From positions 930,001 through 994,000 of the forward strand of contig OZ024763.1 in NCBI GenBank assembly GCA_964016885.1: a stretch of DNA of 64,000 nucleotides, written 5' to 3'. The DNA is from Eledone cirrhosa (taxonomy: Eukaryota). How positions within the stretch are numbered: position 1 is the stretch's first letter; the number at the start of each line of letters is the position of its first letter. The translations under genes and the position numbers were made by a program. This document shows positions 1-64,000 of this stretch, piece by piece. The notes below the pieces were generated by a model that was not told the DNA's origin, ran no database searches, and worked only from the letters and a program-made list of their open reading frames with translations.

Positions 1-275
1 GTAAATGTTATGTGAGGTAAAGCCTTTACTGTGAAAATACAATAGTATATATAGAGTAATGTAAATGTTATGTGAGATATTATGTGAGGTAAAGCCTTTA
101 CTGTGAAAATACAATAGTATATATAGAGTAATGTAAATGTTATGTGAGGTAAAGCCTTTACTGTGAAAATACAATAGTATATATAGAGTAATGTAAATGT
201 TATGTGAGATATTATGTGAGGTAAAGCCTTTACCACTAAAATACAATAGTATATATAGAGTAATGTAAATGTTAT

Positions 276-2472
276 AATAATAATAATAATGAAATTATTG
301 TGTAAAGTGCTCAGGTGCACTACAACTCGTCAATATAGTACATAGAATAATACACAAATGCCAGGGAAGTACATGTTTGTATGTGTTAGCTGTAGTGTTG
401 GCGGATCTCGGGAAGCATGGAGGCCTTAAAGGATGCAGCGTCTCGACAGCTAACAACTGATGCAGGTAGTTTGTTCCATGCTTCAGCAACTCTGAGCGTG
501 AAAAAATGTTTCCGAAAGTCATGGGAACTGTGCTGTTTTCTTACTTTGTGGGCATGTCCACGTGTGTTAGACACATGGAAATCGAAAAGGCACTCAGGGT
601 TGTTGTTGGCAACATGGTTAACAATTTTGTGGGTGTTTACCAAGTCAGTTGCCAGGCGTCGGAGCTTCAATGAATCCATGCCCAGGGAAGCAAGGCGATC
701 AGAGTATGGTAGATGCCTGATGGAGGGTATTCGCTTGGTTGCACGTCTCTGAACAGTTTCCAGGCGGTCAATGTCCTGAGCAAGATAGGGGTTCCAGACT
801 GGTGATGCAAATTCTAAGTGTGGTCGCACCATAGCTGTATACAGCCTTAAATAGGTCTTGCTGAGTGATGCTAAGACACCCTCGGCCCTCTTGACAATTT
901 TAGAGACGTGCCTCGTCCAACGCAAATCGCTGCTGACCGTAATGCCCAGGTCACGTTCACAGGAAGACTTCTTGATATTAGTGCTGTGGAGGGAATATGT
1001 GGACGCTGGGTTTTTACTCCCAAAATGCATGGTGGTGCACTTGTCCACAGCCAGCTTGAGTTGCCAGTCTGTGATCCATTGTTGCATTGTGTCCAGGTCA
1101 GACTGCAAGCAAGATCTATAGTGTTCAGGATCTGTCCTTTTTATCTCAAGGTACAGCTTGATGTCGTCTGCGTACTTTAGTACTGTGGCATTCCTTAAGT
1201 TGGCATCTATGTCATTAATATATGCCACAAACAAAAGGGGGCCAAGAACAGATCCCTGAGGTACACCAGATGACATCTCATATGGTGAGGAATGCTGTCC
1301 CAGAACCGTGACTACCTCTCTTCGACTGAGAATGAAGGACTTCAACCAGTTAAAAAGATCATCCTTCACACCCATTGCAGAGAGTTTTGCCATAAGCCTT
1401 TTGTGCGGCACAGAATTGAAGGCCTTCGCAAAGTCAAGGTAAACAACATCCACCCATGAGCCGCCATCAGTGATCCGGGTGATGTCCTCAAGAAACTCTA
1501 TAAGTTGATCACAGCAGCTGGAGTTGGGGATAAATCCAAATTGCGAAGGCCGGATAAGACTGTGAGAGCTCCAGAAGTTCCAAAGTGTTTCTCTGACACA
1601 GGATTCCATCAGTTTGGCGATGCAACTAGTAAGACTGACTGGACGATAGTTCACAGGTGATGTGCGGTCACCCTTTTTGAACAGAGGAATTACACTGGCA
1701 GTTTTCCACTGTTCTGGAGTAGCACTGTTGTTCAGACAGAATTGGAAGAAGCGTGATAACTGGCGTAGAAGGAAGTACCCACCACGTTTAAGAAGCAGGT
1801 ACGTAACACCATCAAGACCAGGAGAGGCATGGTTGCGTTTATTTTTTAGGTGACGTCGCAGCATTGCAGGTGTAAATTCCATGGTTGTAATAGAGTCCGG
1901 TGTCATAGGTGGTGGAGATGGTACACTCTGGTCTTCAATGGTGAAAATGCCTGCATAGCATTCAGCAATGAGCTCTGCGCATTCCTTGGGGTCGTCAGTA
2001 ACCTGGCTTGTGTGGGGATTGCGAAGAGGACCAACTGGAGAGTGAGGCCTCTGCTTTGAGTGAACATACTTCCAGAACACCTTACTGTCAGGGCTGGTTG
2101 CTATGCGCTGCTCAAATTGAAGCACTGCCTTTTTTGTCACCTGTTTGAGGTGGTTGGACGATCTATTTCGCCTCTTCCTATTAATGTCTGATTTGTGAAG
2201 TTTGTACTCACGTTCAGCATTGCGCCGTTCTTTTCTGGCAAGACGGACTGCTGCAGTCTCCCAAATTGCGCTTTTAGGATGTTTTTTCCGCTTACGTGGC
2301 ACCGATGCTGCACATGCTGTCCATATTGAGCTCAGGATGTTCTGGAGTACAGTGTTGACATCTCCAGAGTCATAGAACTCAAGCCAGTTTGGCCGTTGCA
2401 ACTCGGTGCAGTAACAGTTCCAGTCTGCTCTATTCCAGTCAAAGTGAGCAGTTTGGAGATTGTTGTGGTTCT
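276..2472 (-). mobile_element. 5'-truncated CR1-clade non-LTR retrotransposon (LINE) inserted into a satellite array
   Basis: Uninterrupted ORF2 remnant 386-2472 with RT motifs NYRPVSLTS, QFGF, YLDFAKAF, SGVPQGSVLGPLLF, YADD and ERDLG, and a CR1-type C-terminus (TRGH..RKHFFTLRVAEAWNKLP). Short 3'UTR ends in (TAT)n; candidate TSD tgttat at 270-275 and 2473-2478. Confidence 0.9.
386..2472 (-). pseudogene. reverse transcriptase (ORF2) of the CR1-type LINE, lacking the N-terminal endonuclease
   Basis: ORF track 386..2521; the first ~16 codons are satellite-derived, not LINE. Confidence 0.85.
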
Positions 2473-2910
2473 TGTTATGTGAGATATTATGTGAGGTAAA
2501 GCCTTTACCACTAAAATACAATAGTATATATAGAGTAATTTAAATGTTATGTGAGGTAAAGCCTTTACCACTAAAATACAATAGTATATATAGAGTAATG
2601 TAAATGTTATGTGAGATATTATGTGAGGTAAAGCCTTTACCACGAAAATACAATAGTATATATATAGTAATGTAAATGTTATGTGAGATAGTATGTGAGG
2701 TAAAGCCTTTACCACTAAAATACAAAAGTATATATAGAGTAATGTAAATGGTAAAGGGTTAAAATGAAACTGCCAGAAGCCACCCCTCATATTACCTAGA
2801 TTAGGGTGTAGCGTCTACAGCTCCCTGATTCCTTTCCCTTATTTTTTATTATTTAACCCATTTTTTTTTATCAAAGCTCACTCCCGTCCCTGTTTTTCTG
2901 TTGTCTTTAG

Positions 2911-3030
2911 GTTTTGATTCCAGTGTTTGCTTTAGGAAGGGCCCAAGAACTGTGTATTTTACTTGAGACGTACTGGGACCGAATGAACCTTAAAGCACCC
3001 ATATATTTCTCCCTCGGACTCACTGAGAAG
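2911..3030 (+). CDS. INTS11: INTS11 exon ([14 protein letters not shown]...GLTEK)
   Basis: tttag| ... |gttagt, 120 nt, phase 0-0. Confidence 0.93.
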
Positions 3031-5351
3031 GTTAGTAACAACTGCTTCTACTCCACTGATCATTCTTTAACCCTTTAGCATTTAAACGTGCCATATCTGG
3101 CTAGAATTCTCTCACCTCTTTCTGTTGTAACGTTAAACTATTGTTCGTAATATAATTAACATTTATGTGTTGTAGGTAAATGTGTAGTATGTATGTATAT
3201 TAAGATATTTACAATATATGTGTAGTATATATGTGTGATAACACGTTTACAATGTATGTGTTGTAGGTATGTATGTGTGTTGTTAGTAATTGTGTTAACA
3301 CATTTACAATATATGTGTTGTAGGTAAATGTGTAGTATGTATGTATATTAAGATATTTACTATATATGTGTGATAACACGTTTACAATGTATGTGTTGTA
3401 GGTATGTATGTGTGTTGTTAGTAATTGTGTTAACACATTTACAATATATGTGTTGTAGGTAAATGTGTAGTATGTATGTATATTAAGATATTTACTATAT
3501 ATGTGTGATAACACATTTACAATGTATGTGTTGGAGGTATGTATGTGTGTTAGTAATTGTGTTAACACATTTACAATATATGTGTTGTAGGTAAATGTGT
3601 ACTAGATATATGTGTTAATATATTCACAATATTTGTGGTGTAAGTAAATGTGTAGTAGATATATGTATTAACATATTTACAATATATGTGTTGTAGATAT
3701 GCGTGTTAACACATTTACAATATGTGTTGTAGGTAAATGTGTACTAGATATATGTGTTAATATATTCACAATATTTGTGGTGTAAGTAAATGTGTAGTAG
3801 ATATATGTATTAACATATTTACAATATATGTGTTGTAGGTAAATGTGTTGTAGATATGCGTGTTAACACATTTACAATATGTGTTGTTAGTAATTGTGTT
3901 AACACATTTACAATATGTGTTGTTAGTAATTGTGTTAACACATTTACAATATGTGTTGTTAGTAATTCTGTTAACACATTTACAATATGTGTTGTTAGTA
4001 ATTGTGTTAACACATTTACAATATGTGTTGTTAGTAATTCTGTTAACACATTTACAATATATGTTGTTAGTAATTCTGTTAACACATTTACAATATATGT
4101 TGTTAGTAATTCTGTTAACACATTTACAATATATGTTGTTAGTAATTCTGTTAACACATTTACAATATATGTGTGTTGTAGATAAATGTGTACTAGATAT
4201 ATGTGTTAACATATTCACAATATTTTTGGTGCAAAGTAAATGTGTAGTAGATATATGTATTAACATATTTACAATATATGTGTTGTAGATATGCGTGTTA
4301 ACACATTTACAATATATGTTGTAGGCCAACCATTATTACAAACTATTTATCACATGGACCAGTCAAAAGATCAAGAAAACCTTTGTACAACGGAACATGT
4401 TTGAATTTAAACACATCAAGGTAATGTTGTCTCTTTACCTGTTCTGGCTGGCAGGCTGAAGCCATCATCTCATTCCATCTCTCTTCACAACATCACTGGT
4501 TCTATTCCTCTCTCACCCAGCCACTTTCACCCTCTCTCAACACATGACCCAACCATCTCATTCTATTCCTCTCCCACCCAGCCACTTTCACCCTCTCTCA
4601 ACACATGACCCAACCATCTCATTCTATTCCTCTCTCACCCTCTCTCAACACATGACCCAACCATCTCATTCTATTCCTCTCCCACCCAGCCACTTTCACC
4701 CTCTCTCAACACATGACCCAACCATCTCATTCTATTCCTCTCTCACCCAGCCACTTTCACCCTCTCTCAACACATGACCCAACCATCTCATTCTATTCCT
4801 CTCCCACCCAGCCACTTTCACCCTCCCTCAACACATGACTCATTCCATCTCTGTTCACAACACTCCCTCTAATATTTTTATCTTGTTGTACGTTTCAGCC
4901 ATTTGATCGAGCCTTTATTGATAATCCCGGACCTATGGTGGTGTTTGCTACCCCAGGGATGTTACATGCTGGCCTCTCACTGCAGATCTTCCGCAAGTGG
5001 GCATCAAATGAAAACAACATGGTAAGCTATCTCCTCGTTTTTCTTGTTCTCATTCTAGACCTGTGCTCTCATAATTTTATGTCCGAACCTTTGTTAAGTT
5101 ATGTTCCAAACACCAAGTTAATAATGAGAAAGTTGAGTCTATTACTAAATCCTTGCAAATTCTTGATTATTTTCAAAATGATTTGAAAATCATGGTCAGG
5201 GTATTTCATTAGAAATATGGTCACAAAAGTTATGTTCCAAGCTTATATTGCTAAATCCTAAATTGTTGATTATTTTTTAAATAATTTTCAAATCATAAGC
5301 AATGTCTTCTTTCATTTGAAATTTGGTAATGAAAGAGTTAAACGAAGAAAG

Positions 5352-5401
<50 letters not shown>

Positions 5402-6047
5402 ATTAAGTGTAATGAATTCTTTTACAATGGAATTAGCTCGAAGAAAGAAATATTTCTGAGCCGTGTATAAACTAATATATATGATGAAACACAAATACCA
5501 ACACATCTGTATTTATATTGCAAAAGAAAATTTAGCCAGAATGAAGTATACTAATTATTATACTACAGTTTGTCCATATCGATTTAAAATAATAAATCAA
5601 CAAAGACGAACTGCATTGCCAAATGGCTATGATGTTTAGACACATTTAAATTTCAAAATCAAACCTGTTCCGTAGATAAGTTTAAACTTTAAAATCCAAA
5701 TATGTTTCGAGATGAATAAGTGTAGGAAGATCATGTCCTGCTCTCCTCAGTAAACATCCAGGGACAAATTGATATGCTTCACTTCTAAACAATTTAAAAG
5801 ACTGTGTAACGCACATGGTTTACAGTTTCTAGCTAGCCTCATAACCGTACTGCTAGAAATAACAGTCGTATATATGAGGCTACGTTCAGCTCAGCCTAGG
5901 AGCAGTTATATTATTATAGCCATTTGGCAATGCAGTTCGTCTTTGTTGATTTATTATTTTAAATCGATATGGTCAAACTGTAGTATAATAATTAGTATAC
6001 TTCATTCTGGCTAAATTTTCTTTTGCAATATAAATACAGATGTGTTT

Positions 6048-6090
<43 letters not shown>

Positions 6091-9000
6091 AGGTGGCTGA
6101 TATTAGGAAGGGCATCCAGCCATAGAAACCAAGTCAGAATACAAGATATGGTCCCCTGACCTGACTTGTCTCATAACATAACAACCTGTCAAACCCATGT
6201 TAAACAATGATGTTGATGATGATGTCTGTTTTCAGCTTATCATGCCTGGCTACTGTGTTGCTGGAACTGTGGGACATAAAGTCCTGAGTGGAGTCAAACG
6301 ACTGGAGTTTGAAAAACAAGTGGTAAGTAACATTCTTTTAGTCTTTTACTGGTTTCAGTCATTAGACTGTGGCCATGCTGGGGCACCACCAGACATTAGA
6401 CTGTGTCCATGCTAGGGTACTACCAGTCATTAGACTGTGGCCATGCTGGGGTACCATCTTGATTTACTAAATCATATCAACTCCAGTACTTACTTTTTTT
6501 CAAGTCTGGTATATATCTGGTTTACAATAGGTTCACTGTATCCCTGTGTGTACCTAGTTTACAATAGGTACACCATATCCCTGTGTGTATCTGGTTTACA
6601 ATAGGTACACTGTATCCCTGTGTGTACCTAGTTTACAATAGGTACACCATATCCCTGTGTGTATGTGGTTTACAATAGGTACACCATATCCCTGTGTGTA
6701 TCTGGTTTACAATAGGTACACTGTATCCCTGTGTGTATCTGGTTTACAATAGGTACAACATATTCCTGTGTGTATCTGGTTTACAATAGGTACACCGTAT
6801 CCCTGTGTGTATCTGGTTTACAATAGGTACACTGTATGCATCTGGTTTACAATAGGTACACCATATCCCTGTGTGTATCTGGTTTACAATAGGTACACCA
6901 TATCCCTGTGTGTATCTGGTTTACAATAGGTACACTGTATCCCTGTGTGTATCTGGTTTACAATAGATATACTGTATCCTTGTGTGTATCTGGTTTACAA
7001 TAGGTACACCGTATCCCTGTGTGTATCTGGTTTACAATAGATATACTGTATCCTTATGTATACCTGGTTTACAATAGGTACACTGTATCCCTGTGTTTTA
7101 GGTAGTGACTGAAAGAGTTAACACAAGGAAGGACATCTGACTATAAAACATTGTCTCAGAAAGGAACCCATGATGATTATGAAGTCTATCATGGGGTCTA
7201 CAAGGATTCCCTTACTAAATCCAACCACTTTACAGAGTGTACTAGGTGCATTTTATCCTGGCACCAACACTGGGGACGTTGTCAGATCCGAGACACAACT
7301 GAAAATCTTCTCAACCCTTTACTTAGCATAGTTTCTACAGCAGGATGCCCTTCCTAACACCAAACACTAAAAGGTTTAATATTGTTTTATTTTCTTTTTC
7401 TCACTACTACTACCACTACGTTTGGTCTTAAGCTTGAAGTGAAACTGCAGGTGAGATACATGTCTTTCAGTGCACATGCTGATGCCAAAGGAATAATGCA
7501 GCTGGTGTCACAGTGTGAACCACGCAACGTGATGTTAGTACACGGGGAGGCAGCCAAAATGGACTTCCTTAAACAGAAAATACAGCAAGAATTTGGTAAG
7601 TTGAAACTAAAATATTTTAACCTTTTGATACTGGACGGACTGAAACCATCCTTGGTTCTATAATACTGACAGATTGTTGTGGAAATTTACAGTATTAGAG
7701 TAAAGACTTTAACCCTTTAGCATTTAAACCGGCCGTATCTGGCCAGAACACTCACCTCTTTCTGTTCAAACCGGCCGTAACCAACCGCTCATACTGATGT
7801 TAAGGTATTGTTCTCAAAATAAATAACATAAAAATCTCGTGGATTTGATATTATGTGAGATAAAGCCTTTACCGTGAAAATACAATAGTATATATAGAGT
7901 AATGTAAATGTTATGTGAGATATTATGTGAGGTAAAGCCTTTACTGTGAAAATACAATAGTATATATAGAGTAATGTAAATGTTATGTGAGATATTATAT
8001 TATGTGAGGTAAAGCCTTTACTGTGAAAATACAATAGTATATATAGAGTAATGTAAATGTTATGTGAGATATTATGTGAGGTAAAGCCTTTACTGTGAAA
8101 ATACAATAGTATATATAGAGTAATGTAAATGTTATGTGAGATATTATGTAAGGTAAAGACTTTACTGTGAATATACAATAGTATATATAGAGTAATGTAA
8201 ATGTTATGTGAGGTAAAGCCTTTACTGTGAAAACACAATAGTATATATAGAGTAATGTAAATGTTATGTGAGATATTATGTGAGGTAAAGCCTTTACTGT
8301 GAAAATACAATAGTATATATAGAGTAATGTAAATGTTATGTGAGATATTATGTGAGGTAAAGCCTTTACTGTGAAAATACAATAGTATATATAGAGTAAT
8401 GTAAATGTTATGTGAGATATTATGTAAGGTAAAGACTTTACTGTGAATATACAATAGTATATATAGAGTAATGTAAATGTTATGTGAGGTAAAGCCTTTA
8501 CTGTGAAAACACAATAGTATATATAGAGTAATGTAAATGTTATGTGAGATATTATGTGAGGTAAAGCCTTTACTTTGAAAATACAATAGTATATATAGAG
8601 TAATGTAAATGTTATGTGAGATATTATGTGAGGTAAAGCCTTTACTGTGAAAATACAATAGTATATATAGAGTAATGTAAATGTTATGTGAGATATTATG
8701 TAAGGTAAAGACTTTACTGTGAATATACAATAGTATATATAGAGTAATGTAAATGTTATGTGAGGTAAAGCCTTTACTGTGAAAACACAATAGTATATAT
8801 AGAGTAATGTAAATGTTATGTGAGATATTATGTGAGGTAAAGCCTTTACTGTGAAAACACAATAGTATATATAGAGTAATGTAAATGTTATGTGAGATAT
8901 TATGTGAGGTAAAGCCTTTACTGTGAAAATACAATAGTATATATAGAGTAATGTAAATGTTATGTGAGATATTATGTGAGGTAAAGCCTTTACTGTGAAA

Positions 9001-12000
9001 ATACAATAGTATATATAGAGTAATGTAAATGTTATGTGAGATATTATGTAAGGTAAAGACTTTACTGTGAATATACAATAGTATATATAGAGTAATGTAA
9101 ATGTTATGTGAGGTAAAGCCTTTACTGTGAAAACACAATAGTATATATAGAGTAATGTAAATGTTATGTGAGATATTATGTAAGGTAAAGACTTTACTGT
9201 GAATATACAATAGTATATATAGAGTAATGTAAATGTTATGTGAGGTAAAGCCTTTACTGTGAAAACACAATAGTATATATAGAGTAATGTAAATGTTATG
9301 TGAGATATTATGTGAGGTAAAGCCTTTACTGTGAAAATACAATAGTATATATAGAGTAATGTAAATGTTATGTGAGATATTATGTGAGGTAAAGCCTTTA
9401 CTGTGAAAATACAATAGTATATATAGAGTAATGTAAATGTTATGTGAGATATTATGTGAGGTAAAGCCTTTACTGTGAAAATACAATAGTATATATAGAG
9501 TAATGTAAATGATAAAGGGTTTATATTCAATGTAATGCAGTTATAGTGATGTTTTCTACTTTTCAAGAATAATTTGTTAATGTGGTTTCATGCAGTACAG
9601 GACTTTGTGTTGTTATTTTTACTAAATTCGTCTAAATTTGTCTCTCCTTGTTTCTCTCTTTCAGGAATTGACTGCCACAAACCAGCAAATGGGGAGACAG
9701 TCGTGATACGTACAATACATAATGTTCCATTAGACATTTCAGTAAATCTCTTGAAACGAGAAGCTTCTTTGTCAGGTTTGTATTATTTTGTTTCATTCAT
9801 TGATATGTGTATATCATCATCACCATTTTACGTCCGTTCTTCCACGCTAGCATGGGTTAGACGGGTTGTCCTGTTGTGGGCAGTGTCTGGTCGGCTGACC
9901 ATGCCTTGCTCATACAGGAACTGATCTGGCTTGATTTCTACAGCTGGATGCCCTTCCTAATACCAACCTCATTTACAGTGAGTGCTGGGTGTTTTTTCCT
10001 GGCCCCTACACGTCCACTTTACAGTGTGGGCTGGGTGCTTTTTTGCCGTGGCACCTCCACGACCACCTTGCGGTGGTCCACTTTACAGTGTGGGCTGGGT
10101 GCTTTTTTGCCGTGGCACCTCCACGACCACCTTGCGGTGGGGGGTGTGGGGGCATATTGTTTATATGCTTCAGCATGTACCCATGGGAGGTCGGGTACTC
10201 TGTATTACTGCGTGACGCCAGAAGTCACGGTCGTGTGTCATTGTCTTTGAGAGGTGTAATTGGGTAAGGTCGGCTTTTATCACCTCATCCCAGGTCATCT
10301 TGGGTCTCCCCACTCCGCGGTTTCCATCAACTTCCATCTATATATATATATGATACAGATGGATGAATGGACCAGGGCAAAATGGAGAGAAGAGTAAAGA
10401 AAATAGCATTTGTACATTACATTTCGCAGAGCATGCGAGCAGCCTAGCCAGGAATAAGGGATTGACGAATTCTGAGTTTCGTACTCGCAACAGGTTTATT
10501 TTATATTTGGAGAGAGAGGAAGGGATTGAGAGAGAACCACAGGCGCGTATACAATATATAGGGGGGGGGGGTGAAGAATAGGAGGGAGCAGAGGTTATTT
10601 TATAAAATCCTAGAATTTCGGTCATAATTAAACGAACGAGAATGGGGTAGTTAGCGAGAAGGTTTAGATAAAATCCTCGAATTTTGGGGATAATTGAACA
10701 AGCATATACACTGGGATAATTGCTGGCCTTATGCCAAAAGTAGAAACAATTATTATTTTTGCTTGTTTTATATTGTACCAAGTGTCTTATTTCTCATACG
10801 CTAGGTCTGTCTGTTCCTGACCCCAAACGGTTACGGATTCTAAATGGAGCCCTTGTCATCAAAGCAAATGTAAATAAATTTTCTAATTTCTGTTTGTTTT
10901 CTTTTGTTCTCCCCAAGTAAGGCAATAAAGCCACTAAAATATTAGGGGTTACTGAGATGGGAGAAGGATGAGACAGACACAGGGGCCCCCTGTGTCTAAC
11001 TTTACTCTCCATCAGTACCAGCACCCACAATACCATGTAATTTCCCCATGTTTTTCTATCTCCACATGACAGAAGAGCCAACTTGTTGACCCAGCACAGG
11101 CCATGCGTGACCTGGGACTTAAACAACATCAACTTCGATTCACATCCACCATTTCCCTGGACGATGATGGAGCCGTCTCGGACACGGCTGACAAACTTTA
11201 CCAAAAAATCAAAACGTAAGTTTTACATATATATATAATTTCTACTTTACGGACAAGGCCAGTAATTTGGGGAGAGGGGAAAGTCGATTAAATCGACCCA
11301 GTATGTTACTGGTACTTTATTTTATCGACCCCGTAAGGATGAGATAAAGTCGACTGTAAAGGGCCGTAACTATGCTGCAAAGCATGGCGTCCAACCCTCT
11401 ACTGTCAAGCCACCATCTTAATAATAATGGTTTCTACTATAGGCACAAGGCCAGCAATTACCTCAGTACATTACTGGTACTTTATTTTATCGACTCCGTA
11501 AGGAGGAAGGGCAAAGTTAACCTCGGCTGGATTAGAAACTCAGATCGTATAGGGCTGTAACTCTATGCTGCTAAGCATGGTGATTGATGCTCAGCCAATC
11601 CACCACCCTAGTTTTACATTTATATAATTACATAAATGGAGAAAGAATAACCAAGTTATATTTAACCATTTACCATTTACATTACTCTTTCACGTCTTTG
11701 ACGCTATATATACTATTGTATTTTCACAAAGGCTTTACCTCACATAACATTTACATTACTCTATATATACTATTGTTTTCACAGTAAAGGCTTTACCTCA
11801 CATAATATTTACATTACTCTATATATACTATTGTTTTCACAGTAAAGGCTTTACCTCACAATATCTCACATAACATTACTCTATATATACTATTGTATTT
11901 TCACAAAGGCTTTACCTCACATAACATTTACATTACTCTATATATACTATTGTTTTCACAGTAAAGGCTTTACCTCACATAACATTTACATTACTCTATA

Positions 12001-12796
12001 TATACTATTGTATTTTCACAGTAAAGGTTTTACCTCACATAATATCTCACATAACATTTACATTACTCTATATATACTATTGTATTTTCACAGTAAAGGC
12101 TTTACCTCACATAACATTTACATTACTCTATATATACTATTGTATTTTCACAGTAAAGGCTTTACCTCACATAACATTTACATTACTCTATATATACTAT
12201 TGTATTTTCACAGTAAAAGCTTTCTCTCATAATTATCTCACATAATATCGAATCTATGAGATTTTGATATTATTTATGTTAAGAACAATACCTTAACATA
12301 AGTATGAGCGGCCGGTTACTGCTGGTTTGCACAGCAAGAAGTGAAAGGATGCGACCAGTTTAAAACGATGTTTGAAGTACAACTTAGATATATCTATCTG
12401 TTTAACAATTTTTCCAGCAAATTGAAAGACTACCCAATCCATTATTCATCCGATGGTTCCATGACAATTGCTGACACAGTTTTGGTAAAAGTCTCCGGAG
12501 ATGAAGAAACGAAAGACATTGCTGTTTCATGGCTCCATCAGGTAAGTGGTACCTTGTCTTTACTCTAATACTACAAATTTTCACAACCTGTACATTAGTA
12601 AAGATACTATAAACATTTGAATTAACAAAACTGTTTTTAGATATTTTTTTGCTGAATCCTTACAGGATGTTAAGAGTTAAACCAGTTATTTTTATGTCTG
12701 TCTTTTAATGCTAATATCGTTTTATTTCCATTGTAGGATGAAGAATTAGGCAGCTACTTACTGAAACTTCTAGAAACTGGGCTGGAAGGAACATGA
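2911..12796 (+). CDS. INTS11: Integrator complex subunit 11 (CPSF3-like metallo-beta-lactamase/beta-CASP endonuclease), 3' part; 5' exons lie upstream of the window
   Basis: Ten GT-AG exons join in frame: 2911-3030, 4325-4420, 4899-5021, 6236-6322, 7433-7595, 9665-9775, 10805-10869, 11073-11215, 12418-12541, 12737-12796(TGA). Peptides [67 protein letters not shown] and [17 protein letters not shown] match INTS11 as I know it. Confidence 0.96.
3160..4324. repeat. complex AT-rich minisatellite (core gttaacacatttacaatatgtgttg; 39-bp units at 3861-4170) running up to the exon acceptor
   Basis: direct reading. Confidence 0.9.
4325..4420 (+). CDS. INTS11: INTS11 exon ([32 protein letters not shown])
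   Basis: ttgtag| ... |gtaatg, 96 nt. Confidence 0.93.
4498..4845. repeat. pyrimidine-rich ~61-bp minisatellite, ~6 copies
   Basis: tctattcctctcccacccagccactttcaccctctctcaacacatgacccaaccatctcat. Confidence 0.9.
4899..5021 (+). CDS. INTS11: INTS11 exon ([23 protein letters not shown]...NENNM)
   Basis: tttcag| ... |gtaagc, 123 nt. Confidence 0.93.
5475..6058. repeat. fold-back element, ~145-bp inverted arms (5475-5630, 5916-6058) between (TA)n tracts
   Basis: arms are reverse complements apart from a 12-bp indel and a substitution. Confidence 0.9.
6236..6322 (+). CDS. INTS11: INTS11 exon ([19 protein letters not shown]...KQV)
   Basis: tttcag| ... |gtaagt, 87 nt. Confidence 0.93.
6514..7097. 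repeat. 37-bp minisatellite, ~16 copies
   Basis: tctggtttacaataggtacactgtatccctgtgtgta. Confidence 0.92.
7433..7595 (+). CDS. INTS11: INTS11 exon ([17 protein letters not shown]...QQEF)
   Basis: cttaag| ... |gtaagt, 163 nt; contains the SAHAD and VHGE beta-CASP motifs. Confidence 0.9.
7713..9519 (+). mobile_element. TTAA element family A with ~24-25 internal 60/72-bp satellite units
   Basis: TTAA|CCCTTTAGCATTTA left end, ~135-bp unique arm, tandem array 7850-9510, TAAATGATAAAGGG|TTTA right end. Confidence 0.88.
9665..9775 (+). CDS. INTS11: INTS11 exon ([12 protein letters not shown]...ASLS)
   Basis: tttcag| ... |gtttgt, 111 nt, phase 1-1. Confidence 0.9.
10805..10869 (+). CDS. INTS11: INTS11 exon ([21 protein letters not shown])
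   Basis: cgctag| ... |gtaaat, 65 nt; frame-compatible with both neighbours. Confidence 0.8.
11073..11215 (+). CDS. INTS11: INTS11 exon ([25 protein letters not shown]...KIK)
   Basis: gacag| ... |gtaagt, 143 nt. Confidence 0.88.
11666..12345 (-). mobile_element. TTAA element family A, inverted orientation, ~9 degenerate units
   Basis: ttaa|ccatttaccatttacattac end, reverse-complement units, unique arm 12240-12345. Confidence 0.8.
12418..12541 (+). CDS. INTS11: INTS11 exon (KLKDYPIH...VSWLHQ)
   Basis: ttccag| ... |gtaagt, 124 nt. Confidence 0.9.
12737..12796 (+). CDS. INTS11: INTS11 last coding exon ([19 protein letters not shown])
   Basis: ttgtag|, ends TGA. Confidence 0.9.
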   Translation, partial: DEELGSYLLKLLETGLEGT

Positions 12797-12850
12797 ATAT
12801 TTTTTATAGATTTGAAATTCTTTTAAGCACATTTTTTCTTTTGAACTCAA

Positions 12851-12856
12851 AATAAA
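12851..12856 (+). terminator. putative polyadenylation signal of INTS11
   Basis: AATAAA ~55 nt after the stop, followed by a T/GT-rich tract (12875-12897). Confidence 0.6.
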
Positions 12857-13094
12857 ATTCATTTTTTTAACAACTTTTTTGTGTGTTTTTTTTTCTTAAA
12901 ATATTCAAGTTTTGAAAATAATCAAAAAATTGGAGGGATTCAGTAATATGACTAACTTTCTAATTATTTATAAGATATTTGGAACATAACTTGACAAAGG
13001 TTCTTACATAAGTTTATAATGGAAGATTTTTAGATGAATATTAATTTAATCTTTTCGTTATGATCAAGAATTTGGAGAGATTTAACCTAACCAT

Positions 13095-14100
13095 ATTGAA
13101 TGATACTGCCGGCATATGGTTAGAATGTCTCAGGAAAGAATCACTGGACTGAGAGATCATAACTCCGATACTATGGACATTTGGTTAGACTGTCTCAGGA
13201 AAGAACCACTGGAGTCACTTCAGGTAGAGCCACTACTTCTCTGAATTGAAAGATCACAGCTCTGATACTATGGACATGTGGTTAGAATGTCTCAGGAAAG
13301 AATCTCTGGATTGAGAGATCATAACTCCGATACTATGGACATTTGGTTAGAATGTCTCAGGAAAGAATCTCTGGATTGAGAGATCATAACTCCGATACTA
13401 TGGACATTTGGTTAGACTGTCTCAGGAAAGAACCACTGGAGTCACTCCAGGTAGAGCCACTACTTCTCTGAATTGAAAGATCACAGCTCTGATACTATGG
13501 ACATGTGGTTAGAATGTCTCAGGAAAGAATCACTGGACACATTTGTAGCTCGGAGATCAGAGAGTTACTCCAGGTAGAGCTGCTGCTACTCTGAATTGAG
13601 AGATCACAGCTCTGATACTATGGACATGTGGTTAGAATGTCTCAGGAAAGAATCACTGGACAGATTTGTAGCTCGGAAATCAGAGAGTTACTCCAGGTAG
13701 AGCTGCTGCTACTCTGAATTGAGAGATCACAGCTCTGATACTATGGACATGTGGTTAGAATGTCTCAGGAAAGAATCACTGGACAGATTTGTAGCTCGGA
13801 AATCAGAGAGTTACTCCAGGTAGAGCTGCTACTTCTCTGTATTGAGAGATCACAGCTCTGATACTATGGACATGTGGTTAGAATGTCTCAGGAAAGGATA
13901 TATGGACAGATTTTATGGGTAAAACAAACCGGCAAGAGACCCAGGAGTAGACAGAGAGAAAGATGGTTGGATAACATCCACTAGCTTGGCTGGTCTCACC
14001 TGAGGATCCAGCAAGATCAATTGAAGATGGTTGCTTCTGAAAGGACCTGCTAGAAGGAGTGTTTGAGGACTCTGCCCCCACGACCGCCTCATGAATATGT
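13095..14100 (+). mobile_element. RTE-clade LINE 3' end with an internally tandem-amplified ~60/120-bp segment
   Basis: unit translates to [27 protein letters not shown], a typical RTE ORF2 C-terminus; inverted counterpart at 51497-52350. Confidence 0.7.
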
Positions 14101-14454
14101 GGGCACAGAAAAAGAAAAATCATCATGAATTTGGAGGGATTTCGTAATATAACTAACTTTCTCATTATTAAGTTGATGTTTGGAACATAACCTAACAAGG
14201 GTTCGGATATAAAATTATGATGGAAAGTTTTTAGAGTTTAAAGGTTCTGATATAAAATTACTTTTGATGATTTTAATTTATATACAAGAAGTTTTTTTAT
14301 AACTTTTAATTATAAATCATTTGGCAAATTGATATCAAAAGGGTTAATGAGTTTACCACTGACCAAAAGAGTATTTTTAATCAGGTAAATTACACAGAAA
14401 CTAGTTTATTAGACCTGAATTAACTTTCTTTACATGTCTTAATGAATTTGGCAT

Positions 14455-15002
14455 GACTGATCTTAACACCTCACATTGACTGATCTTAACACCTCTTACT
14501 GACTGGTCATATCTCACACTGATTGGTTTTAAAACACCTCACTGACTGGTCTTAAAACCTCACATTGACTGATCTTAACACCTCACTGACTGGTCATATC
14601 TCACACTGATTGGTCATAAAACACTTCACATTGACTGGTCTTAAAACCTCACATTGACTGATCTTAACACCTCTCACTGACTGGTCATATCTCACACTGA
14701 TTGGTCTTAAAACACCTCACATTGACTGATCTAAACACCTCTCACTGACTGGTCATATCTCACACTGATTGGTCTTAAAACACCTCACATTGACTGATCT
14801 TAACACCTCTCACTGACTGGTCATATCTCACACTGATTGGTCTTAAAACACCTCACTGAATGGTCTTAAAACACCTCACATTGACTGATCTTAACACCTC
14901 ACATTGACTGATCTTAACACCTCACATTGACTGATCTTAACACCTCTCACTGACTGGTCATATCTCACACTGATTGGTCATAAAACACTTCACATTGACT
15001 GG
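14455..15002. repeat. degenerate ~22-25-bp minisatellite (actgactggtcttaaaacacctcac)
   Basis: direct reading. Confidence 0.85.
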
Positions 15003-15154
15003 AAATTCATGATTCAGGATAAATATGGGAGACAAGATACCAGTCCTCTTCCACATAAGAAAAAAAAAAAAGAGAAAAACCTTTTTTTTCATTTACATTT
15101 ATTTCTGTATGTCTATATATACATATATGTATATATGTTTTTGTTCATGTGATA

Positions 15155-15186
<32 letters not shown>

Positions 15187-15567
15187 GTTTGAGTGCCTGG
15201 CTGCATATATATATATGTGTGTGTATGTGTTTATATATATGTATATATTATGCGTGTCTGCCTGCATATATACATCTATGTAGATATAATATATATATAT
15301 ATAGATATATGTGATATATGAGTGTGGGTATCTATATATATATATATATGTAGTGTTCATGTGTGTGTGTCTATATGTATGTATATCTATATATATATAT
15401 ATAATGTGTGTCTGGTTGCATATATATACATTACATAATATATATGTGTGTATGTCTAAATATATATATATATATAGACATCTCTGACTGATGACTGATC
15501 CAGACGTTTATTAATATTGTCCGAGATCCAGAAACCTTTGGTAATGGAGTAGTTATATTTTGTTCAC

Positions 15568-15605
<38 letters not shown>

Positions 15606-15792
15606 TTGTTTCTACTTTTGGCACAAGGCCAGCAATTATCCCAGTGTATTACTGGTACTTTATTTTATCGACCCCCCCGATAAGGATGAAAGGCAAAGTG
15701 AACCTCGGTGGGATTTGAACTCGGGTGGTAAAGGGCCGTAACTCTATGCTGCGAAGCATGGCGTCCGACCCTCTACTGATACTGCCAATCCG

Positions 15793-15835
<43 letters not shown>

Positions 15836-16059
15836 AGTGTTATATTCAACAGATCATAACAGCGCTCTGTATATGATGTAGAGCAGGTATAGATATTTTA
15901 AAACAATATTTTACAACATTTGGTCTACCAAATTTCATGCACAAGGCATTGGTCAACCTGAGGCTACAGTAGAAGACATTTGCCCAAGGTGCCACACCCC
16001 GGGATTGAACTCAGGCCCGTGTGGTTGTGAAGTGAATCCCATCAAATTGTATATGTATA

Positions 16060-16090
16060 TATTATACATATCTCTATATGTACATATACA

Positions 16091-16158
<68 letters not shown>

Positions 16159-16235
16159 ACATATATAAATATAGATATATATGTATGTATATATATAAAT
16201 ATACATACATGTGTGTGTATTTATGTATATATATG

Positions 16236-16276
<41 letters not shown>

Positions 16277-16281
16277 CATAA

Positions 16282-16327
<46 letters not shown>

Positions 16328-16410
16328 TAGATATAGATATATATGTATGTATATATATAAATATACATACATGTGTGTGTGTATTTATGTATATATATAT
16401 ACATACATAA

Positions 16411-16454
<44 letters not shown>

Positions 16455-16600
16455 CATATATATAGATATATATGTATATATATAAATATACATACATGTG
16501 TGTGTGTATGTGTGTATTTATGTATATGTGTATATATATATATATATAAATATATATACAAACATAATGTGTGTGCATGTGTGTATATATATACACACAC
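16060..16600. repeat. compound (TG)n/(TA)n microsatellite field (similar fields at 15100-15480, 37860-40480 and 40930-41580)
   Basis: direct reading; source of the spurious [12 protein letters not shown] ORFs. Confidence 0.95.
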
Positions 16601-17187
16601 ACAATTATTACTCAATAAGTCAGGAGGTAGGGGCCAACATACATGGCCTTCAAAGGTGTGTGTGTGTGTCTGTATTTATGTTTACACCGCTTAACAACCG
16701 GTGCTGTTTGTTTTATGTCTTATAACTTAGCAGACAAATAGAGATCGATGAAATATTTATCAGACTTTAGAAAAAATGAAGAACTGGGGTCGATATGGTT
16801 GACTAAATCCTTGAAGTTTGGGTCCCAGCACAGCTGCAGTCCAACGACTGAAGCTAGAATCCAGGAAGAGGTGAATATATATATATATCCATATATATCA
16901 TCAGGAAAACCCTGATGATTTCCTCTGAATGAAACAGTTCTAGTCCTGTAGAAGCCATTTCTATATTAAATCATATATGTATATACCATACATCTGCTTT
17001 GTATGCTGGCACATTATATATATATATATATATAATGTATACGTATGTATATAAATATATGTATATGTATATATATGTATGAATGTATGTCTATACATAT
17101 ATACCCACACACACCACATTTACACCACATATAATATATGAATGAATAAATAAATCTGTATATATATGTATATATATATATATATAC

Positions 17188-17218
<31 letters not shown>

Positions 17219-17264
17219 TAGATAGATAAATATACACGGGTGTGTATGATTGTGTATAGGAGAT

Positions 17265-17653
17265 TATATTAATAAGAGGAATTCCAACTTTGTCTGATTT
17301 ACTCGTTTTATTTACAATCCTTTAAAATTTATAATGGTATTATAATGAAATAGTATGGTAGAATATTAAATGTTAAGTGTTAATTGAACAAGTACTTTCA
17401 TGCTTTTGCAATCTTCAGGTTCATAATATGTGGTGAGTCAAGTTTGCAATTTTCAACAGTTGAAAATTGCAAACTTGACTGTCACCACACAGTATGAACC
17501 TGAAGATTGCAAAAGCATGAAAGTACTTGTTCAATTAACACTTAACATTTAATATTCTACCATACTATTTCATTATAATACCATTATAAATTTTAAAGGA
17601 TTGTAAATAAAACGAGTAAATCAGACAAAGTTGGAATTCCTCTTATTAATATA
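17265..17653. repeat. near-perfect ~390-bp palindrome (arms ~193 bp, centre 17458)
   Basis: tattaataagaggaattcc...ttttcaac a gttgaaaa...ggaattcctcttattaata; a few mismatches near the centre only. Confidence 0.95.
17495..17533 (+). ncRNA. minimal type I hammerhead ribozyme motif (mirror copy on - strand at 17385-17423)
   Basis: TGAAC-CTGAAGA-TTGC AAAA GCAT-GAAA-GTAC-TT-GTTCA: stem I TGAAC/GTTCA, CUGANGA and GAAA cores, short stem II (U-U at the closing pair), palindromic stem III. Confidence 0.6.
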
Positions 17654-17986
17654 TATATATATACACACATACATATCCACATGTATATATTTCTACACAT
17701 CTATATATACACATACATACATTTACATATATATATATATACATACTCACAAACACATATCATCATCATCATCATTATACTCAAAATTGTTTGTTTTTTT
17801 TTCATTTCATCACTACACATTTCTATTTACACAAACACACCTCTATGCACATATACACACACTGCAACGTGAGTGTGCAGTTTACAGCCTCTTTTTTTTT
17901 TTCAGGTTCAGGTGAATCTAATTATGAGAAAATGATGAGTGGAGGTGGAACAGATAGGAAGAGAGATGGGGTGGGCGTGTGTAGTA

Positions 17987-18213
17987 TTATGAGTTGAAAA
18001 CATGTTTGTGAAGGTCCTGAACAGCTAAGTCCAATGAGAAGTCCAATGGTTTTACTTCAATCGCATTAGTATGATCACGTATACGATTCCAGTCTTGCAA
18101 GATCCGACTATATTGTAAAACATTCTCTCGGTCACCCTGGCTTTGGTACAGACGTAAGAGGCCCTTATAGTCATATTCAAGTCCGCTATATCCAGCACCA
18201 AACAGCTTCTTGC
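17987..18213 (-). CDS. APPBP2: APPBP2 last coding exon ([15 protein letters not shown]...HVFNS*)
   Basis: long poly-T tract + cag acceptor; TAA at 17987-17989. Confidence 0.92.
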
Positions 18214-19095
18214 CTGAAAAACAAAGGTAAATTAGAAAAAAAAAAAAAAAAAAAAAAAATGTATATTTTGGTGCTATGCAGTTTTACGGAAGACCCGCCC
18301 TCGATTGTTATCGGGGTGAGGCTTATACCTAGTAGGCAACACCTTCCTCAACCTGTTATCCCTTCTCATCCACCCCAATTAGCAGTAACCATACCTACCC
18401 TACTATCCTGTCTACATCTTTCTTCCCCCCCAAGCCCCTCCCCAGTCCCACACCAAAGGTGCCTAGTCCACACTGTAAAGAGTGATTGTGTAGGTGTCAC
18501 AACAAAAAGCACCCAGCACACACTGTAAATGTGGTTGGTTTTAGAAAACCAACCAGAAACTCTCCTATATGAGCGAGAATGGTCACCCGACCCATCTTGC
18601 CTCTAAATGGGACAAACCTATCTAACCCATGCTAGCATTGAAGATAGACGTTAATTGACGATGATGATGATATGTGTGAGTAAAGAAGTGCCAAGAAATG
18701 CCAGTTGAAGGAAGACACAGTAGAGGAAAACCACAAAAAACATGGGCAGAGGTGGTGAGAACAGACTTCAGATCGCTGAAGTTCACAGAGAAGATGACAA
18801 AGGACTGTGACAAGAGGAGATATGCTGTGCTGTATAGGACCCGTCCCACCCTTACAAGCAGGGAAAAGCGGCCGTAAAATGATGATGTATATATACATAT
18901 CAAACACTGAAATAGCCAGGTGTGATAAAGGCTTATTTTATCAAATATATATATACTGTACTTGTGTAAAACCATAGCATAGGTTAAAGGATTAAGATTA
19001 TATATATTCCACCTGTGTTCATATTCTTCAATAGAATATCTATTTGGTATATATACAATATACTGTCTTTCTTATACAATATATGGCTCTCTCTT

Positions 19096-19134
<39 letters not shown>

Positions 19135-22100
19135 TGTAATAAACAACATAAGACAATTATTCCATTTACCAAAGGTTTCACGAAGACAGACGACCTCAAC
19201 AGAGACGTCTGAAATCACTCATCAGAATGAAAATTTAAAGCACTCTCCTTTCCTTTACCCTTCCTACGGAAATACTTCATACATATATATAACCATTGCA
19301 TGGGCTAAAGGATTAAGATTATATAACTGACTGTGAAGAAATGTTTCTGAAAGTTATGCAAGCTGTGCTGTTTTCTGATTTTGTAAGCATGTCCACAGGT
19401 GTTATATACATGGAATTCAAAAAGGTGCTCAGGGTTGGAAAGATGATTAATAATCTTGTGGGTGTCTACCAAGTCAGTTGATGATGATTATGATAGTGTG
19501 TGTGTGATTGCGTTACAAAACAAAATATATGTTTTTACTTGGAAAGGCTTTTGATACCAAACCAGGTCTGGTTTCACAATACAAAAACATTTTAAATCTT
19601 TAAATTTACCAAAAACAGCTTCCATCATAATTTTATGTGAGAAAGTTAGTGAATCCATCCAAATTCTGGATTTTTTTTTTTAAATTTGTTGAAAATGACT
19701 TTTATTAGGTTTAATAATGAGAAAGTTAGTTAAACTATTAAATCACTTCAAATACTTGATTAATTTTGAAATTATTTGAAAACCATAGACAGTGTCTTTA
19801 TTAGAAATATGGTAATGAAAGGGTTAAAAACATAGACAGTGTCTTTCATTAGAAATATGGTAATGAAAGGGTTAAAGACATAGACAGTGTCTTTCATTAG
19901 AAATATGGTAATGAAAGGGTTAAAGACAGACAGTGTCTTTCATTAGAAATATGGTAATGAAAGGGTTAAAGACATAGACAGTGTCTTTCATTAGAAATAT
20001 GGTAATGAAAGGGTTAAAGACATAGACAGTGTCTTTCATTAGAAATATGGTAATGGAAGGGTTCAAGACATAGACAGTGTCTTTCATTAGAAATATGGTA
20101 ATGAAAGGGTTAAAGACATAGACTGTCTTTCATTAGAAATATGGTAATGGAAGGGTTCAAGACATAGACAGTGTCTTTCATTAGAAATATGGGTTAAATT
20201 TTAATTATCTAAAAATTTTCCATCATAATTTTATGTAAGAACCTTTATAAAGTTATGTTCCAAACACCAACTTAATAATGAGAAAGTTAGTTATATTACT
20301 AAATCCTCCCAAATTCTTGATTATTTAAAAAATTATTTGTAAATCATAGACAGTGTCTTTAATTAAAAATAAGGTCACAAGAAGTTTAATTAGTCCTTTC
20401 GCAACTAAACTGCCTCTGCTGCTACAATATAAAACTGTTTTTCTTTAATGTTTATGGTTTATGCTTACCGTCAAAAAAACATCCATCATAATTTTATGTG
20501 ACAACCTTTGTTAAGTTATGTTCCAAATTTCAAATAATCACAATTTTAGTTATTTTACAAAGTTTTAACACAGATTATCTTGTTTTGATTGAAATACCAT
20601 AGTATATCCTTGAATATAAGCTGAGGAATATGTAAACAAAGTAAATTTTAAAATCGCTGGCAGGAGGGGTGGGGGATTATATTCAGAGCCAATGCTTTAA
20701 CAATTTTTACCAATTCTACATAAATAAGGTTTAGATTTTTGCCCATTTCTCAAACAAAATAGTGGGGTCAGCTTATATCATCATCATCACCGTTTTACGT
20801 CCATTCTTCCACGCTAGCATGGGTTAAACGGGTTGTCCTGTTGCGGGCAATGCCAGGTCGGTTGACCTTGTCTTGCTCATATGGGAACTGATTTCGGCTT
20901 GATTTCTACAGCTGGATGCCCTTCCTAACACCAACCTCATTTACAGTGAGTGCTGGGTGCTTTTTTGTTGTGACACCTTCACGTCCACTTTACAGTGTAG
21001 GCTGGGTACTTTCTGTCGTGGCACCTCCATGCCCACTTTGCAGTGGGAGGGGGTGGGGACATTGTCTATGTGCTTCAGCTTGTACTCGTGGGAAGTCGGG
21101 TCTGTATCAATATATACAGTAGGTCGACAATAGGGTTAACCAACATACAGTAAGACATTGAGAAAGGGATTTAAACAAAAAAGCCTGATGATGCAGGAGG
21201 GGAGTAATTAAACTTGAAAAGTTCAAAATTTCATCAAGGTCATTGTGTATTGTTTATGGTAGCAAAGAAATTAATTTGGGGCCCTTTTGAATATTAAGGT
21301 TTCATGGTAGTTTTAATATGGGCCCCAAGTCCTGTCAACATAGGTGTAGGTATGGCTGTGTGGTTAAGGGGCTCACTTCACAACACAGGTGTAGGTATGG
21401 CTGTGTTAAGGGGTTCACTTCACAACATAGGTGTAGGTATGGCTGTGTTAAGGTGTTCCCTTCACAACATAGGTGTAGGTATGGCTGTGTGGTTAAGGGG
21501 CTCACTTCACAACATAGGTGTAGGTATGGCTGTGTTAAGGAGTTCACTTCACAACATAGGTGTAGGTATGGCTGTGTTAAGGAGTTCACTTCACAACATA
21601 GGTGTAGGTATGGCTGTGTTAAGGTGTTCCCTTCACAACATAGGTGTAGGTATGGCTGTGTGGTTAAGGGGCTCACTTCACAACATAGGTGTAGGTATGG
21701 CTGTGTTAAGGAGTTCCCTTCACAACATAAGTGTAGGTATGGCTGTGTTGTTAAGGGGTTCTCTTCACAACATAGGTGTAGGTATGGCTGTGTTAAGGGG
21801 TTCACTTCACAACATAGGTGTAGGTATGGCTGTGTTAAGGGGTTCACTTCACAACATAGGTGTAGGTATGGCTGTGTTGTTAAGGCCACAATCTAATGCA
21901 GTCATGGGCAACCTGCGGCCCACAAAGCTTTCTGAATGGCTCGCCTAAGTCACCTAAGTGAAATCTTTCTGGGTTTTTTACCCCAACTTTTCAGTCGTAA
22001 TTTATCTTTCTATCATTTTTACGATCGAGGAAAACGTGTAGGAATTCTGAAGAAACAAATCAAAACAACCTGAGTTACCGCCCTTTGTTTTTTAATGTGG

Positions 22101-22746
22101 GCACAAATGTAAACTAGGCTTGCGGTCTGCCTGATGATGAGCCATACCTCATGTGGCCCGCTTCTCGAAAAAGGTTGCCCATGCTGGTTTAATGACTGAA
22201 ACTAGTAAAAGAATAAAAGAATATGGTGCCACAGCATGGCCACAGTCTAATGACTGAAACCAATATAAGAATATAGGTGGTGCCACAGTCTAATGTCTGA
22301 AACCAATAAAACTGTCATGGTAGTGCCCCAGCATGGCCACAGTCTAATAACAAACCAGTAAAAGAATATAGGTGGTGCCACAGCATGGCCACAGTCTAAT
22401 GTCTGAAACCAATAAAACTGTGTCAAGGTGGTGCCCAAGCATGGCCACGATCTAATGACTGAGACCAGTAAGATAATGTACCAGTAACCATTTACTTACC
22501 AATTTCAATAGATCTTTTATAAAGACTCTCTGCTTGGATGTGATCTTTCATGTCGTAGTTATATAACGAGGCTAAATGACCAACAGAGAGTGCCACTTCA
22601 TAGTCGTCTGGTCCTAATAGTCGTTCTTTGATCTCAATAGCTTTCAAATGGTGTCCTTCAGCAAGCTACCAACAACAACAACAACAACAAAAATTAAATT
22701 TATAAACTTATGAGAATTAAAAAGTTTCATGGAATGTTTTTTATAG

Positions 22747-22796
<50 letters not shown>

Positions 22797-23129
22797 AAAG
22801 TTGTCCTTCATCAGTGATCTTCCAACCATCATAGGCATTTCATCGCTTTATATATATATATATAATAGAAAACGAAAATCCGTGATGCATCTGAACTCAA
22901 TGCTCCGAAATCATTAGACGTGTCCGTCGAACCTGCGGGTCCAGAATCAGACAGATCCACACAATGATCGCGTCTTGAGGTGTCCGCCGGCGAAACAATT
23001 GTAGCACACAATAAATTGAGTTCAGATGCATCACTGATTTTCGTTTTCTATTCTATCATACTCTGCTCTGTGAGAGCATAGAGTGCTCAACCGGCATACC
23101 GCCTATGGAAGCATCTTAGCTACTATCAG

Positions 23130-23169
<40 letters not shown>

Positions 23170-23684
23170 CAATATGTTGAAAAGGTAACACACTAGAGAG
23201 AGATAGTGTGCCATCAATAGGCACACTATCTCTCTCTAGTGTGTTACCTTTTCAACATATTGTATTTTAAAGAGCTCAGGATTCCTTTTCCTTTGAGCCC
23301 ATTATTGACAGGGAATAACGAGTCTATGGCTCCGTTAATTTATCGTGATACATATATATATATTCCGATGATTTGATCAGACACACACACTGAATTTAAG
23401 GTCAAGTGACGCAATTTTGAGTGGTTAGCGGCCTTTAGACTCACCTGATCAATGAAACAATTGTTAATACTGTAAATAAAACCCTTTTTGTACAGCCGAC
23501 CATGTTATCCTTCATTATTTCACTATATATATATATATATATATAAAGGTTAACATATACATAAAGTTATAGATATATACATGTTGCAACTGGTCACTTT
23601 TAAGCTCTATTAAGAATTAATAAATTAAAAAATCAGAGCAATATATCATAAATCATGTCTTTAGAATCATCAGATAATAAAATA

Positions 23685-23751
<67 letters not shown>

Positions 23752-25687
23752 TACATGTGGAGGCACGTGGCCTAGTGCTAAGGGTGTTGGAATTACAATC
23801 ATTATGTCGTGGGTTCGATTCCTGGGTTGTGTGTTGTGTTCTTGAGTAAAACACTTCAAGTTGCTCCAGTATACTCATCTGAAAATGAGTTCCAGCAATT
23901 GCTAGGAGTTTAACCTTGCGATGAACTGGCGTCCTGTCCAGGCGGGAGTCTTGTACTCTCAGTCACTTCATGCCATGAAACCGGGATAAGCACCGGCCAA
24001 ATGAGCCTTCTGGCTTGAGATAGATTTTATATATATATAGGCGGTGAATTGGTAAAGTCGTTAGAATGCTTTATGGCATTCGTTCTAGCTCTCCAAGGTC
24101 AAATCTTGCTGAGGTTAACTTTGCTTTTCGTCATTAGGAGGTCCATAAAAAAAAGTACCAGTCTGGTACTGGGGTTGATTCTTCCTCTAGATTAGCCAGA
24201 ATGTGGGGAGAGAGGGGGGTGGGAAAGACCTAACAAGCTTTATTCTCACCATGGGAGTCTTTTACATCGAAGCAATGCCTTACAGCTTGATACACTTTCC
24301 AGGTATCAACTCTTTCAAAAAGGTCACTTCATATGAGTTTGGAAACATTTTTTCATGCTCAGAGTTACTGAAGCATGGAACAAACTACCTGCATGAGTTG
24401 TTAGCTGTCAGGATCCTGCATCCTTTAAAACCTCCATAGAACAACTACCTGCATCAGTTGTTAGCTGTCGGGATCCTCAATCCTTTAAAACCTCCATAGA
24501 ACAACTACCTGCATCAGTTGTTAGCTGTCGAGACACTGCATCCTTTAAAACCTCCATAGAACAACTACCTGCATCAGTTGTTAGCTGTCGAGACACTGCA
24601 TCCTTTAAAACCTCCATAGAACAACTACCTGCATCAGTTGTTAGCTGTCGAGACACTGCATCCTTTAAAACCTCCATAGAACAACTACCTGCATCAGTTG
24701 TTAGCTGTCGAGACACTGCATCCTTTAAAACCTCCATAGAACAAACTACCTGCATCAGTTGTTAGCTGTCGAGACACTGCATCCTTTAAAACCTCCATAG
24801 AACAACTACCTGCATCAGTTGTTAGCTGTCGAGACACTGCATCCTTTAAAACCTCCATAGAACAACTACCTGCATCAGTTGTTAGCTGTCGAGACACTGC
24901 ATCCTTTAAAATCTCCATGGAACAAACTACCTGCATCAGTTGTTAACTGTCGAGACACTGCATCCTTTAAAACCTCCATAGAACTACCTGCATGAGTTGT
25001 TAGCTGTCGAGACACTGCATCCTTTAAAACCTCCATGGAACAAACTACCTGCATCAGTTGTTAGCTGTCGAGACACTGCATCCTTTAAAACCTCCATGCT
25101 TCCAGAGATTCATACATTATGTCTGTGTGTATATCATGACTCATACACTGTTCACTTTCCTGACATTTGTACATTATTCTATGTACTACACATGCACCTT
25201 TGATGAGCTGTAGTGCACCTGAGCACTGCACACAATAATTTTATTATCATATCATAATAAAACCACATTTGTTGCTACATACCTGGAAATCTTGCATTGA
25301 TTGATATAGTCGGCCCAAGTTACCATAGTGCTTGGCAGTCTGTACGTTGCTTTCTCCGAAAGCATTGATGGCCAAATTGAGGGACTGGACATGTAACTCC
25401 TTTGCTTCAGTCAGTAACGGTTCTCGAACACTTTTATCGTCATTGTCAATGGCTATTTCTTCAAGAATCAAAGCTGGATAAGATGAAAACAAACACATAA
25501 AGCATTTTTTAAATGTTCAGAAGAGAAAACTGCGTTGGTATGGACATATGATGCGCATGGAAGATGACCACAGGGTGAAGAAGTGCCAAGAAATCCCAGT
25601 AGATGAAGACCACGAAAATCATGGGTGGAGGTGGTGAGAGCAGACCTCAGATCGCTGAAGCTCACAATACCCAATGAAATGTGTGTT

Positions 25688-25731
<44 letters not shown>

Positions 25732-25753
25732 ATATCACATAAAACCCAATGAA

Positions 25754-25795
<42 letters not shown>

Positions 25796-28700
25796 CACAC
25801 ATAAAACCCAATGAAATGTATGTGTATATATATATATATATATATAGATGGTATGGACATGTGATGCGCATGGAGGATGACCATTGGGTAAAGGAGTACC
25901 AAGAAATCCCAGTAGAAGGAAGACACAGTAGAGGAACACCACAAAAAACATGGGCGGAGGTGGTGAGAGCAGACCTCAGATCACTGAAGTTCACGGTGGA
26001 GACGACGAAGGACTGTGACAAGTGGAGAGATGCTGTGTTGAATAGGACCTGTCCCACCCTTGCAAGCTGGGAAAAGCAAACGTAAAATGATGATGATGAA
26101 GTAAAATATATAGTTGAGAGCATTTGACTTGTATTTATATTCTTTTACTGGTTTCAGTCATTAGACTGTGGTCATTTATATTATAAAGAGTTGGGACCCA
26201 GACGGCTGAGCTCTTGCCACTTCAACTACCAATCTAGCTTTATAATATAACCATACTCTACTACCTCAAGAATCAAGTACTCTGTTGAGTAATGGTCTAA
26301 CCAGTTTCAATTTCAAACTGAATCCATCCTGATATATATATAGGAGGAGATGAAGAAGGACCGTGGCAAGCAGGGAATAGCGGACGTAAAATGATGATGA
26401 TGATGATGATGATCAATCCCGCATCAAGTGGAACAAAACCGTCTAACCCATGCTAGCGTGGAAGATGGACGTGTGATGATGATAAGTGAGGACTGTCAGT
26501 TATGGTATTACTGGTTGCTCCGGTCACCTGACTGTGGTCAATGATGTATTGTTAAAACAGAAAAATCACCTTTAACTCTCTTTGAAGAAGACAGGAGAAG
26601 ATGGTCACTGGGTAATATCTTCAGTAGGATCTCAATGGCTTTCTCAGCATGACGTCTAGAAAAGAGAGCATTATATATTTATATATCTAAATTTTGAAGA
26701 CCAAAACAATGAATATGAAGAACATTAAATTGCTAAGATAACAAAAGAATCTTACCTTAGCAAATTAAACTATCCCAAATATTTTCGGGTTTAAAAACAC
26801 ATTATCAAGGGAGTAACCCTGTAAGAGACTTAAAAATTGATCGGATAGACTTGCTTGTATGGGAGCAGATTTAAGTTAAATCTGCTCCCATAGGTCACAA
26901 CAAAAAACACCCAGTCCACACTGTAAAGTGGTCATGTAGGTGTCATGACAAAAAGCACCCAGTCCACACTGTAAAGTGGTCATGTAGGTGTCATGATAAA
27001 AAGCACCCAGTCCACACTGTAAAGTGGTCATGTAGGTGTCACGGCAAAAAGCACCCAGTCCACACTGTAAAGTGGTCATGTAGGTGTCATGACAAAAAGC
27101 ACCTAGTCCACGCTGTAAAGTGGTTGTGTAGGTGTCACGACAAAAGGCACCCAGTCCACGCTGTAAATTGGTCATCTAGGTGAGATGTCACAACAAAAAG
27201 CACCTAGTACTCACTGTAAATTAGATTGGCGTTAGGGAGGGCATCCAGCTGTAAAAACCAAGCCAAAATCAGTTCTGTATTAGCAAGACATGGTCACCTG
27301 ACCTAGCATTGCCCACAACAGGACAACAGGTCTAACCCATGCTAACGTGGAAAACTGGACGTAAAACAGTGATGGTGTTGATGATATAAAAAAAAGACTT
27401 ACTGAGCATCTTGAAAGTTCCCAGAGCTATATTCATGGACATATGAAGCATACGCTAAATCTTCGTGTGCTACGGCTACATGAAAATTGTTACCACCAAA
27501 TACAGACAAACGGATATCTAGCGCCATCTGGTGAAGAAATGGGAAGAGAAAAACTTATTAAATCTTTCTTGGACACAGTAGAAAACTGAATCACTATAGA
27601 TTTATTATTATTTTCAGAGTTAATTGAAAATCCTTAGAAATATAGCAATGAAAGGGTTAACTTGTGTTCCAAACACCAACTTAATAAACAGCGACTTTCA
27701 TTAGATATATGGTAATGAAAGGGTTAAAATGTTTATATTTATCTAACAACCTTCCATAATAATATTATATAAGAACCTTTGTTAAGTTATGTTCCAAACA
27801 CCAACTTAATAAACAGCGACTTTCATTATAAATATGGTAATGAAAGGGTTAAAGTGTTTATATTTATCTAACCTTCCATAATATTATATAAGAATCTTTG
27901 TTAAGTTATGTTCCAAACACCAACTTAATAAACAGCGACTTTCATTATAATGAAAGGGTTAAAGTGTTTATATTTATCTAACCTTCCATAATATTATATA
28001 AGAATCTTTGTTAAGTTATGTTCCAAACACTAGCTTAATAATGAGAAAGTTAGTTATATTAGCAAATCCTTCCAATTTCTTGATGACTTTCAAAATTATT
28101 TGAGAATCATATGCAATAATGCTTTCCATAAGAAATATAGCAATGAAAGGTAAAGTTATGTTCCAGACATCAATTTAATAATTGTTTCTACATTAGGCAC
28201 AAGGCCAGCAATTACCCAGTGCATTACTGGTACTTTATTTTAATAATGAATTATATATAACTGTGTACAGCCTCAAATGCACTACAACTCATCAAAGGTG
28301 CATGTATAGTACATAGAATAATGTACAAATGTCAGGAAAGTGAACAGTGTATGAGTCATGATATACACACAGACACACGTGTGCGTGTGTATGGAGAAGA
28401 GATATCGAGTATAGTGATGTACTGGATTATTTTTTTAACGATTTCAAAATCACAGACAGTGTGTTACATTCAACAAAAATAGGGTAAGAAAAGGAAAAGG
28501 GTTAACTTCTTTCTCTGTTGTAGGAGAGACTGGAAATTAATAGACATAAGAAGAACATGGACAATACCTGATAAACCTTCACAGAAGCTGCTACAGAATC
28601 AACATTTAATAAATAAAAACCATAATCTTGTAATGTGTCAGCATATTTGGGATGGCGGCGACCAAAATGTTCACTGGAAAGAGAAAAATGGAAAAATGGA

Positions 28701-31700
28701 AAAATGGAAAAATGGAAAAATGGAAAATGGAAAAATGGAAAATCCTGCATATTTATAGGCAGCGAATTGGCAGAGTCGTTAAAACGTCGGATAGAATGCT
28801 TTATGGTATTTATTCCAGCTCTCTGATCTCTGAGTTCAAATCCCACTGAGGTCAACTTTGCCTTTCATCCTTTCAAGGTCGATAAAAAAAGTACCAATCT
28901 AGTACTGGGGTTGATTCTTCCTCTATATCTCTTTCTCATTTCCTCTCCATATATATATAGATATATATATATAACTAAAATACCAGTCTAATACTGGGGT
29001 AGATTCCTCCTCTATATCTCTTTCTCATTTCCTCTCTCCATATATATAATATATATATAGTACCAGTCTAATACTTGTTTCGGCCCAGGATGTTGGTCCC
29101 ACAACATCCAGGCCGAAACAAATGAGATCGTGTAGGTGTCACGACAAAAAAACACACAGTCCACGCTGTAAATGTGGCCGTGTAGGCAACACGGTAAAAA
29201 CCTCCCAGCCCCACACTGTAAATGTAGTTGGTGTTAGGAAGGGCATCCAGCTGTAGAAAACCCGCCAGACAGTCCACGCTGTAATGTGGCCCGTGTAGGC
29301 AACACGGTAAAAACCTCCCAGCCCCACACTGTAAATGTGGTTGGTGTTAGGAAGGGCATCCAGCTGTAGAAAACCCGCCAGACAGTCCACGCTGTAATGT
29401 GGCCGTGTAGGCAACACGGTAAAAACCTCCCAGCCCCACACTGTAAATGTGGTTGGTGTTAGGAAGGGCACCCAGCTGTAGAAAACCCGCCAGACAGTCC
29501 ACGCTGTAATGTGGCCGTGTAGGCAACACGGTAAAAACCTCCCAGACCCACACTGTAAATGTGGTTGGTGTTAGGAATGGCATCCAACTGTAGAAAACCC
29601 GCCAGATAGTCCTATGCGAGCAAGACAACCACTCTTGCCTCAAGTGGGAAAACCCCCGTCCAAACCCATGCAAGCGTGGAACACGGACGCTAAACCTGAT
29701 GATGATGATGATATATATATATATAGTACCAGTCTAATACTGGGGTAGATTCTTCCTCTATATCTCTTTCTCACTTCCTCTCCTTCTCTGTAAGAAATCT
29801 GCTGTACTCAGGCCTGGAGAAGGATGGGCTATATTTACCTAGCATATTGAACTGCACTTTTAATTAGTTGTCCAGCTTTCCGGAATTCTCTTTTCACTAC
29901 ACAAGCCTGAAAAGAAAGAAAGAAGCCGTTTAAGTATGGAGAACATTTCTTTAGACAGACAGTCATCTCACAAATGGCAGAATGATGAAACCTAACACTC
30001 TAACCACAAAGCTACCTACGCACTTTCACACAAAACCAAAACCTGAGTGAAGGTTGTAAATATATGTGGTAGAAAGAAAAAAAAATCCTCAAATGTGTGG
30101 GCCGTGGAGGTAGGGTTATGGTGCCACAACAAAAAGTGCCCAGTCCACTCTGTAAATTGGGCTGAGCCAGAGACAATAAAATGCTCCCATTACACAGTAA
30201 CATGGTTGGTGTTAAGAAGGGCATCATCCAACAGTAAAAACCAACCCCAAAATGAAGCATACGAGTAACACATTATCACCTGACCCATGGAAATAAATGT
30301 TAACCCTTTATCACAGGGGTCCCCAACCCCCGGCCCACGAAGGCCTTTATCCTGCCCGCGAGGGTTCTAAAAAGGGTACAGTTTGCAATAAATTCACACC
30401 CGATTTATCGATATTGCCGAATAAAACAATGTTTAATTGTATTTTTCTGCTTGGGACAGCTCTAAATATCAACATTGAATTTTGTTTCAAATCTAACATA
30501 AGGGATAAATAAATGATTACTTATTTGTATATAAGTAGTATTAATTGTGCATCCGGCCCACGGACCCAAAAGGTTGGGGAGCCCTGCTTTACCATTTACA
30601 TTACTCTATATATACTATTGTATTTTCATGGTAAAGTCTTTACCTCACATAATATTTCACATAATATCAAATCTATAAGATTTTGATATTTATTTTGAGA
30701 ACAATACCTTAACATCACTATGAGTGGCCAGTTACAGCCGTTTGAACAGAAAGAGGTGAGAGAATTCTGGCCAAATATGGCCGGTTTAAATGGTGGTGAT
30801 TATTATTAAAAAACTAATCAGAGTATTTACCTTGGCACATTGACGAAGAACATCAATTATTGTCTGGAAATAGAAAGAAAAATATAAATATTTATAGATA
30901 TGAAAAAAATATTTTTTTTCGTAGTTTTATATTTATTTTCTTTGCAAGAAACAAAAAATTGGAAAAAGACAAAAATACCAAATTAGAATTTCGTTTTTTT
31001 TGCTCTAACATAGTGGATATGTAAATGTATTTGTGAGTTTTATATCAAATAATAATAATAATATTTGATGTATTTGCAAGCAAACAGCCTCATTACATTA
31101 TATTTTATAGACAACCATCATCATCCTTTTGTTCTAGCAGTGACAGAGAGAGAAACAATCTGTCAAAATGGGCTGTAGATTCTTCTAGAAGAGTAATGAA
31201 GTGAAGAATGGAGAGAGAGAGAGAGAGAGAGAGGGGGCGTGTAGGGACTGTAGATTATTCTAGAACTGTAGTGAAGTGAAGAGAGAGAGAGGGTGTGCAG
31301 GGACTGTAAATTATTCTACAACAGCAGTGAAGTGAAGAATGAGAGAGGGTGCAGGGAAATAAAAGATATATTACTTACCCTCGGTGATAAGATCGGCGTG
31401 AGTTGTTGAACAGCTAAATTGCAATATTTATATGCCTGTTACGGAGAGAAAAACAATGTTAGTAACTGGGACAAGTTGATAATAATCATGGTATTCAGTC
31501 ACGACTCCATTCCAGTCAATCTCTTTTCTAACTTACATCAGAAAAATTAATAAAAAATTAAAGGTCACACCTATATGAAGGTTTAGCTGTCCTCATAGGT
31601 GTTTATAGTGTGTGTGGTGTCTAGTGTGTGTTGAGACTAAAGATGTGTGTATGTGTGTGAGACAAGAGGTGTATATGACAAGATCTGTGTGTGTGTCTGT

Positions 31701-33825
31701 GAGACAAGAGGTGTGTGTGTGATACAAGAGGTGTTTGTGTGTCTGTGAGACAAGATGTGTGTGTCTGTGAGACAAGAGGTGTGTGTCTGATACAAGAGGT
31801 GTGTGTGTCTGTGATACAAGAGGTGTGTGTCTGTGATACAAGAGGTGTTTGTGTGTCTGTGATACAAGAGGTGTTTGTGTGTCTGTGAGACAAGAGGTGT
31901 GTGTGTGTCTATGAGACAAGAGGTGTGTGTGTGAGACAAGAGGTGTGTATGTATGTATATATGCATGACAATATGTTGTGTGTGTATATGTGTATAAGGG
32001 ATTAAGAATCCATAACAAAAGGTTTAGTCCCCTTACCTGGTCATACTGACTTTCTGCAAAAAATAACCCACAACATTCCCCGTACAACATGGCCTTGTTC
32101 ACTGCTATATTTGCCTGGTTCAATATATTTAATATCTTAAATGTCTCTTTGAAAGTTTCATTAGCTTCTCTATATTTACAACTGGAATTCTGTACATGAA
32201 GTAATCTGACAAAAAATAAAAACAAAAGAATATATTATTGTTGTTTTAACCCTTTACATTATTCTATATATACTATTGTATTTTAGTGGTAAAGTCTTTA
32301 CCTCACATAATATCTCACATACTATTTACATTACTCTATATATATACTATTATATTTTCACAGTAAAGGCTTTATCTCACATAATATTTCACATACCATT
32401 TACATTACTCTATATATACTATTATATTTTCACGATAAAGGCTTTACCTCACATAATATTGAATCTATGAGATTTTGATATTATTTATTTTGAGAACAAT
32501 ACCTTAACATCAGTATGAGTGGCCAATTACAGCCGGTTTGAACAATCTGGCCGGATATGGCCGGTTTAAATGCTAAAGGGTTAAGTTAACCTCGTAGAAA
32601 CAATTATTAAATAGCAATAAATTGGGATTTTTGTCCTTAAGGTCGGGTCACAATTAGTTTCCTTAGGGTTCAAGGACATTTCTTCATATTCTTGCTGTAC
32701 CCAGTAAGGCAGACATTTGGGTCAATGCTACCCCTATGTCTTTCAGCAATGTCATATGAAGTATCTTGCTCAAGAATGCAATGCCCTGTCTGATTCAAGA
32801 ATCAAACTCAACAACCTTATGAACCTCCTGAGTCCCACACCCTCACCACAAAACTACAGTGTATTCACTTTAGTACTCACCTGACGTTACACTCTAACAA
32901 TTTACATAGTCCACTGTAGGTTTTGTCTTGATCACAAAGTAGCCGACATGTGTGGTAGACTTTCTCACTGCTGAAGAACCAGCCTGATTCATTAAAAAAC
33001 CCCGCTGAAATAAAGAGAATAGTTTCTTCAGAAATTTAATCAAACATCGAATTTATTTATTACTTAAGCCTTTATTTATTACTTAAGCATTTAAACTGGC
33101 CAGATACATACATATATATATATAAAGTGTCTTGAGCAAGACACTTTATTTCACATTACTCCAGTTTACTCAGCTGTAGAAATGAGATGATAGGGACTGG
33201 GGTCCCTATCATTCCACTGCAAAGTGGTCATGGAGGTGCCACGGAAAAAAAGCACCCAGCACTCACTGTAAATGAGGTTGGTGTTAGGAAGGGCATCCAG
33301 CCAGAATCAGTTCCCGTCCCACCCTTGCAAGCAGGGAAAAGCAGACGTAAAATGATGATAATGATGAAGATGATGATGATAAAGAGGGTGTGGTAAGATA
33401 CCAGGTGGACCATAACGCATCTGAGTACTCAATACTTAGGGTAGTAGAGTGGTTAATATGAAAAGAGTCAGGACCCCGACGGCTGAGCTCCGGCCATTTC
33501 GACAGCTAGATCCAAACTGTTCAGATCTAGCTGTCGAAACAGCTGGAGCTCAGCCGTCGGGGTCCTGACTCTTTTCATATATATATATATATATATATCA
33601 TCATCAACACCATTTTACGTCCGTTCTTCCACACAAACATGGGTTAGATGGGGGTTGTCCTGTTGTGGGCAGTGTCCGGTCGGCTGACCTTGTCTTGCTC
33701 ATACGGGAACTGATTCTGGCTTGATTTCTACAGCTGGATGCCCTTCCTAACACCAACCTCATTTCCAGTGAGTGCTGGATGCTTGTTTTTCCATGGCGCC
33801 TACACGTCCACTTTACAGTGTGGGC

Positions 33826-33861
<36 letters not shown>

Positions 33862-36800
33862 AACTTGTCGTATAAGAAAATATCATCATCTTACCAAGCG
33901 AGGTGCCAAGCTGTATAGCTTTGTTTCTGTCATTCTCGTTCAGGTGACATGAAAGTTGGTAGCGCTTGCAGAATTCATCAGCAAGGATCTCGTTAACCTG
34001 AGTGCCGTGGTCAATAAGGGCTTGGAAGCAGTGGTGTAGCAGACACCTATATGTACAAAACGAACATAATATAATATGTGAGAGCTTGAATGAACTGAGA
34101 CAAAAAAACTGGGTATTACTATAAAAGAAATCAGATATAGTCTGCAAGAGAGAGGAGGCTGCGATGGTATGGACATGTGATGGGCATGGATGATGATTAC
34201 TGGGTGAAGAAATACCAGAAAATCTCAGTAGAAGGAAGTTGCAATAGAGGAAGACCAAAGAATACCTGGGTGGAGGTGGTGAGGGCTGATCTCAAATCAC
34301 TGAGACTCACAGAAGAGATGACAAAGGAACACAACAAGGGAAGAGATGCAGTGCTTGTAAAGATCCATTGAACCCATGCAAGCATGGAAAAGTGAACAGA
34401 AAAACAATGATGATACCTTGAAATAAACCTTTTTTTTCTTTAGAGGCATGTCTACAAAGAAACAAAGGTTTTAACCCATTCTATACCAAATTAACCCTAG
34501 CTCATGGAACATGAACTGTGGAAAAGATTTCAACCAGAAAAACCCAAGCATGGTCAGTCGTGCAATAAGCTTGACAGAATCTGGCATTCCAGGCTACCAA
34601 AATGCCCCCAAAATAAGAAAACTCTTCCAAGTTACAATACTACCAATTCTTATACTTTACAGTAGTCAAACTTAGATACTTTCCTATCTAACAACTAAAA
34701 CATCTATATAGATCAAATGCATCTTTGCTTTCTTTGGCTCTCAATATAGATCAAATATATCCTTGCTTTGTTTGGCTCAAAACATAGATCAAATACATCC
34801 TTGATTTGTTGGGCTCAAAACATAGATCAAATGCATCCTTGATTTGTTGGGCTCAAAACACAGATCAAATACATCCTTGATTTGTTGGGCTCAAAACATA
34901 GATCAAATACATCCTTGCTTTGTTTGGCTCAAAACAGATCAAATACATCCTTGATTTGTTGGGCTCAAAACATAGATCTAATATATCCTTGTTTTGTTAG
35001 GCTCAAAACACAGATCAAATACACCCTTGCTTTATACTGGACATATTCTATATACACCAGACACATTCTATATATATATATCAAATTTATGCCAGACATC
35101 TTATATACACCAGACACATTCTATATATATATCAAATTTATGCCAGACATCTTATATACACCAAACTTATACAAGACACATTTTATATACTAACTTATTC
35201 AAAACATATACTATATATATCCTATTTATACCAGACATTCTATATACACCAAATATATAACAGACACACTATATATATATAAAACTTATACTAGACATAT
35301 ATACACATAACTTATACCAGACATATACTATATATATAATAATATATGATATATAATAATAAAATGATGATATATGTATATATATCAAACTTATACCAGA
35401 CATTCTATATATACACTAAATTTATAACAGACATATTCTTTCCACAGCAGATTTATACCAGATATATGCCAGATGTGTAACAGACACAGGAGACATACCA
35501 GACAGAGATATATGCCAGAAGTATACCAGACATACAGACATATACCAGAAGTATACCAGACATACAGACATATACCAGATATGTGACATGTGCCAGACTC
35601 ATACAAGAGATATGTGACATGTGACATGCCAGACATACACCAGAGATATGTCACATGTGCCAGACTTGTACTAGAGATGTGTGACGTGTGCCAGACTTAT
35701 ACTAGAGAAATGTGACGTGTGCCAGACTTATACTAGAGAAATGTGACGTGTGCCAGACTTATACTAGAGATATGTGACATGTGCCAGACTTATACTAGAG
35801 ATATGTGACGTGTGCCAGATTAATACCAGATATATACTAGAGATATTTGATATGTGCCAGACCTATACCAGAGATATGTGAGTGACGTACATCAGACACA
35901 TACCAGACTTAAGCCAGGAACTTACCTTTTGTCAAGGACTTTTAATATTTTCGCAAAATTATCTATCTCTGCCAAATCATTTCCAAGTGTGTATAAATTT
36001 CCTTTCATATAAAGCTGTGAAAAAAACAATAAAGAAACTATATTATAATAACTATACAGCATTTAATTGTCTGTCTGTCACAAGGTCACTACACTTTCAC
36101 AAAACAGTCCTAAAGTTTTTATTTAGAATTCATGAAAAACAAGAATAGAAAAGAAAAGGTGAGTGAGTGGGGTAGAGGTGACAATTGTTCTAAAATAATA
36201 ATAATTGTTTCTACTTTTAGCACGAGGCCAAAAATTATCCCAGTGCATTACTGGTACTTTATTTTATCGTCCCTGTAAGGATGAAAGGCAAAGTTAACCT
36301 CGTCGGGATTTGAACTCAGACCGTAAAGGGACCTAACTATGCTACAAAGCATGGCGTCCGACCCTCTACGGATACTGCCAATTCACCGCCCTATAATAAT
36401 TGTTTCTACTTTTGGCACAAGGCCAGCAAATACCCAGTGCATTACTGGTACTTTATTTTATCAACCCCGTAAGGATGAAAGGCAAAGTTAACCTCGGCGG
36501 GATTTGAACTCCTATAATAATAATAATAATTGTTTCTACTTTAGGCACAAGGCCAGCAATTACCCCAGTGTAATAATAATAATAATTGTTTCTACTTATG
36601 TCGGCCCTTGTGGCCAATAAATGAACCAATTATTATTATTATTTCGGTGGTGGATTGCCAGAAGAATCGTTAGATCGTCAAACACCATAGAGTTATGGCT
36701 CTTTACGTTCTGAGTTCAAATCCCATCGAGGGTTAACTTTGCCTTTCATCTTTACGGGGTTGATAAAATAAAGTACCAGTAATACACTGGGGTAATTGCT

Positions 36801-37065
36801 GGCCTTGTGCCAAAAGTAGAAACAATTACTATCATTGTTACTACATATATATATGTGTCCGTGTCCCGTGACTTAGCGGTTCGACACGATCGAATCGATA
36901 AATGTAAGGACCAGACTTTAAACAAAAAAAAACAAAATAAAAGTTCCGGGGTCAACTAAAACAAGGCGGGGCAGGATCATTACCGTACTTTAACGACAGA
37001 AAACAGTACAGGAGTGCCCCAGCATGGCCATGGTCATGACTGAAGTAAAGAATGATTATATATAT

Positions 37066-37140
<75 letters not shown>

Positions 37141-37603
37141 GTGTGTGTGTCTCCAAAATGGACACTCATTTATTAGAATGCTTCTGAAACCAGTGAAAAA
37201 ATTATATATACACGTGAAGGCGCGTGGCGGCTGAGTTGTTAGAGAACTGGATTCGCAATCGTGAGGTTGTGAGTTCGATTCCTGGACCAGGCGATGCGTT
37301 ATGTCCTTGAGCAAGACACTTTATTTCACGTTGCTCCTTCTACCTGGAGTTGTGACCGATAGATAGTATTAACAATTGGAAAGACCCACGGAAACATTGT
37401 TTCCTCGGTCCGATTTGACGAAAGTCGATCGTTCCTTATATATATATAAAGGAACGATCGACTTTCGTGTTTATATATACAGTGTCCCCCAAAAAATTAT
37501 ATACACACTTCAACAGCATTCTATTAAATATGTGTATATATTTTTTGGAACACCCTGTGTGTGTGTGTGTGCGTGTTTGTGTGTGTGTGTGTGAGTGTGT
37601 GTG

Positions 37604-37637
<34 letters not shown>

Positions 37638-38058
37638 GGGTGTTCCAAAAAATATATACACATATTTAATAGAATGCTGTTGAAGTGTGTATATAATTTT
37701 GGGGGGACACTGTATATATAAACACTTTAAAACAGTTTTATTTTACAGAACGAGGGGTGGTTTCAGGCGGGATTATATCATAAGGGTTAAACCCTACCAT
37801 GTTGAAATATATCCAAATATATATATACACACACCATAATACACAGTTTAAGGGGAGGGGGCTACATACTCATAAATATATTTAGACATACGTCTATATA
37901 TATATATATATATACATAAGTATAATGTATATATTCCTGTGTGTATATAGTCAATTTTATACAGCCGCATCCAAATAAGGGTTTGTTGACACAACAAACA
38001 TTACTAGGTATATAAATAAATCTAAAGAGAACTATACAATTACACACACACGTATGTG

Positions 38059-38089
<31 letters not shown>

Positions 38090-39359
38090 CGGAAGCACCC
38101 CACAATATATATATATATATACATATACACACACACGCACGAAAAGTACATTTTGAAATATACACGCCAAAGCTACAAGCATATGCATAAGCTAAATATA
38201 TACACACAAGCTTCTAATTAAATGTATATATACACGCACAAATATTTATAGGTCTACACACACATTATATATATATATATGAGCAGCATAACATTTTGAA
38301 AAATTCTACGCCAAATTTATCAGCATTTACACACGATAGACATACAAGCTTATTATAGAAATATATTTGAATATATATACACATATACACCAAGCACTCA
38401 AATGTATAAGTGCATATATTGTATAAGTGTATATAACATATATACACATACGCATATATTTGTACAAAAACACACGCACATATGTACAAATATACACACG
38501 CACGTAAATGTACATACATACACGCATACATAAATATGCATACATACACGCACACATAAATGTGCATATATATACACGTACACACAAATGTGCATACATA
38601 CACCCACACAAATGTGCATACATACACGCACATGTGTATAAAAACGCATACACATATTTATGTGTGTGCAAACATACACGCATAAATACATATAATAATT
38701 ACACGCAAATATATATATATATCATTAGAGAGGTGAATCAACACACACACGCATATATATATATACACACACACACAGAGATACAAACGTACGCACATAT
38801 AGAAGTCCTCAAGCTACCATACACACAGACAAATATATATATATATATAGACACACACACATCGTGTATAATTTAGAAATGGCTTCTACAGGACTAGAAC
38901 TGTTTCATTCAAATGAAACAGTTCTAGTCCTATAGAAACCATTTCTATATTAAATTTTGTTGTATACACTCTAATGTATTGAGTACCTTCCTAACTATGT
39001 TTACCCCCGATTGAACCCGGGACACACACACACATATATATACATACATACAAACCTACTGGCACACACATATATCTGTTTACACAGAATTAGCTAGTTA
39101 TACAAACATACATATACATGTTACATGTTAAGTAGACATTTTACAAACCATATAAACATAAATATCCACACAATACAACTATATGCACAAACAATTAAAT
39201 TACATAAAATACTTTTTGGCAATAATTAGGGGAATTAGGGGCCGAAAAACTAGACAAACATGCATAAGAGTCACAAACTTAATTAGTAAAAAAGAAAAAA
39301 AAAAATGTGTAACGTTTGTACGTCACGTACTCAAATCAAACTGAACACGCACCTAGTAC

Positions 39360-39415
<56 letters not shown>

Positions 39416-39616
39416 CATATAACAATTATAATTTTTATACCATGTATACAACGTATATATATATGTATATATATATACATATGTTTATATTTCGTATTTT
39501 TAATTTGTTTTGCGAGATTTCTTATCTGAAAACGTCTGTTGAAACAGATTTTGTTATACTTTAAGAGGGTCATGCTTGACAGGTGCGTGTGTTTTTGTTG
39601 GCAGCATGGCCCTCCC

Positions 39617-39673
<57 letters not shown>

Positions 39674-40064
39674 ATGTATGTGTGCATACTTATATATTTA
39701 TATACATGTAGTTTTATATTCTTATGTACATAAACACACATGTTTATATATACAAGTACTCAACGTATATGTGTATATATATACATACACACACATATAC
39801 ATATATATATATACATACACACACATATACATATATATATAAATATACATACACACACATATACATACATGGTAAATATGAATAACATGCCGATGCATAG
39901 AGATCGCACAAATATATATATATATATATAGATATGTATGCATGTAAAACTTGTAATCGTTACATAAATTCATGCACAGATATACATGTGTAAAGGATTA
40001 TATATATTATATATCTATTATATATATATATTATATATCTATTATATATATATATATATATTTG

Positions 40065-40096
<32 letters not shown>

Positions 40097-40687
40097 TTTG
40101 CTGTCGAAACGACAAGAGCTCAGCCATCGGGCATCTGACTCACTAATATATATATATGTGTAATATATATAGTCGACAATTCATCTAAGACTCTCTTGAC
40201 AAATGAGCTTGACGATAGCAAAGTAACATTTAAAGATGCATCAACATTTTGTGTGTGCGTATATATATAATATATATATATATTATATATATATATATAT
40301 TGGTCTGCAAACGGGAGAAACAAAATTTAATACATGGGTAGTGATGGATAATTTATTTTATCGTTGCGAAGTAAAACTGCAAATAACTAGAATCGAATGC
40401 TTAATTGCACGTTAAATATATATACATATATATATGTGTATATATATATATATATATACAGGCTGTCCCCCCAAAAATGTATACACACTTCAACAACAAC
40501 AAAAATGCATTAAAATAAATTATTTTAGATGCATTGTTTAAATTATGTAAACATTTTTGGGGTGTTTACATAGAATTAAATTAAGTCTGTAGATATTTTA
40601 TTTTTGGGAAAGGCTGTGTATTCTAATAAATATTGCTTGTACAGGTAATCAAAAGCGTGTATACATTTTTGGGGCACCTTGTATGTA

Positions 40688-40739
<52 letters not shown>

Positions 40740-41370
40740 CACACACATATATAGAATCCGTCGTGTTAAGATCACAGGAGACGTCCGTTGGTGAAAATGA
40801 TAATTTTGTTCTTAAATTTTATAAACATTAAAGTAATTTTTATTAGCATCTTTGAAAATGTTTCTCTGCAAAATATGGTTTATTTAGCAAATGATAGGAA
40901 AGGAAGTCAAAGTGAGGAGATATTAACATGTACACACACACGTATATATATATATATTCATATGTGTGTATGTATATATATATATATATATACATGTGTG
41001 TATGTATATATATATATATACATGTGTGTATGTATATATATATATATATACATGTGTGTGTGTATGTATATATATATATACATGTGTGTGTATGTATATA
41101 TATATATATACATGTGTGTATGTATATATATATACATATGTGTGTGTATGTATGTATATACATGTGTGTATGTATATATACATGTGTGTGTATGTATATA
41201 TATATACATGTGTGTATGTATATATATACATGTGTGTGTATATATATATTTATAGGTGAGATGTTAGTATTGCTATGAAAACGGTAAAAGCTTGACCGTA
41301 GGGCTGAGAATCCTTATAATTCTGATACATATATGGACAGAGGAGTATACACATAAGTGTGCACATATAA

Positions 41371-41402
<32 letters not shown>

Positions 41403-41503
41403 ATGTATGTATGTATGTATAAAGTGTTCAATAAGGTAGAGATACCGGGATGAAAAATAAGGGGTAGTACTCGATACATATTTGAGGTACAGAGTTAGTT
41501 AGC

Positions 41504-41557
<54 letters not shown>

Positions 41558-41890
41558 TGCATGCATGTATGTATAAATATGTACTGATGGTGTCGGTAGT
41601 GTATATATATGTATCTGTCGGTTGGAGGTGTTTGATTTGCATGTAAAGAGCTGCTGTGCTGCTGATAGTAAAAAGAGAAGTTAAGCAAAACATCAAACAG
41701 GCCCTGAATGATGGCCGTCGTTCAGCACTTGAGCCCTTATTCTTCTTACCTTATAAAATATATCAAACTGCACACTCTCAGTGAGGTTCTGAATGTCCTT
41801 CCTAAATACACTATAATTAGCCACAGTAGCTGATATGGCTGTGTTATACAAAGAGTCAGGAGCCCACTGTAATACACAAGCCGACGCCAT
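17987..41890 (-). CDS. APPBP2: Amyloid protein-binding protein 2 (PAT1; TPR-repeat CRL2 substrate receptor), complete, 577 aa
   Basis: 14 GT-AG exons, total 1734 nt in frame: 41750-41890, 35926-36014, 33895-34046, 32881-33004, 32037-32205, 31379-31435, 30831-30863, 29839-29906, 28568-28673, 27403-27527, 26570-26655, 25283-25473, 22500-22665, 17987-18213. Peptides include [82 protein letters not shown] and [12 protein letters not shown]. Confidence 0.96.
19545..20380. mobile_element. TTAA element family B fragments with a 48-bp tandem amplification (~8-9x, 19785-20195) of the terminus
   Basis: unit catagacagtgtctttcattagaaatatggtaatgaaagggttaaaga; family core gttatgttccaaacaccaacttaataatgagaaagttag recurs at ~5070-5340, 12900-13090, 14120-14347, 27630-28180, 61570-61950 and 62165-62240. 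Confidence 0.7.
21337..21885 (+). repeat. 42/45-bp minisatellite (~13 copies), probably derived from a SINE 5' head
   Basis: caacataggtgtaggtatggctgtg(tgg)ttaaggggttcacttca; ttcacttcacaac also occurs in the SINE at 15918-16040 (-). Confidence 0.85.
21899..22186. mobile_element. hAT-type MITE inserted into a SINE tail
   Basis: TIRs CAGTCATGGGCAACCT / AGGTTGCCCATGCTG; diverged 8-bp TSD atctaatg / gtttaatg (neighbouring host copies read gtctaatg). Confidence 0.75.
22500..22665 (-). CDS. APPBP2: APPBP2 exon 13 ([27 protein letters not shown]...RSIEI)
   Basis: tag|...|gtaag, 166 nt. Confidence 0.92.
22864..23052. repeat. inverted repeat (38-bp arms) between (TA)n tracts
   Basis: aatagaaaacgaaaatccgtgatgcatctgaactcaat / attgagttcagatgcatcactgattttcgttttctatt. 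Confidence 0.85.
23163..23269. repeat. perfect hairpin, 50-bp arms, 7-nt loop, adjacent to (TA)n
   Basis: taaaatacaatatg...gtgtgcc atcaata ggcacac...catattgtatttta. Confidence 0.9.
23759..24020 (+). mobile_element. second tRNA-headed SINE family (also 37217-37345 and 50490-50630)
   Basis: TGGCCTAGTGC A-box, GGTTCGATTCC B-box, cttgagcaagacactt-type core. Confidence 0.75.
24338..25248 (+). mobile_element. CR1 LINE 3' end with a 60/61-bp segment amplified ~12x
   Basis: unit = reverse complement of ~417-478 ([21 protein letters not shown]), followed by the CR1 3'UTR and tail. Confidence 0.88.
25283..25473 (-). CDS. APPBP2: APPBP2 exon 12 (LILEEIAID...YQSMQDFQ)
   Basis: cag|...|gtatg, 191 nt. 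Confidence 0.92.
26570..26655 (-). CDS. APPBP2: APPBP2 exon 11 ([28 protein letters not shown])
   Basis: tag|...|gtgat, 86 nt. Confidence 0.9.
26893..27220. repeat. 48-bp tandem repeat inside an RTE-tailed SINE
   Basis: gcacccagtccacactgtaaagtggtcatgtaggtgtcatgacaaaaa x6-7. Confidence 0.85.
27403..27527 (-). CDS. APPBP2: APPBP2 exon 10 ([26 protein letters not shown]...)
   Basis: cag|...|gtaag, 125 nt. Confidence 0.92.
28568..28673 (-). CDS. APPBP2: APPBP2 exon 9 ([14 protein letters not shown]...KVYQ)
   Basis: cag|...|gtatt, 106 nt. Confidence 0.92.
29080..29712 (+). mobile_element. RTE-tailed SINE-like element with a ~118-bp internal segment repeated ~4x
   Basis: ggtgttaggaagggcatccagctgtagaaa core; cccatgcaagcgtggaa..gacg..(GAT)n tail; relatives at 9812-10340, 20778-21110, 33599-33825, 50196-50490, 56108-56510 and 57790-58060. 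Confidence 0.75.
29839..29906 (-). CDS. APPBP2: APPBP2 exon 8 ([22 protein letters not shown])
   Basis: cag|...|gtaaat, 68 nt. Confidence 0.9.
30304..30792 (-). mobile_element. TTAA element family A, single-unit copy, interrupted in its terminal repeat by a hAT MITE
   Basis: ttaa|ccctttatca[hAT]ctttaccatttacattac...ccggtttaaatg. Confidence 0.8.
30314..30586. mobile_element. hAT-type MITE
   Basis: TIRs CAGGGGTCCCCAACC / GGTTGGGGAGCCCTG; 8-bp TSD ctttatca (30306-30313) / ctttacca (30587-30594); subterminal GGCCC motifs. Confidence 0.85.
30831..30863 (-). CDS. APPBP2: APPBP2 exon 7, 33-nt microexon ([11 protein letters not shown])
   Basis: cag|...|gtaaat; supplies the conserved DVLRQxxK segment. 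Confidence 0.85.
31379..31435 (-). CDS. APPBP2: APPBP2 exon 6 ([19 protein letters not shown])
   Basis: cag|...|gtaag, 57 nt. Confidence 0.85.
31620..31950. repeat. (GT)-derived minisatellite gtgtgtctgtgagacaagag
   Basis: direct reading. Confidence 0.8.
32037..32205 (-). CDS. APPBP2: APPBP2 exon 5 ([11 protein letters not shown]...SQYDQ)
   Basis: cag|...|gtaag, 169 nt. Confidence 0.92.
32250..32580 (-). mobile_element. TTAA element family A, 3 units
   Basis: TTAA|CCCTTTACATT ... TAAATGCTAAAGGG|TTAA. Confidence 0.87.
32881..33004 (-). CDS. APPBP2: APPBP2 exon 4 ([16 protein letters not shown]...ECNV)
   Basis: cag|...|gtgag, 124 nt. Confidence 0.9.
33456..33580. repeat. hairpin, ~57-bp arms, adjacent to (TA)n; related sequence at 26186-26282 and 40100-40146
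   Basis: atatgaaaagagtcaggaccccgacggctgagctcc ... ggagctcagccgtcggggtcctgactcttttcatat. Confidence 0.88.
33895..34046 (-). CDS. APPBP2: APPBP2 exon 3 ([14 protein letters not shown]...GTSL)
   Basis: tag|...|gtaag, 152 nt. Confidence 0.92.
34705..35910. repeat. adjacent minisatellites: ~40-bp ggctcaaaacatagatcaaatacatccttg array (34705-35035) and degenerate ccagac arrays (35040-35910)
   Basis: direct reading. Confidence 0.8.
35926..36014 (-). CDS. APPBP2: APPBP2 exon 2 ([11 protein letters not shown]...VLDK)
   Basis: cag|...|gtaag, 89 nt. Confidence 0.88.
36200..36392 (-). mobile_element. tRNA-headed SINE (representative of >12 copies: 11233-11590, 15602-15798, 24040-24185, 28757-28920, 36645-36830, 48140-48830, 51170-51360, 58600-59010, 63435-63655)
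   Basis: A-box-like TGGCAGTATCCG, B-box GAGTTCAAATCC, core gcctttcatccttacggggtcgataaaataaagtaccag, tail tagaaacaa(TTA)n. Confidence 0.8.
37467..37725. repeat. palindrome made of two inverted ~78-bp Tc1/mariner-like mini elements plus (TG)n/(TA)n/(CA)n
   Basis: tacagtgtccccc...ggaacaccctgtgtg / cacacagggtgttcc...ggggacactgta. Confidence 0.85.
38874..38947. repeat. hairpin, ~36-bp arms; same family as 16898-16972
   Basis: tagaaatggcttctacaggactagaactgtttcatt ca aatgaaacagttctagtcctatagaaaccatttcta. Confidence 0.85.
40459..40681. mobile_element. Tc1/mariner-type MITE
   Basis: TA|CAGGCTGTCCCCCCAAAAATGTATACAC ... GTGTATACATTTTTGGGGCACCTTG|TA inside (TA)n. Confidence 0.75.
41750..41890 (-). CDS. 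APPBP2: APPBP2 exon 1 ([20 protein letters not shown]...DIFYK)
   Basis: AAGATGGCG start context; donor gtaag; 141 nt. Confidence 0.92.
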
Positions 41891-41894
41891 CTTG
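41882..41894 (-). promoter_or_regulatory. YY1-like motif overlapping the APPBP2 start codon; ETS-like CCGGAAGT upstream at 42151-42158
   Basis: minus strand CAAGATGGCGTC resembles the YY1 consensus CAAGATGGCGGC; motif match only. Confidence 0.4.
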
Positions 41895-42689
41895 TTCGAT
41901 GATGGGATGAACGGATTTGTTTTTGTTGTTTGTTAATTATTTTTCCTTGCTTCTTTTTTTTTTCCTCTCTACTTGTTCTTATTTCTCGTCTTTTTCCTCT
42001 TCTCTTACTTCTGTCTTTTCCTTATCTTTTCTTTTTCCTTTTTTTATTTGTGTGTGTCAAAATCGCGAAAAAAAAAAAAAAAACACTGAAGAGTTCCACT
42101 TCGTGCAGGCACACAGACCGACTGACTGACTAATGACAGTCGTGACAATTACTTCCGGGTTGTGTCAATTATTATGTTAGAAAAATTATAGAAATGCTTT
42201 AAAATTTTCCATCCATACATACTTACATACATACACACTCAGATATATATAGGAACATATATATACATGTGTGTGTGTGTATACTTTTTTGTGTAATGTA
42301 TGTATGTATGAATGGTTATATAAATGATTAGAAATTGTAATAAACATATATTACATGTGTATGAAATAACACACTCTCTCCCTCTCCCTCTATATATATA
42401 TATAGATCTATATTTATTTATTTATATATATATATTATAAAATATATATAATATTATAATATTTTTTTTTTTCTTTTTTATATATGTATTTATACAATAT
42501 ATATAAATTTTGTATATTGTATAAATATATAATATAAAAAATGTTATATATATATATATATTAAAGTGTTAAACAATATTCAATGATTATGTCATAGAAT
42601 GAGTTTTACAGTAGATTGGAAGCACTCTAAGGAGTAAATAATTTTCCGGAGTTATTAATATTTTAAAAAATATATATATATATAATTTT

Positions 42690-44105
42690 ATGTCTACTTT
42701 TTCATGCTAGCATGGGTTAGCTGTGTGTTTTCCATCACAGTATCCCTCTAAATGTTGCGATACTTCGCCATCTACTCTGAGTTTCAGTGATTTGAGATAA
42801 GCTCTCAACACCTCTGCCCAGGTTTTCCTCTATTGCAGCTTTTTTCCACTGTGATTTCTTGGCACTTCTTCACCCATTGCATATCCATACAAGCACAATA
42901 TTCTCTCCTGCACACATCATCTAATTCCTCTTATACCTAGTCTTTCTCTCAGTTCATAGTGTACTTTGTTGTTCATCCACTAACATTGCAGATCCATCGA
43001 AGCATGCTCACTTCATTTTACTCCAACCTTGACATATCTTCTGCATCCATGACGCATGTCTCACTACTATGCAACATTAAACATCAGTCTACCCCTGCTA
43101 GCATCGAAGAACGGACGTAAAACGGTGATGATGATGATGATGACATAAGCATTATACAGCTAACATGTCATTAAGGAGCAAGATTCCGTTTTCAACAGCA
43201 GTAGTAGCTCCCTGAAATGTTTCCATCCCATTCTTATTCTAGCTACTGTCTTCTCAGAGTACCATCCCTCGCAGTTAATCAGATCACCTAAAATAGCAAA
43301 GCTATCAACTACTTCTATGGATCATTCCTGGGATTAGAAAAGGTTTATATCACTGATGTTCTTACTACCAACCATCTCTGTACATCTGCTATATACAAAG
43401 TCTTCCCTTCTTTTTTGTCTGCCTGTTATCCCACTACACCTCTTGTATACCCAAGATTTACATTGTATAGAGTTTCTGCCTACTTCGTTTCTACACATTG
43501 AGCATAGCTACTTCACTGATGAAATCAGGGTTTTCTTTGCTTTCCCTTTTATTAAAATCTAGTTTTTGCCAAGTTTACCCTCAGCCTTTTTAATTCTAAG
43601 TTTTGTTTCAACAACTAAAATTTATTCTTTTGTTCTTCCACAGATTCAGCTATAAAAACCAGATCATCAGCATACAGAAGTTCCTGTGGGCAGCCAGTTT
43701 TAACCCTTTAGCATTTAAACCGGCTGTATCTGACCAGAATTCTCTCACCTCTTTCTGTTCAAACCGGCTGCTTATAATAATGTTAAGTATTGTTCTCAAA
43801 ATAAATATCAAAATCTCATAGATTCAATATTATGTGAGATAAAGTGTTTACCGTGAAAATAAAATAGTAAATATAAAGTAATGTAAATGCTAAAGGATTA
43901 AACTCCTCAGTTATGGCCTGGAGAACTATAAATAACAGAATATGGGATAATGACTGAACCCTGGTGTACACCTACCTACACATTGAATTCCTCACTAAAC
44001 TCACTTCTTACTCTCACTTTACAAACAGCTCCTGCTTACACTGCTCTCACAAACCATTCTTCTACGCCTAGTTTCTCTAAGAACCACCAGATGGCAGAAT
44101 GTGGT
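42690..44105 (-). mobile_element. decayed RTE-clade LINE RT fragment
   Basis: minus-strand remnants VGVHQGS, LLYADDL and ..R.GW..F.EL; multiple stops and frameshifts. Shorter RTE 3' ends ([15 protein letters not shown]) at 18620-18890, 25530-25665, 25846-26100, 34130-34413 and 57300-57470. Confidence 0.75.
43704..43897 (+). mobile_element. TTAA element family A, minimal one-unit copy (~194 bp) inserted in an RTE RT remnant
   Basis: TTAA|CCCTTTAGCATTTA ... TAAATGCTAAAGGA|TTAA; removing it plus one TTAA restores the RT reading AITEEFKTGCPQELLYADDL on the minus strand. Confidence 0.9.
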
Positions 44106-44419
44106 ACTATATAAACACTTTAAAACAGTCTATACCATAGATTGATTTCTGGTAGGTTGCTATCAAAATAACCATAATTTTTTTGCAAATCTGAAATAAA
44201 ATTACTCAAAAATGAAGAAAAGATGAGATAGAATGTAAGGTATTTTTATTTTATTTTTTTCCCCGTTTCAAATGAATGTACAAGATGCATGATGACCAGA
44301 TTCCCTGATGAAGATTTTTATAAAATAAAAAGGGAGGGGGACACCATTTTTATATACTTTTCTTCTTTCTTCTCAATATTCTCCATTCTTGGATCTCTCA
44401 CCAAACACTTATTATTTAA

Positions 44420-45099
44420 CTCTTAACATCCCGTAATGATTTAGCAGAAAATATCAAGAAACAAGCTTGTTAATTCAAATATTTATAGTGGACAGATTGT
44501 TGTGGAAATTTGCAGTATTGAAGAAAAGACTTTAATCACTGATGTGATGCAGTCATAGTGTTGTTTTATACTTTTTAACAATGACTTTCTAATGTATGTT
44601 AATTCAAATGTTTATAGTGGACAGATTGTTGTGGAAATTTGCAGTATTGAAGTAAAGACTTTAATCACTGATGTGATGCAGTCATAGTGTTGTTTTATAC
44701 TTTTTAACAATGTATGTTAATTCAAATGTTTATAATAGATTTACTAGTGGACAGATTGTTGTAGACATTTGCAGTATTGAAGTAAAGACTTTAATCACTA
44801 ATGTGATGTAGTCTTAGTGTTGTTTTGTACTTTTCAAGAACGTCTTGCTAATGTGGCTTCATGTGGTTTATTACATTAAATGAATATAGTATCTTTACTA
44901 GTGGACAGATTGTTGTGAAAATTTTCAGCCAATCACAGTAAAGACTTATTTCATGTGACACAGTCATAATACTGTTTTGTATTTTTCAAGAATGTTTTGT
45001 TAATTCAAATATTTATCGTATATTTAATGTGATACAGTCCCTACACTGCTTTGTATATTTTCAAGAATGTCTTGCTAATGCAGTACATGATGTTAAGAG
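44420..45099. mobile_element. TTAA element family C with diverged internal ~130-bp tandem repeats, in the presumed SF3B4 3'UTR
   Basis: TTAA|CTCTTAACATC ... GATGTTAAGAG|TTTTAA inverted ends; repeated gtggacagattgttgtggaaattt; fragments also at 12600-12680, 54277-54390 and around 7660-7712/9520-9610. Confidence 0.7.
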
Positions 45100-45230
45100 T
45101 TTTAAAAAATTGTCTTTTCAGCAATAAAAAAATTATATATTTTCTTAAAAAACCCTTAGAGCTGTCCAATGTGGACATCAGTCCATTTTGCTCCTGGGTT
45201 CCTTGTGGGTTTCTTTTCTCTGACAGCACC

Positions 45231-45388
45231 TCAGTATCTTTGGTTGTTAGGCCGCACATTTCCTGGAGGGGGAGGCCTCACGCCACGTGGTGGCGGTGGT
45301 GGACCTCGTGGGCCCATCCCAGGCTGTCCCCTTGGTGGGGGCATTGAAGGGCCACGCTGCTGGGGTGGTGGTGGTGGCGGAGGTCGAC
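45231..45388 (-). CDS. SF3B4: SF3B4 last coding exon ([12 protein letters not shown]...NNQRY*)
   Basis: aag acceptor after a pyrimidine tract; TGA at 45231-45233. Confidence 0.85.
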
Positions 45389-48300
45389 CTTTTAAAAGAA
45401 GAAAAAAGAGCGAGATAAAAATAATTCGATGAAAACGAATGAAAATTCAAGTTTCCTCATCAAACAAGCTCGTCACTCAAGATGTGGTCTTCAATTAGTG
45501 AGCATTTTAACCCTTCAGCATTTACATTACTCTATATATACTATTGTATTTTTACAGTAAAGGCTTTACCTCACATAATATTTACATAACTCTATATATA
45601 CTATTGTATTTTCGCAGTAAAGGCTTTACCTCACATAATATTTACATAACTCTATATATACTATTGTATTTTCGCAGTAAAGGCTTTACCTCACATAATA
45701 TTTACATAACTCTATATATACTATTGTATTTTCGCAGTAAAGGCTTTACCTCACATAATATTTACATAACTCTATATATACTATTGTATTTTCGCAGTAA
45801 AGGCTTTACCTCACATAATATTTACATAACTCTATATATACTATTGTATTTTCGCAGTAAAGGCTTTACCTCACATAATATTTACATAACTCTATATATA
45901 CTATTGTATTTTCGCAGTAAAGGCTTTACCTCACATAATATTTACATAACTCTATATATACTATTGTATTTTCGCAGTAAAGGCTTTACCTCACATAATA
46001 TTTACATAACTCTATATATACTATTGTATTTTCGCAGTAAAGGCTTTACCTCACATAATATTTACATAACTCTATATATACTATTGTATTTTCGCAGTAA
46101 AGGCTTTACCTCACATAATATTTACATTACTCTATATATACTATTGTATTTTCGCAGTAAAGGCTTTACCTCACATAACATTTACATAACTCTATATATA
46201 CTATTGTATTTTCGCAGTAAAGGCTTTACCTCACATAATATTTACATTACTCTATATATACTATTGTATTTTCACAGTAAAGCCTTTACCTCACATAATA
46301 TTTACATTACTCTATATATACTATTGTATTTTCACAGTAAAGCCTTTACCTCACATAATATTTACATTACTCTATATATACTATTGTATTTTCACAGTAA
46401 AGCCTTTACCTCACATAATATTTACATTACTCTATATATACTATTGTATTTTCACAGTAAAGCCTTTACCTCACATAATATTTACATTACTCTATATATA
46501 CTATTGTATTTTCACAGTAAAGCCTTTACCTCACATAATATTTACATTACTCTATATATACTATTGTATTTTCACAGTAAAGCCTTTACCTCACATAATA
46601 TTTACATTACTCTATATATACTATTGTATTTTCACAGTAAAGCCTTTACCTCACATAATATTTACATTACTCTATATATACTATTGTATTTTCACAGTAA
46701 AGCCTTTACCTCACATAATATTTACATTACTCTATATATACTATTGTATTTTCACAGTAAAGCCTTTACCTCACATAATATTTACATTACTCTATATATA
46801 CTATTGTATTTTCACAGTAAAGCCTTTACCTCACATAATATTTACATTACTCTATATATACTATTGTATATTCACAGTAAAAGCTTTACCTCACATAATA
46901 TCTCGCATAACATTTACATTACTCTATATATACTATTGTATTTTCACAGTAAAGGCTTTACCTCACATAATATCTCGCATAACATTTACATTACTCTATA
47001 TATACTATTGTATTTTCACAGTAAAGCCTTTACCTCACATAATATTTACATTACTCTATATATACTATTGTATTTTCACAGTAAAAGCTTTACCTCACAT
47101 AATATCTCGCATAACATTTACATTACTCTATATATACTATTGTATTTTCACAGTAAAAGCTTTACCTCACATAATATCTCGCATAACATTTACATTACTC
47201 TATATATACTATTGTATTTTCACAGTAAAGCCTTTACCTCACATAATATTTACATTACTCTATATATATTATTGTATTTTCACAGTAAAAGCTTTACCTC
47301 ACATAATATCTCGCATAACATTTACATTACTCTATATATACTATTGTATTTTCACAGTAAAAGCTTTACCTCACATAATATCTCGCATAACATTTACATT
47401 ACTCTATATATACTATTGTATTTTCACAGTAAAAGCTTTACCTCACATAATATCTCGCATAACATTTACATTACTCTATATATACTATTGTATTTTCACA
47501 GTAAAGCCTTTACCTCACATAATATCTCACATAACATTTACATTACTCTATATATACTATTGTATTTTCACAGTAAAAGCTTTACCTCACATGATATCGA
47601 ATCTATAAGATTTTGATATTATTTATTTTGAGAACAATATCTTACCAGTATGAGCAGCCAGTTTGAACAGAAAAAAGTGAGAGAATTCTGGCTGGATATG
47701 GAAGGTTTTAATGCTAAAGGGTTAAAGTAGTGTTAATATTTTACATCCGAAAACACACACACACGCACATCAGATGAAAAAAAAAAAGAACTCACAGACA
47801 CGTCAAGCAGAAAATAAAGCTACACACAAGAAAGAAAAAAAGTCAAAAACTTGCGTACCAAAAGGTGGTGGTCCACGGGGTGGACTTGGTCCTCTCCAGC
47901 CAGGTGGTGGAGGTGGTGGTCTCATTCCTGGTGGTGGTGGTGGAGGCATGCCTGGTGGCATAGGCCCCGGGGGTGGAGGGGCAATGTTTGAAGGGGGTCC
48001 AGGAGGCCCTGCATTAGCTGCAAACAAACAAAAACATGTTGAAGAACATTGAAATAAACCCACCCCCGCCAAAAAAAAAAAAAAATACATTTTTATTTTC
48101 CAAAAACCACATCATCATCATCATCACCACCACTGTAACAAGGATTTCTTATATAGGCACAAGACAAGTAATTTTGGGGGAGGGGAAAGTCGATTAAATC
48201 GACCCCAGTGGGTTACTGGTACTTTATTTTATCGACCCCGTAAGGATGAAAGGCAAAGTTAACCTCGGCGGGATTTGAACTCAGACCGTAAAGCATAGCG

Positions 48301-50152
48301 TCCGACCTTCTTCCAATACTGCCAATCCACCACCCTTGTGATAATTGTTTCTACTTTAGGCACAAGGCCAGCAATTACCCCAGTGCATTACTGGTACTAT
48401 ATTTTATCGACCCCGTAAGGATTAAAGGCAAAGTCAACCTCGGCGGGATTTGAACCGCCCTTGTGATAATGATAAGATTTAATTGTTTCTACTTTAGGCA
48501 CAAGGCCAGCAATTATCTCAGTGCATTACTGGTACTTTATTTTATCGACCCGGTAAGGATGAAAGGCAAAGTTAACCTCGGCAGGATTTGAACTCAGAAC
48601 ATAAAGGGCCATAACTCTGTGCTGCAATGCATGGTGTCTGACGCTCTACCGATTCTGTGAAAATGATTTATAGTATAGGCACAAGGCCTGTAAATTTGGG
48701 GTGGGGAAAGTCGATTAAATTGACTCCAGTGCATTACTGGTACTTTATTTTATCGACCCTCGGAAGGATGAAAAGCAAAGTTAACTTCGACGGGATTTGA
48801 ACTCAGATCATAAAGGGACGTAACTCTATAGGAGCAAAAAAAAAAAAAACTTACTTGATATAGGAGGTCTTGGTGGTGGAGGCATTGGAGGAACTTGCTG
48901 TGAGTTTTGTTGATCAGATGGAGGAGGTGGTGGTCTTGCAAGTGGTGGTGGTGGAGGGTATGATGGAGGTTGACCTGGAAGAAAGAAACAGACATCCAAC
49001 ATGAACACAGATGGGTTTAAATGAGTATTGACAGGTCTATAAATATGTATATGAAGTGAAGGGATTTCACATTGCTTTTCATGATAGGACTGGGGCCTCC
49101 TATCATTAAATCACTTGAGAAACCTCTTGAAAGATGTAACCTAATAGCAGGCCAGCTAGGCCTGAGCAGTGACAGTTTTAGATTCATATGGACAGGTCTA
49201 TAAATATGTATATGTAGTGAAGGGATTTCACATTGCTTTTCATGATAGGACTGGGGCCTCCTATCATTAAATCACTTGAGAAACCTCTTGAAAGATGTAA
49301 CCTAATAGCAGGCCAGCTAGGCCTGAGCAGTGACGGTTTTAGATTCATATGGACAGGTCTATAAATATGTATATGAAGTGAAGGGATTTCACATTGCTGT
49401 TCATGATAGGACTGGGGCCTCCTATCATTAAATCACTTGAGAAACCTCTTGAAAGATGTAACCTAATAGCAGGCCAGCTAGGCCTGAGCAGTGACAGTTT
49501 TAGATTCATATGGACAGGTCTATAAATATGTATATGTAGTGAAGGGATTTCACATTGCTTTTCATGATAGGACTGGGGCCTCCTATCATTAAATCACTTC
49601 AGAAACCTCTTGAAAGATGTAACCTAATAGCAGGCCAGCTAGGCCTGAGCAGTGACAGTTTTAGATTCATATGGACAGGTCTATAAATATGTATATGTAG
49701 TGAAGGGATTTCACATTGCTTTTCATGATAGGACTGGGGCCTCCTATCATTAAATCACTTGAGAAACCTCTTGAAAGATGTAACCTAATAGCAGGCCAGC
49801 TAAGCCTGAGCAGTGACAGTTTTAGATTCATATGGACAGGTCTATAAATATGTATAGGTAGTGAAGGGATTTCACATTGCTTTTCATGATAGGACTGGGG
49901 CCTCCTATCATTAAATCACTTGAGAAACCTCTTGAAAGATGTAACCTAATAGCAGGCCAGCTAGGTCTGAATAGTGACAGTCTTAGATTCATATGGACAG
50001 TTCTATAAATATGTATACTGTTGTGGAGGGGGTATGTGGACGCTGGGTTTTTCCTCCAAAATTATATTGTCCACAGCCAACTTCAGTTGCCAGTCTGTTA
50101 TCCATTGCTGCATTATGTCCAGGTCTGATTGCAGGAAAGTGTACAAGATCTG

Positions 50153-50183
<31 letters not shown>

Positions 50184-53109
50184 GAGAGTATATATCATCA
50201 TCACCGTTTTACATCCGTTCTTCCACGCTAGCATGGGTTAGATGGGTAGTCCTGTTGTGGGCAGAGTCCGGTCGGCTGACCTTGTCTTGCTCATACTGAA
50301 CTGACTCTGGCTTGATTTCTACAGCTGGATACCCTTCCTAACAACCTCATTAACAGTGAGTGCTGGGTGCTTTTTTTCCCATGGCGCCTACACATCCACT
50401 TTACAGTGTGGGCTGGGTGCTTTTTTTGCCGTGGCACCTCCACGACCACTTTGCAGTGGAATGATAGGGACCCCAGTCCTATCATCTCATTTCTACAGCT
50501 GAGTAAACTGAAGCAACATGAAATAAAGTGTCTTGCTCAAGGAAACAACACATCACCCGGTCCAAGAATTGAACTTAAAACCTTTCGATTGCAAGCCCAA
50601 TGCTCTAACCACTAAGCCCTGCGCCTTCACTTATATATGTGTGAGAGTATATATGTGTGTATGGATATATGTATGTGTGTATTAAATATATATATGTGTG
50701 TATTAAATATATATATGTGCTGTATATATATATATTTAATCAGTTGAAGCAAAACAGAGTTGTACATACCTGGAGGTGGTGCTCCACCTGGTGGTGGAAA
50801 TGAAGGCATTCCAGGAGGCATGGGAGGTGGTGGCATGCTTCCCCCAACAGGTGGCGGTACAGGTAACGAAGAAGGTGGTGGTACAGGAGGGGGAGGCCCT
50901 GTTGTCGTGGAGACCATCGTTCCATTGGGGATTCCTGAAAAGTAAACAGAACCAGAAATGAAACCTTTTTGTTATTAACCCGATATTTGGAACGCAACTT
51001 AACAAAGGATCGTACATAACATTATGACAGAAGGTCTTTAGACTTTAGATGAATATATAGTCTAGAGTTTGAGTGACATATCCCAGGTATCATTCCCTTC
51101 CCATGTGGGAGTGGAACTCATCAAATCGGACCAAGGAAACAACGTTTCCATTGGTCTTTCCATTCCTAATAATGTTTCTACGTTAGGCACAAGGCCAGCA
51201 ATTACCCAGTACATTACTGGTACTTTATTTTATCGACCCCCATAAGGATAAAAAGCAGATTTAACCTCGGCGGGATTTGAACTCAGACTGTAAAGGGACG
51301 TAACTATGCTAGAAAACATGGCGTCCAACCCTCTACCGATACTGCCAATTCACCGCCCTCTTTCCATTCCTAATATTATCTACCAATTACAACTCCTGAC
51401 AGCTGAAAACAAGAAGTTTTGTATTATAGACCCAGGAGTAGTTTCAGGCAGTTTGTTTTCTAAAAGGGCCAAGCTTTCTTTTGGTAAATAAATTTCTTCT
51501 TCTTCGTCCACTTATTCCTGAGAGGGTTGTAAGGGCAGAGTCCTCAAACACTCCCTCCATCAGGTCCTGTCAGAAGCAACCATCTCCAACCGATTCAGCT
51601 AGACCCCCAAGCGTGACCAGCCAAGCTCATGGATGTTATCCAACCATCTTGCTCGGACGGAGTCTACCCGTGGGTCTCCTACCAGTTAGTTTTGCCCATA
51701 AAATCTGTCAGAGATTCTTTCCTGAGACATTCTAACCACAGTCCATAGTATTGGAGCTGTGATCTCTCAATTCAGAGAAGTAGCAGCTCTACCTGGAGTG
51801 ACTCTCTGATCTCTGAGCTACAAATCTGTCCAGTGATTCTTTCCTGAGACATTCTAACCACATGTCCATAATATCAGATCTGTGATCTCTCAATTCAGAG
51901 AAGAAGCAGCTCTACCTGGAGTAACTCTCTGATCTCTGAGCTACAAATCTGTCAGAGATTCTTTCCTGAGACATTCTAACCACATGTCCATAGTATCAGA
52001 TCTGTGATCTCTCAATTCAGAGAAGAAGCAGCTCAACCTGGAGCGACATTCTGATCTCCGAGCTACAAATCTGTCCAGTGATTCTTTCCTGAGACATTCT
52101 AACCACATGCCCATAGTATCAGAGCTGTGATCTCTCAACTGGGAGTAGCAGCTCTACCTGGAGTAACTCTCTGATCTACAAATCTGTCCAGTGATTCTTT
52201 CCTGAGACATTCTAACCACATGCCCATAGTATCAGAGCTGTGATCTCTCAACTGGGAGTAGCAGCTCTACCTGGAGTAACTCTCTGATCTCTGAGCTACA
52301 AATCTGTCCAGTGATTCTTTCCTGAGACATTCTAACCACATGTCGGTAGTATTGTGCAATATGGTTAGGTTAAAGCCATCCAAATTCTTGATTATTTTCA
52401 AAATGGCTTGAAAATTCTAAACAAGTCTTTCATTAGAAATATGCTAACGAAAAGGTGACAGCCAAGCTCATGGAAGTTATCCAACCATCTTTCAAATTTA
52501 TTTACCTGCTGGTTGGTTTTGCCCGTAAAATCTGTCAAGAATCGCTGGACATATATATGGACAAAACCAACCGTCAAGTAAATAAATTTGAAAGAAACAA
52601 AAATCCAAATCCAAATAAAACGATGATGGTGGAATAATTCCAGGTGTTAAGAAGAGGCTGAAAATACTTACCTATGTTGATATTGTTTGCTAGAGACATC
52701 ATGGGGGTTTGACAAACAGGTGGTGGTGGAGGAGGTGGAGCAAATGATGATGGAGGGACTGGAGCGGGTGGTTGTTGAGGTGGTGGTGGGGCATCTGCAA
52801 ACAGCTGATGGGGTCTGTCGGTAAGAGAGAGAGGATTCTGGGCAGCCAGGAGACGCTCTGAAATAGAGAGAAAGGAGTAAATGTTGAGAGAGTGAGAGAG
52901 AGATGACAGTAAATAAGACAGAGTGATGAGTGTAGATAAGAGGGAGAGAGAGAGATGAGCGAGATGGAGAGAGATGAGCGAGATAGAGAGAAAGAGTATA
53001 TGAAAGAGAGTGAGTAAGAAAACGTAAAAAGAGAGATTATAACAATATTTTACAAGATTAAAATCATGCAATCTACCCATCACACTATATATATATATAC
53101 ATTTATTTA

Positions 53110-53144
<35 letters not shown>

Positions 53145-53282
53145 TTAATTATATATATATATATACATTTATTTATATATATATATATATATATATCATC
53201 ATCAACATCTTCAGTTAACGTCCATTTTCCACGCCGTGGGTTATACATATATATATACATTGATATATATATATATATACAT

Positions 53283-53322
<40 letters not shown>

Positions 53323-56300
53323 GTTTGGAGTGAGAAGGCCAAAACAATGCAGGTATGGATATAGAATATAAATACAAATTTTACCCGCCCTAGATAGATA
53401 TATATATATATAGATAAACCTGCTCACACATGTGCAGCTAAATCTGCATGTGTGAGCTGTAACAACACTATCATGGTATAAATGGGGGCCCCTATTATTA
53501 AAACACCCAAGAAACCTCCCATGAAATACAACATTGTAGGAGGCCAGCTAAACCTACATAAACAGGTGTGAGCTGTAACAACAATATGATAGGACTGGGG
53601 CCTTCAAACATTGTAGAAGCCCAGCTAAACCTACATAGCTGGGTGTGCGTTGTAATATAGGACTGGGGCCTTCAAACATTGTAGAAGCCCAGCTAAACCT
53701 ACATAGCTGGGTGTGCGTTGTAATATAGGACTGGGGGCCTTCAAACATTGTAGAAGCCCAGCTAAACCTACATAGCTGGGTGTGAGCTGTAATATAGGAC
53801 TGGGGGCCTTCAAACATTGTAGAAGCCCAGCTAAACCTACATAGCTGGGTGTGAGTTGTAATATAGGACTGGAGGCCCCAAACATTGTAGGAGGCCAATT
53901 AAACCTACATAGCTGGGTGTGAGCTGTAATATTGGATTGGAGGCCACAAACATTGTAGGAGGCCAGCTAAACCTACATAGCTGGGTGTGAGCTGTAAATA
54001 TCATTCCATTTTATATCATTTCAAGTCTCTCCACAGATGGAAATCTCTCTCTTACCTGCAGCGGAACCATGTTTTTCTCCCTTGATGTCTTTTTTAAAAG
54101 CGTATGAAATGGTAATTGGTCGATTACATAAATATTGGCCATTCATAGCCTCAATAGCAGCGTCGGATGCCTCAAAACTTGCAAAGTTTATGAAAGCATA
54201 ACCCTTGGAATTGCCTGTGTCCAAATCACGCATAATCTAGTTCAGGAGAAAAAGTACAGAAACATAAATAGTATTACCTCTTAACATCATGTAATGATTG
54301 AGAAGAAAATGTCTAAAAACTAGTTTCTTAATGTAAATGTTTATAGTATCTTTACTGGGGGACAGATTGTTGTGGAAATATGTAGAATTAAACTAATGTT
54401 AAAAATTGAAACAGAAAAACTGTATTTTATAAGAAAATGTGTTTTAAGCTGGAATGACATGAAAATAGAGATTTTTTTTAACTGACCATAATTCCTTCAC
54501 CTCTTTCTGTTCAAACTGGCCAGAATTCTCTCACCTCTTTCTTTTCAAACCAGCCATAACTGACCACTCATACTGATGTTAAGGTACAGTTCTCAAAATA
54601 AATAATATCAAAATCTCATAGATTTGATATTATGTGAGATAAAGACTTTACCATGAAATTACAATAGTAAATATAGAGTAATGTAAATGTTATGTGAGAT
54701 ATTATGTGAGGTAAAGCCTTTACTGTGAAAATACAATAGTATATATAGAATAATGTAAATGTTGTGAGATATTATGTGAAGTAAAGCTTTTACTGTGAAA
54801 ATACAATAGTATATATAGAGTAATGTAAATGTTATATGAGATATTATGTGAGGTAAAGCCTTTACTGTGAAAATACAATAGTATATAGAGTAATGTAAAT
54901 GTTGTGAGATATTATGTGAAGTAAAGCTTTTACTGTGAAAATACAATAGTATATATAGAGTAATGTAAATGTTATGTGAGATATTATGTAAAGTAAAGCA
55001 TTTACTGTGAAAATACAATAGTATATATAGAGTAATGTAAATGTTGTGAGATATTATGTGAAGTAAAGCTTTTACTGTGAAAATACAATAGTATATATAG
55101 AGTAATGTAAATGTTGTGAGATATTATGTGAAGTAAAGCTTTTACTGTGAAAATACAATAGTATATATAGAGTAATGTAAATGTTGTGAGATATTATGTG
55201 AAGTAAAGCTTTTACTGTGAAAATACAATAGTATATATAGAGTAATGTAAATGTTATGTGAGATATTATGTAAAGTAAAGCATTTACTGTGAAAATACAA
55301 TAGTATATATAGAGTAATGTAAATGTTGTGAGATATTATGTGAAGTAAAGCTTTTACTGTGAAAATACAATAGTATATATAGAGTAATGTAAATGTTGTG
55401 AGATATTATGTGAAGTAAAGCTTTTACTGTGAAAATACAATAGTATATATAGAGTAATGTAAATGTTGTGAGATATTATGTGAAGTAAAGCTTTTACTGT
55501 GAAAATACAATAGTATATATAGAGTAATGTAAATGTTGTGAGATATTATGTGAAGTAAAGCTTTTACTGTGAAAATACAATAGTATATATAGAGTAATGT
55601 AAATGTTATGTGAGATATTATGTAAGGTAAAGCCTTTACTGTGAAAATACAATAGTATATATAGAGTAATGTAAATGTTGTGAGATATTATGTGAAGTAA
55701 AGCTTTTACTGTGAAAATACAATAGTATATATAGAGTAATGTAAATGTTATGAGATATTATGTAAGGTAAAGCATTTACTGTGAAAATACAATAGTATAT
55801 ATAGAGTAATGTAAGTGCTAAAGGGTTAAACAGGTTGACTGGTTACTAACCTTTGGTGTTTGTAAGATGACACCGAAAGCACTGAATGTGTCGTACAGCA
55901 ACTTCTCATCAACCTCTGGATCTAGGTTGCCAATAAAGATGTTGGCACCAACATCTAGGTTCTTCTGGTGGGCTGATGCCTGTAAATAAACAATAGACAA
56001 TCATCATCATCATAATCATATATAATATACATATATACATATATATATATATATACATATATATAAATACATACATACATATACACATATATACATACAT
56101 ACATATATATCATCATCATCATCATCATCAGGTTTAGCGTCCGTGTTCCACGCTTGCATGGGTTTGGACGGGGGTTTTCCCACTTGAGGCAAGAGTGGTT
56201 GTCTTGCTCGCATAGGACTGTCTGGCGGGTTTTCTACAGTTGGATGCCCTTCCTAACACCAACCACATTTACAGTGTGGGGCTGGGAGGTTTTTACCGTG

Positions 56301-57195
56301 TTGCCTACACGGCCACATTACAGCGTGGACTGTCTGGCGGGTTTTCTACAGCTGGATGCCCTTCCTAACACCAACCACATTTACAGTGTGGGGCTGGGAG
56401 GTTTTTACCGTGTTGCCTACACGGCCACATTTACAGCGTGGACTGTGTGTTTTTTGTCGGGACACCTACACGATCTCATTTGTTTCGGCCTGGATGTTGT
56501 GGGACCAACATAACTTTACATTGAAAGGGGCGGTGTGGGTGGGGTGGAGGTGGTGGGACGGGGGTGTGTTTTGATAGAGGTGCCTACTGACTGTAGTAGG
56601 TTTTTACTTTGTATTTAGGTAAGGCGGGTCTTCTCTATTACTGAGTACCGCCAAAGGTCTCGGTCCAGTGACATTGTCTTGGAGAGGTGTAAGCGTGTGA
56701 GGTCGGAATTTATCAGCTCGTCCCATGTTTTTCTGGGTCTGCCTACTCCGTGGCTACCGTCTATCTTTATATATATATATATATATATATACATACATAC
56801 ATATATACATGGTGGCTGCCAACTCGTTTTCGAGTACGGCCACTACTTTATATCCATGTAGGAGAACCCCTACCGATGCGCTGAACGAGTGGCTTTTTAG
56901 TCCAGCCAGCGACTTGAAAACTCTGGTACAAACACTACACTTGTGACAATTATTGACACATAGTGCTGGGCCCATGGTACCATGTGAGGACAAGTGCAGA
57001 GAGATCTCCAGATATAAAGCAATGCCTGTGCCGTGAAGCTTTTATAGTGAGCAAAGGCACTGCACAAAGCCAGTCCCACTCTCTTAACCAAGATGATATT
57101 TACCAAAAAGAAGAACAAGTCAACATCATTGGATACCATCAAGGTTGCAGGTGTTATATCAGAGTTTTCCTTCTCCTAGAATTCTGCCTTGACAA

Positions 57196-57245
<50 letters not shown>

Positions 57246-57633
57246 GCATACATATATATACAAAATGATGATGTGTGTGTACATATATATGTACACACAC
57301 ATCATCATTTTATGTCCGCTTTTCCCTGCTTGCAAGGGTGGGAAGGGTCCTATTCAGCATAGCATCTCTCCACTTGTCACGGTCCTTCGTCATCTTCTCT
57401 GTAAGCTTCAGCGATCTGAGGTCAGCTCTCACCACCTCTGCCCATGTGTTTCATGGTCTTCCTCTTCTGCGTCTTCCTTTTATTCCAGTGCTTTTATTTA
57501 AATGTGTATATACACATACATACACATATATATATATATATACACACACATTTATTATTCATGGTCTTCCTCTTCTGCATCTTCCTTTTATTCCAGTGCT
57601 TTTATTTAAATGTGTATATATACATACATACAC

Positions 57634-57666
<33 letters not shown>

Positions 57667-57728
57667 TTTATTATTCATGGTCTTCCTCTTCTGCATCTTC
57701 CTTTTATTCCAGTGCTTTTATATAAATG

Positions 57729-57776
<48 letters not shown>

Positions 57777-60700
57777 GTAAAGTTATGTTGTACCACAACA
57801 TCCAGTCCGAAACAAATGAGGTCGTGTAGGTGTCACGATAAAAAAACACACAGTCCACGCTGTAATGTGGCCGTGTAGGTAACACGGTAAAAACCTCCCA
57901 GTCCACATTGTAAACGTGGTTGGTGTTAGGAAGGGCATCCAGCAGTAGAAAACCCGCCAGAGTCCTATGCGAGCAAGACAACCACTCTTGCCTCAAGTGG
58001 GAAAACTCCCGTCCAAACTCATGCAAGCGTGGAAGATGGACGTTAAACGATGATGATGATATATACACACATTTATTATTAGTACAGATTAAAGTTTAAG
58101 CAAAGAATTTACAAATGTAAAATGAACTTAACAGTTTTTGTTGTGTGTTGTGTGAGAGAGTGTTTGTGGTGTGTTGTGTGAGAGTGTGTGTTGTGTGAGT
58201 GTTTGTGTTGTGTGTGTGTGTTGTGTTGTATTTTTAAACATAAATTATGTTAATGAACATTAAGTTAAACAGTTGAGGTTGAAGAAAGAGGCAAGACAAA
58301 CAATATCTACCTTGTTCACACGAATGGGTTTGCCATACAGCTTGATCATGTTCATTATTTTTATTGCATAGTCAGCATCTTCTTCTCCCATGAACTCTAC
58401 AAACCCGTACCCTTGGTGGCTCTGGGTGACTCGATCCTTCGGCATATGTACATTAACTACAAGAAGTAAAATATACATTGGACGAGAACAGTAAACAATC
58501 AATCATAATATAATATAATAAAGTAAGGAGTGCAGGACTGTGTCCTGACTATATATTTTTTTATCCCGTTAGTAAAATAAGTTGGATTACTTTGAATAAA
58601 TAATTGTTTCTACTTTAGGCACAAGGCCAGCAATTACCCAGTACATTACTGGTACTTTATTTTATCGACCCCGTAAGGATGAAAGGCAAATTCAACCTCG
58701 GCGGGATTTGAACTCAGATCGTAAAGGGACGTAACTATGCTGGCAAGCATGGCGTCCGAACCTCTAATGAATGAATATTACATAATTTATCTACTAAATT
58801 TCATAGCTGTTGATTAAACATAAATATTTGTTTCTACTTTAGGCACAAGGCCAGCAAATTACCCAGTTCATTACTGGTACTTTATTTTATCGACCCCGTA
58901 AGGATGAAAAGCAAAGTCAACCTCGGCGGGATTTGAACTCAGATCGTAAAGGGACGTAACTATGCTGGAAAGCATGGCGTCCGACCCTCTACTGATACTG
59001 CCAATCCAAATATTCTTATATATAATGGTTGCTTATTTTAAGATTCACTTCTTTTAAAATTTTGAAATGTCAATACTTCCGGTTATGACATAATGGACGC
59101 TGTATCATATTGCTTATGTGAACGTTTATATATATGCATTGTTATATCATAACGGTTATATTACGTATAATATCAATATGCACACTACACATACTAGCAG
59201 GTGAAGAATGAGATGGTCAGCATGAGCAGGCATGCTTCAGAGCTCTGCCGCCCCCACAGCCCCCTCCCAGGAATAAGCGGACAAAGAGGAAGAAGATATT
59301 GATGTGTTAACTTACCAACAGGTCCTGCCTGTAGGAATAACTCCCACAAAATTGCTTCTGTAACTTTTTCATCAAGACTGCCAACATAAACTGTAGCATC
59401 TAAAATGATAAAAAAAATTTTTTTTTTATTATTTACCTCTTTGTGCACAAGACCACCATTGTTTCTTGAAGCTAAAAACCAAAACTGGAATAAAATTATA
59501 TCCTCATGTATAATACCACCTCTGCTTCTGAAGCTTAAAAACATAAAAACAGGAATAAATTTCATCCTTGTATATTATCATATTTTTTGTGTGAAAAATA
59601 CGACCCTCGTTTCTCACAATCTCAAGGCTGTGAGTTCAAGTCATGGACTAAGTGGCGTGTTGTTTTCTTGAGCAAGACTCTTCATTTCATGTTGCTTTTC
59701 ATGATAAGACTGGGGCTCCAGCCATTAAAAAGAAATACACCTACGAAACCTCCCATGAGATGTACCCTCACAGGTTTAGCTGGCCTCATAGATTCGATAT
59801 TATGTGAGATAAATATGTGAGGTAAAGCCTTTACTGTGAAAATACAATAGTATATATCAAGTAATGTAAATGTTATGTGAGATATTATGTGAGGTAAAGC
59901 CTTTACTGTGAAAATACAATAGTATATATAGAGTAATGTAAATGTTATATGAGATATTATGTGAGGTAAAGCCTTTACCATGAAAATACAATAGTAAATA
60001 TAGAGTAATGTAAATGCTAAAGGGTTAATGATAGCAGCCCTAGTTCTATCATGTTGTTATAACTCACACATAAGTAGGTTTAGCTGGACCCCTACAAGGA
60101 TGTATCTTATAGGAGGTTTCTTTGGCGTTTTAAATATAGTTTTATCCTAAAAAGCAACATAAAATTAAGTGTATTGCTCAAAACCAGAATATGTTGCCCA
60201 GTCCATGAACTGAACCCACAATCTTATAATTGTGAGTCCAGCACCTTAACCATTAGGCCACAGAGTTACTGTTGAGAGAGAGGGAGAGAGAGAGGCAGAT
60301 AAGGAAAGATAGTGAGACAGGGATAGGGAGGGTGCAAGAGAGAATCAGAGAGAGAGAGAGACATGTTAATAGATATTATTTCAACAAGTAAAAGAGTTTT
60401 AGGTCTTTATTTATCGACCATTGAAAGAACGAAGACAACAATGACTATACACACGTATATATATATACATATATATCTCATGATGATGATCATTTTACGT
60501 CCGCTTTTCCCTGCTTGTAAGGGTTGGACATTATTTATATATATACATATATATATATATATAATGTATATATACATTATATATACACATGTATAGCATG
60601 ACTCATACACTGTTCACTTCCCTGACATTTGTGTATTATACATGCACCTTTGTGTACTTTGTGACTCATACACTGTTCACTTCCCTGACTTTGTGTATTA

Positions 60701-61427
60701 TACATGCACATTTGTGTACTATACATGCACATTTGACGAGTTATAGTGCACCTGAACACTGTACACAATAATTTCATTATTATTATATAATATTGCTTCT
60801 CTGAGATGTTTCAGTATTAGAGACTAATTAACCTTTAATTAATATATCTATCTATCTCTATATATAAGCATGTTTGTATGTGTATGAAGTGTAGTCCAAG
60901 CGGCTAGCCAGTCGATCCAAATTCAGTTCCACAATTTTGTATATATATATATATATATATATAAACACACTCACATATATATATATATATGTATGTACAC
61001 ACATATATATATATACACACACACAAGCCGACAAGACAAGGGACCCTAACAAGGATTAACACTAATAACACATAATAACGCAATTGAACCGGTTAATCGG
61101 ATATGTTTTTATTTTCAAGATCTATTATCAATGATACCAATATATATATATAAGAACCGAGTGTCTCACACGTGTATTTAGAAAGAAGATGTGTGATATA
61201 TTTAGTTTACAAAAATAAACGTTGCATGGTTTACAAGCATGCCGGCATTATGTTGTAAGCCATAAAACAGATGATATACTATATTCTAAAGCTCATGTAG
61301 GGGACAGACAATTAAAACATACTGCTACAGACGTGTCGATAATAAAAACGATTGCTGTAACCATAAATATTAGGGAATAACAATAATACAAACCTTGATT
61401 TCGTTCCGCGATTGGTCCTGCCGCCAT
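45231..61427 (-). CDS. SF3B4: Splicing factor 3B subunit 4 (SAP49; two RRMs + proline-rich tail), complete, 453 aa
   Basis: 10 GT-AG exons, 1362 nt in frame: 61394-61427, 59316-59399, 58311-58456, 55851-55979, 54056-54236, 52672-52857, 50770-50934, 48855-48974, 47859-48017, 45231-45388. Peptides include [123 protein letters not shown] and [10 protein letters not shown]. Confidence 0.97.
45511..47721 (-). mobile_element. TTAA element family A with ~33 internal units, in SF3B4 intron 9
   Basis: TTAA|CCCTTCAGCATTTA ... TAATGCTAAAGGG|TTAA; ~22 consecutive 60-bp units, then mixed 72/60-bp units. Confidence 0.9.
47859..48017 (-). CDS. SF3B4: SF3B4 exon 9 (Pro-rich)
   Basis: cag|...|gtacg, 159 nt. 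Confidence 0.85.
48855..48974 (-). CDS. SF3B4: SF3B4 exon 8 (Pro-rich)
   Basis: cag|...|gtaag, 120 nt. Confidence 0.87.
49030..50010. repeat. 161-bp tandem repeat, 6 near-identical copies
   Basis: gacaggtctataaat recurs at 49030, 49191, 49352, 49513, 49674 and 49835. Confidence 0.93.
50770..50934 (-). CDS. SF3B4: SF3B4 exon 7 (Pro-rich)
   Basis: cag|...|gtatg, 165 nt. Confidence 0.87.
51497..52350 (-). mobile_element. RTE-clade LINE 3' end with the same ~120-bp segment amplified ~5x
   Basis: reverse complement of the 13095-14100 family; (GAA)n tail at 51497-51505; short relatives at 52455-52575 and 59200-59295. Confidence 0.7.
52672..52857 (-). CDS. SF3B4: SF3B4 exon 6 (RLLAAQNPL + Pro-rich)
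   Basis: cag|...|gtaag, 186 nt. Confidence 0.9.
53530..53998. repeat. ~59-60-bp minisatellite (aaacattgtagaagcccagctaaacctacatagctgggtgtg...)
   Basis: direct reading; related to the SINE-like interior at 59700-59790 and 60030-60130. Confidence 0.85.
54056..54236 (-). CDS. SF3B4: SF3B4 exon 5 (RRM2)
   Basis: tag|...|gtaag, 181 nt. Confidence 0.93.
54495..55825 (+). mobile_element. TTAA element family A with ~17 units (70/72 bp), in SF3B4 intron 4
   Basis: unique arm 54495-54630 (left end rearranged), array, GTGCTAAAGGG|TTAA right end. Confidence 0.85.
55851..55979 (-). CDS. SF3B4: SF3B4 exon 4 (RRM2 start)
   Basis: cag|...|gttag, 129 nt. Confidence 0.93.
56808..57195 (-). mobile_element. 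RTE-BovB-like LINE 3' fragment between (TA)n tracts
   Basis: C-terminal zinc-finger-like [17 protein letters not shown] followed by the 3' stem-loop actcg-aaaa-cgagt. Confidence 0.55.
58311..58456 (-). CDS. SF3B4: SF3B4 exon 3 (RRM1)
   Basis: tag|...|gtaga, 146 nt. Confidence 0.93.
59316..59399 (-). CDS. SF3B4: SF3B4 exon 2 (RRM1 start)
   Basis: tag|...|gtaag, 84 nt. Confidence 0.93.
59785..60024 (+). mobile_element. TTAA element family A, 5'-truncated, 3 units
   Basis: ctcatagattcgatattatgtgag ... TAAATGCTAAAGGG|TTAA. Confidence 0.8.
61394..61427 (-). CDS. SF3B4: SF3B4 exon 1 ([11 protein letters not shown])
   Basis: ATG at 61425-61427, donor gtttgt. Confidence 0.92.
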
Positions 61428-62242
61428 ATTCGACACCAAACATTATATGATACATAACTGCAGTAAGACATCATTAAACAATTATAATACGGGGCCTTCA
61501 GATGAATAACGCTCTGGAAGTAAAGGTTATTTTTTAAACAAGCCTGTGCTTGTTAAAAAAAACATTTTTAACTCTTTCGTTACCATATTTCTAATAAAAT
61601 TAACTGTTTGGGGATTAATTAATAAATATAGAATTTGGAGGGATTTAATTAATATAACTAAATTTCTCATTTAGTTGGTTTATGGAGCATAGCTTAACAA
61701 AGGTATTTAAATAAAATTATGATGGAAAGATTGTTTGACAAACTATAAACACTTATTAGGTCATGTTGTCTTAATATTGCCAAAAATAAATACATCGCCG
61801 CCTTAAATACTTTAACTATTTCGTCTGCCATATTTCTACTGAAAGACACTGTCTATGATTTTCTTTAAAATAATTTTTAAATTAAAGTTGGTTACGTTTA
61901 ACAATTCAGAACGATTTAGAAAAATAATTTTCTCATTATTTAACTGGTGTAAAGGGTGATGAATTGTCATAATCAGTAGAGCAACATACGAAACACAATC
62001 GTGGCATTTGTTCTAGATCTCTTACTCTGAGTTCGAATCTTGCCGGGATTGACTATACCTTTCTTCCTTCCAGGATCAATTAAAAATACTAGGGGTTGCT
62101 ATAATTAATTTTCCTCTCCCCAATTACTGACCTTGTGCCTAAATTAGAAACCATTATTAGGACAGTGTTTGGAACATAACTTAACAAAGGTTCTTACCTA
62201 GAATTATGATGGAAGGTTTTTAGATAAATATAAACAGTTTAA

Positions 62243-62385
62243 CCCTTTAGCATTTAAACTGGCCATATCCAGCCAGAATTCTTTCTCCTCTTTCTGTTCA
62301 AACTGGTTGTAACCAGCTGCTCATACTTATATTAAGGTATTGTTCTCAAAATAAGTAATATCAAAATCTCATAGATTTGATATAA
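62243..62385 (+). mobile_element. TTAA element family A, unique arm only (a shorter fragment also at 3071-3128)
   Basis: TTAA|CCCTTTAGCATTTAAACTGGCC...ctcatagatttgatat, no array. Confidence 0.75.
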
Positions 62386-63659
62386 GTACTGGGGTCGATT
62401 CGTCCCCCATATCTCTTTCTCAGTTTTTCTCTATCACTCCAATTTTGGAATAAATCTGCTATATTCGGACCTGGAGAGGTTTGGGTCCCACCAGGTTTTA
62501 AAATTGCCCTAGAAATGTGTGTCAATACAGTTCCCCTATGACTCCCTCAGGAGTTACGGGACCATGTATGTAAATATTGTCACAACCCAGTCATCCCTCC
62601 TCTAATCTGCCATTAGATGAAGGGGGTCAATTGCCTAAAACGTTTAAGGGTCTCTGATATAAATAGTGATGGATTGGAGAAGGGCATGACTGGAACTTAG
62701 ACATAGGCCCAACAATATTTCAAGGGTGCAAAATTAATTATAGACTTAGTCATTTTCTTTGTATTGCCAGAGAAAGATTGATCAATAACAGGGTTCCACA
62801 CCTTGCTAAACTGTAAGTTGAAATTATTTGGGGGAGAAGAGAGTGCTTACCTGGAAGGAGATACTCATTGTAGAGCTAGCCTAGGGTGTTAAATACTCAG
62901 ACATACATTGTTGAGCTAGCCTAGACTATTAAATATGCATGTATAGTGCTAGTCTATCAAATAAATACCCAGTTACACATTGTAGAACTAGACCAGGGTG
63001 TTAAATACCTAGATACAACTTGTAGAGCTAATCCTATGGTGTTAAATACCCAGTTACACATTGTAAAGCTAGGTTGAGTGTTAAATATCCAGGTACACAT
63101 TATAGAGCTCTCCAATGGTGTTAGATACACATTGTAAAGCTAACCTAGAGTATTAGATACCCAGGTATACACTGTAAAGCTCAACTGGGGTATTTAATTC
63201 TCAGGTGCCAGCTCTGGTCATTTCATGTAAAATATGTTTGAATGTGATTTTGTTTTAAATTTTCTTTTTTATCTAAATAAATTTAAAAATATCAGAAACT
63301 ATCCTGAGACTTTTGGATGACCAGAGCTGTAATACAATCTTTCATTCCTTTGTTAAGTTATGTTCTAAATTCCAGTTTAACCCGTTTTATATCAAACTAC
63401 CTGAAACTCCCCCTGGTTCTATGATAATAATAATAATGGTTTCTGATATAGGCACAAGGCCAGCAATTTGGGGGGAGGGGAAAATCGATTAAATCGACCC
63501 CAGTACGTTAATGGTGCTTTATTTTATCGAGCCCGTAAGGGTGAAAGGCAAAGTTAACCTCAGCGGGATTTGAACTCAGACTGTAAAGGACCGTAACTCT
63601 ATTCTGCAAAGCATGGCATCCGACCCTCTACCGATACTGCCAATCCACCGCCCTCATAT

Positions 63660-64000
63660 GATAATAATAATAATAAAAATTATTGTGTACAGTGCTCAGG
63701 TGCATTACAACTCATCAAAGGTGCATGTATAATACATAGAATAATGTACAAAAGTCAAGAAAGGGAACAGTGTATGGAGAGGCATATCAGATGTAGCGTT
63801 AGCAAATTTCATGAAACATGGAAGTTTTAAAGGATGCAGTGTCGTGACAGCTAACAACAGATGCAGGTAGTTTGTTCCATGGAGGTTTTAAAAGATGCAG
63901 TGTCTTGACAGCTAACAACAGATGCAGGTAGTTTGTTCCATGGAGGTTTTAAAGGATGCAGTGTCTTGACAGCTAACAACAGATGCAGGTAGTTTTTTCC
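63660..64000 (-). mobile_element. CR1 LINE 3' end with the same 61-bp segment tandemly repeated (runs off window)
   Basis: (ATA)n tail, aattattgtgtacagtgctcaggtgca, 3+ units catggaggttttaaaggatgcagtgtc... Confidence 0.85.

What the first reader, a model, noticed from the sequence alone, without database searches (positions are those of the whole stretch)
7713..9519. Mobile satellite: TTAA-targeting piggyBac-like element whose internal 60/72-bp unit ranges from 1 to >30 copies
Seen: at least nine loci share one architecture: TTAA|CCCTTTAGCATTTA, a ~135-bp unique arm, n copies of (tatgtgaggtaaagcctttactgtgaaaatacaatagtatatatagagtaatgtaaatgt +/- tatgtgagatat), then TAAATGCTAAAGGG|TTAA. Approximate n is 1 (43704-43897, 30304-30792), 3 (32250, 59785), 9 (11666), 17 (54495), 24-25 (this copy) and 33 (45511). 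Established: TTAA target duplication and CCC...GGG ends define the piggyBac superfamily; MITEs/Helentrons with internal tandem arrays are known seeds of satellite DNA in some invertebrates. Inference: a ~190-bp MITE spreads, and its subterminal unit (perhaps the transposase-binding repeat) then expands locally. The family makes up roughly an eighth of this window. I do not recognise it as a named family.
Basis: partly seen in the sequence, partly recalled or inferred. Interest (0 to 1): 0.8.

Follow-up and report, generated by a model that had tools for sequence, protein, structure and literature searches.

The report
Octopod MITE carrying an expanding minisatellite
This is an old, roughly 200-base non-coding transposon in an octopus-like genome, likely once moved by a piggyBac enzyme, whose 72-base end segment has been copied head-to-tail from 1 to 33 times at different insertion sites, which makes it another example of a known route from transposon to satellite DNA rather than a new kind of element.

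Summary
Eleven loci of one family fill 12.2% of the window; nine carry units, n = 1, 1, 3, 3, 8 or more, 9, 17, 24 and 33. Ends are 14-bp CCCTT-type inverted repeats, and TTAA flanks 14 of 15 surviving ends. An empty paralogous site shows that the focal copy duplicated its TTAA. Corrections: only 4 of 11 loci keep both ends, none has both TIRs perfect, and arms are 6-11% diverged, so present mobility is not shown. All 7 multi-unit loci share one unit-to-unit junction, so the duplication likely arose once in a master copy. Arrays then grew in place, as locus-private variants and higher-order periods show. Expansion is not special to this family: 22 unrelated arrays lie in the same window. The transposase-binding idea for the unit is unsupported. 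The host is an octopod; the family is abundant in runs of two species labels. It parallels Xenopus miDNA4 and Xmix/Xstir. One oddity remains: long-array units are closer to each other across loci (0.6-3%) than the arms are (about 5%). Repeat libraries could not be searched.

The parts
7709..7712 (+). Left target-site copy TTAA of the focal element
   Evidence: aligns to the single TTAA (44532-44535) of the empty paralogous site
7713..7726 (+). Left 14-bp terminal inverted repeat, CCCTT type
7727..7851 (+). Unique left arm with a doubled GC-rich ~20-bp motif (7727-7746, 7769-7788); 6.5% from the arm consensus
7852..9511 (+). Array of 24 units of 72/60 bp (one of 77), with a locus-private 276-bp higher-order period
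9506..9519 (-). Right terminal inverted repeat, one mismatch; its inner 6 bp belong to the last unit
9520..9523 (+). Right target-site copy, mutated to TTTA
1..2758 (+). One copy (n at least 8, cut by the window edge) split by a 5'-truncated LINE at about 276-2474; right TIR and TTAA present
3071..3127 (+). Left end only (57 bp), followed by an unrelated tandem array
11666..12371 (-). Copy with 9 units; left end lost, right TIR decayed, TTAA present
30304..30797 (-). One-unit copy; left end decayed; ~270-bp hAT-like insert with an imperfect 8-bp duplication in the right TIR
32250..32580 (-). Three-unit copy, TTAA on both sides, 7-bp deletion in the right TIR
43704..43897 (+). One-unit copy of 194 bp, TTAA on both sides; reference for read laying
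45511..47721 (-). Copy with 33 units, TTAA on both sides, one mismatch in each TIR
54479..55825 (+). Copy with 17 units (mostly a 70-bp variant); left end lost, right TIR and TTAA present
59793..60024 (+). Three-unit copy; most of the left arm lost, right TIR perfect with TTAA
62243..62383 (+). Left arm only, cut off by another repeat
44420..45099 (+). A second inverted-repeat element (CTCTT ends) with its own 129-bp internal array; it holds the empty sites matching the focal insertion point

Best explanation
It is a ~200-bp non-coding inverted-repeat element that duplicates TTAA on insertion, likely mobilised in the past by a piggyBac transposase supplied in trans; its last 72 bp were likely duplicated once in a master copy, and the resulting arrays grew at each insertion site, probably by slippage or unequal exchange. 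Shown: TIRs, TTAA duplication, dispersal to many unrelated flanks, one shared junction, locus-private variants and higher-order periods. Inferred: the piggyBac enzyme, the single master, the repair or replication process that adds units, and that the copies here are now immobile shells. The 60-bp units derive from the 72-bp unit by loss of a 12-bp internal duplication, in two different registers.
For: TSD: the same four bases of an empty paralogous site (44532-44535) align to both the left TTAA and the right TTTA of the focal copy, with flanks in register; 3 of 4 paralogous empty units have the single TTAA. TTAA flanks 14 of 15 surviving ends. Termini begin CCCTT, the piggyBac motif (PMC10813416, PMC2872659, passages), not the RR..YY of Kolobok (PMC9587614, passages). 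Dispersal: 2,198 contigs in run X1 and 1,522 in X2 run off into unrelated sequence at the TTAA (agreement 0.36-0.38). Single origin: 7 of 7 multi-unit loci share the junction or its 12-bp-deleted form, with no exact microhomology at it (read). Local growth: 9 of 12 variants found in three or more units of a locus reach that count in one locus only; 276-bp, 204-bp and 282/352-bp higher-order periods are each confined to one locus. Regional process: 22 unrelated arrays, 9.3 kb, two of which straddle another element's end plus host flank.
Against: No transposase was found (none in 73 window ORFs or exons scanned with Pfam) and no genome is held to look further. Long-array units are closer to the shared 72-mer (0.6-3.1%) than AT-rich arm segments are to their consensus (25 of 478 sites, 5.2%), with perfect 72-mers at 3 loci; simple insert-then-expand does not predict this unless pure arrays are favoured. 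Only 9 unit-bearing loci in one window were examined. The unit-to-unit junction was not among the best-supported joints listed (15 shown, 871 hidden), so arrays outside this window are not demonstrated.
Confidence: 0.72

Rival explanations
1. Array tracts are exchanged between loci after insertion (ectopic gene conversion, gap repair from another copy, or re-integration of circles), so old MITE shells act as landing pads for a homogenised minisatellite.
For: Units are younger-looking than the arms that hold them: locus-majority 50-bp cores of 5 loci differ from the shared core at 2 sites against 12.3 expected from non-CpG arm divergence (Poisson P = 4e-4, post hoc). The 11666 copy has an 11% diverged arm and decayed ends but units at 0.6%. 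First or last units often keep the monomer-type letters while interior units do not. Other units are also arrayed at two loci in this window.
Against: Majority consensus and the reference are drawn from the same arrays, which biases the test. Survivor bias (only pure arrays expand) or arm subfamilies would give the same pattern. Most common variants are locus-private. The 32250 and 2475 units are as diverged as arms (6-7%).
Confidence: 0.17
2. Long arrays are the transposing form: the element moves with tens of units, a true mobile satellite.
For: The 33-unit copy keeps CCCTT and TTAA at both ends; the junction is shared by all arrays.
Against: No two arrays share unit order or higher-order period; arms are 6-11% diverged; 7 of 11 loci lack a recognisable end.
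Confidence: 0.06
3. It is a Helentron/pearl/DINE-1-type rolling-circle element, the usual carrier of internal arrays in molluscs.
For: Internal tandem array and a short palindrome in the unit; such elements are common in bivalves (PMC3879986, part 3 of 5 read; PMC7492417, listing only).
Against: A true 4-bp TTAA duplication, terminal rather than subterminal inverted repeats, no tetranucleotide microsatellite, and no unusual fold (z about -1).
Confidence: 0.03
4. The long arrays are assembly artefacts.
For: Array lengths could not be checked against reads; TRF masks 36% of the window.
Against: Ordered, locus-private variants, higher-order periods and a LINE inserted in one array with a short duplication are not what collapse or expansion errors produce.
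Confidence: 0.02

Closest known systems
miDNA4-Xt of Xenopus tropicalis (Scalvenzi and Pollet 2014; seen only through passages of PMC12628747, PMC9659126, PMC12054243)
   Same: A MITE whose satellite motif is present as one monomer or as an array of variable length; arrays outlive decaying ends; 61% of copies are monomeric and multi-unit copies lie in subtelomeric regions.
   Different: miDNA4 is Tc1/mariner; this one has TTAA and CCCTT ends. Here the unit is the element's own subterminal segment and includes 6 bp of the right TIR.
Xmix MITE / Xstir repeat of Xenopus (Hikosaka and Kawahara 2004; seen only through passages of PMC12628747, PMC2872659, PMC9659126)
   Same: Tandem arrays made from part of a MITE's internal sequence; PMC2872659 calls it a piggyBac-MITE.
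   Different: Different host; no sequence comparison was possible. From recall, Xmix belongs to the T2-MITEs now linked to Kolobok.
CMITE of Acropora corals (PMC2872659, part 1 of 4 and passages)
   Same: piggyBac/TTAA MITE with 13-14-bp TIRs, forms tandem arrays ascribed to slippage.
   Different: CMITE arrays repeat the whole ~100-bp element; here only the 72-bp subterminal part is repeated, inside one pair of ends.
DTC84 / pearl family of bivalves (PMC3879986, part 3 of 5)
   Same: Mollusc non-autonomous element with an internal array and position-specific unit variants.
   Different: Up to about five units, AA duplication, a microsatellite, probably Helitron-like; here up to 33 units and a TTAA duplication.
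PiggyBac and satellite families in the curated Octopus vulgaris library (PMC13282606; part 1 of 3, passages, supplement search)
   Same: 36 PiggyBac families (15.6 Mb) and 80 satellite families are tabulated; a TIR-element burst is dated at JC 0.09, near the divergence seen here.
   Different: No sequences are in the text held, so identity with any of them is untested; the window's exon is 93% identical to O. vulgaris, so the species may differ.

Membership tests
piggyBac/TTAA MITE | TTAA target-site duplication | tested here: met
   14 of 15 surviving ends flanked by TTAA; empty paralogous site has one TTAA
piggyBac/TTAA MITE | 12-19-bp TIR starting CC[C/T]T | tested here: met
   14-bp TIR starting CCCTT; motif as defined in PMC2872659 and PMC10813416
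piggyBac/TTAA MITE | Small, non-coding, high copy | tested here: met
   194-bp monomer; no Rfam match at E up to 0.1; thousands of distinct flanks in two runs
piggyBac/TTAA MITE | An autonomous piggyBac transposase with matching ends in the genome | not testable with these tools
   No genome held; none among 73 window ORFs or exons
Kolobok / T2-MITE | TTAA duplication with 5'-RR..YY-3' termini | tested here: not met
   Termini are CC..GG; definition from PMC9587614
Helentron / pearl / DINE-1 | No true TSD or only AA/TT; subterminal inverted repeats; microsatellite next to the array | tested here: not met
   4-bp TTAA duplication, terminal repeats, no microsatellite
MITE with variable internal tandem array (miDNA4 kind) | Unit present as monomer or as arrays of variable length inside the same ends | tested here: met
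   n = 1 to 33 over 9 loci
MITE with variable internal tandem array (miDNA4 kind) | Most copies genome-wide monomeric, arrays enriched in particular regions | tested here: inconclusive
   Summed contig depth on the unit end is 0.5-0.8 of that on the arm, which fits mostly monomers, but the tool warns that such depth is no copy number
A family already in Dfam, Repbase or an octopus repeat library | Sequence match of 80% over 80% to a library consensus | not testable with these tools
   No repeat library is searchable here; a 12-base TIR motif was absent from the one supplement held for PMC13282606, which lists no sequences

The most novel reading that the evidence does not exclude
Dead piggyBac-MITE shells in octopod introns serve as landing pads for a 72-bp minisatellite that is exchanged between loci without transposition, keeping units nearly identical across loci while their containers decay. 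That would be a genome-wide, transposase-free dispersal route for satellite arrays, testable because each shell carries its own clock.
Probability: 0.17. Interest if true: 0.5.

Novelty: new member of a known kind. Interest (0 to 1): 0.27.

Why it matters
It adds a cephalopod, piggyBac-type case to the known MITE-to-satellite route and adds about 1.7-2.2 kb to single introns of housekeeping genes (INTS11-like, SF3B4-like). Its practical value is as a natural experiment: many dated shells with arrays of different length allow a direct test of whether array growth favours unmutated units or whether units move between loci. It does not reveal a new mechanism on present evidence.

Tried and rejected
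Whole-genome search: no genome is held for this window, so no genome-wide TSD table and no transposase search. Unit as transposase-binding repeat: no motif shared with the left arm beyond chance. Unit or arm as structured single strand: z of -0.95 to -1.10; no Rfam match. Segmental duplication as the source of the loci: self-alignment shows only short dispersed repeats, and flanks of different copies are unrelated. Joints in run X1 that skip the whole element (2 contigs, 20 letters on the short side, often with letters between) were not accepted as empty-site evidence. RAD runs X5 and X6 could not measure unit number: their read ends pile at 43738-43741, at a GAATTC site in the arm, so depth is likely anchored there. 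Run X1 held only 0.08 of the words; once laid it held the family but no piece spanning the orthologous site. Array lengths in other individuals were not tested. Earlier findings of this scan: three look-ups returned nothing. Six literature searches listed no paper that, by title or abstract start, describes this octopod family; subscription papers and repeat databases are outside the library.
Full report
Observation. The TTAA+TIR 18-mer occurs 13 times in the window at up to 2 mismatches and never in 100 shuffles. Parsing all arrays gives nine unit-bearing loci with n = 1 (43704), 1 (30304), 3 (32250), 3 (59793), at least 8 (1-2758), 9 (11666), 17 (54479), 24 (7713) and 33 (45511), plus two left-arm fragments (3071, 62243). 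The family covers 7,786 bp, 12.2% of the window. The architecture is less uniform than stated. Only 4 of 11 loci have both ends and none has two perfect TIRs. The arrays at 1-275 and 2475-2758 are one copy interrupted by a reverse-transcriptase ORF of 717 codons (PF00078) with a TAA-repeat tail and a 6-bp duplication. The 30304 copy carries a ~270-bp insert with CAGGG..CCCTG ends and an imperfect 8-bp duplication, hAT-like by recalled criteria.

Setting. The window holds exons of an INTS11-like gene (Beta-Casp, RMMBL and IntS11_C domains), a TPR gene and a two-RRM gene that I read as SF3B4-like from recall. The focal copy lies between two INTS11-like exons. A 60-residue exon of the TPR gene is 93% identical to APPBP2 proteins named for Octopus vulgaris and Argonauta hians, 90% to one unnamed protein, and at most 78% to the other 117 of 120 listed hits, so the host is an octopod.

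Transposon nature. The focal copy sits inside a fragment of a second repeat, whose uninterrupted copies at 44468-44950 provide empty sites. The same four bases (44532-44535) align with the left TTAA and with the right TTTA of the focal copy, and the flanks continue in register; 3 of 4 empty units have the TTAA. TTAA flanks 14 of 15 surviving ends. The termini start with CCCTT, given as the commonest piggyBac TIR start in PMC10813416 (passages) and matching the CC[C/T]T rule in PMC2872659 (passages); Kolobok, the other TTAA superfamily, has RR..YY termini (PMC9587614, passages). Laying four of seven listed runs on the one-unit copy gave 956 + 1,242 contigs in X1 and 698 + 824 in X2 that leave the element at the TTAA into unrelated sequence (agreement 0.36-0.38). 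X1 bears a different species label from X2. Summed contig depth on the arm is about 1.3-1.4 x 10^5 times that of single-copy contigs; the tool states that this is no copy number, so I take it only as 'very abundant'. Both TIRs and sibling families with the same end may add to the flank counts. No transposase domain was seen in 73 window ORFs or exons scanned (these were a selection of the stop-free frames, not all), and no genome is held. Arms are 5.6-11.1% from their consensus, 1.9-9.4% without CpG columns, so these are old insertions.

How the arrays arose. All 7 multi-unit loci share one junction, in which the inner 6 bp of the right TIR join the start of the unit, or its 12-bp-deleted form. 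I see no exact microhomology there, so seven independent origins are unlikely; a master with two or more units likely transposed. The 60-bp units come from loss of the 12-bp internal duplication in two registers (one common at 45511, the other elsewhere). That duplication is also common in copies genome-wide (625 and 253 contigs with the loose end at 43842). Growth then happened in place: 9 of 12 substitutions carried by three or more units of some locus reach that count in only one locus, and higher-order periods of 276, 204 and 282/352 bp each belong to one locus. This is a property of the region as much as of the element: TRF masks 36% of the window, and 22 unrelated arrays with period of 25 bp or more cover 9.3 kb, two of them spanning the end of another TTAA element together with host flank.

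Results against the simple reading. Interior units of the four long arrays that have arms differ from the shared 72-mer by 0.6, 1.4, 2.5 and 3.1%, and perfect 72-mers occur at 3 loci, while the AT-rich part of the arms differs from its consensus at 25 of 478 sites, 5.2%. A post hoc Poisson test on locus-majority cores of 5 loci gives 2 differences against 12.3 expected, but it is biased by the use of majorities. Short arrays do not all show the effect (6.2% at 32250, 6.9% at 2475, 2.1% at 59793). Survivor bias towards pure arrays or arm subfamilies could explain it; exchange between loci is the bolder reading. Also, depth on the unit end is 0.5-0.8 of that on the arm, and the unit-to-unit junction is not among the 15 joints shown (871 hidden), so long arrays outside this window are not demonstrated and most copies may be monomers.

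Comparison. The same life history is described for Xenopus miDNA4 (monomer or variable array inside a MITE, ends decaying, multi-unit copies subtelomeric) and Xmix/Xstir; I saw these only through passages of PMC12628747, PMC9659126, PMC12054243 and PMC2872659, not the primary papers. Coral CMITEs are piggyBac MITEs that array whole. Clam DTC84 has short internal arrays with position-specific variants but AA duplications (part 3 of 5). The curated O. vulgaris annotation lists 36 PiggyBac and 80 satellite families without sequences in the text held; its library, Dfam and Repbase could not be searched and may well hold this family. Six searches listed no paper on it by title or abstract start.

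Verdict. A real piggyBac-type MITE family of an octopod, with an internal minisatellite that likely arose once and grew locally. It meets the three piggyBac-MITE features that could be tested; the partner transposase is untested. New member of a known kind; interest 0.27.

Noticed in passing
window 44420-45099: A second inverted-repeat element with CTCTT ends and its own 129-bp internal array; high depth and 515 contigs with unrelated flanks at its left end in run X2. Fragments of it lie in or within about 200 bp of three array-bearing copies (7713, 11666, 54479); at 11666 an exon lies between, so a composite element is unlikely there.
   Followed up: partly
window 19784-20192 and 27656-28041: Tandem arrays (48 bp x 8.6; 110 bp x 3.3) whose unit is the end of a third TTAA/CCCTT element plus host flank: duplications born at the locus.
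   Followed up: partly
window 29090-29712 and 56115-56511: The same 112-bp unit arrayed 4.1 and 2.1 times at two loci in opposite orientation, with flanks 98-100% identical: a recent copy of an array-bearing piece.
   Followed up: no
window 13439-13913 / 51701-52352 and 24374-25097 / 63817-64000: Two more units (about 123 bp and 60 bp) each arrayed at two loci in opposite orientation.
   Followed up: no
window 276-2539: A 5'-truncated LINE with an uninterrupted 717-codon RT frame (PF00078, E 5e-38), inserted into one of the arrays; it looks young.
   Followed up: partly
window 30312-30589: A ~270-bp hAT-like element inserted in the right TIR of the one-unit copy; no second copy in the window.
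   Followed up: partly
window 55826-56000 and 12371-12545: The 17-unit copy ends about 20 bp from an exon of the RRM gene, and the 9-unit copy begins about 50 bp from an INTS11-like exon.
   Followed up: no
whole window: 36% of the window is tandem repeat by TRF although it holds at least three housekeeping genes; this may be a distal, high-recombination region.
   Followed up: no
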